Positions 1 to 64,000 of a DNA stretch of 64,000 nt are shown here, piece after piece. The notes beneath the pieces were generated by a model. That model was not told the origin of the DNA and did not search any database. It was given only the letters and a program-made list of their open reading frames with translations. A program made the position numbers and the translations under genes. The DNA lies in IMG/VR virus record IMGVR_UViG_3300045988_054045; one strand, written 5' to 3'. Source of the stretch: a virus. Each line of letters opens with the position of its first letter. Within the stretch, counting starts at the first letter, position 1.

Positions 1-1
1 A

Positions 2-187
2 TCTATAGGCTGGAAGCAAGATAAACACAATGAAGTTCTTGAGCTTATCAGATGGGCAAAGGATAATAACTGCAATCTACTTAACATGAACATCGCTGAT
101 TTTATGATAAGTAAGATATGGCAGAATATTGCTGAACTCAAGAACGGAGATGGTATTATGCGGTTTGATACTATCAAGAGTATTTAA
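2..187 (+). CDS. 3' end (61 codons) of a gene truncated by the window edge; hypothetical
   Basis: Frame is open from base 2 to TAA at 185-187. The stop overlaps the next ATG (TAATG). Absent from the ORF track because no start lies in the window. Confidence 0.5.
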   Translation, partial: SIGWKQDKHNEVLELIRWAKDNNCNLLNMNIADFMISKIWQNIAELKNGDGIMRFDTIKSI

Positions 188-1281
188 TGGGATTAATAAC
201 TAAGAATTTAAAAGAGTTAATTGATAGAGGTAGAAGGGGAGAAAACCATGCCTTATCAATGGGACTCCCAAAACTAGAGAGATTTGTAGATGGAATAGCA
301 CAGGAAACATATTATCTGATAGCTGGAGGTACTGGCTCAGGTAAGACTTCCTTTGCATTACATTCCTTTATCTATAAGCCTTTAATGGAAAATATTGACA
401 ATCCAGATTTCCATATTATATATTTCAGTTTGGAGATGACTGCTGAGCAACTGCTTGGCAAACTTCTATCTATTTATATATATGAAACATTTGGAGTTGA
501 ATTATCCTTTAAAGAATTACTTTCTAGAAGTAAGGATACCACTCTGTCCGATATGGACTATGAATTAGTATGTCAATCCTTAGAGATGCTTGATAAGATT
601 GAGTCTCACATGATTATATATGATAAACCATTAAACAACCAAAGAATGGTAGAGTTCCTTATGGAAACTCTTAAACAATTTGGTAAGTTTGAAGGTGATA
701 AGTATACTCTGTTTAGACCTAATCACATCATTCTTGCAGTATTAGACCATATTGGTTTAGCTAGACCTTCCATTGGTAACACCAAGAAGGATGAAATGGA
801 TGCTATGTCTTCTTCATTGGTTTCATTTAGAAATAAATGTAAGATTAGTCCTGTAGTGGTAATGCAGGTGAATAGAGGTTCCTCCAATGTAGAGAGAAGG
901 AAGTTGAACTTCCAGGAACTCCAGTTGGATGATTTAAAAGGAACTGGTAATCCAGCAGAGGATGCCAATATAGTGATGGCACTATTTTATCCGTTTAGGG
1001 AGAAGATGTCTACATATAGAGGATATGACATAAAACAAATTGGGGAGAACTTTAGAAGCGCAGTAGTATTAAAGAATAGATGGGGCGCAGCTGATATTGC
1101 TGTAGGTCTTGGATTCTATGGTAAAACTGGCTTGTTTAGAGAGCTTCCAATTGCAACCAAGATTACAAACTATGAGAAGTATAGCACCCCTGATTGGGTA
1201 CTTTCTGACTCATTAGAAGATTCATGCCAAGAGATTGAAGAACAACAAGATTCTAGTAAGAAAATGACTTTAGTTCTATAG
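187..1281 (+). CDS. DnaB-family (RecA-fold) replicative helicase
   Basis: Walker A LIAGGTGSGKTSF, Walker B-like AVLDHIGL, QVNRG motif. N-terminal GLPKLERFVDG resembles the DnaB/T7 gp4 helicase domain entry. Confidence 0.75.
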   Translation: MGLITKNLKELIDRGRRGENHALSMGLPKLERFVDGIAQETYYLIAGGTGSGKTSFALHSFIYKPLMENIDNPDFHIIYFSLEMTAEQLLGKLLSIYIYETFGVELSFKELLSRSKDTTLSDMDYELVCQSLEMLDKIESHMIIYDKPLNNQRMVEFLMETLKQFGKFEGDKYTLFRPNHIILAVLDHIGLARPSIGNTKKDEMDAMSSSLVSFRNKCKISPVVVMQVNRGSSNVERRKLNFQELQLDDLKGTGNPAEDANIVMALFYPFREKMSTYRGYDIKQIGENFRSAVVLKNRWGAADIAVGLGFYGKTGLFRELPIATKITNYEKYSTPDWVLSDSLEDSCQEIEEQQDSSKKMTLVL

Positions 1282-1284
1282 TAA

Positions 1285-1983
1285 ATGGCAGCAGAAACTA
1301 TTGCGATTGTTGGTGAAAGTGGTACTGGTAAAAGTACCTGTTTAAGAAATTTGAACCCAGAAGAAACTTTCTTGATTTCTACTACTGGTAAGCCTTTACC
1401 TTTTAAAGGGTATAAGAAGAAGTATAAAGAGATAAAGAAAGAAGGTTCTGAATGGGTGGGTAACTATTATGTAAGCTCTAAATATGACAAAATCATAAAC
1501 ATCTTGAAGATTGTTAATCTAAAGATGCCTCACATTAAGCAAGTCATTATTGACGATTGGCAATATATGTTGAGCTATGAGTTTGTAGATAGAGCTACTG
1601 AAGTTGGTTACACTAAGTTTACTGAGTTGGCTCAGCACGCTATGGAAGTGCTTAGGTATTCAGAATCTATGAGGGATGATTGCAAGATGATATTCTTAAC
1701 TCACAGTGAGAATGTCGGTGATGCTATGAATCCTAAATATTCAATCAAGACTATTGGTAAGTTATTGGCAGAAAAGGTTACTCTGGAAGGTCTATTCACC
1801 TATGTATTCTTTACTAAGGTGCAGGAAGGTGATTCTGGCAGAATGGAGTATAAATTCCTTACTAATACCGATGGGGAGTGTGTAGCAAAGACTCCGATGG
1901 GTATGTTCGATGAATTGTTAATTGACAATGATTTGAACGAGATTATAAAGGTAATTGATGCTTATAACAACGACGAGGAATGA
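1285..1983 (+). CDS. P-loop ATPase, AAA_24/Sak4-like replication-recombination accessory protein
   Basis: Walker A VGESGTGKST and Walker B VIIDDW. Sits between the helicase and the SSB-like gene. Confidence 0.55.
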   Translation: MAAETIAIVGESGTGKSTCLRNLNPEETFLISTTGKPLPFKGYKKKYKEIKKEGSEWVGNYYVSSKYDKIINILKIVNLKMPHIKQVIIDDWQYMLSYEFVDRATEVGYTKFTELAQHAMEVLRYSESMRDDCKMIFLTHSENVGDAMNPKYSIKTIGKLLAEKVTLEGLFTYVFFTKVQEGDSGRMEYKFLTNTDGECVAKTPMGMFDELLIDNDLNEIIKVIDAYNNDEE

Positions 1984-2555
1984 TTATAAAAATGATGATT
2001 ACCTTTGACTATAATCCTGATACAAAGGAGTGTGTACTTCTAAAGCAGGAGCAGGTCAAAGAGAAAGCTCAGAAAACATCTACTAAGGCTGAGGAAGCAG
2101 AGGAGTCTGCTGAACCTCAGATTACCTTAGAATCTAACAAATATGTCCTTAATAGGGCAGCTGCATCCTTAATGGGTGTAGAATGGGAGAACAGGTTGGA
2201 TATTAAATATCAACCTATTGAGAAGGGTGGATTAATGTTCCCAATTATAGGAACTGACACTGCCTGGAAGACCAAATCTGGTAACAAATTAACTAAGAGC
2301 CTCACAGTAAGTTGTAGAGGTAATGCAAACGATTTATTGTCCAAATATGGAGATACATTTACTGTAACCCCGTGGAAGGGACATGAAGGCTTGTTTGTGT
2401 TAATTGGCAACAAGGATAGGTCTGAAGAGCCTGTAACAGAAGATAAGAATATAAAGATTAAAGAAGATGAAAACCCAGTGGAAGATTTACCATTGGACAC
2501 TACCCTAGATAATGATGAAGCATATGAGATAGATGACTTATCATTTGAAATTTAA
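1980..2555 (+). CDS. hypothetical protein with acidic C-terminal tip DDLSFEI
   Basis: ATGA overlap with the upstream gene; 191 aa; acidic tail. Confidence 0.5.
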   Translation: MIIKMMITFDYNPDTKECVLLKQEQVKEKAQKTSTKAEEAEESAEPQITLESNKYVLNRAAASLMGVEWENRLDIKYQPIEKGGLMFPIIGTDTAWKTKSGNKLTKSLTVSCRGNANDLLSKYGDTFTVTPWKGHEGLFVLIGNKDRSEEPVTEDKNIKIKEDENPVEDLPLDTTLDNDEAYEIDDLSFEI

Positions 2556-2567
2556 TTTTTATATATT

Positions 2568-3236
2568 ATGGCAGGAATGACATTCAATCTAAATAACGTT
2601 AAAGGCACAGCAGTAGTAAGACTGAAAGCTTGGGGTATCTATGATGTAGTATTCAAGGGTATCGAGTTGTCTAAAGGAACAAATAAGGAAGGTAACGTAT
2701 GGAAAGCTATGAAGATTAAGTTCTCTGGCGACGAAGGTATCTTCGAACCGCTCATCTTCTGTCCTGGTGACAATGGTGCAGAACGTGTTACTGGTGAAAC
2801 TGGTGGTAAGAAGTGGGAGCTTCCTTCTGCTTTGGAACAACTTCAGTTCACTATTGCTCACGTAATGACCAACCTAGCTCCTGAAATGATGGAGAAATTC
2901 TCTAAGGCTGCAACTGGACTTTCATTGCCAGAAGACTTTGAGAAATTGGTTGAAATCATGAATAAGGCTTTGGCTAAGTCTCTTAACAAGCACACTAGAT
3001 TGAAGTTAATCGGTAATAGCAAGGGTTATGCATCTCTACCTAGCTTTGTTAGCATTAACAAGGAAGGTGAAGCTTATATCTCTAACAACTGGTTGGGAGA
3101 AACAGTAGCTTTCTCTGACTATGAAGTTAAGAAGATGAATGAGCAGAAGAATGCTAAACCTACTGAAGTACAAGATAATGTAGATGCTACTGACGAAGCA
3201 GCAGCAGGTAACGAAGACCTTGATTTTGAAGTATAA
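2568..3236 (+). CDS. putative ssDNA-binding protein (T7 gp2.5-like architecture)
   Basis: 222 aa with strongly biased codons (ggt/gct/aag/ttc). Acidic tail ends EDLDFEV with an aromatic residue near the C-terminus. Lies between the ATPase and the primase. Confidence 0.4.
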   Translation: MAGMTFNLNNVKGTAVVRLKAWGIYDVVFKGIELSKGTNKEGNVWKAMKIKFSGDEGIFEPLIFCPGDNGAERVTGETGGKKWELPSALEQLQFTIAHVMTNLAPEMMEKFSKAATGLSLPEDFEKLVEIMNKALAKSLNKHTRLKLIGNSKGYASLPSFVSINKEGEAYISNNWLGETVAFSDYEVKKMNEQKNAKPTEVQDNVDATDEAAAGNEDLDFEV

Positions 3237-3283
3237 TAAATAATTAGTAACTTTGTGGTTCTAATACAAACATATGAATTAAT

Positions 3284-4303
3284 ATGAAACTTGAATTTGA
3301 ACCTACGATTACTAAGCAATATTTATTAGACAGAGCATCTCAAGAAACATATCTCGAATATTACTTAGGCATACCTGTTAAAAAGGGTTTGTTTAAGTCG
3401 CCTTTGAGAGCAGACAATAATCCCACCTGTTCTTTTTATAGGAACAAGAGTGGAGATATTGTTCTGAAGGATTTTAGTGGTGCATTTTATGGCAACTTTA
3501 TTAGTGTAGTCATGTACAAATATGGCTTAACCTATTATAAGGCACTAAGAATGATTGCCAATGACTTCGGTTACATTAAACATCCTAAACTTAAAAAGAA
3601 TCCCAAACCTGTTACTATTAGTACTAATGAACTCAAGGAGTGCAAGGAGGCTAATATACAGGTAGAAATTCAAGAGTTCTCTAAAGAGGAACTTGAATGG
3701 TGGATGCAATTTGGTATTACAGAGAAGATTCTGAAGAAATTCAGGGTCTTCTCTTGTAAGACCGTATTTCTAAATGGTAATTTCTTTACAACATCATCTA
3801 AGAGTTGTCCAATATTTGGATATTATAGAGGTAAGAATGAGAACGAAACAGAACTGTGGAGAATCTACTTTCCTTTTAATAAGAAGCACGAGCTAAGATT
3901 TCTATCTAATTGGAAGTCCTTTCTATTGCAGGGTGCTAAACAACTTCCTAAAGAAGATGATGTCTTAGTAATAACTAAGAGTCTAAAGGATGTAATGACA
4001 CTGTATTCTCTCGGAATAACAGCCATAGCTCCAAATTCTGAGAATCTATTCCTAACTGAAAGTCAATTCTCTAAATTGAAGAGTAGATTTAAGAGGATTA
4101 TTGTATTCTATGACAATGATTTAACTGGTCTTCATAATATGAATAAGATTAGAAAGTCATTTGATGTAGAATGTATGTGGATTCCTCGTAGTTATGGAGC
4201 CAAAGATATATCAGACTTTCATAAGATGTATGGACGAGAGAAAACTTTAGAACTGATAGAACATGCCAGAAGAAGTAGCAGAAAAGCCGAAGAAGAAACG
4301 TAA
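3284..4303 (+). CDS. DnaG/TOPRIM-type DNA primase
   Basis: N-terminal degenerate zinc-finger-like SPLRADNNPTCSFY. TOPRIM-like VLVITKSLKDVMTL and VFYDNDLTG (DxD). Confidence 0.55.
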   Translation: MKLEFEPTITKQYLLDRASQETYLEYYLGIPVKKGLFKSPLRADNNPTCSFYRNKSGDIVLKDFSGAFYGNFISVVMYKYGLTYYKALRMIANDFGYIKHPKLKKNPKPVTISTNELKECKEANIQVEIQEFSKEELEWWMQFGITEKILKKFRVFSCKTVFLNGNFFTTSSKSCPIFGYYRGKNENETELWRIYFPFNKKHELRFLSNWKSFLLQGAKQLPKEDDVLVITKSLKDVMTLYSLGITAIAPNSENLFLTESQFSKLKSRFKRIIVFYDNDLTGLHNMNKIRKSFDVECMWIPRSYGAKDISDFHKMYGREKTLELIEHARRSSRKAEEET

Positions 4304-4652
4304 TGGTGCATATGCCAGACGTAAGGGAAACAATTATGAGTTGAAGATTATTAAGGAGCTTACAGAACTAGGATATGCTGGACTTAAATCAGCTAGGTCA
4401 GAATCCAAGAACTTGGATAATGATAAAATTGATATAGCAGAAACTATAGACCATCTTCCATGTTATGTACAATGTAAATGCACTAAGAATACTCCTTCGA
4501 TTTCAGAAATCATTAAGTCATGTCCTCGTAAGGATAGACCATTGGTGATTGTCTGGAATAAACAAATTGATAAAGAAGTCAATATGGCTTCTGATGGACA
4601 GTATGTTATGATGTCCAAAGAGTTCTTTTATGATTTAATAAGAAAGAATTAG
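4263..4652 (+). CDS. Hjc-like PD-(D/E)xK nuclease (possible Holliday junction resolvase)
   Basis: Pattern RRKGNNYELKII..LGY..DKIDIAE..YVQCKC (E, D, QxK order). Overlaps the primase 3' end by 41 nt. Confidence 0.4.
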   Translation: MPEEVAEKPKKKRNGAYARRKGNNYELKIIKELTELGYAGLKSARSESKNLDNDKIDIAETIDHLPCYVQCKCTKNTPSISEIIKSCPRKDRPLVIVWNKQIDKEVNMASDGQYVMMSKEFFYDLIRKN

Positions 4653-4654
4653 AT

Positions 4655-5386
4655 ATGAACATATTAGCAATACCAGTACAATCTATTAGTGACCTAATTA
4701 CTAATAGCTCTTCTGAGGTATTTATCTTGGATACTGGAAAGACGTGCGAGGAAGTCAATGACATCCTCAAAGGATTTACCTCTGGGTTTGCTTATCCAGA
4801 GGTTTTTTCGTTAAAGGATTATCGTGAATGGCGTAAAAAGCTTCGTAGTGGTGAAATAGAAGAGGGTTGGAGCTATCCTGGAACTATATTTGAAATAGCT
4901 AATGGTTGGCTTAAAGACCCAGAAGATGAGGAGGATGTTCTTGAAGTTAGAATGAACTTCTTATTTGAACCATTCGAAGTCTATGATTATGGAAATGGTA
5001 TGATAGCTCGTGGCTATAGCTGTGACTACAAGGAGCCTATTCATGATGCCTTTATTGAGTACTTGAACAATAACTGGGATAAAGTCAATTATGATATTAA
5101 CCGAGTTCTTGCAGAGGAAGAAGATGATGCTGTAGATTGCATTGATTGGAAGACTCTACACAGACATAGTTATTGGTTTAAGAATGCTCTCTGGGATATC
5201 TCTAAGGAATTCTTGAAGAGCTATGATGGACCTAAACCTACAGTATGGGAAATTAGTAAGGCTGAGGATGTGAGAAGGCTGGATGGTAAGGTATTGGTTG
5301 TAAGTAACGATGATAACAGTATCCCTTATGATACTTGGGACAAGATTAATAGTTTATTCAATGGTTGGAATATACATTTAGGATGA
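4655..5386 (+). CDS. TNSSSE-motif family, paralog 1 (243 aa)
   Basis: N-terminus IPVQSISDLITNSSSEVF; C-terminal DKINSLFNGWNI. Confidence 0.6.
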   Translation: MNILAIPVQSISDLITNSSSEVFILDTGKTCEEVNDILKGFTSGFAYPEVFSLKDYREWRKKLRSGEIEEGWSYPGTIFEIANGWLKDPEDEEDVLEVRMNFLFEPFEVYDYGNGMIARGYSCDYKEPIHDAFIEYLNNNWDKVNYDINRVLAEEEDDAVDCIDWKTLHRHSYWFKNALWDISKEFLKSYDGPKPTVWEISKAEDVRRLDGKVLVVSNDDNSIPYDTWDKINSLFNGWNIHLG

Positions 5387-5886
5387 AATTTAGACTGCAA
5401 TCTTTAAATGACGTAGTAACCAACAGTAGTATGGAAGTGTATCAAGAAGCTACACAATATACTGTTGATGCAGTAAAAGATATTATTAATGTAATTTTAA
5501 AGATTGGAGGTTCAGACAAGTCTTGCGATGATTTGTTCACAGTTAGTATTGACTATAGTGATATGCTTGAAGATTACTTCGAACGCTGCATTGATAACGA
5601 GGATATTGATGAAGAGTATAGAGGTATGATTGAAGAGGTTAGAAATCGTAAAGATGAGGATGGACACTATATAAGTGATTCCGAAGCATATCAGGAACTT
5701 GTTAAGATGGGCTTAGTGGGTGATGTATTAGAAACTATCGAGGAATTTACACGTAACTTCGACAGTGATTGGAGGTATCCTACAACTCAAGTATCTATTA
5801 TCCCTAAGAACAGTGATAAGAAATCCGATGCAGCTATATTGAACAAAATAAATGATTTGTTCTGTGTTGAAGCGTGCTACAACTAA
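5383..5886 (+). CDS. TNSSSE-motif family, paralog 2 (167 aa)
   Basis: Start moved to ATG 5383 (ATGA overlap). N-terminus RLQSLNDVVTNSSMEVY; C-terminal NKINDLFCVEAC. Confidence 0.6.
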   Translation: MKFRLQSLNDVVTNSSMEVYQEATQYTVDAVKDIINVILKIGGSDKSCDDLFTVSIDYSDMLEDYFERCIDNEDIDEEYRGMIEEVRNRKDEDGHYISDSEAYQELVKMGLVGDVLETIEEFTRNFDSDWRYPTTQVSIIPKNSDKKSDAAILNKINDLFCVEACYN

Positions 5887-6316
5887 GTATTATCTGATTC
5901 CGATTCAGTCATTCTCTGACGTAATAACAAATAGTTCTTCTGAAACTTACGTAGTTGATACTTCCTATACTGCTAAAGCATTACAAAGGGCATTAGAGGC
6001 AATACATAAACAACATGAGGATGCTGAATATTACTCTGGAGAATGCTGTGGTATTGAGGTAAGTGACTTCAAAGAGTTTTGTAGGGAGTCCTATATGTAC
6101 GAAGACCATGATGAGTATGGTGTTCCATTCCAATCTAAGGAAGAATACCTTGCTTGGGTTTGGGAACTCCCAGTGAACGTTCTCAGAGAGTGTTTATTCG
6201 TCCGAGTTGATTACGGGTTTAGTTATGTAGATAAGTTTTTAGTAGAAAATTTTAAGTGCATATCTTCTGACCATGAAAGACCAAAGGACGAAGAAGGGCG
6301 TATTGTTAAGTATTAA
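5852..6316 (+). CDS. TNSSSE-motif family, paralog 3
   Basis: LIPIQSFSDVITNSSSETY starts right after the upstream stop. Start is uncertain (ATG 5852, GTG 5864 or TTG 5867). Confidence 0.55.
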   Translation: MICSVLKRATTKYYLIPIQSFSDVITNSSSETYVVDTSYTAKALQRALEAIHKQHEDAEYYSGECCGIEVSDFKEFCRESYMYEDHDEYGVPFQSKEEYLAWVWELPVNVLRECLFVRVDYGFSYVDKFLVENFKCISSDHERPKDEEGRIVKY

Positions 6317-6590
6317 TATCCAATCATTCTCAGATGTAGTTACTAATAGCTCATCAGAGATATTCTGTACTATTACTGGAAATGACTTGGATTCTATCTA
6401 TGAGTTGCTAAAACCTCTATTTCCATCATCATATGGTTATTCTGATATGGAACCAACCTTAGATATGGAGGATGGTGTTATTACCTTATGGATTCCCTAT
6501 GGTGAGCAACCTGTAGACTTCTATAAGGCAGGATTAGAAGCAATACTTGACAAACACTTTAAAGATAACTATAAAATAGAGTATGAATGA
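6273..6590 (+). CDS. TNSSSE-motif family, paralog 4 (minimal, about 100 aa)
   Basis: SINIQSFSDVVTNSSSEIF; C-terminal LDKHFKDNYKI. Start is uncertain (ATG 6273 or TTG 6303). Confidence 0.55.
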   Translation: MKDQRTKKGVLLSINIQSFSDVVTNSSSEIFCTITGNDLDSIYELLKPLFPSSYGYSDMEPTLDMEDGVITLWIPYGEQPVDFYKAGLEAILDKHFKDNYKIEYE

Positions 6591-7510
6591 AAGATTGGAC
6601 AAGCTGGGGAACTAAAATAAGAGAGTTCTCCTACTACAATTATAAGGCTATATGGGGTAATTTGAAGACTATTCGAGTAGGTACTGGAGTAGCTAGAGAA
6701 TTACCTCCTAACATGGCTGAATTTTATGATGTTGGTATTAATACTGTATGTAATGCTGAATGTGACTTCTGTTATGTATCAGCAGGACATGGAGGAGTTA
6801 ATTATCCCAACATATGTGAAACCTGGAAAAAGTGGATGGATATGTATGGTGCTATCTCTAAAGATGAGATTACATATACTAACAAACCATTTCAAATAGC
6901 TATTGGTTCAACTGGAGAGCCAACTATGCATCCAGATTTCTGTGAGTTCCTAGAAACAGTATTTAATACTGGAGTAGTTCCTAATTACACTACTAATGGT
7001 CTTATTTTAGCTAGAGACAATGTTAAGGGAGGAGAAATCCTTGCTTACACTAAGGAATATGTTGGTGGAGTTGCAGTTAGCTTGGGTAATCCAAGTATAA
7101 GGCTTCAAGCACATAGGGCTATTAATAAGCTATTAACGTGGGGTGATACGAATGTAAATATCCATCATATTATATCTGATAAGGTGTCTGTAGATGAGTT
7201 CTATGATACTGTGGTTAGATATGGTGATAGTATTTACTATCATGTATTGTTACCTTTAATGCCTTCTGGAAGAAGTAATAAGGGTATTGAGCCTGGTGTG
7301 TTTGAATATTTAGAGGATGTAATTCAAGAGCATGATATAAAGAATGCAGCGTTTGGTGCACACTTTGTAGAATACTTGAAAACCTCTAAGATTAAAACAC
7401 ATCTCTATCCACCTGAATCGTTAAGTAAGAATGTTATTCTTACTAAGGATAAGGTACAAATTACTCCAAGTTCCTTCAATCTTAATCCCATAATGACCAT
7501 TAACTTATGA
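6587..7510 (+). CDS. radical SAM enzyme (peptide-maturase-like core, no C-terminal Cys cluster)
   Basis: C55-x3-C59-x2-C62 (VCNAECDFCYVS, nt 6749-6772), GSTGEPTMHPDF (GGEP-like SAM site), TTNGLIL. Confidence 0.75.
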   Translation: MKDWTSWGTKIREFSYYNYKAIWGNLKTIRVGTGVARELPPNMAEFYDVGINTVCNAECDFCYVSAGHGGVNYPNICETWKKWMDMYGAISKDEITYTNKPFQIAIGSTGEPTMHPDFCEFLETVFNTGVVPNYTTNGLILARDNVKGGEILAYTKEYVGGVAVSLGNPSIRLQAHRAINKLLTWGDTNVNIHHIISDKVSVDEFYDTVVRYGDSIYYHVLLPLMPSGRSNKGIEPGVFEYLEDVIQEHDIKNAAFGAHFVEYLKTSKIKTHLYPPESLSKNVILTKDKVQITPSSFNLNPIMTINL

Positions 7511-7941
7511 GTCTACCTATTGATTGGGAACTATTAGGGTATGTGAAAGGGTTATTTCCGTTTAGTACAGATAGAATACAATCCATCTCTAGGGAGGATA
7601 GTAAGCTATTTATTGCTACTGACGATGATAGACGCTTTATACTGAAACTAGTCGAAATTGGTCCAGTTATGGAGAAGTTTAATAACAATATAGGTGAGCA
7701 TCAAACACTCTTCTATATTAATCCAGAAACTAAAGAACCAGTGTTTAGGAATAAGACTGCATATGAATCAGAGAAAGAAGCTATTCATGCTGCTATGGTT
7801 ATTAATGTGCAGGATAAAACTATTCATAAAAGACAGGCTTATAAGTGTAGCGTGTGTCATAAGTGGCACGTAGGTAGAGGGAAAACCATACTCACAGATG
7901 AAGACAAAAGGAAACTTAAAATTAAGCATAACATTCGATGA
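7507..7941 (+). CDS. hypothetical protein (C-terminal CSVCHKWH motif)
   Basis: ATGA overlap; 144 aa. Confidence 0.5.
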   Translation: MSLPIDWELLGYVKGLFPFSTDRIQSISREDSKLFIATDDDRRFILKLVEIGPVMEKFNNNIGEHQTLFYINPETKEPVFRNKTAYESEKEAIHAAMVINVQDKTIHKRQAYKCSVCHKWHVGRGKTILTDEDKRKLKIKHNIR

Positions 7942-8156
7942 CAACTTATCTACTCCCTTGTTGTGGGGATAGTCATTGCTGGATTGAGAAAGTGCGTGCA
8001 AGGAACTTCTCCGATGCTCAGCAAAAGTTTATTAATGCTTTCATAGAAGATTACGAGAATATTGATGTTCCTTCCGATTGGGAGGACTTAATCAAGATTC
8101 TAAACACTCAAGCAGATATAGTAATTGGAGACATTTATGACATAGAAGAGTTTTGA
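7938..8156 (+). CDS. hypothetical protein
   Basis: ATGA overlap; 72 aa. Confidence 0.45.
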   Translation: MTTYLLPCCGDSHCWIEKVRARNFSDAQQKFINAFIEDYENIDVPSDWEDLIKILNTQADIVIGDIYDIEEF

Positions 8157-8707
8157 ATCACGAAGAGGCAACTCTCAATGGTAAGAGGTACGAGGATTAC
8201 ATATTCCCACTTATATGGGCAATTATGTTCCCTGGCACTAAGCTTGGTAAGTCAAATGCATATCAGAATATGCACTACCACTACGATTATTGGTGGAAGT
8301 GCTATAATAAGGGTAAGTGGAGGTATTACAAGCTAGAGGTCAAGTATAAGTACAAAGGTTGGGGAGTTTATGTTCTATGGGAACTTCTCAATGTAAATGG
8401 GGATGCTGGCTGGGGCTTAGGTGAAGCTGACTTTATTGTATTCGGTGCTAAAGACGGAATATATGTAGTTAACAGAGCCAAAGTAACAGCTTATATATGT
8501 AAAAAGTTAGGAATACAGCCTGATGTTAAATCACTAAGAGAAGCACAGTCTTGTTTATTTGATGGTGCTCCCTTATGGAAATTATGTCATAGAATATCTA
8601 GACCTAACGAACGTACTATAAAAATACCATTTGAGGAATTTATGACTTTCGTTTCTCCATTCTTCTTAAGTCGATACAAGGAAAATGAGAATAGGTTTAG
8701 ATATTGA
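8153..8707 (+). CDS. hypothetical protein
   Basis: Only in-frame start near the upstream stop is TTG 8153 (TTGA overlap); 184 aa. Confidence 0.45.
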   Translation: MNHEEATLNGKRYEDYIFPLIWAIMFPGTKLGKSNAYQNMHYHYDYWWKCYNKGKWRYYKLEVKYKYKGWGVYVLWELLNVNGDAGWGLGEADFIVFGAKDGIYVVNRAKVTAYICKKLGIQPDVKSLREAQSCLFDGAPLWKLCHRISRPNERTIKIPFEEFMTFVSPFFLSRYKENENRFRY

Positions 8708-9185
8708 CGATTGTCTGGCTGACTTCTGGGGAGCATATTGTAAGTATTTTGATACTGAGCACAACCCTAAAATGTTGGAAGACCACATTATAACACGTAA
8801 TGTACAGCAGATTTTAAGTAAAGACAGAGATTTTTGGTTGAATCTTGAAGTTAAGAACAGACCTGACTTCATACCTGAATTGTATTGCACTAAACGTGTA
8901 AACAATAAGGCATGGACTAAGGAATGGTTAAGACGTAACGGATTCCCTGACAGACCAGTTTATCAAATGATTTATCAGCATGGAAACAAGGCTGATATGA
9001 TTAAAGGTAGAGTGGATATATTTATTGATGATTCACTATCTAATGTGTTAAAGTGCCAGAAGTCTGGTTTACCTGCGCTGTTATTCCACACAGAGAAGAC
9101 AGCCGACTTTCCTATGTTTAAAGTATTCTCATTGAACAAAGACGAGATAATTGACTCATATCTGTTTATGAAGAAATATGCATAA
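8685..9185 (+). CDS. HAD-family 5'(3')-deoxyribonucleotidase-like phosphatase
   Basis: MRIGLDIDDCLADF nucleophile motif typical of the NT5C family; FIDDS motif near the C-terminal third. Confidence 0.6.
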   Translation: MRIGLDIDDCLADFWGAYCKYFDTEHNPKMLEDHIITRNVQQILSKDRDFWLNLEVKNRPDFIPELYCTKRVNNKAWTKEWLRRNGFPDRPVYQMIYQHGNKADMIKGRVDIFIDDSLSNVLKCQKSGLPALLFHTEKTADFPMFKVFSLNKDEIIDSYLFMKKYA

Positions 9186-10197
9186 GAATGTTAAACTGAC
9201 ACCACTTCTTGACACTATACAACTCATTGAGATGAGTGACGAAGAATATTTTAGTGATAAGTGGGCTGATTATATAAGTAACTCAAAACTTGCTTTAATA
9301 AATCCAGACCAAGACGGAAGTCCTCAAATTTATAAAGAGGGACTAAGTAAACATCCTAAATATTCTGACTCTCTTGTATTTGGTTCAGCAGTTCATGAAT
9401 TAGTATTGCAACCTGAAAGCTTTAAAATAATTAATAATGTTGATAGACCCACTGCTAAGATGGGAGCTATGGCGGATGAACTATTTAAGACGTTCCTTAG
9501 TAATAAAGGTACTGTATCTGATAAGGATATTATAGCTGCATCTGACAAAATTGATTATTACAAAGGCAAGATGGACGAGGCTAAGATTGAGAATGTTAGA
9601 GATAAATGCACAGATTATTGGTGTAATAGGCAGGATTGGGAATCTAAGCATACTACTTCCAGTAAAGAGCCAATTTATCTTGACCCCAAATCTAGAGAGA
9701 AGTTACAACTTTGTTTGGCTTCAGTAGAAGCTAATAAAGAAGTGCAAAATCTATTACATCCTAAGGGAATGTTCGAGGAGCCTATCTCCATGAACGAAGC
9801 TGCCCTATTTATGGATGTGAAGGCTGAACATGAGGGTAAGGAAGTTATCCTTAAACTCAAAGGTAAGCTAGATAATTTCACCATTGATACTGAAACTGGA
9901 GAGGTAGTCCTTAATGACTTAAAGACTACAGGACACTGGTTGATTGACTTTGGTGATTCATTTAAGAAATACCATTACAATAGACAGATGGCTATGTATG
10001 CTTGGATGCTGCGTTCTTACGTAGAGAAGCAATATAACATGAAACCATCTAGTCTGATGGCGAATATGCTTTTAGTTTGTACCGTACCAGATTTTAGAGC
10101 TGGAGTATTTAGGGTTACTAATGGTGAGATTCGTAAAGGTTTCTTAGAATTTAAAGATTTGCTACAACGAGTAGCATATTGCGAACTATATGACTAA
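9178..10197 (+). CDS. PD-(D/E)xK exonuclease (RecE/DUF3799-like)
   Basis: GSAVHELVL ... KLKGKLDNFTID ... VLNDLKTT motif order. Confidence 0.6.
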   Translation: MHKNVKLTPLLDTIQLIEMSDEEYFSDKWADYISNSKLALINPDQDGSPQIYKEGLSKHPKYSDSLVFGSAVHELVLQPESFKIINNVDRPTAKMGAMADELFKTFLSNKGTVSDKDIIAASDKIDYYKGKMDEAKIENVRDKCTDYWCNRQDWESKHTTSSKEPIYLDPKSREKLQLCLASVEANKEVQNLLHPKGMFEEPISMNEAALFMDVKAEHEGKEVILKLKGKLDNFTIDTETGEVVLNDLKTTGHWLIDFGDSFKKYHYNRQMAMYAWMLRSYVEKQYNMKPSSLMANMLLVCTVPDFRAGVFRVTNGEIRKGFLEFKDLLQRVAYCELYD

Positions 10198-10205
10198 TTC
10201 TTCTT

Positions 10206-10556
10206 ATGGAAGCATGGAGTCCATCGTATCAAGACCTTGAAAAATATTATCAAGAATATTTTAGCTTGGGGAACTTAAATTGTGATATTGGCAGTAAGTT
10301 TGCACTTATTTCCTTAATATGCTTTCTTACTAAGCAGGCACGAGTTAAGAATCCCGATGCTACTTGTTATTTGGTAATAATGAAGATAATTGATAATGAA
10401 GTATCTCAACACGACCTAAAATTTATTAGGGGTTTGTCTGTTGTTTGTACAGACATGATGAAGCACTGTGATGAGTTCCTAACATTTGATATGAAGTCTT
10501 CTAAGGAAATGGTCAGCAAGATTAAAGAGATTTTACACACTTATTTACCATTCTAA
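10206..10556 (+). CDS. hypothetical protein
   Basis: 116 aa ORF on the coding strand. Confidence 0.45.
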   Translation: MEAWSPSYQDLEKYYQEYFSLGNLNCDIGSKFALISLICFLTKQARVKNPDATCYLVIMKIIDNEVSQHDLKFIRGLSVVCTDMMKHCDEFLTFDMKSSKEMVSKIKEILHTYLPF

Positions 10557-10807
10557 TGACAGAAAATCAAGTAAATTCATGGGGAGATAAAATCTCTATG
10601 AGGTATGAATCAAATCAGAAGATTATTGAAATTCTATCTAAGTTGGTAGAGAGGTTTCCTCAGTGGAGATTTCAACAAATCTTGCAAAATGTAGATATTG
10701 CCTCCAGGGATGGAGAGGATTTGTTTTACGAAGAGAGTTATGATACTCTAACTACATTAATCAATAACCCAACAGTTAGTGCAATTTTATCTCAAACTGA
10801 CAATTAA
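10556..10807 (+). CDS. hypothetical protein
   Basis: TAATG overlap; 83 aa. Confidence 0.45.
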   Translation: MTENQVNSWGDKISMRYESNQKIIEILSKLVERFPQWRFQQILQNVDIASRDGEDLFYEESYDTLTTLINNPTVSAILSQTDN

Positions 10808-10846
10808 CACTTTTTAAGGGTTGGCAGTTGCACAGTCAGGTAAAAT

Positions 10847-10860
10847 GTAGTATCTTTGTA
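10847..10860 (+). promoter_or_regulatory. Bacteroidota-type promoter box, copy 1 (GTAGTATCTTTGTA containing TAnnTTTG)
   Basis: TATCTTTG fits the -7 consensus TAnnTTTG. A TTG lies at 10828-10830 in the -33 position. An identical 14-mer sits exactly 100 bp downstream. Confidence 0.5.
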
Positions 10861-10946
10861 TCACTTTCCTCAAGGGAAATATAGAGATTATAATTCAAAT
10901 TTTTAGATTATTTAATACTAAGACTACTTGGTCAATCCAAATTAAA

Positions 10947-10960
10947 GTAGTATCTTTGTA
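10947..10960 (+). promoter_or_regulatory. Bacteroidota-type promoter box, copy 2
   Basis: Identical 14-mer GTAGTATCTTTGTA. TTG at 10928-10930. Lies 56 bp upstream of ATG 11016. Confidence 0.55.
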
Positions 10961-11015
10961 CTATAGAAAGTTACAAGATTAGACGTATGAAATAATGTTT
11001 TAACAATTTTGAATT

Positions 11016-11549
11016 ATGCAAGCAATGAATTTTAAGAAAGTAGAAGTAAAAGGTTTCACAAAACAAGAAGCAATCGCAGAAGCACCATTCCAAGTTATTC
11101 GTGATGCAACTCAGGCATGGAAGACTGCTGGTAAGCCAATCGCTGAGAAAGCGTTGAAAGAGTTCTGTGCTGAATATCTAGCAAAGCACACTAAGTATGC
11201 TGCTGGTATTGGCTGTTCTATCACATTTGAAGCAGGTTCTGCTGATACACGTGAGCGTCCTTACACTGTAAAGGATATTAAGAACGAGAAGGGTAAGAGA
11301 AAGTATAAAACTGGTTATCAAGGTATTAACCCTGCAACTGGTGAAATTCTATTCACTAACTTCGAAACAAAGAACAAGGCTAAGGAAGTAGCTAAGGAAT
11401 TGTACACCAAGAAAGATTACAAGGGCGACATCTTCTGCAAATACATCAAAGATGTGGTTGAGGGTGAAGTTGGTGCGTTTGAAGTTAAGTACACTCCATC
11501 TAAGAGTGCTAAACAAGGAACTTACATCTGCTTTGGAGTTGAAGCCTAA
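11016..11549 (+). CDS. Lys-rich 177-aa protein of unknown function, probably abundantly expressed
   Basis: Own promoters and terminator. Strongly biased codon usage compared with neighbouring genes. Confidence 0.6.
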   Translation: MQAMNFKKVEVKGFTKQEAIAEAPFQVIRDATQAWKTAGKPIAEKALKEFCAEYLAKHTKYAAGIGCSITFEAGSADTRERPYTVKDIKNEKGKRKYKTGYQGINPATGEILFTNFETKNKAKEVAKELYTKKDYKGDIFCKYIKDVVEGEVGAFEVKYTPSKSAKQGTYICFGVEA

Positions 11550-11574
11550 TAGACTTCTACAACTTTAAATATCA

Positions 11575-11616
11575 AAGGGATTATCTTATGAAAATAAGGT
11601 AGTCCCTTATTTTTTT
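11575..11616 (+). terminator. intrinsic terminator
   Basis: 14-bp stem (AAGGGATTATCTTA / TAAGGTAGTCCCTT, two G-U pairs), 6-nt loop, then a T7 run at 11610-11616. Confidence 0.7.
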
Positions 11617-11620
11617 ATAA

Positions 11621-11628
11621 TAGATTTG
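11621..11628 (+). promoter_or_regulatory. possible -7 box TAGATTTG upstream of the 11689 gene
   Basis: Matches TAnnTTTG immediately after the terminator. No clear -33 TTTG. Confidence 0.3.
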
Positions 11629-11688
11629 TAGACTACCAAGATGATTATTTTTAAAGGCGTAACTGCTATCTAATTTAAACATCTAACG

Positions 11689-13287
11689 ATGAAAGAACAG
11701 ACTATTATTAAACTTACAAATCACCTCAAAACGGTACTTGCAGATAATATCAGTATGAATGCCTATTCTGAAAAGATAGGCTTACCTACTAGCTACTTCT
11801 GTATGAAAAGGAAAGCGGTAGAACAAGCTAAAGAAGCTGGAACTATCTCCGATGAAGATTATAATACTATTATGGATTTATTCGGACAGATAGATGCTAG
11901 ACCAAGAATAAGAGCAACTAAGAAAGAATCAACTCCTGATTTATTTCAGGATGATGCTGTCTTTAGTGATGCTGAATTAGATACTGATGATACATCTAAG
12001 GTTTCCATTGAGAGGGATGAGGAAGGTAAAATAGTTAAGTATGCGTTCACTGTCTATGTAAGAGATAGACAACCTATTATAGGTTCATTCAGTAGAGATG
12101 AAATGAACTTGGTATATAGGTTGTACTCTAACTATGGTAGTGGAATTACACAGAGGGAAGTTTCAAGAGTATTCCCAGAATATTCTTTAGCTGACTTTAA
12201 GAGGATTCTTAGGGCATTTAGTATTACTAAAGCATCAGCCCCATTTGCTCCACATATTATTGAGGAGAATGACAAGAACAAGTTGCTAGAAATGCAATTT
12301 AGGGAGAAGGAGAATGACTTCTTAAGGAGCTATGAAGTTGAAAAGGTTAAACAAACCGAGAATCAACTCAAAAGATATATGAAAGAAAATCAAGACCTTA
12401 AAGACCAACTCCAGGATATGTCTGGGTTACTTGATGGTATTGATGTGTCAAATCTTCCCAAATTCACTCCTACTGCTACAGGTAGAGAGGATAGAGATTT
12501 GATTATTTGGTTATCTGATATGCACATTGGAGCATCCGTGTCTGGATATTCTATTTATGCTAATGAGTATAACCAAGAAGAGGTCGAGAGTAGACTTCAG
12601 AAGCTAATTGACCAAATAAAGAAAGAATCTCTAATGTTTGGCAACTTCTATAATGTAGTTGTATGTAATCTAGGTGATTCTTTGGACGGATATGATGGTC
12701 AGACTACAAGAGGTGGGCATCAATTAGCTCAGAACATGAATAATAAGGAGCAACTCAAATGCTTCATTGAAGTAATGACTGGGTTTATGACTACTCTTGC
12801 GGAAGAGATACCTTGTAATAATCTGTCTTATTACTGTGTGGGAGAATCCAACCATGATGGAGATTTCGGATATTCTGCCAATATTGCACTTCAGTATATC
12901 TTACAAAGTATGGATATTGAAGCTACAATATTTGAGAAGTTTATTGGTGAGTTTAAGCTAAATGACACAACATATATCCTGTGTCATGGCAAGGATAACA
13001 AGGATATGTTTAAGAACTTACCTCTCACTCTTGATATTAAGACAGAAAACTTTATCAATGAGTATCTTGACAATAAAGGAATTAAAGGCAATGTAGTCTT
13101 TGTAAAAGGAGACTTACATCAGTCCGCTACTACCTATGGAAGAAGATTTACATATAAATCTGTAAGCTCTCTATTTGGTAGTTCTGAATGGATTCACAAG
13201 AACTTTGGTAATACACCAGCTGCTTGTGATTATTCTATTGTAGATGAAAATGGAAATATGCTAGATGGCAGAATTACACTACAATAA
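11689..13287 (+). CDS. metallophosphoesterase-domain protein with N-terminal HTH-like and coiled-coil regions
   Basis: C-terminal half has WLSDMHIG, NLGDSLDG, ESNHD, CHGKD and GDLH in canonical MPP order. Confidence 0.55.
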   Translation: MKEQTIIKLTNHLKTVLADNISMNAYSEKIGLPTSYFCMKRKAVEQAKEAGTISDEDYNTIMDLFGQIDARPRIRATKKESTPDLFQDDAVFSDAELDTDDTSKVSIERDEEGKIVKYAFTVYVRDRQPIIGSFSRDEMNLVYRLYSNYGSGITQREVSRVFPEYSLADFKRILRAFSITKASAPFAPHIIEENDKNKLLEMQFREKENDFLRSYEVEKVKQTENQLKRYMKENQDLKDQLQDMSGLLDGIDVSNLPKFTPTATGREDRDLIIWLSDMHIGASVSGYSIYANEYNQEEVESRLQKLIDQIKKESLMFGNFYNVVVCNLGDSLDGYDGQTTRGGHQLAQNMNNKEQLKCFIEVMTGFMTTLAEEIPCNNLSYYCVGESNHDGDFGYSANIALQYILQSMDIEATIFEKFIGEFKLNDTTYILCHGKDNKDMFKNLPLTLDIKTENFINEYLDNKGIKGNVVFVKGDLHQSATTYGRRFTYKSVSSLFGSSEWIHKNFGNTPAACDYSIVDENGNMLDGRITLQ

Positions 13288-13295
13288 AATTGCAT

Positions 13296-14075
13296 ATGGA
13301 AATAACATTAGACGAGTTATTGCAAGGAAAGGCAACCAGAATCAAAGATAAAGCATATTTTCCAACTGAGGCTTATGTAGAGCCATTCTTGGAAACTATG
13401 TCTAAATTTACTTCTGATTTCAGAGTACAAGTTAAACTCCCTGACCAAATCACCAGAACTATTACTGGTGAATATAACACAGATGATGTAACCTATAATA
13501 GGGTACTTATTGAGGCAATAATGCCTGATGAATATGCGTGGGATAACCATGATGAAGTTATCGGATTCCTATATGGACTAGATGTTCGTAAGCCGATAGT
13601 AAAGATGTATAGAGGTGGTCTTAATAGGGCTTGTACCAATCTATGTGTATTTGACCCTTCTTTCATCAATATTCAAGAATTAGAGCCTGAGAAGGCTATA
13701 AACTACAAGCCAGTTAAGAATCTGATGGAACAAACATCTGATTTGAAATTATGGTTGAAGACTCTCCATGAAACAGAATGGGAGAGAACTGTACCAGCTA
13801 TTGAATCTAACTTAGGTAAGTGGATGAGAAATGCAATCTCTCAACACTGTGACTTGGGTTATGGCAAGGTTAAGCTAGGTACTAAAGAAGTCATTGACGC
13901 TTATAAATCGTTGTTTGTGGACAATAAGTCCAAGTATTATGTTAAGGAAGATGAAGATGTCAATATGTTTAAGGTTTACAATGCATTTACTGAGCTAATC
14001 AGCAATGATGGTGGAAAAGATATCATCAATAAGGCAGAAAAGACCTTATTACTACGTACAATCTTAGACTTTTAA
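13296..14075 (+). CDS. hypothetical protein (weak DUF932-like GGLNRACTNLCVF)
   Basis: The track start 13290 is TTG; the first ATG is at 13296. Confidence 0.5.
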   Translation: MEITLDELLQGKATRIKDKAYFPTEAYVEPFLETMSKFTSDFRVQVKLPDQITRTITGEYNTDDVTYNRVLIEAIMPDEYAWDNHDEVIGFLYGLDVRKPIVKMYRGGLNRACTNLCVFDPSFINIQELEPEKAINYKPVKNLMEQTSDLKLWLKTLHETEWERTVPAIESNLGKWMRNAISQHCDLGYGKVKLGTKEVIDAYKSLFVDNKSKYYVKEDEDVNMFKVYNAFTELISNDGGKDIINKAEKTLLLRTILDF

Positions 14076-14082
14076 TTAATTA

Positions 14083-16215
14083 ATGCTAGTAGTAAAACGA
14101 AACAAGACAGTACAGCCCTTTGACTGGGGTAAGATTGACTTAGCTATCACTAAAGCATTCCATGCAGTTAATGAACCTATTGATATGGATATTCTTAGTG
14201 ATGTAAAAGATGAATTATACTTTAACAATATTATTTCTGTAGAGGAAATCCAAGACCAGATAGAGAAGGCTCTAATGGCTTGTGATTATTATAATGTTGC
14301 TAAAGCATTTATCTTATACAGGCAGAAACAAGCTGAGCTTAGAACTCTAACTAACAAGAAACAATTCATTAGAGACTATGCTAAAGCTAGTAATGCAGCT
14401 ACAGGTAGTAAATATGATTCTAATGCTAATGTTACTGAAAAGAATATAGTAACCTTAAATGGTGAATTGTTCAAAGGTGATATTATTAAGGTGAATCGTA
14501 CTATACTTACCGATAAAATTAGAGAGATGTATGGTGAGGATTTAGCTAAGGAGTATATCCGTCAGCTAGAATCTCACGAACTATATAAACATGATGAGAC
14601 TAGTATTATGCCATATTGTGTGGCTATTACTATGTATCCATTCTTGTTGGAAGGTTTGCAGCCTATTGGAGGTTTATCTGCAAAACCTAAAAACTTGGAT
14701 TCATTCTGTGGTATGTTTGTAAATCTAGTATTTGCAATCAGTTCACAATTTGCTGGGGCAGTAGCTACTGGTGAGTTCCTAATGTATTTCGATTACTTTG
14801 CTCGCAAGGAGTGGGGTGAAGATTATTGGAAATATGCGGATGCTAACTGTCAATTAAGGTTTACAACTGATACTAACTCAGAAGGAGCAGACAAGCCTAT
14901 TAATACAGCAAAGGTAACTAGTATGCTTACTATTGAGAAGGTAATTGAGCAGAAGTTCCAACAGATTGTATATTCAATCAATCAACCTGCTGCTGCTCGT
15001 AACTTCCAATCAGTATTTTGGAATATAAGTTACTTTGATAAGTATTACTTTGAGGGATTATTCGGAGAATTTGTATTCCCTGATGGTAGTAAACCTCAAT
15101 GGGATTCACTAAACTGGCTACAGAAGAAATTCATGAGCTGGTTTAATGAAGAGCGTACTAAATGTATCTTAACGTTCCCAGTAGAAACTGTAGCATTACT
15201 TACTGATGGTGAGGATATTCGTGATAAGGAATGGGCAGACTTTACTGCTGAAATGTATAGTAAGGGGCATTCATTCTTTACTTATACTTCCGATAGTGCT
15301 GACTCATTGTCTTCTTGTTGCCGACTCAGAAATGAGGTAAGCGATAATCAATTCTCCTATTCATTAGGTGCAGGTGGTATTGCTACTGGTAGTAAATCAG
15401 TAATGACTTTAAATATCAATAGGCTAGTGCAGGATGCAGTTAATAAGGGGTATGATATGATTGACTATCTACGTTCTCAGGTTCAGAAAGTTCATAAATA
15501 TCAAACAGCATATAATGAATTGTTAAAGGATTATCTAAAAGATGGTTTATTAACGGTTTATACAGCTGGATTTATTAACCTAAAGAAGCAGTATCTAACT
15601 GTAGGAGTTAATGGTGTTATTGAAGCTGCTGAGTTCTTAGGAATTAAAGTTAGTGATAATCCTACTTATAGGGAGTTCATGCAATCTATATTGAAGACTA
15701 TCAGTGATGAAAACCGTAAAGCTAAGACTAAGGAGTTGATGTTTAACACTGAATTTGTTCCAGCAGAGAACTTAGGGGTTAAGCACGCTAATTGGGATAG
15801 GAAGGATGGATATGTAGTTCCTAGAGATTGCTACAATTCATATTTCTATGCAGTTGAGGATACTAGTTTAACTATCCTTGATAAATTCAAGTTACATGGT
15901 GAAGAGTATGTCAAGTACTTAGATGGAGGAAGTGCATTGCACATGAATCTTGAAGAGCACCTTACTAAAGACCAATATAGAAACCTATTAAAGGTTGCAG
16001 CTACTAATGGTACTAATTACTTTACCTTTAATATTCCGAATACTATCTGTAACGATTGTGGACATATTGACAAGAGATACTTACATGAGTGTCCTAAATG
16101 TGGAAGCAAGAATATAGATTACGCCACAAGAATAATCGGATATTTAAAGAGGATTAGTAACTTTAGTGAGGCTAGACAAAAAGAAGCTAGCAAACGTTAT
16201 TACTATAAACAATAA
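14083..16215 (+). CDS. nrdD: anaerobic ribonucleoside-triphosphate reductase (class III)
   Basis: ATP-cone-like N-terminus, SCCRLRN, Zn ribbon CNDCGH..CPKCGS, glycyl-radical tail RIIGYLKRISNF. Confidence 0.9.
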   Translation: MLVVKRNKTVQPFDWGKIDLAITKAFHAVNEPIDMDILSDVKDELYFNNIISVEEIQDQIEKALMACDYYNVAKAFILYRQKQAELRTLTNKKQFIRDYAKASNAATGSKYDSNANVTEKNIVTLNGELFKGDIIKVNRTILTDKIREMYGEDLAKEYIRQLESHELYKHDETSIMPYCVAITMYPFLLEGLQPIGGLSAKPKNLDSFCGMFVNLVFAISSQFAGAVATGEFLMYFDYFARKEWGEDYWKYADANCQLRFTTDTNSEGADKPINTAKVTSMLTIEKVIEQKFQQIVYSINQPAAARNFQSVFWNISYFDKYYFEGLFGEFVFPDGSKPQWDSLNWLQKKFMSWFNEERTKCILTFPVETVALLTDGEDIRDKEWADFTAEMYSKGHSFFTYTSDSADSLSSCCRLRNEVSDNQFSYSLGAGGIATGSKSVMTLNINRLVQDAVNKGYDMIDYLRSQVQKVHKYQTAYNELLKDYLKDGLLTVYTAGFINLKKQYLTVGVNGVIEAAEFLGIKVSDNPTYREFMQSILKTISDENRKAKTKELMFNTEFVPAENLGVKHANWDRKDGYVVPRDCYNSYFYAVEDTSLTILDKFKLHGEEYVKYLDGGSALHMNLEEHLTKDQYRNLLKVAATNGTNYFTFNIPNTICNDCGHIDKRYLHECPKCGSKNIDYATRIIGYLKRISNFSEARQKEASKRYYYKQ

Positions 16216-16220
16216 AAACT

Positions 16221-16430
16221 ATGGTTCTATTTCAAATCATATTTATTGCTATCCTGCTCCTAGAAATAGGGGTAGGGCTAGCAGTAAAGTATAACTACAA
16301 CGGTTTCCAAGATAAGCTAATATCTCTACTTATGAGAATGGACCTTGAGTATTATATTAGATACCAATTCCCAGATAAATGGGTTCTTCAGATGGTATTC
16401 CTATTAATCTTATTCTTATTGTGTATATGA
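16221..16430 (+). CDS. small membrane protein (two predicted TM helices)
   Basis: Hydrophobic N- and C-terminal segments; 69 aa. Confidence 0.45.
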   Translation: MVLFQIIFIAILLLEIGVGLAVKYNYNGFQDKLISLLMRMDLEYYIRYQFPDKWVLQMVFLLILFLLCI

Positions 16431-16783
16431 CAGGTGTAGATGAGAATGGTTGGGTATGTGACGTGGAACTAGCCAAGAGAATTATATTAGCACACTTCAG
16501 TACAATGAGATATTACGGGGCATCAGTCTATGGAGATAAATCTATGGATGAATGGCTAGATAAGGTTAGCAACGACCTACAAGAGTTCAGTGATGGATTC
16601 TCTATCGCACGAGATAAAGGATTCTTCTTAGGAGGTCCTGATGGTTGGTCTGGCTTTATTATCTGTACGCTAGATGCCTGGTTAAAAGACGAGACTAGTT
16701 GTGAAGAAGCTAATGAGGACATTCTATCAGTAGTTGAAGTAGATGGCAAGCCAGTTGTATTCCTTTTACATGAATCGGATTAA
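16427..16783 (+). CDS. hypothetical protein
   Basis: Start moved to ATG 16427 (ATGA overlap). Confidence 0.45.
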   Translation: MTGVDENGWVCDVELAKRIILAHFSTMRYYGASVYGDKSMDEWLDKVSNDLQEFSDGFSIARDKGFFLGGPDGWSGFIICTLDAWLKDETSCEEANEDILSVVEVDGKPVVFLLHESD

Positions 16784-16784
16784 T

Positions 16785-17381
16785 ATGCTGAAATACGTTA
16801 ATTATGATATAGTTTTCCAAGAGTTACCAAATGAAACTACACTTGCTATTAATATCTCAAACTGCCCTTGTCACTGTAAGGGGTGTCATAGTTCTTACTT
16901 GGCAGAAGATATTGGAAAACCTCTAATATTTAGGGAGATTGAGAGACTTATCAAGGAGAACGAGGGAATAACTGCTATCTGCTTTATGGGAGGAGATAGT
17001 GAACCAAAGCTGATTAACCATTATGCCAAACTCATAAGGGAATCTACTATTGATGAGACTGTAGATTCATTTACTGTTACTAAGGATGTTGAGCTACCTA
17101 AAGGCATCAAAATACCTGCAGGAAGTGTAGTCAAAAGTACCAGAAAAGTTCCTAATCCTATTAGAATTGGCTGGTATAGTGGTAGACAAGAACTATCTAA
17201 GGATATTGATATTAAGAACTTTAACTATATAAAGTTAGGTCCTTATATTGAAGAATTAGGTGGTTTGAAAAATCCTAATACTAATCAACGACTCTATGAG
17301 GTTCAAATGAGTAGAGAAATTGACGAAAATGGAGACCCAGTCTATGGTTTAATGGACATTACAAACGTGTTCTGGAAATGA
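16785..17381 (+). CDS. nrdG: anaerobic RNR activating enzyme (radical SAM)
   Basis: CPCHCKGCHS cluster motif near the N-terminus. Start moved to ATG 16785, just after the upstream TAA. Confidence 0.8.
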   Translation: MLKYVNYDIVFQELPNETTLAINISNCPCHCKGCHSSYLAEDIGKPLIFREIERLIKENEGITAICFMGGDSEPKLINHYAKLIRESTIDETVDSFTVTKDVELPKGIKIPAGSVVKSTRKVPNPIRIGWYSGRQELSKDIDIKNFNYIKLGPYIEELGGLKNPNTNQRLYEVQMSREIDENGDPVYGLMDITNVFWK

Positions 17382-18799
17382 GTATTAAACTGCCCTTTAG
17401 TGGGTATTCCTCTAAGAGGATAGGAGAGCCTAATAGACCTCGCATTACTCTAGCGGATGAGCAAATAGAAGCCTTAGAAAGGATGAAAAGGTTTTTGGAC
17501 ACAGAGGAGCCAGTACTAGTATTACAAGGATATGCTGGTACTGGTAAAACCTCTATCCTTAATGAATACATCCAGTATCTTAGGTCTAATGGAGAAGACT
17601 TCATACTATGTGCTCCAACCCATAAGGCTAAGTTAGTGGTAGAGGAGGTAACAGGTGAGGAAGCGATGACAGTACATAAATTATTGTCTCTTGCTCCTAA
17701 CATAGAGATATTTGAATTGGATTATAAAGATTTAAAATTCCAATGTAATGGGCTTAGTGAAATACCTAGCAATGGTATTGTAATCATAGATGAGGCGTCT
17801 ATGATTAATGATGAAATATATAAGTTACTACTTGATATGTGTAATCAGTATGGGACTAAGTTGCTATTCATTGGGGATAAGGCTCAAATACAGCCTGTAT
17901 GTAGTAAAGGGACAAGTTTGGTATTCAACTGCCCTAATATTATTACATTAACTAAAATACATAGACAAGCTGATACTAATGGATTGTTACCATTGTTATC
18001 TAAGCTAAGAGAAAGACCCATGAAGAGATTTCAACCTATTGAAGCTCCAGAAGGGTCTTTAATTGTATGTGACCAAGCCAAAGACTTTATGCTAAAGAGT
18101 GCCGACTTCTTTAGAACTGCAATTAAAAAGCAGAATGTAAATGATGTTAAACTTATAGCATATACCAATGCTAGGGTACAGGGATTCAATCAATGTATGA
18201 GAAAGCTACTTTGGGAAGACAATATAGCTAATGAGTACAATCAATTTGAATTTCTGACTGGTTATGAGAATTTTGAGTACAACAGTGCTCAGTTTTACAA
18301 TTCTCTGGACTATGTAATAGTAGACGCTCCTAAAAGAGTGGAGAGGCATATTCCACACTTTATGAAGTTGCCTGGATATGAGCTGGAACTATTTGATACA
18401 GTATATAAGAAATTATTAACTGTATTTATATTGGAACGAGACATCAACAAAGACTATATAGATAGCCTTGCTGCTACAATAGAGAATTTTAGAATATCTG
18501 CTATTGAAGCCAAAAGGAATGGTAATCGTACTAGGTCTACATTCTTATGGAAGAAGTACTTCGAGATGATGAAGAGCTTTGCTACTCCTAAAGATATAAT
18601 GTGGGATAATAGGGTTATCAAGAAAAAGACATTCGATTATGGATATGCGTCGACCATTCACAAAATTCAAGGAAGCTCTTTGGGAACAGTGTTTATTGAC
18701 ATGGCAAACATACTTGTTTGTAAGAACATTGATGAGATTAGGCAGATGCAATACGTATCGCTGTCAAGAACTAAAACAGATGCTTATATATTGGTTTAA
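17378..18799 (+). CDS. SF1 DNA helicase, Dda/RecD-like
   Basis: GYAGTGKTS, IIDEASM, GDKAQIQP, TIHKIQGSS, YVSLSRTK. Confidence 0.85.
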   Translation: MSIKLPFSGYSSKRIGEPNRPRITLADEQIEALERMKRFLDTEEPVLVLQGYAGTGKTSILNEYIQYLRSNGEDFILCAPTHKAKLVVEEVTGEEAMTVHKLLSLAPNIEIFELDYKDLKFQCNGLSEIPSNGIVIIDEASMINDEIYKLLLDMCNQYGTKLLFIGDKAQIQPVCSKGTSLVFNCPNIITLTKIHRQADTNGLLPLLSKLRERPMKRFQPIEAPEGSLIVCDQAKDFMLKSADFFRTAIKKQNVNDVKLIAYTNARVQGFNQCMRKLLWEDNIANEYNQFEFLTGYENFEYNSAQFYNSLDYVIVDAPKRVERHIPHFMKLPGYELELFDTVYKKLLTVFILERDINKDYIDSLAATIENFRISAIEAKRNGNRTRSTFLWKKYFEMMKSFATPKDIMWDNRVIKKKTFDYGYASTIHKIQGSSLGTVFIDMANILVCKNIDEIRQMQYVSLSRTKTDAYILV

Positions 18800-18810
18800 T
18801 CCCGCTAAAC

Positions 18811-19092
18811 ATGACTATAAAAATAGTTTACAACGAAGCCTGCCAACCTTTTGAAAATAGGTTAGTGGCTTACATTTGGGAACATTTTCCCAAGATAGAG
18901 GTGGAAACTTATGATGAACTACATTATAAGGATAAGAAGAAAGCTATTATGATTAAAGCATCATGTGGCACTAGATTAGTTCCTTTCGTTGCTGTCTATG
19001 ATAATAACAAAGAACTAATTAAAGCTTTTTATTCCGAAGTAGGAGATTGTGAGGTGGATAAAATTATCAAGTATTTAAATGAGGTTCAGTGA
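18811..19092 (+). CDS. hypothetical protein
   Basis: 93 aa. No convincing CxxC motif, so not called glutaredoxin. Confidence 0.45.
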   Translation: MTIKIVYNEACQPFENRLVAYIWEHFPKIEVETYDELHYKDKKKAIMIKASCGTRLVPFVAVYDNNKELIKAFYSEVGDCEVDKIIKYLNEVQ

Positions 19093-19486
19093 AGCAATAA
19101 TGTGGGGAGATAACCTTATAAGGGCTACTCTCAAACACAGAGAAGCTAGTTTAAAGGACTTTGTAAGGGTTGGTGGCAATCCCGAACTTTATAAAGCAAT
19201 CCAAGATTCTAAAGTCGGATATATTAAGATTACTAAGGTATCTAGCAATGGAGGGTATTTATCTTCAGGAGAATCTGAAGAAGGTATTACTGCTGCATTT
19301 GGAGAAGGTCTTAGTCTTTATATAGCTGACGTGGAACAGTGGTATAGAACATCTGTTATCCAGAAGATTTATTGGGATAAAGGTGAATTTACCACTCTCA
19401 ATTCAAGATATAAGTTCGAATTTGAAGAGATTGATTATCGTCCTATTCTTAAAGAACTAAAGAATGAAAGTACAAGTAATAAATAA
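19079..19486 (+). CDS. hypothetical protein
   Basis: 135 aa ORF on the coding strand. Confidence 0.45.
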
Positions 19487-20045
19487 ATCTCAATGGGAAC
19501 TTCCCAAGTATGAAACCCTATTCTCAGCTGGCATGGATGTCAGAGGAGATTTTAGTAGAATTAAGTTAGTGGATAATAAGCCAGAGAAATTCTTCTTTGA
19601 TGCTGATGTTGTAGCTATTGGTTTAAAAGAAAATCCTGATGGATGCAATGTAGTAGATAAAGAGGGAAATGATTTGGGTTATAAGATTCCAACTATTCCA
19701 GTAGCTAAAACTATTGAAATTAAGCCTGGAGGTAGATGTCTAATCCCCACTGGTCTATTTGTAGCTATCCCACAAGGATATGAGCTGCAATGTAGAATGA
19801 GGAGTGGATTAGCATTAAAGATGGGACTTACTCTTACTAATGGAATTGGCACTATTGATGCTGATTATAGAGGTGAGATTGGAATCATCTTAACTAATAC
19901 TTCTAATACTCCTGTTCGTATTAATGATGGTGAGAGACTAATGCAATTAGTTCTTGCTAAGCATGAAGTAGTTGAATGGGAAGAAGTAGAGATACTTCCT
20001 GAAACAGATAGAGGTGAAGGGGGATTTGGACACACTGGTAAATAA
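19464..20045 (+). CDS. dut: dUTPase (trimeric type)
   Basis: [37 protein letters not shown]. Confidence 0.85.
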
Positions 20046-20052
20046 GTAAAAA

Positions 20053-20472
20053 ATGGATATAGTTAATACATCTGGGATAAGCACTGCTATTGCTTCTATA
20101 AAGCAATTCAATGAGATGGCAGTTACTACAGCCAAAGAACAATTATCTGTTTTGTTAGGCAAGTATTTTAAGAGAGGAAGTATTGTATACTTTGTAAGAG
20201 GCATAAATATGCACACCTTGAAATTACTTATTGAATATTCGGAGAACTATGAATTTAGAGGTAGATTGGGTTATAGAGAAACCTTTAAGGAAGTATCCAT
20301 ACCTGAGTTTATTTCTATGGATGGTATGAAGGAATCTTCTCCTACTGAATATTTAGTTGCGAAGAGGTTATTTATACAAAGGATAGATACGTATTACAAT
20401 ATGGACTGCTTGGAATTTGATATAAAGAACTTTTTCAGTAGCCATGACATTTCTGATTATATATTAATATGA
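20053..20472 (+). CDS. hypothetical protein
   Basis: 139 aa ORF. Confidence 0.45.
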   Translation: MDIVNTSGISTAIASIKQFNEMAVTTAKEQLSVLLGKYFKRGSIVYFVRGINMHTLKLLIEYSENYEFRGRLGYRETFKEVSIPEFISMDGMKESSPTEYLVAKRLFIQRIDTYYNMDCLEFDIKNFFSSHDISDYILI

Positions 20473-20666
20473 GAAGAGTGATTATTGGTTATATGCACAC
20501 TGAAGCAGTCGATGCTGAGTTTGAGGAAATCCCATGTGAAAGTCTTTACGTGGCATACAGTGCTTCTGGACCTCTATATGTTTCCAAGTCAGAGCAGCAG
20601 ATTAAGGACTACGTGTGTAAAAGTAGAGCTAAGGGTATTAAGTATAAAAAAGTTACCATTATATGA
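20469..20666 (+). CDS. hypothetical protein
   Basis: ATGA overlap; 65 aa. Confidence 0.4.
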   Translation: MRRVIIGYMHTEAVDAEFEEIPCESLYVAYSASGPLYVSKSEQQIKDYVCKSRAKGIKYKKVTII

Positions 20667-20878
20667 CTACTAGGCAGGAAATATTACTTCGTTTAGCTTG
20701 TGCCGCTCTACAGGGAGGAATGTCCATTAGTAAGGTATACCAAAGTATAGACGGTACTGATGATGAACATTACACCCTATGGGATATTGCTGATGTAATT
20801 CCAGATATAGAGTTTGATGCAGATACTCCTCCTGAAAAAGATACTAAGCCAACCACTAATAAAAAGAAATTCTATTAA
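20663..20878 (+). CDS. hypothetical protein
   Basis: ATGA overlap; 71 aa. Confidence 0.4.
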   Translation: MTTRQEILLRLACAALQGGMSISKVYQSIDGTDDEHYTLWDIADVIPDIEFDADTPPEKDTKPTTNKKKFY

Positions 20879-22080
20879 TGGATATTTTAGTTAGCAAAGA
20901 CAATAAGGGTAAAATCAGAGTTGTTGAGATTGACTATGAATGGGATGATTCAAGGAGAGGCTTCGTAATAAGAAGACGTACTTACCAATATGCTGGTAAA
21001 GTATCAGTTCAGCCAGAAATTTGGATATTTACTGGCAAAGCTAAAAGAACTGTTACTGAGCAAGTAAAACTGGAATATGCTTCCCATTTGAAGAAGTATC
21101 AAGATAAAGGTTATAAGCTATTACCTTCTAACATTAGTATTGATGATAGTAAGGCAGTAGCTGGGTTCGTCCAAGAACAGATGGGCGAAGGTGTTTCTGA
21201 TTCCAATGGATTTAAGAAACATATGTTAGCTAAACAAGCTGACAAAGTAGCAACCAGTGTATTTGACAAGATTAAATACTGGTGGGGAAGTAGGAAGATA
21301 GACGGAGTTAGGTGCTCTTTCTATTATAGGGATGGAGAAGTTAGAACTGCCTCTAGGGGTGGTGGTGACTACGATGCTTCTACTTCCTTCATGCGCCATA
21401 ACCCTAAACTAATTCAATTCTTTGAAAACCATCCTGATATTGTTTTAGACGGTGAACTATATGAACATGGTAAGTCTCTACAACAAATCAGTGGTGCTGC
21501 AAGATTGGAGAAGGATACAGCTGGAATGGATTGGCTAGAATATTATATCTATGATGTAATGGATAGTTCTAAGACATTTGAAGAAAGGCTAGAGGTTCTT
21601 CACGATATTGCTAATGAGTTAGGCTTAGACTTTAATCCTGAGAGAACTTGGGCTGAAGGTGACTTAAAGTTCCAAATGGTTCCACAGGAAAAGGTAGTAG
21701 GTTGGGCTAATATACAGAAACTACATGATAAGTATGTAGGTGAAGGCTTTGAAGGCATAGTTATTCGTGACCCATCTAAAGTATATAACTTTGGCGGTAG
21801 AACTAATGCTATGATTAAAGTCAAAATGTATAAAGATGCTGAATTTAAAATTGTTGGTTATGAGGATGGTCTGCGTCCAGAAGACATGGTATTCGTATGT
21901 GAGACTGAATTAGGTATTAAGTTTGAAGCTAAACCTATGGGTCCACGTGAATTAAAGTGGGAATACCTTGACAGAATGGATGAAATCATTGGTAAGATGG
22001 CTACTGTAAAGTATTTCTATCTTAGTGATGAAGGATGTCCTCTGCAACCAGTTCTGAAGTGTATTAGGGATTATGAGTAA
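20878..22080 (+). CDS. ATP-dependent DNA ligase with an extra N-terminal domain
   Basis: Motif I SRKIDGVRC, then LDGELY, EGIVIR and KVK. About 80 aa of N-terminal extension. Confidence 0.85.
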   Translation: MDILVSKDNKGKIRVVEIDYEWDDSRRGFVIRRRTYQYAGKVSVQPEIWIFTGKAKRTVTEQVKLEYASHLKKYQDKGYKLLPSNISIDDSKAVAGFVQEQMGEGVSDSNGFKKHMLAKQADKVATSVFDKIKYWWGSRKIDGVRCSFYYRDGEVRTASRGGGDYDASTSFMRHNPKLIQFFENHPDIVLDGELYEHGKSLQQISGAARLEKDTAGMDWLEYYIYDVMDSSKTFEERLEVLHDIANELGLDFNPERTWAEGDLKFQMVPQEKVVGWANIQKLHDKYVGEGFEGIVIRDPSKVYNFGGRTNAMIKVKMYKDAEFKIVGYEDGLRPEDMVFVCETELGIKFEAKPMGPRELKWEYLDRMDEIIGKMATVKYFYLSDEGCPLQPVLKCIRDYE

Positions 22081-22315
22081 TTATAAAATACCATATCGTT
22101 ATGACGTTCATTGGGGTTACATCGACGAAAATATTGAGCTTAATCCCAGAGATTATCTCGATTGCAATGATGAGTGTGACCTAAATGATTCAGTTTATGA
22201 TGATATACGGGATAGCTTTAGTGTTGGAGACTTAGAGATAGACCAGGCAGAGATGGATTTCAGCTTGCCTAAGGAGTTTATTGATGAGTGGAAAAGACTT
22301 AAAGGCTATGAATAA
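22073..22315 (+). CDS. small acidic hypothetical protein
   Basis: 80 aa, rich in Asp and Glu. Confidence 0.4.
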   Translation: MSNYKIPYRYDVHWGYIDENIELNPRDYLDCNDECDLNDSVYDDIRDSFSVGDLEIDQAEMDFSLPKEFIDEWKRLKGYE

Positions 22316-22616
22316 GTACGGGATTCCTAGTAAGTTTAGAATAGCTAATCATTGTTACAATGTAGAGCTTTGTCAATTTATAGACAATGGGGATAGTTTT
22401 GGAATACACGATAACCTCAAGTTATTGATTCAGGTGGCAGAATGTATGAAGGAGGATGACGGAGAGGTGATACATCTCACCGAAGAACAAATCAAGAATT
22501 CGTTCTGGCATGAAGTATTCCATGCTTTCCAGTACTATTATTGTAATAAGCAAGATGAATCATTAGCACAAACATTCGCCAACTTTATGCGTGAATTTGA
22601 ACTTACACAAGAATGA
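22308..22616 (+). CDS. small HExxH protein (possible zinc metallopeptidase)
   Basis: WHEVFHAF motif. Start moved to ATG 22308 (8-nt overlap) rather than 22281. Confidence 0.4.
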   Translation: MNKYGIPSKFRIANHCYNVELCQFIDNGDSFGIHDNLKLLIQVAECMKEDDGEVIHLTEEQIKNSFWHEVFHAFQYYYCNKQDESLAQTFANFMREFELTQE

Positions 22617-22864
22617 ATTATATTGTAGTTTTTAGAAGAGGAGGGGCTTTAATGTCCCTTTTCTTTGCTCATAGGGATGAGTCAGATATTGTTTATAAAG
22701 ATGATACTCTGATTCGTGACGAAGATGATGTAATTAAAGTAATGGATAGGTATTTCTCTCCTGATAATGGTGAGTATGTAATAAGGGAAACCCTTTTAGA
22801 TTCTACTGCATTTAGGGAGGATAACAAAGCTATTACTGAACATTTAAGAAAGTTCTTGCATTGA
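22613..22864 (+). CDS. hypothetical protein
   Basis: ATGA overlap; 83 aa. Confidence 0.4.
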   Translation: MNYIVVFRRGGALMSLFFAHRDESDIVYKDDTLIRDEDDVIKVMDRYFSPDNGEYVIRETLLDSTAFREDNKAITEHLRKFLH

Positions 22865-23169
22865 AAAAAGTAACATTCCTTAAATTGTTAAACCTTATAT
22901 CGAATGTAGGTAAGGATACAGAGAAGTTAGAAGAACTTGGCATTGATATAAGTGAGAGTACATTAGTGAATGGTATGTGTGAATTATTTGATGCTGTTAT
23001 GGAAGATGCCTATGGCAAGGAGGGTCTTGAATGGACTCAATGGTGGGTATATGAAAAATCTCGCAACCCAGAATTAAAGGCATTTGAAACTAACGAGCAG
23101 GGCGAAGACGTTGAGATAATACGCACTACTGATGAACTGTATGACTATCTAGAAAAATATCATAGCTAA
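22861..23169 (+). CDS. hypothetical protein
   Basis: TTG start overlapping the upstream TGA; 102 aa. Confidence 0.4.
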   Translation: MKKVTFLKLLNLISNVGKDTEKLEELGIDISESTLVNGMCELFDAVMEDAYGKEGLEWTQWWVYEKSRNPELKAFETNEQGEDVEIIRTTDELYDYLEKYHS

Positions 23170-23206
23170 CACCTAAGTTTTACCTTGTAAATATTTTTAA
23201 AAGATA

Positions 23207-23416
23207 ATGGAAATTAAACAATTTGATTTCGGAGAGGCATTGTCCTTTCTGAAAAGTGGTCTCAAAGTGACTAACGGAAGAGGTAACATCTACTTCATGG
23301 AGAACAATAAAGTGTACTGTATCCCTAAAGCCCAGTACCCTAAGGGCAGAAGAGAAGAAGTAAAGCTCTATTGGGATGCTGTCCTCCGTGACGATTGGAC
23401 TCTGTTCGAAGATTAG
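23207..23416 (+). CDS. DUF2829/Tad2-like small protein
   Basis: FDFGEALSFLKSGLKV at the N-terminus and LRDDWTLFED at the C-terminus match the DUF2829 pattern as I recall it. Confidence 0.45.
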   Translation: MEIKQFDFGEALSFLKSGLKVTNGRGNIYFMENNKVYCIPKAQYPKGRREEVKLYWDAVLRDDWTLFED

Positions 23417-23466
23417 TCACAATCCTATCAGATTACCTAATACAAAGATTATCAGTATAGGTTTTC

Positions 23467-23474
23467 TAAATTTG
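23467..23474 (+). promoter_or_regulatory. possible -7 box TAAATTTG directly upstream of the RNA ligase ATG
   Basis: Matches TAnnTTTG and lies only 6 nt before ATG 23481, which would give a near-leaderless mRNA. Confidence 0.3.
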
Positions 23475-23480
23475 CTTTAA

Positions 23481-24866
23481 ATGCAATTAACTCAATCACC
23501 TAAATTTAACAGAAATTATGCTGCCAAGATTGTAGAGATTAAGGAGTTTATTAAACATCCTAATCCAAAGTGTGAGAGATTAAAATGCTGCACAATTGAT
23601 GGTTATTCTATTGCAGTAAGTATTGATACCAACCCTGGTACATATATTTACTTTCCAATAGAATGTGCTATTGATGATAAATTCTTATCTGCTAATAACC
23701 TCTTTAGAGACAAGGAAAAGAATGCCGATAAGGGACAGGCTGGATTCTTTGAAGATAACTGTAGGGTAAAAATAATTAAACTACAAGGTTATCCTTCTGA
23801 AGGATTTATTACTCCTATTACATACCTGTACAACTGGCTTACCGCAATAGGTAAGAACAGTGAGATTGTACACAAGGTAGCTCCTGGAACAGAGTTTGAC
23901 TCTGTAGACAATGAGATTGTGTGTAGGAAATATGTTCCCAAACGTGCATATACTCCTGGTCAACCAAAGGTTGGAGGTAAGATAACAAGGAATTTAAAGA
24001 AGGTAAAGAAAGTAATTGATACCCAATTTAGGTTCCACTATGACACTACTCTTATTAAGAAGTGTCCATCCGTTATTCATCCTAATGATATTATCAGTAT
24101 TACTGCTAAGGTTCATGGAACCTCTGGTATATCTGCTTATGTACTATGTGAACGACCTAAGAAATGGTATGAAAGAGTATTTGAGTTCTTAACTCGTAAA
24201 GAGATAGATGATACTCGATATGATTATCTATGGTCTTCTCGTTCTGTAGTTAAGAATCCATATTACAATGAAACTACTAATGGTGGTTTCTATGGAGTAG
24301 ATGTATGGAAGTTTGCTGATGATGTTGTTAGACCTCATCTACAGAAAGGTATGACGGCTTACTATGAAATAGTGGGTTATCTTCCTAATGGTGGTGCAAT
24401 CCAAAAGTTAGGTGGTAAAGCATTTGACTATGGGTTTGAACCTCCGAAGAGTGTTGAGGAGTATAAGTATGGAGAAAACTTTGGAGTACAAATCTATCGT
24501 TTGACCTATACTAACCCCGATGGACGTGTATATGAGTTTAGTGCTCGTCAAGTACAACAATGGTGTACTAAAGAAGGCTTGAAGCCTGTAGAAGAATATT
24601 ACTATGGCTATGCTAAAGACTTATATCCAGAACTATCTCTGACAGAACACTGGAATGAGAACTTCATTCAGAAGTTAGCTAGTGATAAGAATTTCTTCAT
24701 GGAGTGTGAATCTCCAACTTGTAATAACAAGGTTCCGCATGAGGGAGTTGTTATTAAGATTGAAAACTCTTTATCCGAAGCATATAAGCTAAAGTGTATT
24801 AAATTCTTAGAAGGAGAATCTAAATCACTGGATAAGGGTGAAGTTGATATTGAAACTGAATCATAA
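23481..24866 (+). CDS. ATP-dependent RNA ligase, Rnl2/Rnl5-like, with N-terminal accessory domain
   Basis: Motif I ITAKVHGTSG (compare T4 Rnl2 KIHG), YYEIVGY, HEGVVIKIE, YKLKCIKF. Confidence 0.7.
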   Translation: MQLTQSPKFNRNYAAKIVEIKEFIKHPNPKCERLKCCTIDGYSIAVSIDTNPGTYIYFPIECAIDDKFLSANNLFRDKEKNADKGQAGFFEDNCRVKIIKLQGYPSEGFITPITYLYNWLTAIGKNSEIVHKVAPGTEFDSVDNEIVCRKYVPKRAYTPGQPKVGGKITRNLKKVKKVIDTQFRFHYDTTLIKKCPSVIHPNDIISITAKVHGTSGISAYVLCERPKKWYERVFEFLTRKEIDDTRYDYLWSSRSVVKNPYYNETTNGGFYGVDVWKFADDVVRPHLQKGMTAYYEIVGYLPNGGAIQKLGGKAFDYGFEPPKSVEEYKYGENFGVQIYRLTYTNPDGRVYEFSARQVQQWCTKEGLKPVEEYYYGYAKDLYPELSLTEHWNENFIQKLASDKNFFMECESPTCNNKVPHEGVVIKIENSLSEAYKLKCIKFLEGESKSLDKGEVDIETES

Positions 24867-24891
24867 GGTGAAATTTAAACTTGAATATGTA

Positions 24892-25083
24892 ATGGAAGTG
24901 GACGACTTGGAATTGCTTGAAACAGTTAATGACTATCAAAGGCGTTGCGAGGAACCCACTTTCAATACATTAGACGACATTCCAGAGGCTTTAATGATTG
25001 AAGCCTTAGATGAAGCTAATTATATAGAAGATGAAATTAATGACTATATGATGATTGAAGACATTAAAATTTCTAAATTATGA
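24892..25083 (+). CDS. small acidic hypothetical protein
   Basis: First ATG in frame. The track start 24838 is GTG, inside the ligase 3' end. Confidence 0.4.
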   Translation: MEVDDLELLETVNDYQRRCEEPTFNTLDDIPEALMIEALDEANYIEDEINDYMMIEDIKISKL

Positions 25084-25394
25084 AAAGGTTTCTAATTCAC
25101 GTTGATACTAATTGGTGTGGTGAAGAAGACACATTCAGAGCAGTTGCTGAGTCAGAGATAGAGTTATGGGACATAGCTGAACAGTTAGCCTATGATAATT
25201 TCTATTCTTTTAGTCATGACCAGGACATAGCTGAGGAAGAAGGCTACGACCCAGATGAAATGACTGACGAGGATTGGGATGAAATGTGGAGTAGGATAGA
25301 TGAAACTGCCTACTATAGTTTTTCCATAGAGGAATGCGAAGATGATGAGGAATGGAATGAATACAGTGGAGAAATCTATGGGAAGGACAGTTGA
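25080..25394 (+). CDS. highly acidic 104-aa protein
   Basis: ATGA overlap. Long Asp/Glu runs (DPDEMTDEDWDEMW, ECEDDEEWNE). Confidence 0.45.
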   Translation: MKRFLIHVDTNWCGEEDTFRAVAESEIELWDIAEQLAYDNFYSFSHDQDIAEEEGYDPDEMTDEDWDEMWSRIDETAYYSFSIEECEDDEEWNEYSGEIYGKDS

Positions 25395-25641
25395 TATAAC
25401 TACTCTTCCTAACCATATCAACAATGAACACATCCATATCTTTAGATGGCTAGATGGTTGTGGCTGGACTATCAAATGTGGTAATATCCACATTGAATCT
25501 AGTAATATTGAGGATGCTATTATGGACTTCCTTAAATTTACTAGTGAACTAGACATAGTACATGAGCATAGAGGATATGGATTAGTAGGAAAGGTAGGAG
25601 TATTCCACAAAACTATTGATAATCATGGGTATTTCTATTGA
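25378..25641 (+). CDS. hypothetical protein
   Basis: Start moved to ATG 25378. Confidence 0.4.
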   Translation: MGRTVDITTLPNHINNEHIHIFRWLDGCGWTIKCGNIHIESSNIEDAIMDFLKFTSELDIVHEHRGYGLVGKVGVFHKTIDNHGYFY

Positions 25642-26398
25642 AATGTTTAAGTTTTATGAAGTAGGTGGTAAGATTAGAGATGAACTCTTAGGTCTTACTA
25701 ATAAGGATATTGATTACGTAGCTGTACCCACTGAGGCGTGTTATAGTAGTATTCACCCTCGTGAGTCTCAACCCTCTCCTGCTAGGTTAGTATTTCAAGC
25801 ATTAAAGAGCTATTTAGAAGAACAGAAATTTGAAATCTTCTTAGTAACTCCAGACTGCTATACAATCCGAGCTAAATTCCCAGAGGGTTATAAGTATCAA
25901 GGAGTAGCTGACTTTGTAATGGCTAGAAAGGAAGTAGGATATATTCCTAATACCAGAACTCCAATAGTTGAGCCAGGAAATCTCTATGACGATTTATCAC
26001 GCAGAGACTTTACTGTCAATGCTTTAGCTAAAGACCCTGACACTGGAGAAATCATTGATTATTTTGGTGGTCTTGAAGATATTAAGAAGAAACTTCTTAG
26101 GACTCCATTACCTCCTATTGTAACTTTCGATGATGACCCTTTAAGGATTCTCAGAGGTATAAGATTCTCTATTACCAAGAGACTACGGGTATCTGAAGAT
26201 ATGTGGCAGGCTATGAAGGCTTATGACTATTTCGACAAAATGCCAGTAGTGTCTGAGGAAAGGATAAGGGAAGAACTGACAAAGTGCTTTAAGTGTAACT
26301 CATCTTTAACTCTAGGGTGGTTATCTGAACTCACTAATTTAAGAGATTACATTTTTAAGAACACTAATTTATGGCTTAAGCCAACTAGTGAGAAATAG
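25625..26398 (+). CDS. class II tRNA nucleotidyltransferase (CCA-adding / poly(A) polymerase head domain)
   Basis: VGGKIRDELLGLTNKDIDYV and RRDFTVNALA. Start moved to ATG 25625. Confidence 0.65.
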   Translation: MGISIEMFKFYEVGGKIRDELLGLTNKDIDYVAVPTEACYSSIHPRESQPSPARLVFQALKSYLEEQKFEIFLVTPDCYTIRAKFPEGYKYQGVADFVMARKEVGYIPNTRTPIVEPGNLYDDLSRRDFTVNALAKDPDTGEIIDYFGGLEDIKKKLLRTPLPPIVTFDDDPLRILRGIRFSITKRLRVSEDMWQAMKAYDYFDKMPVVSEERIREELTKCFKCNSSLTLGWLSELTNLRDYIFKNTNLWLKPTSEK

Positions 26399-27318
26399 TG
26401 GAAACTAAGAAACTAATTATCTGTAGAGGTATTCAAGGCTCAGGTAAATCTACTTGGGCTAAACAATGGTGTCACGAAGACCCAGAGAATAGGATTAGAT
26501 TCAATAATGACGATATTCGTAATATGCTAGGAGACTATTGGGTTCCTAACAGAGAGAAAGTTGTTACTGCAACATATAACACTGTGCTTGCTTATAGTAT
26601 GGAAAAAGGTTATAATATTGTAGTGGACAATATGAATCTAAATCCAAAGACCTGTGCAGAATTGGAGAAAATGGTTAAAGATTTTAACGAGAATTATACT
26701 TATGATTGGAAGTATGAGGTTGAATATAAAGACTTCTTTATTCCAGTTGATGAGTGTATTCGTCGTGATGCAATGAGACCTAATCCCATTGGTGAGAAGG
26801 TTATCAAAGCAACTTGGAGAAGATACAGAGATTTTATTATCCGAGAAGACATTAACAATATGCTAAAGAGAGCACCTAAACACGTAGACGGAGGACGTCC
26901 TGTCATACTAGTTGATATGGATGCTACTTTATGCCTAAATACATCAGGTAGACCTTATTATGGAGAAGGTGCAGCTGAGGGTATGCTGGATGATGTAGCC
27001 ATAGAAGGAACTTGTGCTCTCGTTAGACGTATGTATGAGAAGTGCAAAGTCTTTATCGTTACTGGTAGAGAAGGTACTCCAGAGATTATAGCAGCTACTA
27101 AGAAATGGTTGGCTATGCACGATATTGCTGTGGATGAATTATTCTTTAGACCAGTTAAGGATTATAGTCCTGGAGCTGATTGCAAGAAGAAAATCTATAA
27201 AGACAATATCGAGGGTAAGTATAATGTTCAATTTGTTCTTGAAGACAATTACAAATGTGTCAAGATGTGGAGAGAACAGGGCTTACTATGTCTTCAGCCT
27301 AATGAAGGGAAATTCTAA
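26398..27318 (+). CDS. polynucleotide 5'-kinase / 3'-phosphatase (T4 Pnk-like)
   Basis: N-terminal P-loop CRGIQGSGKSTWA. C-terminal HAD ILVDMDATLC, VTGRE, LEDN. GTG start overlaps TAG. Confidence 0.7.
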   Translation: METKKLIICRGIQGSGKSTWAKQWCHEDPENRIRFNNDDIRNMLGDYWVPNREKVVTATYNTVLAYSMEKGYNIVVDNMNLNPKTCAELEKMVKDFNENYTYDWKYEVEYKDFFIPVDECIRRDAMRPNPIGEKVIKATWRRYRDFIIREDINNMLKRAPKHVDGGRPVILVDMDATLCLNTSGRPYYGEGAAEGMLDDVAIEGTCALVRRMYEKCKVFIVTGREGTPEIIAATKKWLAMHDIAVDELFFRPVKDYSPGADCKKKIYKDNIEGKYNVQFVLEDNYKCVKMWREQGLLCLQPNEGKF

Positions 27319-27485
27319 TGGCAATGTTAGTAGGACAACTGATTGAAATCCTCAAGCAATTTGACCAAGACAGGGAAGTTATGATTCATACTCTAAGTGG
27401 TCAGAATGCTGAAGTTAAAGGATATTTCCCTAAAGATGAAGAATATTTTTATCTAACTGACTTGGATGTAGTTCCAAGAGACTAG
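27318..27485 (+). CDS. small hypothetical protein (55 aa, not in the ORF track)
   Basis: TAATG overlap with pnk. Fills an otherwise 170-nt gap. Translates to MAMLVGQLIEILKQFDQDREV... Confidence 0.4.
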   Translation: MAMLVGQLIEILKQFDQDREVMIHTLSGQNAEVKGYFPKDEEYFYLTDLDVVPRD

Positions 27486-27488
27486 CTT

Positions 27489-27827
27489 ATGGATGATGTT
27501 AAAAAGAGGTTTCTAACCAATACTGATGAAACTGGAAGATTTATTGTTAAATCCTTAACTACTGGTAAAACATATTATGTTGAACCAATAGGTAATGGAC
27601 ATCCAGCAGATTGGGGAGATATTAATCCTGCAACTAAGAAGATTGAAGGGGACTATGGTCAGAAATATACTGGCTGTGTATCTGAAAAAGATTCCTTAAT
27701 CACAGAGGAGAATGGATTTCATTTAATTGAGACTTTAGGTCCTGGAATAAGTCCTATCACTGTGATATATCAGAGAGATTTGGCATATGAACAATTAAAT
27801 CGTATGGTACATGAAATTCACGGGTGA
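27489..27827 (+). CDS. hypothetical protein
   Basis: 112 aa ORF. Confidence 0.45.
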   Translation: MDDVKKRFLTNTDETGRFIVKSLTTGKTYYVEPIGNGHPADWGDINPATKKIEGDYGQKYTGCVSEKDSLITEENGFHLIETLGPGISPITVIYQRDLAYEQLNRMVHEIHG

Positions 27828-28464
27828 TATTATCATAACAGACCCATGTTATATAATTAAAAGTCCAGAAGATTATGCAAAGGAATTAGGTATACCTTTC
27901 CCAGCATATCCTAAATACACTGAAGATATAAAAGCTTATGATAAAGCAATGAGTGAATATCGCTCCTTTACAAATAAGTATGATGATTGGCGGAAATGTG
28001 AGTATGGTGAGGATATGGAACAACTCGGCATTACTAAGTGCATTTGCGAATCAACTATCTACGGTGATTGGAGTTGTACTACTTGGTCTACTCCTCGTAA
28101 AGATGTAGCTGCACAGTTAGAAGAGCTTTGTGAACTTCAAAGGAAACAATATGAATTAAGAAAGCAGTATGGTGAGGACTCTGTTCAAAGTAAAATCTAC
28201 GATGATAAGATGTTCAGTGCTACTGTTGATTTAAAGAATATTGGAGGATTTTGTGCAGATGCTGGTATGGTTGCCGTATTCTTATTGGATGAGGTATTAA
28301 AGTACAATCCGAACTTTGATTATCATATCAATAGACTATGGACGACTACCCTGATTAAGGACTTTGATGGTGAAGTAGAATACTATATTGATGATGCTGA
28401 GGGAGAAGCTCACATCATTGGTACTGGTAATGTAAACTTCTTTACTACACAAACTGGATTCTGA
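27811..28464 (+). CDS. hypothetical protein
   Basis: 217 aa ORF. Confidence 0.45.
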   Translation: MKFTGDIIITDPCYIIKSPEDYAKELGIPFPAYPKYTEDIKAYDKAMSEYRSFTNKYDDWRKCEYGEDMEQLGITKCICESTIYGDWSCTTWSTPRKDVAAQLEELCELQRKQYELRKQYGEDSVQSKIYDDKMFSATVDLKNIGGFCADAGMVAVFLLDEVLKYNPNFDYHINRLWTTTLIKDFDGEVEYYIDDAEGEAHIIGTGNVNFFTTQTGF

Positions 28465-28466
28465 TT

Positions 28467-28742
28467 ATGGAATTTCAATTGTACGAGGATGTAAAGGTAG
28501 CTACTTGGCGTAGATATACCTATGACGTAGAAGCTGAAACATTAGAGGAAGCTGTAAAGCTGGTTAAGGATGGAGACGTGGATTGTACTGATATGGAAGA
28601 GTTCTACGAGGACGATGATTATCTGAGTCCACAGGAGAATGGAGGTCGTGCCACTCATGAAATCTACTCAGCTAAAGATGATGTATTACTATATTCAAAT
28701 AAGAGCGAATGTACAAGTTTAATGGGGGAAATGGGGCTGTAG
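28467..28742 (+). CDS. hypothetical acidic protein
   Basis: 91 aa ORF. Confidence 0.4.
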   Translation: MEFQLYEDVKVATWRRYTYDVEAETLEEAVKLVKDGDVDCTDMEEFYEDDDYLSPQENGGRATHEIYSAKDDVLLYSNKSECTSLMGEMGL

Positions 28743-29467
28743 TCTGTGATGGCTGCAGCGTCATTATGGAGCAGAATATTCCATTCGATAGGTATCGTAA
28801 GGAACATAGTGGCTATGACTTCTGTGAACGATGCTTAAGTGGTCTTACAGTAGTTGATAACTTTGACCAGATAGAGAACATCTTGGAGTTTAATAACCAG
28901 GATGAGTTCTATTTCTTACAAATTATTCAACGTAAGAAGGATGGGAATATTACTCAAATAGGCAACAATGGTTATAGAACTGTTAAAACTTACTATATCT
29001 TTAGTAAGGAACAATTCTTAACCAAGAAAGAGAAGATTAAAGAGCTTTGTTTAAAGAACAATGCTAGAGCATATATCCACCTTAATAGGAGGAATGCAGA
29101 GGAGGTAGCTTTGGCTTCAATCCAGCAATATGCTAAACTAGTCTCAGAAGGTAACTCATATCAGGGTTATAGAGTATGGGATAGTGCTTGTGGTGGAACT
29201 AGAGCTAGAGGATACAAACCATTGTGGGTAGTTGATGTGGACTCTAAAGACCCTGAATATCTAAAGACAATCATTGAGATTATCAATAGTTGTAGAGGTG
29301 TTTCTGAGCAAAAGGTCATGCATACAATACCTACGCTACATGGTTATCATCTTATAACTATAGGATTTGATGTTCAACAATTCCAGCAACAGCTGGCGGT
29401 TAGGAATATGGATTCTATTGATATACAGAAAGATAATCCAACTCTGCTATATTATGCAACTGTTTAA
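28709..29467 (+). CDS. Zn-ribbon protein with possible AEP (primase-polymerase)-like core
   Basis: CDGC..CERC ribbon, then NARAYIHLNRR, LWVVDVDSKD and TLHGYHLIT. Confidence 0.4.
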   Translation: MYKFNGGNGAVVCDGCSVIMEQNIPFDRYRKEHSGYDFCERCLSGLTVVDNFDQIENILEFNNQDEFYFLQIIQRKKDGNITQIGNNGYRTVKTYYIFSKEQFLTKKEKIKELCLKNNARAYIHLNRRNAEEVALASIQQYAKLVSEGNSYQGYRVWDSACGGTRARGYKPLWVVDVDSKDPEYLKTIIEIINSCRGVSEQKVMHTIPTLHGYHLITIGFDVQQFQQQLAVRNMDSIDIQKDNPTLLYYATV

Positions 29468-29525
29468 GGCTTAGAAATAAGTACTGTATTAGATTACTCG
29501 TTAGGATTTATAAAAGCAAAACACA

Positions 29526-29750
29526 ATGAGTAATTTACCGTTAGGGGCTGAGAATGACCCTTTTGCTCCTTACAATGTTAAGGAAGAAACGTTTAAATTT
29601 GATTTAGGTGTTAAGGGTATTGCATGGTATGAGTACTATGGTTTCCTGGACACAGATGAAGCTAGGGAAGACATCAAACAACGTCTTGTTGCAGCTTTAT
29701 CACAGCTTGGAGATATTGATATTAAGGATGTAGACATATCTATATATTAA
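29526..29750 (+). CDS. hypothetical protein
   Basis: 74 aa; TAATG overlap with the polymerase gene. Confidence 0.4.
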   Translation: MSNLPLGAENDPFAPYNVKEETFKFDLGVKGIAWYEYYGFLDTDEAREDIKQRLVAALSQLGDIDIKDVDISIY

Positions 29751-31744
29751 TGATATATTTAGTAACCAAGCAGCAGTCTCTCTGGACATCTGATAGATAT
29801 AAAGTCATTAGTGCAGAAGAGGCTTTAGAATTATTAGCACCTCTCAGCGTAGTAGAGCTGGATACTGAAACTATGGGTTTAGACCCGTATACTAAGGAAC
29901 TGTTAACCGTTCAACTTGGTTGTGCAGAATTTCAAGTAGTTATTGACTGTACATCTGTGGATATACACCTGTTTAAGGAGTATATGGAAAATCCTCAAAG
30001 AATGTTCTTGGGCTGGAATATCAAGTTTGACTTGAAGTTCCTATACCATCAAAGAATTGTTCCATTAAGGGTTTATGATGGTTATCTAGCCGAGAAGCTA
30101 TTATGGTTAGGCTATCCAGCAGGTATGCATGAGATGAGCTTGAAGGCTGCCAGTATCAATTATCTAGGAGTAGATATGGATAAGTCTGTACGAGGTAAGA
30201 TTATACAGACTGGACTAACAGAAGATGTTATTGTGTATGCTGCAGGAGATGTCTCTTATCTGGGTAAGATTAGAGATAAACAACTTATTGAATTAGAGAA
30301 GAAAGGCTTATTAAAGGCTATTGACTTTGAAAATGAGTTTGTTAAATGTTTAGCATATATAGAGTACTGTGGAGCTAAATTAGATGTTGATAAGTGGAAA
30401 ATTAAAATGGCTACTGACCTCAACAACCTTGAAAAATATGAAGCAGAATTGAACGAATGGGTAGAGGAATCTGAATATTCTAGTAAATATTGTTCTGTAA
30501 ATATACAAGGTGATTTGTTCAATGGATTTGACACTAAGCCAAGATGTCATATAAATTGGACTAGCTCCCAGCAAGTAATCCCGTTATTTGAGGAATTGGG
30601 ATTAAACCTTAAAGTATTGGATAAGAAGACTAAACACTATAAGAAGTCTGTGGATATTAAAGTGGTAGAACCACAGGCATCTAAAAGTCCTTTGATTCCA
30701 ATATACATAAAGTATAAGAAAGCTGCAATCATTGTTAATACCTTTGGTCAGAAGTTCTTAAACTTGATTAATCCTGTAACTGGTAGAATCCATGCCAATT
30801 TCAACCAGTTAGGAACGGATACTGGAAGGTTAAGTTCAACAGAACCTAATCTACAGAATTTACCACATGATGCTCAAACTAGAGCTTGCTTCGTATCTGA
30901 TAAGGGTAATAGATGGATTTCTGCTGACTATAGTGGTCAAGAATCCTATCTAATGGCATCTATGGCTAACGACGAAGCTATGTTGGAAGAGCTTACTAAT
31001 GGTAGTGGTGACTTACACAGTCTAACCGCCAAGATGGTATTCCAACAAATCCCAAGAGACATGCCTCTAAAGGATATTAAGAAGAATTTTAAAGACCTAA
31101 GACAAGAAGCTAAAGGATATGAGTTCTGTTTCAATTATGGTGGACAGGATAGTACCTTGATAAGAAACTATGGTCTTGATGCTAAAAGGGCTAAAGAAAT
31201 CTATGAGAATTATATGTCTGGTTTTGCTGGATTGAAGAGGTATCAAGATTTCAGAAGAGTAGATGTAATGCGTAAGGGTTATATCCTACTAAGTCCTATT
31301 ACTGGTCATAAGGCATATATCTATGATTATGATGAACTTAAAAGGCAGATGGAAAAGCAAGATGACCCTGATTTCTGGGCATATTATAGAGAAATGAAGC
31401 AGGAGAATCCTGAGTGCGATACGGTACAAGGTGTCAGGCGGTTAGCCAGACGTAAAGCTGAGTCTGAGAAGCAATCTATTAATTACCCGATTCAGGCTGC
31501 TGGTGCATTGTGTTTTAAGTTAGCATCTATAAAGCTATTCAACTGGTTATTGAAGAATGGCTTGTTATTTAAGGTTAAATATTGTATTCCAGTACATGAT
31601 GAAATTAACCTTGAAGCTCCAGATGAAATTTCAGAAGAAGTTGCAGATATATTAGTTAAGTGCATGGTAAGTGCAGGTAAACCATTCTGTACAAGAGCAC
31701 ATTTAGGTGCTGATGTGGAGATTGGAGACCATTGGATTCATTAA
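29750..31744 (+). CDS. family A DNA polymerase with 3'-5' exonuclease domain
   Basis: Exo motifs ELDTETMG, NIKFDLKFL, YAAGDV. Pol motifs DYSGQESYL, RQEAKGYEFCFNYGG, PVHDEINLE. Confidence 0.9.
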   Translation: MIYLVTKQQSLWTSDRYKVISAEEALELLAPLSVVELDTETMGLDPYTKELLTVQLGCAEFQVVIDCTSVDIHLFKEYMENPQRMFLGWNIKFDLKFLYHQRIVPLRVYDGYLAEKLLWLGYPAGMHEMSLKAASINYLGVDMDKSVRGKIIQTGLTEDVIVYAAGDVSYLGKIRDKQLIELEKKGLLKAIDFENEFVKCLAYIEYCGAKLDVDKWKIKMATDLNNLEKYEAELNEWVEESEYSSKYCSVNIQGDLFNGFDTKPRCHINWTSSQQVIPLFEELGLNLKVLDKKTKHYKKSVDIKVVEPQASKSPLIPIYIKYKKAAIIVNTFGQKFLNLINPVTGRIHANFNQLGTDTGRLSSTEPNLQNLPHDAQTRACFVSDKGNRWISADYSGQESYLMASMANDEAMLEELTNGSGDLHSLTAKMVFQQIPRDMPLKDIKKNFKDLRQEAKGYEFCFNYGGQDSTLIRNYGLDAKRAKEIYENYMSGFAGLKRYQDFRRVDVMRKGYILLSPITGHKAYIYDYDELKRQMEKQDDPDFWAYYREMKQENPECDTVQGVRRLARRKAESEKQSINYPIQAAGALCFKLASIKLFNWLLKNGLLFKVKYCIPVHDEINLEAPDEISEEVADILVKCMVSAGKPFCTRAHLGADVEIGDHWIH

Positions 31745-31745
31745 T

Positions 31746-31967
31746 ATGGGTAAGTATATAGACTTGTGTACAGTAATTGATGTGGAGCCTGAAGTATCTC
31801 AGGTTCTAGGTCTTATTGAAGATGAAGACCTCTTAAGTGAGTTCTGGCAGAGAATGGATGAAGATTTCTTTAGAGTCTTTGTTGAAGATTACTGTAAGGA
31901 TAGTGATATTCGTATCATAAAGAAGATAATTGATGAGGTGTGTCAAGAAGAATCTGAAGAGGATTGA
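31746..31967 (+). CDS. small acidic hypothetical protein
   Basis: Start moved to ATG 31746, just after the polymerase stop. Confidence 0.4.
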   Translation: MGKYIDLCTVIDVEPEVSQVLGLIEDEDLLSEFWQRMDEDFFRVFVEDYCKDSDIRIIKKIIDEVCQEESEED

Positions 31968-32494
31968 TGCACACTGAGATAGAAAGAAAATTCATAGTTA
32001 CTGACAGTACTTTTAAACAGAGTGCTGTCAGAATTATGGATATTCGTCAGGGATATGTAGGAACTTCTAGCAATGGAGAAGCTAGAGTATCTATAAGAGA
32101 TGAGAAAGCATGGGTTATCATAAAGTCCAACGGATGTTTAGCAAGATTGGAGTATGAAATTCCAATTCCTAAAAAGGATGCAGAAGAATTACTTTCATTC
32201 ACTTGCGACAGAGTAATCCATAAAACTCGTTATATTATTCCGTGTGAGGATAGTATGCTTAAATGGGAAGTTGATGAGTTTCATGGTGAGGATGAAGGAT
32301 TAATCATTGCTGAGATAGAGTTACCACGCAAGGATATGCCATTTGAAAAACCTCAATGGCTTGGTAAAGAAGTAACACAAGATACTACTTATTATAACTC
32401 TACACTCTCTAAAACGTCTTGGAAAGCTATTCAGAAGTCTCGTGCTGAAGCTAAAGCTTGGGATGATTGGAGGGACTCATTAGTTAAGAAATGA
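31967..32494 (+). CDS. CYTH-domain protein (triphosphate tunnel metalloenzyme)
   Basis: N-terminal EIERKFIV (ExExK signature). Start ATG 31967 (TGATG overlap). Confidence 0.7.
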
Positions 32495-32757
32495 AATATA
32501 GGAAAAAACCAGTAATCATTGAAGCTATACAATTCATAGATAATGCTGACCGCATTATAGAAATTCAAGAGTTTCTAGGAGGAGATACCATAGTGATAAG
32601 CTATGAGGATGCAGACAATCCTTATATGTATATTGAAACTCTTGAAGGTACTATGAAAGCCTCTGTAGGAGATTATATCATTAAGGGAGTGAATGGAGAG
32701 TTCTATCCTTGTAAGCCAGATATATTTGAGAAAACTTACGAAGAGGTAGCTGAATGA
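32491..32757 (+). CDS. hypothetical protein (common phage KKPV-type small protein)
   Basis: [15 protein letters not shown] ... GDYIIKG. Confidence 0.45.
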
Positions 32758-33665
32758 GACTGATAAAACCATCATTTGAAATACTAGAACAAAAGCCTGG
32801 ATTAGATGGGCTGTTACAACATATAGAAAGATGTGGTAGGACTTGTTATAAGTCAGAAGACAAGATTACTGAAGAAAGTGCTCCTAAGTTTGTGGATATG
32901 CTTGTCAAACGTGGTCATACTGCAATGGTTGAGCATGGTACTGTATACCTAAAGTATAGTATAACATTGGAAGGCTCCATGAATATGGCTAACAAATATC
33001 ATTTCAATAAGTACTCTACAGTAACTATAGGTAATGAGCCTTTATGTGGTGGTGAGCCACAGGAATATAAGGATAAGTTCGATGGGCATACGTGTGCATA
33101 TATTACTACTAATTACAGAGTATTATTGCAAAATGATTGGCTTGATGACCTTAAATACCAATGTGAACCAACAGAGCACCACGTTAAACGTATAACTGTT
33201 AAGTTTACTTGTGATAGGGGAGTTAGTCATGAGTTTGTAAGGCATAGGGTATTTAGTTTTGCCCAGGAAAGTACTAGGTATTGTAACTATAATAAAGATA
33301 AGTTCGGAAATGAATGTACGTTCATCATACCTAGTTGGCTAGACTACGAGGAACAACAATTCACTGATAAGAACGATTCTTCTTGCAGCATTAGAACTGA
33401 CTTATCTGAGCATGAGTATTTTATAGACTTACTATTAGAGGCTGAAAGAACTTACAATTTCTTGGTTCAATACTGTGGTTGGAAACCTCAGCAGGCTAGA
33501 GCAGTTCTTCCCAACAGTTTAAAGACCGAGTTAATTATGACTGGTACTATTGAACAGTGGGAAGGGTTCTTTAAGCTAAGAGATGCTAATGATGCACATC
33601 CTCAAGCAAGAGAGTTAGCTGCACCATTACATGAGGAATTTATCAGAAGAGGTTTATTGCAATGA
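32754..33665 (+). CDS. thyX: flavin-dependent thymidylate synthase
   Basis: [19 protein letters not shown] (RHRxxSxxxxSxR ThyX motif). Confidence 0.9.
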
Positions 33666-34348
33666 AAGCAGAGGAGTACTTTGGAGACTGGATTGATGTT
33701 ATTGATAAGCAAGAACTACGTAAAGTAGTAACTTGGATTAATAAGACTAATTCAGCCACTCTATGCCCTTCTCCTAAAAACATATTCAGAGCATTTAGGG
33801 CTTGTCCATATGAAGACTGCAAGGTAGTTTTCTTAGGGCAAGACCCCTACCCACAGAAGGGAGTAGCTACTGGAATATTATTCGGTAACTCCGAAGATAC
33901 TCCAGAAGATAGGTTATCTCCTTCGCTTCAAATAGTTAAAGAGGCAGCTATTAATTATGAAATTCCCCATAACCGAATAGAATTTGACAACACGTTGGAA
34001 TCTTGGGCTAAACAGGGAATATTAATGATTAATACTGCCCTTACTTGTGAAGTAGGAAGAGTTGGGTCACACTTTGAGTTATGGAAGCCGTTTGTGTCTA
34101 AACTAATTCACAATCTTAGTTATAAGAACAATGGCATAGTTTATGTCTTATTTGGTAGTCAAGCACAGCTATTTAAGAATGATATAGTAGATAGTTTAAA
34201 GACTATTGAAGTATATCACCCTGCGTACTTCTCTAGAAAGGGTACTAAGATGCCCTCTAGTGTATTTACTGATATTAATGAGGTATTAAAGAAGCAGTAT
34301 AACTATCAAATAGAGTTTTATAAGGAGACAGAATATGGAATTTGCTGA
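33662..34348 (+). CDS. uracil-DNA glycosylase (family 1-like)
   Basis: VVFLGQDPYP (compare GQDPYH), GILMINT, VYHPAYFS. Confidence 0.7.
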   Translation: MKAEEYFGDWIDVIDKQELRKVVTWINKTNSATLCPSPKNIFRAFRACPYEDCKVVFLGQDPYPQKGVATGILFGNSEDTPEDRLSPSLQIVKEAAINYEIPHNRIEFDNTLESWAKQGILMINTALTCEVGRVGSHFELWKPFVSKLIHNLSYKNNGIVYVLFGSQAQLFKNDIVDSLKTIEVYHPAYFSRKGTKMPSSVFTDINEVLKKQYNYQIEFYKETEYGIC

Positions 34349-34538
34349 GAGAAAGTCAGTCAATGACAAGTTAAGGAAATATGACCATCTAGCTAAGGAT
34401 GGTGACTTCATAGAGATTACTGAGTGGACTAATGGTGAAGGTTGGGATGTTACTATTAACGAGAAGCAATTACTCCTAACCAGAGGAGAATTGGAGGCTA
34501 TCGAGTACCTAACTAGGAGTCTAGACCATAAGAGCTAA
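34335..34538 (+). CDS. hypothetical protein
   Basis: 67 aa ORF. Confidence 0.4.
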   Translation: MEFAERKSVNDKLRKYDHLAKDGDFIEITEWTNGEGWDVTINEKQLLLTRGELEAIEYLTRSLDHKS

Positions 34539-34542
34539 CTTT

Positions 34543-35220
34543 ATGTACCTAAACATTAAGATAAAGGAAGATTTCAGAACCTTGAAGAAGGATACTGAAT
34601 ATAAGTTTGACTTTACTAATCAAGATAGGTATCTGATAGTTGGTCCGAATGGTTGTGGTAAGTCTACACTTATTAATATCATACGTAGCTTTCAGTGCGA
34701 CAATGCTAGCGACAGCCGTCAGGATAAACTTGGATATGCAGGGATTAGTGGTATGAAAGATAAGGCAGAAATTGACACTGACTTTGAGAAGTTTTACTTT
34801 ATTAGTTCTGAATTTGATGACCCATTATCATTAGACAACATGGCAACAGCAGAAGCAGCTATTACAAATGGTGGATTCTATTGGAAACGTAAGTCTAATG
34901 GTGAACGTCAGTTACAGAATCTAGGTAAGTGGGTTCAAGAGAACCAAGATAACTGGAATGAGAAGTGCCTATTGATTCTTGACGAAGCTGATAAGGGCTT
35001 CGATTTAAGGTATCAAGTAGGATTACACAATATGCTTATTAACATTCCAGCTAAGAATAATGTGAAATTTCTAGTTGTATCTCACACTCTAATTCCGATA
35101 TTGTTAGAGGACAAAGTTTATGCCTTCCAATATAGAAGGATACTCAGTCCGTCTACATATATATTTGTAGAAACTGGTTACGATATAAAAATTGATAAAG
35201 ATGAAAGAACAGAAGTTTGA
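34543..35220 (+). CDS. minimal ABC/SMC-type ATPase (225 aa)
   Basis: Walker A GPNGCGKSTL, signature-like SNGERQ, Walker B LLILDEADKGFD, H-loop VVSHT. Confidence 0.55.
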   Translation: MYLNIKIKEDFRTLKKDTEYKFDFTNQDRYLIVGPNGCGKSTLINIIRSFQCDNASDSRQDKLGYAGISGMKDKAEIDTDFEKFYFISSEFDDPLSLDNMATAEAAITNGGFYWKRKSNGERQLQNLGKWVQENQDNWNEKCLLILDEADKGFDLRYQVGLHNMLINIPAKNNVKFLVVSHTLIPILLEDKVYAFQYRRILSPSTYIFVETGYDIKIDKDERTEV

Positions 35221-35845
35221 ATTTAATCCTGAAAAGACTTTCTTCACGTCCGATACACATTTTGGTCATGCTAACATAATTAGATTATGTAATAGACCAT
35301 TTAAAGATGTAGAGGAGATGAATGAAAAGTTGATTGAGAACTGGAATAAAGTAGTTCCAGAGGACGGTACAGTCTTCCATTTAGGAGATTTTGCCTTCGG
35401 TGGTAGTGCACTATGGAATAGCGTTATCCCTCGTCTAAACGGACAAATCTACTTGATTATTGGTAATCACGATAGGAAGAATCTAAGACAAGGTTATATG
35501 GATAAATTTGCGGCTGTAATACCTCAAATGCAAATTCAGATAGAGAAAAGAAGTATCTATTTGAACCATTATCCATTCTTGTGCTATGGTGGCTCTTATC
35601 GTAATGAAGCTGATGCTGTATGGCAGTTGTTTGGTCATGTTCATTCTGGACCCACTAGTTCTGGTTTGGATTGTGATAGGTTGTGTAATCTATTCCCATA
35701 TCAATATGATGTTGGCGTAGATAACAATAACTACACTCCAATCTCTTGGGAAGAGGTGAAGAAAAAGATTCAAAACCAAATAGATAATGGAGTGGAGAAA
35801 TCTGTCAAGGAACATACAATTCCCGACGAAATATACAAACTATAA
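35201..35845 (+). CDS. metallophosphoesterase
   Basis: SDTHFGH, LGDF, GNHD, GHVH. Start moved to ATG 35201. Confidence 0.7.
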   Translation: MKEQKFEFNPEKTFFTSDTHFGHANIIRLCNRPFKDVEEMNEKLIENWNKVVPEDGTVFHLGDFAFGGSALWNSVIPRLNGQIYLIIGNHDRKNLRQGYMDKFAAVIPQMQIQIEKRSIYLNHYPFLCYGGSYRNEADAVWQLFGHVHSGPTSSGLDCDRLCNLFPYQYDVGVDNNNYTPISWEEVKKKIQNQIDNGVEKSVKEHTIPDEIYKL

Positions 35846-36063
35846 TGACTAAATTGACTTTAGAAATCGACGGAATTATCTGTTCTATGGAGATACCTTA
35901 TAATGATGTAAGTGCTACTGAACTAATTAAGGGATTTGGTTCCTTAATGATTGGTCAGACATTTCTTGCTTGCACTGTTAAAGAGGCTCTAGAAGAGGTA
36001 GCCGAAGATTATGAAGACGAACTAAGAGTAGGTTATGAATCCCAACACACTGAGGAAGATTAA
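35845..36063 (+). CDS. small acidic hypothetical protein
   Basis: TAATG overlap; 72 aa. Confidence 0.4.
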   Translation: MTKLTLEIDGIICSMEIPYNDVSATELIKGFGSLMIGQTFLACTVKEALEEVAEDYEDELRVGYESQHTEED

Positions 36064-36358
36064 AAGGTTAGAAGCTGGTGAATCATTTATCACCAGTGAG
36101 CCTGGGAACTCTATGCTTCCGTTATATAAGAGTAATGAGAAGCATAGGGTTACTCCAATAAAATGGGAAGATTGTAAGGTGGGCGATGTAGTATTCTGTA
36201 AGGTTAGAGGTTCATGTGTAACTCACAAAGTCTATGCAGTAGATAGTGAGAAAGGTTGTCTAATAGGCAATAATAAAGGACACATGAATGGATGGACTAA
36301 GAATGTGTATGGCAAAGCCCACAAAATTGACCAATCGTTAAAAACTAAGAAGCCTTGA
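36035..36358 (+). CDS. S24/S26-family peptidase-like protein
   Basis: GNSMLP (compare GDSMxP), VGDVVF, THKVYAV; 107 aa. Confidence 0.45.
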   Translation: MNPNTLRKIKRLEAGESFITSEPGNSMLPLYKSNEKHRVTPIKWEDCKVGDVVFCKVRGSCVTHKVYAVDSEKGCLIGNNKGHMNGWTKNVYGKAHKIDQSLKTKKP

Positions 36359-37047
36359 GAATTTGTGTAACGTCCGATTTACATGGCATTCTTCCTAAAA
36401 TAGAAGAGCCGTGTACAGCAGTATTGATATGCGGAGATATTATGCCATTACGTATGCAGAGAAACATTCCTCAGAGTGAGAAATGGTTAAAGACTGAATT
36501 TGCAGAATGGGTTAATAATCTTCCGTGTGAGTCTGTTATTATGGTAGGAGGCAATCATGACTTTGCTTTAGCTAATATGTACAGACAACCTTTAAAGATT
36601 AACTCAATCTTAACGCAGCCAACTAATGGTAAACTTGAGTTGTTAGATAATGAAGAGACTTGTATTATTGATGAGAGTGGAAAATGCTATTTAGTATGGG
36701 GAACTCCATATTGTAAAATCTTTGGCAATTGGGCTTATATGTATGAGCCTGAAACTCTAATCAAGGCATATAAATCTATGCCAGCAGAGTGTGATATTGT
36801 TATATCTCACGATGCTCCTAAATTATGCGGTCTTGGTGTTATCCACCAGAGATTTAACCAAGAGGATGCTGGTAATCCTTGGCTGGCTGACGAGATGCTT
36901 CGTAAACATCCTAAATATACATTCTGTGGACATATCCATAGTGGGGAACATAATCTGCAAACCCTTGATGATATGAAGATGGCTAATGTGTCTTTAGTAG
37001 ATGAAACGTATACAGAAACGTTTAAACCTTTATATCTCGATGTCTAA
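36355..37047 (+). CDS. metallophosphoesterase (second copy, different subfamily)
   Basis: TSDLHG, CGDI, GGNHD, SHDAP, GHIH. TTG start is forced because motif I lies at residues 7-11. Confidence 0.65.
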   Translation: MRICVTSDLHGILPKIEEPCTAVLICGDIMPLRMQRNIPQSEKWLKTEFAEWVNNLPCESVIMVGGNHDFALANMYRQPLKINSILTQPTNGKLELLDNEETCIIDESGKCYLVWGTPYCKIFGNWAYMYEPETLIKAYKSMPAECDIVISHDAPKLCGLGVIHQRFNQEDAGNPWLADEMLRKHPKYTFCGHIHSGEHNLQTLDDMKMANVSLVDETYTETFKPLYLDV

Positions 37048-37222
37048 AGTTGCAACAAGGGGAGGTATAGGCTTCTTCCCTCTACTGTTTATAGTACTAC
37101 TAGCCTGTAAGTTATTTGGAGCTAATATAACTTGGTTCTGGGTTATTGCTCCTTTATGGATGCCTCTTGTAGTAGTGCTAGTAATTGCTGTATTATTACT
37201 TATTATAAGTTCAATAAGATGA
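37040..37222 (+). CDS. small membrane protein (60 aa)
   Basis: ATG 37040 overlaps the upstream stop. Two hydrophobic helices. Confidence 0.4.
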   Translation: MSKVATRGGIGFFPLLFIVLLACKLFGANITWFWVIAPLWMPLVVVLVIAVLLLIISSIR

Positions 37223-37800
37223 AAGAAAAAGTAACCCTAGTAGTTGTGGACTTCCAGTATGACTTCTGTCTGCTGGGAGCACCACTCTATGTTCCAGGGT
37301 CTGATAAGGCTCTGTGGAACATCTCTCATTTAATTGAGAATAACAAAGTTGGTCGGGTGATATTTACTGCCGATTGGCATCCATCTAACCATTGTTCCTT
37401 TAAGAAGAATGGTGGTCAGTGGAATGAGCATTGTGTGCAGTTCTCTAAGGGTGCGGCTATACATGATTTATTACTGTATGGTTGTATTGGTGCTGGAATA
37501 CCTTATGAAGTAATTACTAAAGGTACTCTATCACTTTCAGAAGAATATGGAATAAAGGTTGCTCCAGCTAATGCTAAAGTCCAGTACCATACTATCTATA
37601 GTTCATCGGTAGGAGTTGACGTTCAGCCAGATGAGCAAGTAGTGATTTGTGGTTTGGCAGGAGACTTCTGCGTACTTGAAACTTTGAAGAACCTAGCCCC
37701 TGTTAACCCTATGATATTCCTTGATGGTGTAGCTTCCCTAGATGGAGGAGTTAAACTCAATGAATATGTAGAAAGTAATGGAGTTAGGGTATGGTCATAA
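37219..37800 (+). CDS. pncA: nicotinamidase (isochorismatase family)
   Basis: VVVDFQYDF, DWHPSNHCSF, EHCVQ, VITKG, GLAGDFCV (Asp/Lys/Cys triad and metal site). Start at ATG 37219 (ATGA overlap), not 37132. Confidence 0.8.
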   Translation: MKEKVTLVVVDFQYDFCLLGAPLYVPGSDKALWNISHLIENNKVGRVIFTADWHPSNHCSFKKNGGQWNEHCVQFSKGAAIHDLLLYGCIGAGIPYEVITKGTLSLSEEYGIKVAPANAKVQYHTIYSSSVGVDVQPDEQVVICGLAGDFCVLETLKNLAPVNPMIFLDGVASLDGGVKLNEYVESNGVRVWS

Positions 37801-38027
37801 AAATTATCATACTAGTACTAGTTCACTTATCAATATCAGCAATAGCTATTCTTATGGGTAAGTACTTACCTAACATGGTACACAAGGAGAATGAACGTGA
37901 AGTATTCTCATTCATTTATTGTTGTCTTCTTCCCATAATGAATATAATTGTTGTTTGCATTGGTTTATGTGAGTTAGTTGATGTAGTAATGCATAAAATT
38001 ATAAAATATATAAAGAGATGGTTGTAA
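37791..38027 (+). CDS. small membrane protein (78 aa, two TM helices)
   Basis: Hydrophobic segments IIILVLVHLSISAIAILMG and LLPIMNIIVVCIGL. Confidence 0.4.
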   Translation: MVIKIIILVLVHLSISAIAILMGKYLPNMVHKENEREVFSFIYCCLLPIMNIIVVCIGLCELVDVVMHKIIKYIKRWL

Positions 38028-39184
38028 AATCTATTTTAGATACGGACTTGTATAAATTTACAACTTCGTATGCCTATATGAAACTATTCCCTTATTCTAT
38101 TGGAACATTTGAGTTCTTTGATAGGGATAGTACAGAATATTCCGATGAATTTCTGGAAAACTTGAGAATTGAGTTATGTAACTTAGGTTCTCTTAAACTT
38201 ACTAAGGATGAACAGGAGTTTATGGCTAATAACTGTAGGTTCATTCCTCCCATGTATTGGGAATGGTTATCTGGGACAAGACTTGATGCTGGAAAAGTAA
38301 GAGTGTGGTTGGATGAAGAAAAGCATCTGCACATCACAGTTACAGATTATCTGTATAGAGTAACTCTGTATGAAGTACCTATCCTGGCTATCGTGTCTCA
38401 GTTAAGAAACCATATGCTAAACCACTGTATTGATATGCAGCTAGTTATTGGAAAGTTAGCTCCTAAGATTAGTCTGTCTAATAAGAGTGGTATTCCATTC
38501 TCTGAGTTCGGCACTCGTAGAAGATATTCATTCAATGTTCAGGATGAAGTTATTAAATACATCAAAGAACATTCTATTTACTGCACAGGAACATCAAATT
38601 GTTACTTTGCAATGAAATATGATATGAAGATGATGGGAACTCATCCACATGAATGGTTTATGTTTCATGGTGCTATGTATGGCTATAAGCAAGCTAACTA
38701 CATGGCTTTGGAGAACTGGACTAATGTATATGATGGTGATTTGGGTATTGCATTAACTGATACCTATACTACAGATGTATTCTTTAAGAATCTATCTCGT
38801 AAGCAGGCTAAGTTATTTGATGGTATTAGGCAGGATAGTGGAGATGAATTCCAATTTGTAATGAAGGCTATTGCCAGATACAAAGAACTTGGAATTGACC
38901 CATCTACTAAGACTATTATCTTCAGCAATGCACTGACATTCGATAAGGCGGAAGAAATTCAGGAATATTGTAGAGGTAGAATCCGATGTGCGTTCGGTAT
39001 AGGTACTAACCTTACTAATGACACTGGATTTAAACCATCTAATATTGTTATGAAGCTGACTTCTTGTCGTATGAATAAGAACCAACCAGTATTCAACTGT
39101 GTGAAACTATCTGATGATTTAGGGAAACATACTGGTGATACTGAAGAGGTTAAGCACTGTATTCAAACTATTAGTAAGTTTTAA
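38018..39184 (+). CDS. pncB: nicotinate phosphoribosyltransferase
   Basis: Collinear with E. coli PncB as I recall it: ILDTDLYKFT, FGTRRR, GTSN, GTHPHEW, LGIALTD, RQDSGD, FGIGT, IVMKL. Confidence 0.9.
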   Translation: MVVKSILDTDLYKFTTSYAYMKLFPYSIGTFEFFDRDSTEYSDEFLENLRIELCNLGSLKLTKDEQEFMANNCRFIPPMYWEWLSGTRLDAGKVRVWLDEEKHLHITVTDYLYRVTLYEVPILAIVSQLRNHMLNHCIDMQLVIGKLAPKISLSNKSGIPFSEFGTRRRYSFNVQDEVIKYIKEHSIYCTGTSNCYFAMKYDMKMMGTHPHEWFMFHGAMYGYKQANYMALENWTNVYDGDLGIALTDTYTTDVFFKNLSRKQAKLFDGIRQDSGDEFQFVMKAIARYKELGIDPSTKTIIFSNALTFDKAEEIQEYCRGRIRCAFGIGTNLTNDTGFKPSNIVMKLTSCRMNKNQPVFNCVKLSDDLGKHTGDTEEVKHCIQTISKF

Positions 39185-39188
39185 GTAA

Positions 39189-39344
39189 ATGCCAACCTGG
39201 CGATATGCACTAAAATCTAGTATTTCCAAACTTACCCCCAAAGAGCTAAATGCTTATGGGGATAAGGGTTGGGAATTAGTATCTGTGGTATATGTTGAAC
39301 TAGTGGGATTCATATATTACTTTAAAAAAGAATTAAAAGTATGA
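39189..39344 (+). CDS. DUF4177-like mini-protein (51 aa, not in the ORF track)
   Basis: KELNAYGDKGWELVSV core. Its stop overlaps the nadE ATG (ATGA). Confidence 0.45.
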   Translation: MPTWRYALKSSISKLTPKELNAYGDKGWELVSVVYVELVGFIYYFKKELKV

Positions 39345-40285
39345 ACAGATTAAATTATGAAAAAGTTTTCAAAACCCTCGTTGAGGAGACTGGAAATTAT
39401 CTTGTTAATCATAGTCTTCGCGCTATGGTTCTTGGGGTTAGTGGCGGCATTGACTCCACTGTTGTAGCTGCTATTTGTTGTGAGGTAAACAAACAAACTA
39501 ATATTCCTCTAATTGGACGGAGTTTGCCAATTAAGAATAAGAAGGATGAGTTTGATGTATCTAAACTAGTAGGAGAGGCATTCTGTAATAACTTTGATGT
39601 TGCGAATCTGTATGATGAGTATAAATGCTTTCTGAGTGGGTTAGTATGGAGGGAAGAGAGAATTGATTTATTGGATGATACTGAAACCATGCACCCAGAG
39701 AAGTCCAAACAACAAACTCTTATAGCTAATGGTAATATCCAAGCTAGGCTCAGAATGATATATCTCTACAATCTTGCTTCCATTCATAATGGGTTAGTAA
39801 TGTCTACTGATAATCAGACTGAGTATCAGCTAGGATTCTGGACTATTCATGGTGATGTGGGTGACTTTGACCCAATTCAGGACTTGTGGAAGACAGAAGT
39901 TTATGGGCTGGCTGGATATCTATTTCATAAATATGATATGAAGGCTAAAGCTACCAGCCTGTTTTACGGAAAGGAATCTAAAGAATGTAAAGATGCTATA
40001 GCTAAGGCTACAGCTATACATAGGTCTATAGCCTTAACTCCTACCGATGGTCTTGGTATTAGTAATAGTGACTTAGACCAGATTGGTGCAAAGAGCTATA
40101 ACGATGTTGATAGGGTGTTACAAACTTTAGTCTGTCCTGCTTCTCCTGAGAATGACAGAGTGCAAGATGCTTTAACTGTTGAAATAGGTCCAGAGATTAT
40201 AGATAAGATTATCAAAAGACGTCGTAACTCTAGGTTTAAGCGTGAAAAGTCTCCTATCTATATATCTAGGGATAGGTATGAATAA
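39341..40285 (+). CDS. nadE: NH3-dependent NAD+ synthetase
   Basis: PP-loop LGVSGGIDSTV. NadE-like length and layout. Confidence 0.85.
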   Translation: MNRLNYEKVFKTLVEETGNYLVNHSLRAMVLGVSGGIDSTVVAAICCEVNKQTNIPLIGRSLPIKNKKDEFDVSKLVGEAFCNNFDVANLYDEYKCFLSGLVWREERIDLLDDTETMHPEKSKQQTLIANGNIQARLRMIYLYNLASIHNGLVMSTDNQTEYQLGFWTIHGDVGDFDPIQDLWKTEVYGLAGYLFHKYDMKAKATSLFYGKESKECKDAIAKATAIHRSIALTPTDGLGISNSDLDQIGAKSYNDVDRVLQTLVCPASPENDRVQDALTVEIGPEIIDKIIKRRRNSRFKREKSPIYISRDRYE

Positions 40286-40296
40286 AATTGTTTGAA

Positions 40297-40548
40297 ATGA
40301 AGTTATATTATTTATTTTTATTAGTAATGTTCCTATTGATGGGTTGTACTAACTCATCTAACATTAGTGGTCCTAATACTATAGGAACGTCTAAGGTACA
40401 TGGAGATGTGTACAGCTATGTTATTGATGGACATGAATACATAAAGTTAGGTAATGGCTTTGCACATTCTGGTACTTGCAAGAAATGTAAGGCAGATTTG
40501 GAAAGTATTATCCGTAAAGTAGTTAAGGAGGAACGTTCACAATGGTAG
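40297..40548 (+). CDS. small lipoprotein
   Basis: MKLYYLFLLVMFLLMGC: signal peptide plus lipobox Cys. ATG 40297 preferred over TTG 40288. Confidence 0.55.
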   Translation: MKLYYLFLLVMFLLMGCTNSSNISGPNTIGTSKVHGDVYSYVIDGHEYIKLGNGFAHSGTCKKCKADLESIIRKVVKEERSQW

Positions 40549-41102
40549 GGATATTCTTTGGGTCTTTTGACCCTCCGCACATAGGTCATGTTAATGTAGT
40601 CACAGCTGCTCTAAACTCTGGTAAAGTTGATAAAGTAATTGTAGTTCCTGCATATAAGAGTGTATGGAAGAATACTGAAACCAAATGGGAGTATAGGCTT
40701 GCTATGGCTAAGGAAACATTTGACAATATTCCTGGAGTAGTTGTAGATGGTATAGAATACCGCATATCTAATGGTGAGCCTTTACCCACTTATAAGACTA
40801 TAGAAGCATTAAAGGAGATATATGGAGAGTTTACTATTGTTACATCTGCAGAAACCTATAAGGAAATTCCTAGATGGCAGCATGGTGAAGAAATACTAAA
40901 GAATAATAAATTCTTAGTAGTTGATGTGGCTCATTTTGACAGTGAAGATATATCTTCGGATGATGTTGATATTGTATATGCTCCAGATATTACTATATGT
41001 TCTACAGCTATCCGAATGTGGGTTGATAACGGGGAGATTATATTACCATTTGTAACAGATGCAGTTAATTCAATAATCAGAAAACTTGGGCTATATAAAT
41101 GA
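40542..41102 (+). CDS. nadD: nicotinate/nicotinamide mononucleotide adenylyltransferase
   Basis: GIFFGSFDPPHIGH ((H/T)xGH motif) and C-terminal ICSTAIR (ISSTxxR-like). Confidence 0.8.
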   Translation: MVGIFFGSFDPPHIGHVNVVTAALNSGKVDKVIVVPAYKSVWKNTETKWEYRLAMAKETFDNIPGVVVDGIEYRISNGEPLPTYKTIEALKEIYGEFTIVTSAETYKEIPRWQHGEEILKNNKFLVVDVAHFDSEDISSDDVDIVYAPDITICSTAIRMWVDNGEIILPFVTDAVNSIIRKLGLYK

Positions 41103-41617
41103 ACCAAATCTATGTTTCAGGTCCTTGGTCTTTTTCCTCTGGAGTACTTCAAGTAGTTAAGAGTATAAAGACTAAATCAAAAGATAAGGTAGTTTATAGT
41201 GAGAAGGGAGAAGATTATCAATTCTCTAAACTTGAACAATCTAACTATGTCGTATTCGTATTAGATGGATTTGCATGGCAACAAAAACTTGAGAATATAT
41301 CAAGAGGTATGCTCTCAGAATTACTGTGGTGCATAAATCATAGGATTCCCATGTTTTTAGCTTATAAATCTGCTAATGGATTAGGCATATATGGAACGGA
41401 AATAGATGACAATTTAAACTTTAAGGGAGTTGCTGGGACTGCGGATAACTTCTACCAGATTATAAGTGGACAATTTGGAAACATTGTTGCTGATGATTCT
41501 GTGTTCCTAAAAGGATTTAGAATATCAGACGTAGGAAACGTATATCTAAAAGGAGAAATGCTCGCAGACCCATTGGACTATCTTAATGTTGAACAACCTA
41601 AGAGTTATTTTTATTAA
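41099..41617 (+). CDS. nucleoside 2-deoxyribosyltransferase/DUF4406-like Rossmannoid protein
   Basis: IYVSGP N-terminus; VVFVLDGF...SRGMLSELLWCINHRIPMFL. Confidence 0.4.
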   Translation: MNQIYVSGPWSFSSGVLQVVKSIKTKSKDKVVYSEKGEDYQFSKLEQSNYVVFVLDGFAWQQKLENISRGMLSELLWCINHRIPMFLAYKSANGLGIYGTEIDDNLNFKGVAGTADNFYQIISGQFGNIVADDSVFLKGFRISDVGNVYLKGEMLADPLDYLNVEQPKSYFY

Positions 41618-41618
41618 C

Positions 41619-42155
41619 ATGAAGAACTTTCCAATATTAGACGAAAATGGCAAGGAATGGTGGATAAGCCGTTCTATTGCAGTAACTGGATGTATATTTA
41701 CATTTCTGAATGGTAAGTGGTGTGTATTAGCCAATAAAAGAGGTGAGGGCACACCTGACTTTCAGGGAATGTGGAATATGCCCTGTGGTTATTTGGACTT
41801 CAATGAAACTACGGCTGAAGCAGTAATAAGAGAAGTCTATGAAGAAACTGGAGTTAAAGTCAATCCTGATTATCTTCATTTCTGGTGTTTCAATGATTCT
41901 CCAACTCAAAACAGGCAGAATGTATCCTTTAGGTATTATGCCTTAGTCGATGCACAGCCTGGAAATATTAGTGTCGGAACTGGTAATGATAGAGGTGGAG
42001 AAGAGGATGAAGTAGAAGCTATAGGATGGATTCCAGTAGATACCGTTGATAATTATAAGTGGGCATTTGGTCACGATGAAATTATCAAGGACTTTGTGGA
42101 ATGGATGCACCTGGAAGATGACTATTTTGATGACATTGACCAGGACTCAGAATGA
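41619..42155 (+). CDS. Nudix hydrolase
   Basis: Nudix box GYLDFNETTAEAVIREVYEETGV. Start at ATG 41619. Confidence 0.8.
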   Translation: MKNFPILDENGKEWWISRSIAVTGCIFTFLNGKWCVLANKRGEGTPDFQGMWNMPCGYLDFNETTAEAVIREVYEETGVKVNPDYLHFWCFNDSPTQNRQNVSFRYYALVDAQPGNISVGTGNDRGGEEDEVEAIGWIPVDTVDNYKWAFGHDEIIKDFVEWMHLEDDYFDDIDQDSE

Positions 42156-42529
42156 TTTACTTTATAAGTGGACATAGAGACCTAACATGGGAGGAGTTTG
42201 CCAAATGGTACGCTCCTGCCATTAGTAGGACACTCAGTACGGATAATGGAGCAATGTTTGTAGTAGCTGAATGTGACGGTGCTGACAGAATGGCTCAGGA
42301 CTATTTGCTAGCCTGTGGTGTTGCTCCAAAGAGTATCAATGTATACCATATGCTAAAAGCACCTAGGTATTTAGCTAATCACAATATACCCACTATAGGT
42401 GGCTATACATCCGATTTGCAGAGGGATGAAGCTATGACTAGGAACTCTGACTATGACATTGCTTTTATCCGTAAGGGTAAAGAAACCTCTGGAACTGCTC
42501 AAAACATTTTAAGGAGATGGACAAAGTAA
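42152..42529 (+). CDS. SLOG-superfamily protein (DUF2493/YpsA-like)
   Basis: MIYFISGHRD, ECDGADRMAQDYL, RDEAMTRNSDYDIAFI, SGTAQN. Confidence 0.5.
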   Translation: MIYFISGHRDLTWEEFAKWYAPAISRTLSTDNGAMFVVAECDGADRMAQDYLLACGVAPKSINVYHMLKAPRYLANHNIPTIGGYTSDLQRDEAMTRNSDYDIAFIRKGKETSGTAQNILRRWTK

Positions 42530-42678
42530 AAGAAACTGAAAAGGAGAAGTTTGAGAGATTAAGACTACACTTTACTAGTTTGTTTTTACAGCATCCCAAG
42601 ATGTTAGAGGTTCTTACTTATAAGGATATTGTAGTTAAGGCTAAGGAGTTTACTAAAGAATATCTAAAGCATGAATAA
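42517..42678 (+). CDS. small hypothetical protein (53 aa, not in the ORF track)
   Basis: Overlaps both neighbours by a few nt and fills the 42530-42670 gap. Confidence 0.35.
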   Translation: MDKVKETEKEKFERLRLHFTSLFLQHPKMLEVLTYKDIVVKAKEFTKEYLKHE

Positions 42679-43162
42679 GTTTATATTCCTAGATATAGAC
42701 GGGGTTATGAATAGTAACCTTTTCTATTCTGAAAGAACCCAAGATAAGAGATATGATGAATGGATTAAAGACCATCCTCAGCATATAGCTTGGGGTGCTT
42801 GCAACATTGACCCAAGAGCAGTAAAGAGGTTAAATAGAATAACGGATGCTACTAAGGCTAAGATTGTAGTTTCCTCTACTTGGAGAAGTGATAGTAACCT
42901 CCAAGAGGTATTTACTTTAGTTGGCATTAAAGAGCCTATATATGATGTTACACCTTATATGAGGAGTAGACATAGAGGTTCCGAAATACAGGAGTGGTTG
43001 GATAAGCAAACTGAGCCTTATAGGTATATTATTCTTGACGATGATAGTGATATGTTAGACTGTCAGTTACCTTACTTTATCCAAACTGACTGGTTGAAAT
43101 GGGGTTTAAGTGATGAAGATGTCGAACAAGCAATACATATTCTAAATGATACAGCCGCTTAG
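42671..43162 (+). CDS. HAD-superfamily phosphatase (HAD_SAK-like)
   Basis: FIFLDIDGVMNS, VSSTWR, ILDDDSD. Confidence 0.6.
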   Translation: MNKFIFLDIDGVMNSNLFYSERTQDKRYDEWIKDHPQHIAWGACNIDPRAVKRLNRITDATKAKIVVSSTWRSDSNLQEVFTLVGIKEPIYDVTPYMRSRHRGSEIQEWLDKQTEPYRYIILDDDSDMLDCQLPYFIQTDWLKWGLSDEDVEQAIHILNDTAA

Positions 43163-43325
43163 ACATATCTATAATGACCCAACCCTAGACAGAGAGTTAC
43201 TTCTTCGTAAGTTAACCTCTCTAAGGATTAAGGGTGTAATTAGTATTGAAGAATACGAGTATTTAAAACATTTAATAAGAAAGGAGAACGAAAATGCTCA
43301 GAGAGCAAATGGATGCACTTATTAA
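43146..43325 (+). CDS. possible small protein (59 aa, not in the ORF track)
   Basis: Open frame bridging the 43163-43293 gap, but it overlaps the YqeY start by 32 nt. Confidence 0.25.
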   Translation: MIQPLRHIYNDPTLDRELLLRKLTSLRIKGVISIEEYEYLKHLIRKENENAQRANGCTY

Positions 43326-43770
43326 GCAATCAATGCTTGATAAGAACACAAAGAGAACTGATGTACTAAGAGCTATTAAGAATGAGTTCTTAGTGTTTCA
43401 AACAGCTAAAAATGCTAAGCCTTTAGATGATGCAGCTGAGTTTACTATTCTTCGTAAGATGGTTAAGCAAAGACTTGATAGTAGAGACCAATATATTGCA
43501 GCAGGAAGGAAAGACCTAGCCGATAATGAATCTAAAGAGATTCTAGTGCTGGAGTCTTTCCTTCCGCGAGAAGCCACGATTGAGGACATCAATAAGGCAA
43601 TCTATGAAATCTGTACGGAGAAGGGATGGTACATACCGCAGAGTGAAGACACAATCTGCCCAGAAATCCCGAAAAAGTCTATGGGAGAAGCTATTAAGGT
43701 GGTCAAGGGAAAGCTTGATAATGTAGATGGTAAATTGCTTGCTGATACTATTAAATCATTCCTTGTATGA
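43294..43770 (+). CDS. GatB/YqeY-domain protein
   Basis: LIKQSMLDKN..RTDVLRAIKNEF ... RKMVKQRLDSRDQYIAAGRKDLADNESKEILVLESFLP. Confidence 0.7.
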   Translation: MLREQMDALIKQSMLDKNTKRTDVLRAIKNEFLVFQTAKNAKPLDDAAEFTILRKMVKQRLDSRDQYIAAGRKDLADNESKEILVLESFLPREATIEDINKAIYEICTEKGWYIPQSEDTICPEIPKKSMGEAIKVVKGKLDNVDGKLLADTIKSFLV

Positions 43771-44003
43771 CACTAAAGGAAATAGTAACTCTTCCGAGCG
43801 AAGCAAAGTTTGTTCATGCAATAGCTGGAACTCTATATTATAGAATCATAACAGATGATGTAATTGTAGAGTTTCCTATTGACATGAATGATAAGGATGA
43901 TGTTGGTACTACCACATTTGTAGCTTCCTATAAGCCTATTACATTAATGAGGTATATTAGGAAGGCTATTGATAATGAGAGTATAATAATCATCCACAGA
44001 TAA
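43767..44003 (+). CDS. hypothetical protein
   Basis: ATGA overlap; 78 aa. Confidence 0.4.
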   Translation: MTLKEIVTLPSEAKFVHAIAGTLYYRIITDDVIVEFPIDMNDKDDVGTTTFVASYKPITLMRYIRKAIDNESIIIIHR

Positions 44004-44080
44004 GATGTAAGTAGTTGTACTATGTGATATTTGACTTTTAAATCAAACTCTAATCTATTTTCATGAAATTCATAAATTGA

Positions 44081-44112
44081 TTTGGTGATGCAGCTTATAA
44101 TGCTTATATTTG
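44081..44112 (+). promoter_or_regulatory. Bacteroidota-type promoter (-33 TTTG, -7 TATATTTG)
   Basis: TTTG at 44081-44084 and TATATTTG at 44105-44112, with a 20-nt spacer. Lies 40 nt upstream of ATG 44152. Confidence 0.5.
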
Positions 44113-44151
44113 CAGAAATTAAGTGGTTAAACTGTTTAAACGTATTAATTT

Positions 44152-44466
44152 ATGAAAATCGAAGAGAAATTTAGAAAATTCCAGCAAGGTGGTGCTGCAC
44201 CTCAACCTGGTGCTGAACCAGCAGGCGGAGCACCAGCAGAAGGAGCACCTGCTGAGGGTGGTGCGCCTGCTGAAGGGGGACAAGACCCAATGGCACAGAT
44301 TCTACAAGTAGCTGCACAAGCAGTTCAGACTCAGAATTGTGAGGCTGCAATGGCTGTATGTCAAGCTCTAATGCAAATCGCTCAAGGTGGTGCTGCTCAA
44401 GAACAAGCTCCTCAAGAGGAACCAACTTTTGCAAGAAAAGGTGCTAGACTAGTAAGAGTAAGATAA
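44152..44466 (+). CDS. Ala/Gly/Pro/Gln-rich 104-aa protein, unknown function
   Basis: Has its own promoter and terminator. N-terminus MKIEEKFRKFQQGG. GAPAEG repeats. Basic tail ARKGARLVRVR. Confidence 0.6.
   Translation: MKIEEKFRKFQQGGAAPQPGAEPAGGAPAEGAPAEGGAPAEGGQDPMAQILQVAAQAVQTQNCEAAMAVCQALMQIAQGGAAQEQAPQEEPTFARKGARLVRVR
44227..44274 (+). repeat. in-frame tandem repeat (15/15/18 nt) encoding GAPAE-GAPAE-GGAPAE
   Basis: ggagcaccagcagaa / ggagcacctgctgag / ggtggtgcgcctgctgaa. Confidence 0.6.
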
Positions 44467-44485
44467 TTAGTCAACAAGGTAAGAA

Positions 44486-44516
44486 GGGGCGTATATTAAT
44501 TATATGCTCCTTTTTT
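44486..44516 (+). terminator. intrinsic terminator
   Basis: 10-bp stem GGGGCGTATA / TATATGCTCC (two G-U pairs), 5-nt loop, T6 run at 44511-44516. Confidence 0.7.
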
Positions 44517-44530
44517 ATTATACATAGTAT

Positions 44531-47500
44531 ATGTCACAAGTAATAAGAAAGTACAACTCTGGAGGTCAAACTGACAAACCTAAGCTTCTGAGTATAAAAG
44601 GGCTAGGCGACTTTAACCAAGATGACCTAATAAAGAGAGGTTATAGAGATGTGGATGAATATACCTCATCTAAGGGGTTAAAGAATGCTGCTGCAGCTGA
44701 TTTTAGGAATGCTGTGCAATATATGCTTGAGGGAATGAACAATGGCACTATAACTATGGATGCTATGGGCAACTTTCAAGATGCAACGGGTCAAAAATCA
44801 AGTACTGGTGAGTTAGATAGAAAGAAATTCTTGGGTATAAAAACAGGGGTTAAGAATACTGAGAATAATGCCTATGGATTAGCTGCTGATTATCTATACA
44901 ACATCATTAAAGGAGCACCGCAGTATAAGCAGCCTGAGGTAAAGGCTGAGAAATTTAACACCAATGACTATCTAACTAAGGAGATTTCAAAAAGATGGTA
45001 TGGAGGAAACAATATAGATTTTGGCAACTGGTTTAAAAACAGGTCAGAGAAAGACCGTAATGCACTCATAGCTGACATCTTTAATAGTGCGGATTATAAT
45101 AAATTGTATCAAGAGCACGATTGGACCGATACTGGTATCAATAGCGTAGAAGACTTAATGGCTCGTGGAAGGGCATTTGGCTCTGCTATTTCTAATAATA
45201 AACTAGACAATGACGATTACAACACATTTGCCACACTAGGTGGTAGTGATTTAGATAAGTTCTTGAGGGAAGCCTCAGTAGAGACTGAGTCTACTCCAGA
45301 ACAGAGTAAAATGAAGGCGTGGGAAGCTGAGGCAGAAGCAGCTGGAGCAACCACTCCTGAAGCTAAGGCTGCATTCATTCAAAGAAAGCAGCGAGAAGAA
45401 GCTGACAGAAATGAAGCTATTATTAAGGCTAACCAACAAGAAATATACGAGAGGGAGAGAAATAAATTCTTCAACGATTATGCTACTCGGAATCCATTTA
45501 AGGAATCCATTCAGTCAGGATATGTCCCTAGCTCTGTATCATATAAACCAGAAGACTATGATAAACCAATAAAGGACTTCTATAATAATAATATTGACCA
45601 ATACTTAAACGATAACCTATCTAGAGATTGGTTTAGAGCTGGTAATACCCAACATATTGCCAATCACATGGATTATCTAATTAATCACTTGAAGATGAGT
45701 CTTCCAGACGCAGGTGATGGGTTTGTGGCAATTCCTTCAACGTTTGATTATAATAACTACACTACAATGGTATATAATCCAACTACTAGACAATATAGAG
45801 AATCATCTATGCTAGTGAATGATGCCTTAAGACGTCTTGCAAATGCTCATTATGATAGTACTCGTACATCTAAGAAGGAAAATGGTGGTGTACTCTATAT
45901 GCAGTTTGGAGGAACGTATAGTGCTGGGGCTAATTACAGTAGCTACCAACAACAGAGAGCACAAGAGAAGAAAACCAAAGAAGAGGAAACCGTTAGACAG
46001 AAAGCTGAATCTAAAGGAAGGACTACTGAGGAGCAGAAGGTAGCTGATAGAAAGCCTGGAAGCATCACTAGTGGTGACTGGACTGGGGCTGATTATACTA
46101 GACTAGCATCTATAGTTGCTGATATTGGTTCTTTGGGTGCAGCATATGTGCCTGTCTATGGTACTGCTGCTTCAGCAGTGTTGGGTGTAGGTAGTTCTCT
46201 AGCCAATTATGGAGCGGATGTGTCTGAGAATGGATTTAAATGGGGTGACTTAGGTAGCTTGGCTATGAACTTAGGCTTAGATACAGTGGGTCTGATTCCA
46301 GGATTGGGAACAGCCGCGAAGGGTAGTAAGATGCTTAAAACAGCTGTTAAGTATATACCTAAAACATTGTCCCTATTAGCTGCATATAACTACACGGGTC
46401 CAGCCATAGAATCCATGAAAAAGGCTATGACACCAGGTGCTGACTTAACAGTGGATGACTGGAGAAATATTGCAGAAGGTTTTAAGATGGTGTTACAAGG
46501 AGGTAAGGGTGTCAAGAGAACTGTTCAAGCTCGTAATCTCAAAAAAGACCTAGCAACAGGTAATAAAGTGCTTACTACGCTAGGTGGTAAAGAAGTATCT
46601 GTAACCCCAGCTCAGTTATCTGAGATACGTTCTCATAGAAAATTGGAAGACCAAGAAGCAGCACTGCAACTGTTACTGAAAGATGATAATTTGAGACTAG
46701 CTGGGGACTTAAATAAAAGGTGGTTTAACCCTTCTCGCTATCTTCCTGATTCCAATATCAGAAATGAGTATGATTTTAACAAGAAAGTGAAGAAGAGAAC
46801 CTCTCAAGGATGGATAGAAGTACCTAGAGTCTATAGTAACTCTGATAAATACATCGCTGCTACTATGCAGCAGAACGTTGCTAAGATTCCAGGTGTTGAT
46901 GAGCTATCAATGAAGTATAATGATTGGAAGTACAGGGTAGAAAAGAGTCCAAAAAGTAATAAGGGTAAAAAGCCAAGCTCACAAAAGGAAGCTCCTAAGG
47001 AAATGCTAGCTTTACCAGCCCCAGGTCAAACACATAGAGTATTTCACATGGGTTCTGGACAACCTAAGGTACCTCAAGATGTAACAAATCCATCTAACCT
47101 TAGTAAACCAGGAACATATCAGGATAGAGCTGTCCATGTAGGAGGTACTCCAGTTGAGTCTCCAAATGCTAATGCAGTAAGGACAGTTAGGACTATAAAT
47201 TCTATTTTAGAGCCATTCGTTCCTAAGACTACAAACTTGCCAGCTGTCATCCCTGCATCTAGAAATGCTAACAAGGTAGTTGCTTCACAAACTATACAAC
47301 CTTCACAGAGGTTAGACCAGTTTATTGAAGGGCAAATACCAGGAGGAAGGCAGTTTGGTAAACAAAGAGCTAAAACTGAGAGGGAATATAGAGATGTATT
47401 CCATCCTGTAGCAGAACGTGAGTATAATGCAGTTTGGGATGAAGCAGTTAGAAATAGGAAGGACTTTGGATATGAAGAAGTCTTCCCTAAGAGAAGTCCT

Positions 47501-49249
47501 TATGCTCCTCCTACTCCTACAGAGGTATATGTAGTACCAGAAGGTGCTATGAAAGACCCTAATGCAAGGTATCTTTGGGAACTTATAAACAAGAAACCTA
47601 ATACTAACCATACTAAGAGGGCAGACTTACCTCATAAGAAGTCAAATAAAAAGAAGAAAACTTCTAAAGATGATAGAGTTACTAAGAAAGCAGAGGGCGG
47701 ATTAATTCAATTCTTACAAGGTGGTGATACAGTAGGAAGAATCAAGGCTAAAGATATGTCTAACTGGAATAGAGCATCTGCTCTGGCTAACTATGATTGG
47801 GTAGCTGATATTGATAGGTGGAAAGCTTCACATACTGGACCAGATGATTGGCGTTCTTCTTATATGCTCTCTTTTAATGGCGGAGAAGATATATATGACC
47901 AATTAACTGATAAGACTGGAGATTACTTCGGTGGTAAGTATAATTACTCAGTACAAGACCCATTAGCTAAACAAAGACAAATTACCTTTAGAGGAACTAA
48001 TCAAGGCTTTGATGACCTAATTAGAAATGGTATCGTAGGCTATGGTACTACAGAAGGTACAACTGGATTTGACGTGTATGCTGGTGATAGAACTGGTAAC
48101 AGAACGCTTGCCCGTGGAATGACTCCCGAAGACGTTGCTCGCTTTAATAAGCAATTAGCAACCAGAGGAATGGAGTTATATGACAAGGGTAATGGAACCT
48201 ATCGACTAAGAGCACTTCAGGAACCGACTCAACACCTAGACGAGGTTGTAGTTACAGCTCCTAAAGTAGCAGCTAGTGATACAACTAACCCATCTGGTAT
48301 AAAGCGTGTAACAAGTACTCCTAAGAAGAAGCTTAAACTTAATGTAGCTCCAGAGGAAGTATTAGCTTTAGGTAGAATGGTTGGTGGTTTGGCAGCTAAC
48401 AACAGGGCAGCTAAAGTATATAAGGAAGGACTAAAGCCAACCTTATTAGATACATTTGAGAATACTGTTCCACTTCAAGGTAATTTCCAAGCTAAGACCA
48501 ATGCAGAGCAACAAGCAGGTAATTTAGAATCTGTAGCTGCAAGACCTAGAACTTCTGATGCTTCACTACAGTTAGCTGGAGAGTTAGAGGCTAGTGATAG
48601 AGCAGGACAAGCTAGATTCCAAGGTGGTCTTCAAGATGCTGAAATGTTCTATAAAACTAGGATGTTAGGACAACAAGAATCTGATGCTGCTAAGGCAAGA
48701 AGAGTAGAGGTTGCTAACAGGAATAGAGCTTCAATGAATGCTATAGATGCAGCTAAGAAGCAGATTGATGCTGGAAGAATAACTGCTAATTATCAGCAAG
48801 TTATTGCTCCTTATTTAGCTGGTGTAGAGAATAGATTCAGACAAGCTAGAGGTATGAAGAATCAGTTAGCTTTAGAGTCTTATCTAAACAGAGTTGGTTC
48901 AGAATACGATACTGAATTAGCTAAGATTGGAGAGACTTACAAGAATGACCCAGTAGGGGCACAAAGAGAAATATCTAAATTACGCTCCAAGTATCAGTCA
49001 GATGCACTGAAAGAAAGAACATCACTGATAGATACTCCCTGGTTAGTTAGATTTAGTGGAAAGGGTTCTAAGCTGTCCTATGCTGAAAAAGCTATGCTTC
49101 AAAGGGCTAAGGATTTCAATAAGAGACTATCAGATGATAATAAACAATTTCATAAAGATATAATGGAATCTAAGAGGGAGCATAACAAGATGATTGCAAA
49201 TATGTCTGCTCTCACTGCTGCACTTATAAAGAAAGGAATGCAACTATGA
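44531..49249 (+). CDS. giant protein 1 (1572 aa), candidate virion/ejected protein
   Basis: Uninterrupted ORF. Gly-rich hydrophobic segment (about nt 46080-46410), internal KKxxGGxxxxxxGG motifs, C-terminal coiled-coil-like Ala/Gln/Arg-rich region. Confidence 0.8.
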   Translation: MSQVIRKYNSGGQTDKPKLLSIKGLGDFNQDDLIKRGYRDVDEYTSSKGLKNAAAADFRNAVQYMLEGMNNGTITMDAMGNFQDATGQKSSTGELDRKKFLGIKTGVKNTENNAYGLAADYLYNIIKGAPQYKQPEVKAEKFNTNDYLTKEISKRWYGGNNIDFGNWFKNRSEKDRNALIADIFNSADYNKLYQEHDWTDTGINSVEDLMARGRAFGSAISNNKLDNDDYNTFATLGGSDLDKFLREASVETESTPEQSKMKAWEAEAEAAGATTPEAKAAFIQRKQREEADRNEAIIKANQQEIYERERNKFFNDYATRNPFKESIQSGYVPSSVSYKPEDYDKPIKDFYNNNIDQYLNDNLSRDWFRAGNTQHIANHMDYLINHLKMSLPDAGDGFVAIPSTFDYNNYTTMVYNPTTRQYRESSMLVNDALRRLANAHYDSTRTSKKENGGVLYMQFGGTYSAGANYSSYQQQRAQEKKTKEEETVRQKAESKGRTTEEQKVADRKPGSITSGDWTGADYTRLASIVADIGSLGAAYVPVYGTAASAVLGVGSSLANYGADVSENGFKWGDLGSLAMNLGLDTVGLIPGLGTAAKGSKMLKTAVKYIPKTLSLLAAYNYTGPAIESMKKAMTPGADLTVDDWRNIAEGFKMVLQGGKGVKRTVQARNLKKDLATGNKVLTTLGGKEVSVTPAQLSEIRSHRKLEDQEAALQLLLKDDNLRLAGDLNKRWFNPSRYLPDSNIRNEYDFNKKVKKRTSQGWIEVPRVYSNSDKYIAATMQQNVAKIPGVDELSMKYNDWKYRVEKSPKSNKGKKPSSQKEAPKEMLALPAPGQTHRVFHMGSGQPKVPQDVTNPSNLSKPGTYQDRAVHVGGTPVESPNANAVRTVRTINSILEPFVPKTTNLPAVIPASRNANKVVASQTIQPSQRLDQFIEGQIPGGRQFGKQRAKTEREYRDVFHPVAEREYNAVWDEAVRNRKDFGYEEVFPKRSPYAPPTPTEVYVVPEGAMKDPNARYLWELINKKPNTNHTKRADLPHKKSNKKKKTSKDDRVTKKAEGGLIQFLQGGDTVGRIKAKDMSNWNRASALANYDWVADIDRWKASHTGPDDWRSSYMLSFNGGEDIYDQLTDKTGDYFGGKYNYSVQDPLAKQRQITFRGTNQGFDDLIRNGIVGYGTTEGTTGFDVYAGDRTGNRTLARGMTPEDVARFNKQLATRGMELYDKGNGTYRLRALQEPTQHLDEVVVTAPKVAASDTTNPSGIKRVTSTPKKKLKLNVAPEEVLALGRMVGGLAANNRAAKVYKEGLKPTLLDTFENTVPLQGNFQAKTNAEQQAGNLESVAARPRTSDASLQLAGELEASDRAGQARFQGGLQDAEMFYKTRMLGQQESDAAKARRVEVANRNRASMNAIDAAKKQIDAGRITANYQQVIAPYLAGVENRFRQARGMKNQLALESYLNRVGSEYDTELAKIGETYKNDPVGAQREISKLRSKYQSDALKERTSLIDTPWLVRFSGKGSKLSYAEKAMLQRAKDFNKRLSDDNKQFHKDIMESKREHNKMIANMSALTAALIKKGMQL

Positions 49250-51084
49250 AATTAATTGATAAGCTACAACAAGGCGGGGGTATGCCCGCCTTTGTTAGCT
49301 ACACTAATGTACCCCAACCTCAAGTAGCTGCTCCCTATTCACCTGCAACAACTAGTAAGGAGGAATCAGACGGTTCTGTTGGGCTACTAGACAAGAATAT
49401 GGTAAAATTTTTATATGAGAATGGTATACCTAGTGATGTTGAAGCATTTATAGAAACTTCAGGTATATTCTCAGATAATATATATAAAAACCCCTTTAAG
49501 AAGGAAGATGCCACCGTCCAATATAAGACAATATTGAAAATGCTTCCTAGAATAAAGGCAGAAAATGAAAGATTTAAAAGTGCTATGACACAGGCGGACA
49601 AAAATGGTGGACTTGGAGAAATTGCAGTGACTGACGGTGGTCATGTAATTACGGTTAATGCTGAAGGCAAGTTACAGAAGAAGTCATTAAATGATGTAGA
49701 CCTCAATTCTGAACAAATATTAACTAATTCTGAGTTAGCTAACTATCGTGCCAATAGTGTTAGTGCAGCCTTTAATACTGACCTAACAAGTATTATAAAT
49801 AATGCTATAGGTGTTCCTAAAATCACCGAGTATATACAGTCAGTAATTAATAAGCTGGGAACTACCTCTATGTCCAGAGAGGGGTATGTAGGGCAGCAAT
49901 CTGGAAAAATATTGAAAGGTATAGAGTATCTAACTGCTTTGCAGCCAAGTAGGGAAGACCTATCTGGAATGTCAGTAGATGGTCTTTATAAGATGTCTAG
50001 CTTAGACAAGTCCCAGCAGGCTCAAGCTAATCAAGCATTAGGCTACTTGTTAGCTTCCTTGCCAAGAAATATGAGGACGGTTTTACAAGCTAAGGCAGCT
50101 ATGTACTTAGGAGATAATTCTGGAGAAGGGGTTAAGAAATTGTTGATGTCCTTAACTCAATCAGCATTGAGTGGGGAACATACTATAAAACTAGACCTAC
50201 AAGAGAAAATGGATGCTAAGGGGAATACCAAATCATCTGGTAGTAAGGATAACAATATTACAGACCCTGCTAAAGCATTCCTACTGGGATTGGGTGAGAT
50301 TAAGAACCATAAGATTAACAATGGAAATTCTTATAGTTTAAATCTTCCTGGTAATAGTGCCCCAATGGTCGATACATCTGGTAAGACTATAGGAAGTGCT
50401 ACGTTAGAGGATGCTGCAAGGAGTACATTCTCTGGAGTATTAGATTTTAAGAATGCTACAATGGGAGGACAGTTATTAAACTCTTCACAAAGGAGTAGGG
50501 TAGCTATAGATGGCTCAAATGTGGTGGCTGTAGACCTACCTATTGACGTAGAGGCGTTACAGTCTGGAGTTCTTAAACCTGATATAGATTCTTTAAAGAG
50601 ATTAGAATTAGCTGAAAATGAGATTAGAGAGGGAGATATAAAGGACGAAGCTCAGAAAAATGAGATTTATGCTAAGTATAAATTGCCTTACAAATATGTA
50701 AATGGTCAAATTAATACTTCTGCTTACGGAAGATTTGCTATATTAGACGCATCAGCTGATGAATCTGCATTTGCGGAAGACCCAACAATGGATGATACAC
50801 TTAGTGAGGTTACTGACATTAATGAAAGAGAAAGTATAGAAAGAATACTAAAAGCTGCTGATGCATCATTTAAGATGAGTCAGCCAGGTCTATTCTCCAG
50901 TGGTAACAACGTATATTCTGGTTCAGTTTATATTCCTGTGAGACAGAATCTTATTAATGCCTCTCTTGGCTCTGGTCATTATCCAACAATGCAGGGTAAT
51001 GATGCTATGGATATAGAAGCTAAGGAGCAACAAAAGCAAAAGTTACAAACCTATGTGCCAAGTCCTTCTCTATCTACACTATAA
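49246..51084 (+). CDS. large protein (612 aa), unknown function
   Basis: ATGA overlap. N-terminus MKLIDKLQQGGG. Confidence 0.75.
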   Translation: MKLIDKLQQGGGMPAFVSYTNVPQPQVAAPYSPATTSKEESDGSVGLLDKNMVKFLYENGIPSDVEAFIETSGIFSDNIYKNPFKKEDATVQYKTILKMLPRIKAENERFKSAMTQADKNGGLGEIAVTDGGHVITVNAEGKLQKKSLNDVDLNSEQILTNSELANYRANSVSAAFNTDLTSIINNAIGVPKITEYIQSVINKLGTTSMSREGYVGQQSGKILKGIEYLTALQPSREDLSGMSVDGLYKMSSLDKSQQAQANQALGYLLASLPRNMRTVLQAKAAMYLGDNSGEGVKKLLMSLTQSALSGEHTIKLDLQEKMDAKGNTKSSGSKDNNITDPAKAFLLGLGEIKNHKINNGNSYSLNLPGNSAPMVDTSGKTIGSATLEDAARSTFSGVLDFKNATMGGQLLNSSQRSRVAIDGSNVVAVDLPIDVEALQSGVLKPDIDSLKRLELAENEIREGDIKDEAQKNEIYAKYKLPYKYVNGQINTSAYGRFAILDASADESAFAEDPTMDDTLSEVTDINERESIERILKAADASFKMSQPGLFSSGNNVYSGSVYIPVRQNLINASLGSGHYPTMQGNDAMDIEAKEQQKQKLQTYVPSPSLSTL

Positions 51085-51095
51085 AATCTAGTAAT

Positions 51096-54000
51096 ATGAC
51101 AAATTCAAAGGAAAATGATTGGCTGTTGAATAGAGTATCTAATCCTACCTTTTCTATCTCTGATTTTAAGGCAGTAGGATTAGATGCCACAAACACTTCA
51201 TTAGAAGATGCAAGTGTTTATAAGAACATTCCACAAATTCAAGATAATCCTGCATTTCAAACTGACGGCAAATTTGATGAAGCCAAGTTTGATAATATAT
51301 ATAAATACATGGCTGAGACTTACAACCAGTTGGCTGATGAGTCATATCAGGAGGATATTGTAAGCCAAGCTACGTTCCATAGAGATAATATCTTTGCAGA
51401 ACCTGAACAAAGAAGGAAAGGTCCAGATATTTATCTATCTAGGGAGGCTAACCCTCTTAGACAAAAGAGGGGGGTTAGAAGGTTGAACTTGTTGGACGCT
51501 CCAACTATGTCAGCGGATGAAGTTGCCCAAACCCAAAAAGTATTGGCTAATCCTATAGGAGCATCCAACGGTGCTAGCCCAGTGTGGCATGATTCTCCGA
51601 ATGATTCATTCTGGACTGATTTCTGGGATACTAGGGTCATGGCACAATGGGATGAAGATGGAGAACACGTAGACCCAATATCTAAAGAGCTAGTTAAACA
51701 CAAGAAGGGTGAATTAAAGCTAAATGAAAATGGAACCTACTATTATGAGAATTTAGACGGACGTGATGTTTATGGAAGGAGAGTTTTATCTAAGCTGAAT
51801 ACTCTAACTACTGATGGGTCTGCAATTAATAAATATGACTTCTTCGACTCAGACGGAATTGATAAAAGCGTTGCTGGCTCTCTAGCTAGGAATGCAATTT
51901 CAATCCTTCCTATGTTTATTCCTGGTATTAGTCCCTGGTATATAGGTGCAGGAATTGCCTTAGAAACAACTAAGGTTCTAGCTACTCTAGGTAAAGTGTT
52001 TTCTGGAAGTGACAATAAGTTCCTTTCATCTGTAGAGGGATTTACTAAGTCCTTAGAGCCTACAACCTCTGAATATGGTCAAAGCAATGCCTGGTCTATG
52101 GAGAACTTTATTAACCTGGCTGGGGATGTATTTAAGCAGCTATATGAACAGAGGTGGATATTTAAGTATGCTCCAGCTATAGTAAAAGGTAATCTAATGG
52201 ATGAAGCTGGAATAGCTAAGAAAGAATTGGAGTTCCAAAAAAAATGGGCTACATTGCAGGATTACACCAAACTGTCTCAAAAGGATATAGCTAAACTAGG
52301 TCGACAATTAGAAGAGCTTAAAGCTGTTACAGCATTAAAGGCTCAGAATGATTTAGAGAACTATATGAAGGGCTATAACAAGATAGGAGAAATTCTATCT
52401 AAGGCATATATGACTAGCATTACAGTTCAAGATGCCTATGGTGAAGCTAAGGAGCAGGGTGCTACTGACATGGAAGCAGCACTACTTACACTAGGATACG
52501 CTGCGGGTGAGTATGCTATTATTAATAGTAAGCTAGGAGAATGGATACTTCCAGAACTTAGGATGGATAAAGAGCAGATGAAGCAGGTAGTTAAAACTTT
52601 AACAGAAGGTTCTAGAAAAACTATTGATAATGCTTCTAAGGTTCAGAAAACTGAATGGATGAAGAAAATATTTAAGCTAGGTAAGGATGTTGCCCAAGCT
52701 AATTATTCAATAGGGAAGAGTGGACTAAAGGCTACTGCTGCAAATGCTCTTGGTGAAGGTATAGAAGAAGTATCTGAGGAAGTATTATATGATTTTGCTA
52801 AATCTGTTACCAATCTCGGTATGTGGTTAGCTGGTAGTGATACTCCTCCTTTACAAGCATGGGATAATATGCTAGACAGATATGGTATGTCCTTCGTCGG
52901 AGGTATGCTAGGTGGTGCTATGTTTGATGCCTTACCTAATCTTAGGGCAGCTAGGCAGCTTGGAAGTATGGATAGCAAGCAAGCTATGCAACAACTTGTT
53001 TATATGGCTAGAAATGGTAAAATGAATGATTTCTTAAAGCTGGTAAACAAGATGGAGCTTGGAAACAAGTACTTATCTGCCACTAAACTTGTAGATGGTG
53101 TAGATGGTAAGAAAATATGGGCACAGGGCACAGACTCTGATAATCAAGACCTTGCTGCTAAATCTGAGGTTAGGAGAATAGCTAAATTTGTTACTGATAC
53201 ATTAGCTGCACAAGGAGCTACTATTAGTGATGATGCTTTCTTTGACACACAAACACTTAATGACCTTAGGTTTTCTGCACTAAGAAATAGTAGTGTAGCT
53301 GCTAGTTACCTACAGGATTATAATAGCGTTTGTGAGAAGATTGTAACCCTGACCAATCAGCTTAACTCTCTTGGGGGAACTCAGGAAAGAATGGAAAATG
53401 GAGGTCCCACAGATGCACAAGTAAAAGAAAATGGTGATGAAGCAACTAAGGCTGAGAGAAGCAGACTAGAAGGAGAACTTAAGGCAGCTATTGAGAGAAA
53501 AGAGGCATATATGAAAGGAGAACTAGCTCCTCAGCTTATATATGAGTCTTTATTCGAGATGTCTACCGCTGTTAGTAGTGCATATCTATCTCCAACTCTT
53601 ATACAGTATGCTGAGAATAAAACTGGTAAGAAAGTAACAGATATTCCGAAAAACGAGTTAGAGGAAATATCCAAGGAGTACGAGGGGTGGAAGAACTCTG
53701 GATTTAAAGATGCAGTACGTACTGCCGCTTCCATCCATAAGTCTATAGCTAAAGTAATTGCTCCACTATTTCAAAATCATAGCTTAAAATACTATGAAAG
53801 TTTTGATGAAAATCTGCACTCTACATTAAGTGTCTTACAATCAGGATTGAATGAGTATGTTAATAGGCTTAACGAAACTAAAGACTCAGAGTCATTCTCA
53901 GAAGAGATGTCTCAGTTCAATGTACATTCATCAATGGGTATTATAAGCCCATTATTAGCTACTTTTGGAACTGAATCTGAGAAGTCTACGTTCACCGATA

Positions 54001-57000
54001 TTATAAATACTCCAATAACTGAGGATTATACAGCAGAGGTACAAGCGGAGCAGTATAACAAGTTGGTAGGTAAGTTCTTAGTGTCTCACATAGAGGCTAT
54101 TACTAAGCCTATTATAAATCAAGGTTACATTAATCCAGAACTAAAGAGAGTACTGAGCAGTACCCTAAATTCAGCATATTGGTACTTTATTAATCAGGCT
54201 GAATACTATGGGGATGAGAACAGTTATATAGATGCAACCAAGATGGAAGCAGCTAAAGCTCAAATTGATAAGTTGAAGCATTCAAATATCATTGAACTTT
54301 TAGACCAATTCTCTTTAAGTACTGCCGACTCAGATGTTAAAGTATCAAGTATTCTTGAAGAAACAGATGCTTCTTTAAAGGAGCATATGGAAGACCTATC
54401 TAACTTTAACCTAAATAATGAGAGGTTAGACCAAATTACTGAAGCTCTTTCAGTGATTAACATATTTAAGGCTCAGCTACTTAGTGCTAGAGTAGACAAC
54501 GCCGATTTATCTAATCTTTATGGTATGAATGTTACTATAAATGAGTTAGACTCTGAGGCTAACCTTGCTGAACTGCAATCAAATGTAGCTGACGCAATGA
54601 TGCAAGATTTGGAAGGTATTGAACTACGTCTTAAAACATTCCAAAAAATTATTGCTGCTAACAACGCTCAGAAATTAGGGGAACAAACTAGAACTGCTAA
54701 CAATAAGAATATACTTATCTATGATAGGATAAAAAGATTTATTCTTAGCATCCCTAATGACTGGTCTGGAAGGGCTGAGTTTGAGAGTGTAGTGAGTAGT
54801 CTAAGTAAATTAGAGGAAATATCTGCTGCTAAGAAGGTTAATCTTAATAAGGAGGAGAGGTTCCAAGTTGAATCAGAAATAGTTAAGTTAGATGATGCCA
54901 TATATGATTTCTTTAAAGCTAATAGCGATAAAGTAAAAAATCCAGAAGCTCTATCTAAGCTTATTAGTGTTGACAACTTTGGACTTATAACCCTAAATGA
55001 TAGTATAGAATCTCTAAACTCTAAGTCTACTAGTATAGATGATAATGCTATAGTTTGGTACATCGCCTCTAGAGCCGCAGTTCGAGCTTCTGATTTCTAT
55101 GAAGAATACAGGTCTATTATCAGTGATAAGATTGCACCTATTCCAACTCAGGAATTAGCTACTTATTTGGGATATGCATCTATACTTAATGGAGGTGTGA
55201 TAGAGAACTTCTGTGATGCTGTAAATACCTCCCTAAAGAACCACGCGGATTCTATGACTAATTCTGAGTGGGAGTCTAAGTATGGTAGAGGTATACCAAG
55301 AGAAGGTATATTAGATTCTTTAGTATCTCCAAGATTTGCTAGGGTTGCATTTATTGAGGGTATTCCTGGCAGTGGAAAGACTACTGGAGTATTTAATAAT
55401 CTTATAGTATTATTAAAGAAATATCATCCAGAAGTTCTTAAGAATGTTTGGATAGTTCATGCTACTGAAGATAGTGCTAAAGACCTTGCGAAGAACCTAG
55501 GTCTTGATACAGCAACAACTTTGGACAGGGAGCATTATATGAGAAAAATATCTCAAGAGTGGAAGGATTTCAAAGATTATCCGCAGAAGTCATCTAAAGA
55601 GGTAGACCCAACTTGGGAAGAAGACATTATGGTGTCTATAGTTGACGATGATATATACTTCGATGATAACAATATCACAAGGTCAAACTTCAAAATTAAT
55701 GAGATTTCTGAAGCACCTTCCCTAATCCTTATTGATGAAGTATCAAGACATACAGTTGTCGATATGGACTTAACTAATAGGTTCTCACAGAAGTATGGTA
55801 CTCCAGTGGTTGCAGCGGGAGACTTTGACCAAAGTAAAGCTATTGGTAGACACCTGATTAACTTCAAGGGAACAAATGTTAAGAATACCATACAACTAGC
55901 GCGTCGAAACTTTGTGAGATGTCCTAAGTTGGGAGTATCAATGAGAGCCAATAATCAGCAAGTAACAGTCAATCTTAACAACCTTAAGAGTATTCTGTCA
56001 GACCTAAGAAGCAATAATTATGGCTCTGACATAACGATGCATTACTACCAAGACAATTCTGGACTATTTGGAACTAAAGTCTATAATAGTAAAGACGTAA
56101 ATGGTTCTGTACCATATAGCATAGAATTAGTTAAGGCTGATATTGACCTTATGATTAGTAGTATGAATCCTGATGAGAAGATAGGATTTATCTATTATGA
56201 TACTGATACTGAAATATATAAGTTACTTTCAAGTGCTACTTATAAGGATAGAATAGACTTTAAACAAGGTAACTCTTCACAAGGTCTTGAAGGTAAGTAT
56301 TATATAATTGATGATTCTGCTGGTTTGGAAAACGAAGAGTACTGGGACGACCTTTATACTGGTATCTCTAGAGCTATACAGGGAAGTATCGTTCTACATA
56401 CTAAGGACAACTATAGAACCAGTAACTCTAATCAATTAGCCTCTATTCAAGATTCTTCTACTAGTGTCAGCGAATTGTCTAGGGATGGAATTAAAACATT
56501 CTCCTCTGAAAGAAGGGATATGTTAAATAGGCTTACTTTAGATAGTAAACCCACTGAACTAATTAAGAGAGAGAAAGATACTACTATACCCTCTGTTACT
56601 GTGGTTCCAGAAGTGGGATTAACCTCAGAGACTGCTACAACAGTAACTGATGACGGTACTAAGGAAACAGTGATTATCACAAATAACGGACTTCCAACCG
56701 AGAAAGATATAAGGGATAAGACCTTGGCGTCTAGTGAGGATACAACTCCACCCCCTGTACCTGCAACAAGTGTTAGCCACACCTCTAGTACTAAGACTGA
56801 AGCTATACTTGACTTACTAATGTACACATTCCCGACATTTGAATCTGGAACTACATTTGATGAGAAAGGTAATTTAATAGTAACTCCAGAAAATAGTAAG
56901 AGGTTAGATAGTTATTTCGGATTAAATAGGCTACCTGGAATCCAAGTAAAGAACAAGGAGACTTTTGATGAAGTAATAGGTAATCTAAGAAGTATTATAT

Positions 57001-59168
57001 TTAATACCTCTGACAAGGGAGACCTTATTAAAAAGGTCAAGACTTTGTTAGGTCTGGGTAATGATGTCTACTGTACATTCGCATTTAAGAGTTCAGCAAG
57101 TACTTTCAATAATGCTGAATGGGGCAGGTTTAGAAAGGATACTGGCTCAGAATCTCTAAGCTATATGTTCTCTGAAGATGAAGAGAGCAAGAACATTAAA
57201 TTGAAGACTCTATCTATTATTATAGGAGAGGGTACTAATGATGTATTAGAGCTACCTCTAGCCATTCTACCTAACCCTGTGACTGTGTTTAAGAATGATA
57301 AGTTTAAGGCAATTAGAGATGAGTATAATGAAATCTCAAGGAGAGACCCTAGTGCTACTATGTTTGATAGGTTCAATGAACTTATTAAGTTTATACAAGC
57401 TAATCCATCTATCGAGGGGGGAAGTGCTCTAGTGAACTTTTTGAAAGTATATACCTTTAACTCAAATGGTATATTCTACATAGAGGACAATAACTGGACA
57501 TTAGCTGGAGGACTAAAATCACAAGGTCCAACTATAACTAACGTCCTTAAAGGTATGGATTATGAGTATAATGGAAACTTGAAGTATGAGGGTAAATGGA
57601 TAACACTCGACGAATTATCGAAAGTTCCAGGCATGACCATCTCTAAAGTAAAGTTATCACCTAAAGGTGTGTACACATTCGGTGGAAAGACTATCAATTT
57701 TGCCAAGCCAGGACATCCTTTTGTATTTGTTAGCAATGATATAATGTTACAGGGTTCAGACCTTGAAACTTACTACTATAAACAACTTGAGGATGGCTCT
57801 GTAGAGAAGAAGGTAAAGCTAGTATATGTAGTTCCTCCAAAAGCATCAGTTAAGGAATATTTTGACAACTTGCTAAGCATAGTTTCTGGAGATAAGAACT
57901 CTATCAAAAGAATAGGTAATGACTTTACTGCTTATAGAATTATCAACATATTATCTGCTCAACCAGAGTTTGAGAAAAGTGACCTAAACTACAATACTAC
58001 CGCGTATGAAGGTATCATGCAGTTAATTGGGAAGCTTAATAATGCAGAAGGAGATACTAAAGCCCAAATGGCAATCCTTAATGACCCAGTGGATATTAAA
58101 GGTTTGAATGCCAACATTACAGGTAGACAAGCTCTTCAAAATTATCTATTAGGTTCTGTATATCCGCCAAATGCTGATAATACCAGTAGGGTGTTTAAGG
58201 AAGCTAACTTACGTTCTGTAGAACATATTCTAGGTCAAAACAAGATTCCTGGAATATTCTACAATATACAATACGATAAGTCTTCTACAGATGCTATTGC
58301 ATTGGATGCAGTATATGATGTAGGTAACTATTCTATTGACAATAATCCATTTATGGTGAATGGTAAGATAGACAGTCCTTCATTTTATGGTAATGTAAGC
58401 CCACTACTAGAAACGATAGTCAATAAAATGACTGATAAAGGTAGTTTTAAGGGTAGTAAAGATAATAGTAAGTATCTAGCTGGACACTCCCGTATAGGAG
58501 TAATTTCTAAACCAACAGTTGATACTGTCTTTAAGTCAATGAATATTAAGGCATCTACCTCTGTCATGTCAGAAATGGATATAGATACCTTACAAACACT
58601 ATCTAAGGAGCAGATTTTGGATGCGTATAGGAAGACAAACCATCTGGTAATACCTATAGGTTCTGACATCTATATAAGTGCAAAATCTACAAACCTTGAT
58701 GTGTCTAACTCTGTTGTTTCAGATATTTCCCAAATAGGTTTAAATATTCACAAATTTACCTTAACTTTGGGGAATGAAATCTTTAGTGCAGAGCTAAATC
58801 TAAGCGATAATGAGATTACCTTAATAAAGCAGGCGGATGCAACTACAGGAACTCCGCTTATTTCATTCAGTGTAAACTCACTGTCAGAAGTTGCAGAATA
58901 TAAAAACATCCTTAGTGTATTTAACTTTGCCACGCTTGGTAAGGTTCAATCTGCAAAGGGTGTGGAAGCATTTAATAAAGAAGTTAATGCTATGAGAGCA
59001 ACTTCTAAAATGATAAAAAGGATGAGTGAGGAAATCGACCAATTCGAGGGGTCTCAGAGAGACATGCTTAAGAATTTGGTAGATTTCTTGCAGTCTAAGC
59101 AAGATGAAAAGGCTCGTCTAAACACTACTGACAATTCATGTCCAATAACCATAAAAATTAAATTATAA
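51096..59168 (+). CDS. giant protein 2 (2690 aa) with embedded SF1 helicase-like core
   Basis: Uninterrupted ORF. GIPGSGKTTG (55358-55381), LILIDEVS (55722-55745), AAGDFDQ (55812-55832), YTGISRAIQGS (about 56355-56390). Confidence 0.85.
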   Translation: MTNSKENDWLLNRVSNPTFSISDFKAVGLDATNTSLEDASVYKNIPQIQDNPAFQTDGKFDEAKFDNIYKYMAETYNQLADESYQEDIVSQATFHRDNIFAEPEQRRKGPDIYLSREANPLRQKRGVRRLNLLDAPTMSADEVAQTQKVLANPIGASNGASPVWHDSPNDSFWTDFWDTRVMAQWDEDGEHVDPISKELVKHKKGELKLNENGTYYYENLDGRDVYGRRVLSKLNTLTTDGSAINKYDFFDSDGIDKSVAGSLARNAISILPMFIPGISPWYIGAGIALETTKVLATLGKVFSGSDNKFLSSVEGFTKSLEPTTSEYGQSNAWSMENFINLAGDVFKQLYEQRWIFKYAPAIVKGNLMDEAGIAKKELEFQKKWATLQDYTKLSQKDIAKLGRQLEELKAVTALKAQNDLENYMKGYNKIGEILSKAYMTSITVQDAYGEAKEQGATDMEAALLTLGYAAGEYAIINSKLGEWILPELRMDKEQMKQVVKTLTEGSRKTIDNASKVQKTEWMKKIFKLGKDVAQANYSIGKSGLKATAANALGEGIEEVSEEVLYDFAKSVTNLGMWLAGSDTPPLQAWDNMLDRYGMSFVGGMLGGAMFDALPNLRAARQLGSMDSKQAMQQLVYMARNGKMNDFLKLVNKMELGNKYLSATKLVDGVDGKKIWAQGTDSDNQDLAAKSEVRRIAKFVTDTLAAQGATISDDAFFDTQTLNDLRFSALRNSSVAASYLQDYNSVCEKIVTLTNQLNSLGGTQERMENGGPTDAQVKENGDEATKAERSRLEGELKAAIERKEAYMKGELAPQLIYESLFEMSTAVSSAYLSPTLIQYAENKTGKKVTDIPKNELEEISKEYEGWKNSGFKDAVRTAASIHKSIAKVIAPLFQNHSLKYYESFDENLHSTLSVLQSGLNEYVNRLNETKDSESFSEEMSQFNVHSSMGIISPLLATFGTESEKSTFTDIINTPITEDYTAEVQAEQYNKLVGKFLVSHIEAITKPIINQGYINPELKRVLSSTLNSAYWYFINQAEYYGDENSYIDATKMEAAKAQIDKLKHSNIIELLDQFSLSTADSDVKVSSILEETDASLKEHMEDLSNFNLNNERLDQITEALSVINIFKAQLLSARVDNADLSNLYGMNVTINELDSEANLAELQSNVADAMMQDLEGIELRLKTFQKIIAANNAQKLGEQTRTANNKNILIYDRIKRFILSIPNDWSGRAEFESVVSSLSKLEEISAAKKVNLNKEERFQVESEIVKLDDAIYDFFKANSDKVKNPEALSKLISVDNFGLITLNDSIESLNSKSTSIDDNAIVWYIASRAAVRASDFYEEYRSIISDKIAPIPTQELATYLGYASILNGGVIENFCDAVNTSLKNHADSMTNSEWESKYGRGIPREGILDSLVSPRFARVAFIEGIPGSGKTTGVFNNLIVLLKKYHPEVLKNVWIVHATEDSAKDLAKNLGLDTATTLDREHYMRKISQEWKDFKDYPQKSSKEVDPTWEEDIMVSIVDDDIYFDDNNITRSNFKINEISEAPSLILIDEVSRHTVVDMDLTNRFSQKYGTPVVAAGDFDQSKAIGRHLINFKGTNVKNTIQLARRNFVRCPKLGVSMRANNQQVTVNLNNLKSILSDLRSNNYGSDITMHYYQDNSGLFGTKVYNSKDVNGSVPYSIELVKADIDLMISSMNPDEKIGFIYYDTDTEIYKLLSSATYKDRIDFKQGNSSQGLEGKYYIIDDSAGLENEEYWDDLYTGISRAIQGSIVLHTKDNYRTSNSNQLASIQDSSTSVSELSRDGIKTFSSERRDMLNRLTLDSKPTELIKREKDTTIPSVTVVPEVGLTSETATTVTDDGTKETVIITNNGLPTEKDIRDKTLASSEDTTPPPVPATSVSHTSSTKTEAILDLLMYTFPTFESGTTFDEKGNLIVTPENSKRLDSYFGLNRLPGIQVKNKETFDEVIGNLRSIIFNTSDKGDLIKKVKTLLGLGNDVYCTFAFKSSASTFNNAEWGRFRKDTGSESLSYMFSEDEESKNIKLKTLSIIIGEGTNDVLELPLAILPNPVTVFKNDKFKAIRDEYNEISRRDPSATMFDRFNELIKFIQANPSIEGGSALVNFLKVYTFNSNGIFYIEDNNWTLAGGLKSQGPTITNVLKGMDYEYNGNLKYEGKWITLDELSKVPGMTISKVKLSPKGVYTFGGKTINFAKPGHPFVFVSNDIMLQGSDLETYYYKQLEDGSVEKKVKLVYVVPPKASVKEYFDNLLSIVSGDKNSIKRIGNDFTAYRIINILSAQPEFEKSDLNYNTTAYEGIMQLIGKLNNAEGDTKAQMAILNDPVDIKGLNANITGRQALQNYLLGSVYPPNADNTSRVFKEANLRSVEHILGQNKIPGIFYNIQYDKSSTDAIALDAVYDVGNYSIDNNPFMVNGKIDSPSFYGNVSPLLETIVNKMTDKGSFKGSKDNSKYLAGHSRIGVISKPTVDTVFKSMNIKASTSVMSEMDIDTLQTLSKEQILDAYRKTNHLVIPIGSDIYISAKSTNLDVSNSVVSDISQIGLNIHKFTLTLGNEIFSAELNLSDNEITLIKQADATTGTPLISFSVNSLSEVAEYKNILSVFNFATLGKVQSAKGVEAFNKEVNAMRATSKMIKRMSEEIDQFEGSQRDMLKNLVDFLQSKQDEKARLNTTDNSCPITIKIKL

Positions 59169-59170
59169 TC

Positions 59171-62100
59171 ATGGGTAAATGTAAATTTAACAAGAATGAT
59201 TCCAACTTAGATTTACAAGATGTATTGCAAGATACATTAGAGGAAATTTGGGAGGAAAAAGACGAATTTAGTAGAAAGGCGATGTTTATTAATAGTCTGA
59301 AAGAGATTGGAGAGGGGTATGACATCACATCCCTCTCCGACCTTGCGGACTTTATTGATGCATTCGTTATGGAGATTGCTCCAGCATTACATGATGTTGT
59401 TCCATCTAATATGACTACTTACCTTTCTGGCAATAGTAGTAATATTGATGATACTGCTGAGGAAAATCCTACAAAACTGGATGCCTTAGATGACCCTGAG
59501 GGTAATGCTGATGCAAAACAAAGAATTAGAGGATTCATAGTAACTAATTATGGTACTGCAACTGAAATTGCTTCTGCAATGGAAGCTAGTGTTGTTGATA
59601 ATATAGTTAAATGTTTCCTTGTAGACAGAGAAGCTGGTAAAGTTATAAAAACTGAACATGAAATCAATGAGGCACTTAGGAATTACCAAGAAACCCTTCT
59701 ACAAGATGTAGTTGCTTATTTAAAGGATGTATACTCTAAACTTCCATCTAAAGATGCCCAAAGTGCTCTTGAGAAGTTATCTAATCTTACCATGTGGAAG
59801 GATGGAGTGTATCTAAATGCAGTGGGAGAACTTAATGCTGTAGGTGAAAGGTTTCTTCATCATTCACACTTCACAGCTGACGACCTTAGGAGGATATATT
59901 CTAGAAATAGGATTATTGATAAAAAGTTTATTAAAGCCTATAATAGCTTAGTTATCCTGAATCACTTCGATGACTTACTTAGTTCCAAGTTGGGAAAGGT
60001 TCTTAAAATTAATGAGAACTTCCCTAAATACAGTCCAGAGGATAGATATTCTCTTACTGGTACTGGAGCAAACAATAGTAGGAACTGGGGTGACAAGGAG
60101 AAGGATGTAAATATGAATGACCATGTATCTGATGTAACTAAGTTACTGGTTGAGACTACTCCTGTATACACTTGGGGAAGTAGTACGCCTGTTGCCGATA
60201 AAAAGGTTAAGTTGGATGCATTCAATTATATCATATCCAAGATTAAGGGATTGGCTAATTCTCCTGATATTCATAACCCTGCACTCACGTTTGATGGAAT
60301 GTTCTTCCTTAAATACCCTCAATTTGAGCATTTACGCTCTTCAATTGGAGGTAAGTCTTTTTATACACTACTATCTTCTGCTAGTACTGGTAATGTGCTT
60401 GAAAACTATCACGCTTTGTTCGAATTACTGAGTGATGAGTCTTTCTTTAATAGCAATTATGAGTTACTTAGAGGATTCAAGAGTATAGAAAAGAACCTAG
60501 TATATTCACTGAGGCAGGGCATCTTTAGTAGTGATACCCACTCCTTATTTGGGATTTACAAGAATAATATTCTTGACACTAACTATTACTCATTTATCTG
60601 CCAGCTAGTGGCAACTGCTAGTCCTCTTGACTTTGTGCAATATAGGATTAACGAGGATGGGGAGATAGTCAGAGCAACTTTGAGAGATAATCTTAATAGA
60701 CAATTAAGAAATCAACTTGAGAGAAGTATTTCTTCTGCATTAAGTATTACAGCTCCTACACAGTATGAGCCTAAAGTTGCTAAGTATAATCCCAGATATG
60801 AAGAGGATAAGGTTACGGATGCAAAAGAAGGATTGAGAACTGTTTCTGTGTTTAGATTCCAGATACCAGAGTTAAATATATCTGTTCAATTTAACCCAAA
60901 GGCGAAGAGGTCTAATGCTTTTTCAATATCTAGAGATGGAAAGCCTTTAACAACCTTTAATGGTAAGGAGGATTGGGAAAAAGCACTTCCTTTCTTTAAA
61001 GAGTTCCTATATCTAGATTTTGTTTCGGATGGACCTTTAGTTGAAAGTTATCTTGCTCTGAAGACAAAAAATGGTAATATCCAGTACGAGTCAGCTATTA
61101 GTGATTTACTTCAACTTAGTACAAGTATCTTCTTCAACTCATACTTCTCCCATAATTTAGTTCCAAAGGAAACTAGTACTCAGGAATTTAGAAGGAGACA
61201 AGAAGAAGTATTTGGTGCTGAGAATCTAACTTCTATAAAAAGAGGTTCTAAGGATATTGGTATTCTTCTACCTAGCTATGTGCCAGTAATGGAAGATGTT
61301 GCAGCAGCCTATGCTATGACCACCGATGCTTATGTAAGTGGCATCGCTAGGGATGGTGAGGGTCGTGCACTATCTGGAGTTGCTATGTCTATGCTTGGCA
61401 CTAATTATAGAAACCAATGGGTAAATCAGTGCATGAATCCAGGTTCTGCCACTAATGCCTTCTCCCTTTTAAATAGCTCTTTCCTTCATAGAGGAATGGT
61501 AGTGTCAAGAGAGTACAAGGGTAAAATAGGTAGCAAGAAGCACATTGACTTCAATATGTCAGAGTCTTTCTATACTGCATTTGTAAGTAATTATTTATGT
61601 AATATAGTAGGTAATACAGATGCAGCATTCTTACCTTCTGTTATCTCAGATAAATCCTCTCTGATTCACATGGTTGAAAATCTAAAGTCTACTAGTGGAT
61701 TAGACAAGCCCTACGCGAACCTAACTAAGGATGAAACCATAGCTATTATAAACAAGGAGCTTGGAGATTGTTATGTAAAGATAATAAACTCTATAACCTC
61801 AGAGTGGGAACAATTAAACTCTGCTCTTAGGAGTATTGATACTTCTTTAGTGTTTAACAATCCAGTTCAGTATCCGTTGTTGGCAAGTAAGAAGGTAATT
61901 CCTGTATTTAACCCAATGACTAACTTTGCGGAAGTGAATGCAGTCTATGGGAATGATTCAAGAAAGGTTCTTGAAGAGGTATTGAGAGTATATCAAAACA
62001 TTGTTAGGGGTAAAGACCTTGAAATTAAGGATGAAGTATCATTCCAAGGTAGCAAAACTTTATCATTCAACAGAACTTTAATATCTCTTACTAATAGGTT

Positions 62101-64000
62101 TAATCCAGAGTATTTTACTAGAGCTGGTCTTAACGTAGAAGAAGTATTTGGTAAGCTTACTAACAGTGAGGACTTTTGGAGGATTAAAGAGGTAGAGTTA
62201 TTAACTGACCTACTTGACAATGATTTCATGATTGAAACCACTGATGAAAGAGGTAATGCTCTTACCACTCCAGAGGTAGCATATCTAGCTAAGAACAAGG
62301 ATTGGATAAAGTTCTCTACCAAAAGAGTAATATTGGCTAAGTATACTAATTTTGGTAAAACTTTTGACATTACTAAATGGTCAGACCTATATTCCATAGG
62401 AGGTTACACCGAGAATGGAATAACTTATAATTGGGGAACTCCTGGATTTAGTTTTTCTAAATTCCTAGAGATAAGAGGAGGAGAACTACAATTACATCCT
62501 GATTTGGCTAGATTTAACGTAATGGACTATCTACTTAGCCAAGAGTACGTACTCTCTACCGTTGGAACTCATGCTAATCATCCAGCTAAGAAGGCTACTT
62601 CAAGCCCAAATGACTTAGTAGAAGAAGCTGCAAGATATATTGCTCAGCATAAGAGAAATGTATCATACACAGCTGCCAAGCAAGTTATGATTCAAGGTCT
62701 AATAAATGGTATATTACCTGAGTATACAATTGCTGTAATTGAGGATGATACCGCCCCAACCTATAATCCTATGGGAGACCATGATGAGCATGGAGTTAAG
62801 CAATATGATGGTAGTACATTTGTATCCCCTGAGACAATGTATCTGGAGAATAATTCTCTTGGTGGTGCTAAGGTGGGTGTGGATAAGAAACCATTTATTC
62901 ACTTCTACAAGGAAGGTAGTGCTACTGGTGGTATTATTAAAACTGCTGGATTTGCCTTAACCAACTTTACTATGCGAAATAGCAAGTTCTATCAGAGAAT
63001 GGTAAAGAAGATGTGGGGCAAAACATGGGAATTTGAGGGTTCTCTGTTTAATGATAATGTATTGGTAGATTTCCAGGGTAATCTCATACCTTATGAGGAT
63101 GTTTATTACAAAGGAACTGATGGTAAATTTTATATGATTAATAGTATTACATATGTGCCAGAGGACGGTACATATATGATTATTAAATCTGAAGTTGAAC
63201 CTGATGGTACTATTGTAAGACAACTTCCAGCTGAGATTACTCCCAAACCTGGAGAAGGTCCGAGAGTTACAGCTAGTGGAACAACTCTTTATCCAGTAAC
63301 AACCAACTTTGGCTTATATCAAATGTTTGGAGGCTGGAACTCCTATTCTAAATCAGAAGATGGTTTAATTCCATCTGAGGTTTCAGTAAGGAATGTTGTT
63401 AAAGCCGTTAACGGTGTGGGAGTTAAAGTGTCTGATTCCGTTGTTTCCCAATCGGATGTGGTTCAGCCATTAAAATGGGCATCTATTCAATACGTGGTAA
63501 CAGCAGGTGCTATTAAGCAAGGTGCAGCTAATGTTAATTTGAAGCATGCTTATTTTGATGATAATCCATATCTGACTATGAAGTTTAAGACTACTGATAT
63601 TGGTATTCAGCTAGATGCAGAACATAATGCTGATGAATCTACGCTGTCTATTATGACTCAGGTAGTTAATGCTTTGTCTTCTAGAGGTTACACTTCAGAG
63701 CAAGCTGGAGAAGTTTATGAAGCTATGTTTGCCCTAACTGAGGCTGGAATCAACGATTACGTTGAAGGATTTAGACAATACATGGATGATAGTGACCCTA
63801 CTAAGTTCAAGGATGCTATAATCTCTACAATAGTTAAGTCTATTCAGAATAGTACTAGCAGAGATGGAAATCTTATGCAGGCTGTTATGGATACATTAAT
63901 ATCTGATACTAAGGCAGGTAAACTGGTAAAGTATAAGAATGTTGAGGGGGTAATTCCATTTAGTGACCCAAGCATCTTTAATGGACTTTGTTCTGCTATA
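59171..64000 (+). CDS. giant protein 3, 5' part (>=1610 aa, continues past the window); candidate virion RNA polymerase-block protein
   Basis: I read frame 2 codon by codon from ATG 59171 to base 64000 and found no stop. Missing from the ORF track only because no stop lies in the window. Confidence 0.8.
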   Translation, partial: MGKCKFNKNDSNLDLQDVLQDTLEEIWEEKDEFSRKAMFINSLKEIGEGYDITSLSDLADFIDAFVMEIAPALHDVVPSNMTTYLSGNSSNIDDTAEENPTKLDALDDPEGNADAKQRIRGFIVTNYGTATEIASAMEASVVDNIVKCFLVDREAGKVIKTEHEINEALRNYQETLLQDVVAYLKDVYSKLPSKDAQSALEKLSNLTMWKDGVYLNAVGELNAVGERFLHHSHFTADDLRRIYSRNRIIDKKFIKAYNSLVILNHFDDLLSSKLGKVLKINENFPKYSPEDRYSLTGTGANNSRNWGDKEKDVNMNDHVSDVTKLLVETTPVYTWGSSTPVADKKVKLDAFNYIISKIKGLANSPDIHNPALTFDGMFFLKYPQFEHLRSSIGGKSFYTLLSSASTGNVLENYHALFELLSDESFFNSNYELLRGFKSIEKNLVYSLRQGIFSSDTHSLFGIYKNNILDTNYYSFICQLVATASPLDFVQYRINEDGEIVRATLRDNLNRQLRNQLERSISSALSITAPTQYEPKVAKYNPRYEEDKVTDAKEGLRTVSVFRFQIPELNISVQFNPKAKRSNAFSISRDGKPLTTFNGKEDWEKALPFFKEFLYLDFVSDGPLVESYLALKTKNGNIQYESAISDLLQLSTSIFFNSYFSHNLVPKETSTQEFRRRQEEVFGAENLTSIKRGSKDIGILLPSYVPVMEDVAAAYAMTTDAYVSGIARDGEGRALSGVAMSMLGTNYRNQWVNQCMNPGSATNAFSLLNSSFLHRGMVVSREYKGKIGSKKHIDFNMSESFYTAFVSNYLCNIVGNTDAAFLPSVISDKSSLIHMVENLKSTSGLDKPYANLTKDETIAIINKELGDCYVKIINSITSEWEQLNSALRSIDTSLVFNNPVQYPLLASKKVIPVFNPMTNFAEVNAVYGNDSRKVLEEVLRVYQNIVRGKDLEIKDEVSFQGSKTLSFNRTLISLTNRFNPEYFTRAGLNVEEVFGKLTNSEDFWRIKEVELLTDLLDNDFMIETTDERGNALTTPEVAYLAKNKDWIKFSTKRVILAKYTNFGKTFDITKWSDLYSIGGYTENGITYNWGTPGFSFSKFLEIRGGELQLHPDLARFNVMDYLLSQEYVLSTVGTHANHPAKKATSSPNDLVEEAARYIAQHKRNVSYTAAKQVMIQGLINGILPEYTIAVIEDDTAPTYNPMGDHDEHGVKQYDGSTFVSPETMYLENNSLGGAKVGVDKKPFIHFYKEGSATGGIIKTAGFALTNFTMRNSKFYQRMVKKMWGKTWEFEGSLFNDNVLVDFQGNLIPYEDVYYKGTDGKFYMINSITYVPEDGTYMIIKSEVEPDGTIVRQLPAEITPKPGEGPRVTASGTTLYPVTTNFGLYQMFGGWNSYSKSEDGLIPSEVSVRNVVKAVNGVGVKVSDSVVSQSDVVQPLKWASIQYVVTAGAIKQGAANVNLKHAYFDDNPYLTMKFKTTDIGIQLDAEHNADESTLSIMTQVVNALSSRGYTSEQAGEVYEAMFALTEAGINDYVEGFRQYMDDSDPTKFKDAIISTIVKSIQNSTSRDGNLMQAVMDTLISDTKAGKLVKYKNVEGVIPFSDPSIFNGLCSAI

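Follow-up and report, generated by a model that had tools for sequence, protein, structure and literature searches.

The analysed stretch of DNA (the window; 64,000 nucleotides) carries four open reading frames (ORFs) whose predicted products are a nicotinamidase (PncA), a nicotinate phosphoribosyltransferase (PncB), an NH3-type NAD synthetase (NadE) and a mononucleotide adenylyltransferase (NadD) (Table 1). A preliminary description had located these ORFs and quoted motifs in each. All four were present on the plus strand at those coordinates and every motif was recovered. Profile HMM searches bore out the family assignments (Pfam and NCBIfam matches), and alignment with solved structures placed the catalytic residues in register, none being absent or misaligned. 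At the sequence level, the enzyme set for the conversion of nicotinamide to NAD+ through nicotinate, NaMN and NaAD was found as described, and the phage is predicted to encode the whole deamidating route.

Table 1. Genes and small ORFs at the NAD+ locus and its flanks.
Feature	Position	Strand	Basis or occurrence
Calcineurin-like metallophosphoesterase, conserved upstream neighbour	36355..37047	+	Pfam Metallophos E 1e-10
73-aa predicted membrane ORF (tm73)	37001..37222	+	ORF list; 28/79 loci; variable accessory
PncA-like nicotinamidase, 193 aa	37219..37800	+	Pfam, NCBIfam, structure alignments
78-aa predicted membrane ORF, PncA-PncB interval	37791..38027	+	10/79 loci; variable accessory
PncB nicotinate phosphoribosyltransferase, 388 aa, GTHPHEW motif (H211)	38018..39184	+	NCBIfam, PDB 2im5
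51-aa ORF (d4177), weak DUF4177/Sp36 similarity	39189..39344	+	8/79 loci; variable accessory
NadE, single-domain NH3-type NAD synthetase, 314 aa, PP-loop SGGIDS	39341..40285	+	TIGR00552, PDB
86-aa ORF with lipoprotein-like signal (LMGC)	40288..40548	+	31/79 loci; variable accessory
NadD-like nicotinate/nicotinamide mononucleotide adenylyltransferase, 186 aa	40542..41102	+	GSFDPPHIGH, STAIR, structure alignment
172-aa TIR/deoxyribosyltransferase-like (TDS) Rossmannoid-class protein (weak fold assignment)	41099..41617	+	Weak Pfam, AF2/Foldseek
Nudix hydrolase, ADP-ribose pyrophosphatase/NrtR/NadM-Nudix type	41619..42155	+	Pfam NUDIX, family profile
Minimal SLOG-fold protein (YspA/LOG/DprA-like), 125 aa (weak fold assignment)	42152..42529	+	AF2/Foldseek, Pfam YAcAr, PHROG

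PncB scored above two NCBIfam cut-offs (PRK05321, 429.5 bits against 379; TIGR01514, 408.7 bits against 269.55) and aligned over its full length with the NAPRTase of P. gingivalis (2im5, E 1e-121). NadE exceeded the TIGR00552 cut-off (121.9 bits against 63.65), has no glutaminase domain, and aligned through its PP-loop with 3p52 (E 1e-21) and 3fiu (E 2.6e-17). The NadD-like protein passed Pfam CTP_transf_like (55.7 bits, cut-off 21) and aligned over its full length with 2h29 and 1kam, including the HxGH and C-terminal STAIR motifs; it scored 92.2 bits with TIGR00482, under the cut-off of 112.45, and no more than 24 bits with NadR models (cut-off 341). PncA matched Pfam Isochorismatase (36.8 bits, cut-off 27) and the nicotinamidase model PRK11609 (E 9e-15, 55 bits), where it did not reach the equivalog cut-off of 174. 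It aligned with nicotinamidase structures from Leishmania (3r2j, E 4.5e-18) and P. horikoshii (1ilw/1im5), and the proposed Asp/Lys/Cys triad and metal site proved correct, with D11, K101 and C151 as the triad and D52, H54 and H71 as metal ligands. The WxxHC metal site and the remaining nicotinamidase-specific residues are conserved. PncA homologues were found solely on phage-sized contigs, one of them under the JGI name “nicotinamidase-related amidase”.

The catalytic residues were invariant or nearly so among some 50 unique, diverged phage orthologues per enzyme, with identities to the window protein as low as ~29% for PncA and ~34% for NadD. This holds for the six active-site residues of PncA (triad and metal site; 48 unique orthologues, down to ~29% identity), the NadE motifs (55 unique orthologues) and the G.FDP.H.GH and ST.iR motifs of NadD (50 unique orthologues). 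Judged by these alignments, the active sites of the four enzymes are intact and under purifying selection. The co-occurrence of the four genes in phages was surveyed in 79 viral contigs anchored on PncB. All four were intact in 60 of the 79, in an identical order each time; the median span was 4.06 kb. The E-values, together with synteny conserved in these 60 loci, exclude chance. PncA, with its active site invariant or nearly so, was kept in 75/79 loci. Module genes were truncated in some relatives, so the module is not needed everywhere.

The preliminary description had also reported tight coupling by ATGA overlaps. Four such junctions were seen (tm73/PncA, d4177/NadE, NadD/next gene and Nudix/next gene), and all intergenic gaps between 36355 and 44003 measure 4 nt or less. 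The tiny membrane, lipoprotein and DUF4177-like genes said to be interleaved with the enzymes are present as ORFs but are kept in only 10 (membrane), 31 (lipoprotein) and 8 (DUF4177-like) of the 79 loci; they are variable inserts, and PncA directly adjoins PncB in most relatives. The similarity of the 51-aa ORF to its family (Pfam E 2e-4, NCBIfam E 2.6e-5) lies under each model's own cut-off. The metallophosphoesterase, a PADLOC candidate (PDC-S10, E 1.5e-31), was found in 69/79 loci. The conserved unit is larger than first noted: it extends past NadD to 42529, and the tiny ORFs lie outside its core.

Three genes form the downstream part of this unit. The one beside NadD was detected in 53/79 loci, and its 172-aa product belongs to a family in which Glu74 and a C-terminal (S/N)YFY tail are invariant. 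Pfam matched TIR_2 in 2/10 family members (E 1.4e-5) and Nuc_deoxyrib_tr at 0.053. Its AF2 model (core pLDDT ~86) returned nothing at E <= 1e-3 in Foldseek, where the highest-probability matches were nucleoside 2'-deoxyribosyltransferase, the TIR domains of SPARTA, SARM1 and RRS1, and DNPH1; viral proteins annotated as nucleoside 2-deoxyribosyltransferase were also matched (E ~1e-3). These matches weakly suggest a TIR/deoxyribosyltransferase-like fold. The Nudix gene (72/79 loci) encodes an intact Nudix box (Pfam NUDIX, E 7.5e-16), and its family profile best matched 2fml (1.7e-10), 3gz8/3gz5 (~1e-9) and the Francisella NadM-Nudix protein 2qjt (1.7e-8). Its start is probably M12 of ORF 41586-42155, since orthologues begin there and the gene junction fits. 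The 125-aa protein (63/79 loci) was modelled at pLDDT 94.6. Foldseek gave no match at E <= 1e-3; LOG, ShosA, DprA, TM1055 and ThsA-SLOG were matched at TMq 0.50-0.66 and E 0.03-0.64. Family matches were Pfam YAcAr (E 0.002, 2/11 members) and PHROG phrog_289 (E 5e-7), and a SLOG fold is weakly indicated by the model.

The window PolA is 54-61% identical to those of crAss001, IAS virus and cr111_1, and the window comes from an uncultivated lineage of crAss-like (Crassvirales-related) gut phages, whose host is probably Bacteroides or another member of the Bacteroidales. Phage PncB shares 65-68% identity with its Bacteroides counterparts, which form the sister group of the main phage clade in a neighbor-joining tree. 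No pncA, nadE or nadD was present within 6 kb of pncB in the nine Bacteroides/Bacteroidales loci examined. Because the sister pncB of Bacteroides stands alone in the sampled genomes, the cluster was put together in the phage. The window also contains a replication module, and the NAD+ genes belong to a long run of genes on one strand that includes NrdD, ThyX, dUTPase, UDG and replication genes. It carries an RNA-repair set as well, a further counter-defence arsenal.

Taken as a whole, the region 37219-42529 is best explained as a conserved NAD+ salvage module of a crAss-like gut phage lineage, a reading to which we give a probability of roughly 0.6. PncA would convert nicotinamide to nicotinate and NH3, PncB would join nicotinate to PRPP to form NaMN, NadD would adenylate NaMN to NaAD, and NadE would amidate NaAD to NAD+. 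The genes would be translationally coupled and co-expressed with those of replication and nucleotide metabolism, and the module may maintain or restore the NAD+ pool inside infected cells.

NAD+-depleting host defence (TIR, SIR2 and similar) is the likeliest selective reason for such a module, and a counter-defence role, read from gene content, is plausible at about even odds. Published work describes two Bacteroides strains in which TIR NADases are expressed, are active and release Nam; strains with such NADases are reported to lack PncA, and the host already carries PncB, NadD and NadE. The nicotinamide that these NADases release cannot be recycled by PncA-less Bacteroides. PncA is the step that the phage would add, along with phage copies of the three enzymes that follow. 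The route requires only nicotinamide, PRPP and ATP, and would therefore be independent of the fate of the ADP-ribose half. Speculatively, the Nudix enzyme would probably split ADP-ribose into AMP and ribose-5-phosphate, the latter of which could feed PRPP, and the TIR/DrHyd-like and SLOG proteins would probably bind or cleave ADP-ribose-derived nucleotides. Phage NAD+ rebuilding by NARP1, NARP2 and NARP3 is already known to defeat NADase defences. Against the salvage reading count the cost of four steps (ATP at several of them and one PRPP, with no PRPP synthetase found among the window ORFs scanned), the scores of PncA and NadD under the NCBIfam equivalog cut-offs, the weak fold assignments of the 172-aa and 125-aa proteins, and the truncated module genes of some relatives.

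The setting among NrdD, ThyX and dUTPase fits equally well a general auxiliary metabolic module that boosts or keeps NAD(H) for phage replication in a fermenting host after shut-off, for example in support of redox and nucleotide metabolism, with no specific link to NADase defence. Large phages commonly carry NAD+ synthesis genes, which have been described as a self-supply system (PMC11662467), and duplication of PncB, NadD and NadE already held by the host resembles a flux boost. We consider this possible but rather unlikely, as it leaves unexplained both the widespread retention of PncA, the host-lacking step through which the NADase product enters, and the syntenic ADPRase-type Nudix and SLOG-fold proteins.

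A sub-variant of the salvage reading, not exclusive of it, is a Francisella-type order in which NadE acts as NMN synthetase (NaMN to NMN) and the NadD-like protein as NMN adenylyltransferase. The second-best solved NadE relative, 3fiu, is the NadE of Francisella tularensis, which works as an NMN synthetase; nadE lies 5' of nadD in 60/60 complete loci, and the NadD-like protein falls under the NadD equivalog cut-offs. Gene order does not tell reaction order, however, and the top matches are the C. jejuni NAD synthetase 3p52 for NadE and the NaMN-preferring NadDs 2h29 and 1kam. Sequence does not reveal whether NadE prefers NaAD or NaMN, or whether NadD prefers NaMN or NMN; we judge this order unlikely.

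It is more doubtful still that the module supplies NAD+ to the phage's own NAD+-consuming enzymes (the TIR/DrHyd-like neighbour, ADP-ribosyltransferases or NAD-capping) rather than to the host pool. The neighbouring TDS-class protein, in which Glu74 is invariant, shows translational coupling to NadD, and NAD-jumbo phages co-encode NAD+-consuming enzymes (PMC11662467). However, the TIR-like assignment is weak, with deoxyribosyltransferases as the best structural matches; the gene for the 172-aa protein turned up in fewer loci than the four enzymes; the DNA and RNA ligases of the window match ATP-dependent families; and the window ORFs scanned yielded no ART, sirtuin or Macro domain. Finally, that the isochorismatase-fold, adenylyltransferase and PP-loop proteins act outside the NAD+ pathway on another amide or nucleotide, for example in building a modified nucleotide, would accommodate the sub-equivalog scores of PncA and NadD but is hardly credible given PncB above two curated NAPRTase cut-offs, the complete set of nicotinamidase-specific residues including WxxHC, and four consecutive pathway steps syntenic across deep divergence.

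PncB and Nampt/NadV fall in one type II phosphoribosyltransferase family (Pfam NAPRTase), and NadD shares a HIGH-motif adenylyltransferase superfamily with Nmnat/NadM/NadR; PncB and NadD are homologues of the Nampt and Nmnat of NARP2. The earlier statement that the route uses unrelated enzymes is thus too strong, PncA and NadE being the only additions. Like NARP2 (bioRxiv 10.1101/2024.02.11.579819), the predicted module would make NAD+ from nicotinamide, PRPP and ATP, but it would take four steps rather than two, passing through deamidated intermediates and requiring PncA and NadE, and its phosphoribosyltransferase scores as NAPRTase, not Nampt. NARP1 (Adps and Namat, with a phosphatase-extended form) is likewise a phage operon reversing the NADase reaction, and the window Nudix, as NARP1 does, would handle the ADP-ribose half. 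NARP1, which links ADPR-PP back to nicotinamide, is blocked if the defence makes ADPR-1''-phosphate, whereas the module would ignore ADPR and start from PRPP; the window showed neither Adps nor Namat. NARP3 (PnuC and NadR; Sci Adv 2026, PMC13464706) is also a phage-encoded NAD+-restoring cassette, but imports nicotinamide riboside and uses NadR; PnuC and NadR are absent here. The suggestion that the locus is a third way for phages to rebuild NAD+ is out of date, as NARP3 was already defined and phage Preiss-Handler clusters were published in 2024 (PMC11662467).

The bacterial four-step nicotinamide salvage (PncA-PncB-NadD-NadE) has the same families and chemistry as the module, but pncB stands alone in the sampled Bacteroides genomes and some Bacteroides lack pncA, whereas the phage groups the four genes in a ~4-kb block. 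Viral gene sets processing ADPr (Nudix, SLOG, Macro, NADAR) have been proposed as counter-immunity (Iyer et al. 2022, PMC9503650). The window resembles them in its stand-alone Nudix beside a small SLOG protein, in a phage early/middle region near NAD+ synthesis genes, but has no Macro or NADAR domain among the ORFs scanned; the phage NAD+ synthesis genes of that survey were NadV, NadM and NadR only, PncA, PncB and NadE not being included. The NAD-jumbo phages of the gut with Bacteroidota hosts carry complete Preiss-Handler clusters of pncB, nadD and nadE (e.g. Kuafu_71), for which the same speculative counter-defence suggestion was made and phage pncA was mentioned in passing (Microbiome 2024, PMC11662467). 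The window shares the clustered genes, the gut origin and, probably, the Bacteroidota host, but its PolA is related to those of crAss001 and IAS virus, its relatives are mostly on contigs of 87-190 kb, not >200 kb, and PncA is integral to its cluster and first in order; that study makes no mention of TDS-like, ADPRase-type Nudix or SLOG proteins such as those of the window block. To the similar NAD+ clusters already catalogued in gut jumbo phages, the window adds a crAss-like phage with an integral PncA.

The four + strand ORFs that the preliminary description had read as a PncA-PncB-NadE-NadD route were recovered with identical coordinates and with every motif quoted for them, and profile searches placed the proteins among nicotinamidase-type enzymes, NAPRTases, NAD synthetases and NadD-type adenylyltransferases, respectively. 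The PncA-like protein scored 36.8 bits against the Pfam nicotinamidase/isochorismatase family (cut-off 27); it matched NCBIfam PRK11609 with an E-value of 9e-15, yet at 55 bits, for an equivalog cut-off of 174. Aligned to the solved Leishmania (3r2j, E 4.5e-18) and Pyrococcus (1ilw) nicotinamidases, it carries D11, K101 and C151 at the catalytic triad positions and D52, H54 and H71 at the metal-site positions, in agreement with the Asp/Lys/Cys triad and metal site first proposed from motifs. PncB is a full-length NAPRTase in which both Pfam domains were found (N-terminal domain and catalytic barrel). It scored 429.5 bits with PRK05321 (cut-off 379) and 408.7 bits with TIGR01514 (cut-off 269.55), and is collinear with Porphyromonas gingivalis 2im5 (E 1e-121), GTHPHEW included. 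NadE scored 121.9 bits with TIGR00552 (cut-off 63.65) and its PP-loop SGGIDS aligns to 3p52 and 3fiu; because the glutaminase domain is absent from the protein, it is assigned to the NH3-type. The NadD-like protein scored 92.2 bits with TIGR00482, below the cut-off of 112.45, and aligns end to end to the S. aureus and B. subtilis NadD proteins, with HxGH and a C-terminal S-T-x-I-R. A complete set for nicotinamide -> nicotinate -> NaMN -> NaAD -> NAD+ is thus borne out at the sequence level. The predicted pathway is complete through NaMN/NaAD, the order of its last two steps not being fixed by sequence; the second-best solved relative of the phage NadE, 3fiu, is presumably the Francisella NMN synthetase.

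Positions of the features discussed in the text (nucleotides of the window)
Feature	Position	Strand
RNA ligase	23481-24866	
tRNA nucleotidyltransferase	25616-26398	
Polynucleotide kinase/phosphatase	26398-27318	
ABC/SMC-type ATPase, 225 aa	34543-35220	
Calcineurin-like metallophosphoesterases	35192-35845, 36355-37047	
Membrane ORF, 73 aa	37001-37222	
PncA	37219-37800	+
PncB	38018-39184	+
NadE	39341-40285	+
NadD-like	40542-41102	+
172-aa protein	41099-41617	
Nudix (probable start)	41619-42155	
125-aa protein	42152-42529	
Seven-gene block, PncA to 125-aa protein	37219-42529	
Further RNA-repair ORFs (CYTH, HAD_SAK_2, YqeY proteins)	31964-32494, 42671-43162, 43294-43770	
104-aa ORF	44152-44466	
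ORFs of 1572, 612 and 2690 aa	44531-59168	

A scan of IMG/VR anchored on PncB yielded 79 viral contigs, and the related contigs mostly measure 87-190 kb, a few reaching 327-410 kb. The tblastn searches detected PncA in 75/79 loci, NadE in 77/79 and NadD in 70/79. The co-occurrence survey that had been suggested as a check found the four enzymes intact in 60 of the 79 loci; their order there never departs from PncA, PncB, NadE, NadD, and the median span is 4.06 kb. The conserved block extends past the four enzymes: genes for the Nudix protein (72/79), the 125-aa protein (63/79) and the 172-aa protein (53/79) travel with the module. Identity to the window falls as low as ~29% for PncA and 34% for NadD. 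Among 48 unique phage orthologues, all six triad and metal-site residues of PncA are nevertheless invariant or nearly so, and the NadE PP-loop, NadD HxGH and ST-x-IR and PncB GT-x-x-HEW are conserved among orthologues. Since active-site residues are kept despite identity down to ~29%, the alignments provide strong evidence that the module is functional and under purifying selection. PncB itself is mostly 73-79% identical to the window, in loci where PncA is ~30-46% and NadD ~33-47% identical; such a difference implies that pncB either is very strongly constrained or has been exchanged with hosts repeatedly. In some close relatives (L004, L035, L073 and L076) module genes are truncated or deleted, for instance a NadD shortened to 111 aa in L004 and the loss of everything from NadE to the 125-aa gene in L076, so the module can decay.

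Very large genomes also carry parts of the set. A 410,106-bp contig in which PncA adjoins PncB is listed twice, as an IMG/VR viral genome (L066) and as a GTDB MAG, "uncultured Firmicutes bacterium RUG343" (L089); it is likely to be a megaphage that was binned as bacterial. In GenBank, the metagenomic huge phages LR756501/LR756503 (735 kb), LR756500 and LR756511 have PncB, and a PncA-like gene lies ~7 kb from PncB in the 735-kb phage, showing that the PncA-PncB pairing recurs in unrelated very large phages.

In the window, all intergenic gaps between 36355 and 44003 are of 4 nt or less, and the four genes therefore belong to a much longer co-directional string. The tight ATGA coupling reported in the preliminary description was found at the junctions of the 73-aa ORF with PncA, of a 51-aa ORF with NadE, and of NadD and Nudix with their next genes. 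The interleaved tiny ORFs are likewise real, comprising 73-aa and 78-aa membrane proteins, the 51-aa DUF4177/Sp36-like protein and an 86-aa lipoprotein-like one. Among the relatives they occur in 28, 10, 8 and 31 of the 79 loci, respectively, and in most relatives PncA abuts PncB and PncB abuts NadE; the small ORFs are variable inserts outside the conserved unit. A role of the two membrane ORFs as niacin or NR transporters was rejected, given their size and their retention in few relatives. Genes of the window between 34000 and 45000 are all on one strand, and GC skew is uniformly positive over the 64 kb. The terminator scan found no + strand terminator inside the module. Sigma-70-like promoter sites between 34000 and 45000 numbered 23, compared with 41.6 +/- 5.2 in shuffles, in a scan that excludes Bacteroides/crAss promoters. 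A single intergenic gap of any size occurs in the region; 148 nt long, it lies upstream of the 104-aa ORF, which is of low complexity and rich in Ala, Gly, Pro and Glu. Together with the three large ORFs after it, none of which has a PHROG match, the gap probably marks the switch to a virion or giant-protein module.

We then considered the three conserved neighbours. The Nudix protein has an intact Nudix box, conserved among orthologues, and its family profile best matched 2fml (E 1.7e-10) and 3gz8/3gz5 (~1e-9), which we take to be Shewanella NrtR, an NAD regulator that binds ADP-ribose. It also matched 2qjt, the Nudix half of the Francisella NadM-Nudix protein (E 1.7e-8), with matches spanning ~145 residues. 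On the basis of these matches, the protein is assigned to the clade of ADP-ribose pyrophosphatases that is associated with NAD metabolism, ADP-ribose being the predicted substrate. A match to the PADLOC candidate PDC-S07 (E 2e-10) was also noted. For the 125-aa protein, a confident model (pLDDT 94.6) gave best Foldseek matches that all belong to the SLOG superfamily (LOG, ShosA, DprA, TM1055 and ThsA), at TM-scores of 0.50-0.66 and weak E-values of 0.03-0.64; weak matches to Pfam YAcAr and PHROG phrog_289 agree with SLOG. In the 172-aa protein, a Rossmann-like core predicted with good confidence is followed by a variable, predicted-disordered linker and an invariant (S/N)YFY end (residues 127-172, pLDDT <50). 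Pfam TIR_2 was detected in 2/10 members of its family (E 1.4e-5). The highest-probability structural matches were nucleoside 2'-deoxyribosyltransferases, DNPH1 and TIR domains, all of them at E above 1e-3, with the deoxyribosyltransferases matching as well as or better than TIR. Glu74 is invariant, presumably at the position of the catalytic Glu of TIR and deoxyribosyltransferase enzymes, and the family was found on phage-sized contigs only. The protein is called here a putative TIR/DrHyd-like (TDS-class) protein. Neither the 125-aa nor the 172-aa family, searched as a profile against PDB sequences, gave a meaningful match; no PADLOC model, TIR models included, matched either protein, and PHROGs gave no match for the 172-aa one.

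The window encodes a DnaB-like helicase, a primase, a Dda-like helicase, an ATP-dependent DNA ligase, an RNA ligase, anaerobic ribonucleotide reductase, ThyX, UDG and dUTPase. Its family A DNA polymerase is 54-61% identical to those of the uncultured phage cr111_1, IAS virus and Bacteroides phage crAss001. From this gene set and the polymerase identity, the window is probably part of a crAss-like gut phage; capsid and terminase genes are absent from it, as are tRNA genes. A megablast search of 36000-44000 against GenBank phages returned only two short matches, both in human faecal phage records that lack annotation, and hence no annotated relative. By tblastn, PncB matched 13 GenBank phage records and PncA 8 (unannotated faecal, huge and a few unrelated phages), none of them from a cultured crAss phage.

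Several other genes of the window merit mention. An RNA-repair set comprises an RNA ligase, a tRNA nucleotidyltransferase, a polynucleotide kinase/phosphatase, a CYTH domain protein, a HAD_SAK_2 "Swiss Army Knife RNA repair" HAD (E 9.5e-29) and a YqeY protein, a toolkit that suggests a counter to host defences that cleave tRNA. Just upstream of PncA are two calcineurin-like metallophosphoesterases, found in 69-70 of the 79 loci, the second of which is a full-length match to the PADLOC candidate defence family PDC-S10 (E 1.5e-31). Their identification with the ADPR-1P phosphatases described for aRES is unsupported, those being Macro-domain proteins. The N-terminus of the neighbouring 225-aa ATPase resembles defence-system ATPases (mad3, AriA, GajA and PtuA models; best E 1.6e-12), and the protein is much shorter than these.

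The nearest bacterial PncB found is that of Bacteroides species (65-68% identity), and the main phage PncB clade comes out as a monophyletic sister group of Bacteroides in a quick neighbour-joining tree that carries no support values. In those Bacteroides genomes pncA, nadE and nadD are all absent within 6 kb of pncB. Capture of a host operon was ruled out since pncB stands alone in the sampled genomes, which argues that the phage assembled the block itself. PncA homologues retrieved from 5.8 billion proteins were all on phage-sized contigs, and the only name on any of them was "nicotinamidase-related amidase". Active TIR NADases, with nicotinamide as a released product, are reported for B. 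thetaiotaomicron 7330 and B. xylanisolvens XB1A in published work on such enzymes of the gut, which also describes Bacteroides strains with active TIR NADases as lacking PncA. As judged from gene content, the phage PncA is predicted to supply a salvage step missing in Bacteroides without PncA.

We propose that the module functions in counter-defence, to which we give a probability of about one half. Its genes would be co-expressed with the replication genes, the NH3 released by PncA would serve as co-substrate of the NH3-type NadE, and the NAD+ pool of the infected cell would be replenished. The Nudix protein may split ADP-ribose into AMP and ribose-5-phosphate, the latter returning to PncB as PRPP via the host PRPP synthetase, and the TDS-like and SLOG proteins may bind or cleave nucleotides derived from ADP-ribose. 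As its inputs would be nicotinamide, PRPP and ATP only, the route should be indifferent to ADPR, cyclic ADPR or ADPR-1''-phosphate, the last of which blocks NARP1. The main alternative, a plain metabolic booster, accords with the position of the module amid nucleotide-metabolism genes; it accounts less well for PncA and neighbours that handle ADP-ribose having been kept, and we regard it as rather unlikely. A supply line for an NAD+-consuming enzyme of the phage is improbable, as the ligases of the window match ATP-dependent families and the scanned window ORFs yielded no ART, sirtuin or Macro domain. A non-NAD function of the four enzymes is very improbable.

The counter-defence reading can be tentatively extended to the whole seven-gene block, which is possibly a two-armed NAD+/ADP-ribose island characteristic of a large crAss-like gut phage clade. 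One arm (PncA-PncB-NadE-NadD) would convert the nicotinamide left by host TIR/SIR2 NADases into NAD+, supplying the one salvage step absent in Bacteroides and acting independently of the fate of the ADP-ribose half (cADPR isomers, ADPR-1''-P). The other (TDS-like protein, ADPRase Nudix and SLOG) would dismantle or sequester signals or toxins derived from ADP-ribose and return ribose-5-phosphate and AMP for PRPP and ATP. NAD+ depletion is a major theme in bacterial anti-phage immunity, and the proposed function, if true, would concretely link the TIR NADases of gut Bacteroides to their most abundant phages, the first enzyme filling a metabolic gap of the host. Phage infection would also be a gut source of nicotinamidase activity and nicotinate; this reaction has already been linked with host NAD+ metabolism.

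To our knowledge, the three phage NAD+-rebuilding pathways shown experimentally all come from phages of Proteobacteria or Firmicutes; crAss-like phages of Bacteroides, if the module works as proposed, use a different, deamidating route. The preliminary description had presented this route as a "third way" based on "unrelated enzymes", which is partly overstated, PncB and NadD being homologues of Nampt and Nmnat, and partly outdated, since NARP3 exists. NARP1 (Adps and Namat) and NARP2 (Nampt and Nmnat) are experimentally established, and NARP3 consists of PnuC and NadR (PMC13464706). Unlike NARP1, no PRPS-like protein (Adps) or second PRT domain (Namat) was found among the scanned window ORFs. 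The only PRT of the window scores as a nicotinate PRT equivalog and not as the Nampt/NadV of NARP2, with which an Nmnat-superfamily enzyme is shared, here as the NadD-like protein. As for NARP3, PnuC was not found in the window and the NadR models reached 24 bits for a cut-off of 341. The two-armed reading, if true, would add a fourth pathway of NAD+ reconstitution, a deamidating one, operating in viruses that are among the most abundant of the human gut.

The phage NAD+ synthesis genes listed by a survey of viral NAD+/ADPr systems in 2022 were NadV, NadM and NadR only (PMC9503650), and our literature search retrieved no paper tying crAss-like phages to NAD+ synthesis. A 2024 metagenomic study described 174 gut jumbo phages with complete salvage or Preiss-Handler pathways, many with Bacteroidota hosts; a pncB-nadD-nadE cluster is depicted there, pncA is named among phage genes, and counter-defence is put forward as an untested suggestion (PMC11662467). 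Clustered pncB, nadD and nadE are common to those genomes and the window, whereas the jumbo phages exceed 200 kb and most relatives of the window (87-190 kb, against a few of 327-410 kb) do not. The gene content itself is therefore already known, having been catalogued in gut jumbo phages; what is new is its presence in a probably crAss-like, non-jumbo lineage, with an integral PncA that makes up for a gap in the host, evidence of assembly of the cluster within phages, and a conserved Nudix/SLOG/TDS extension.
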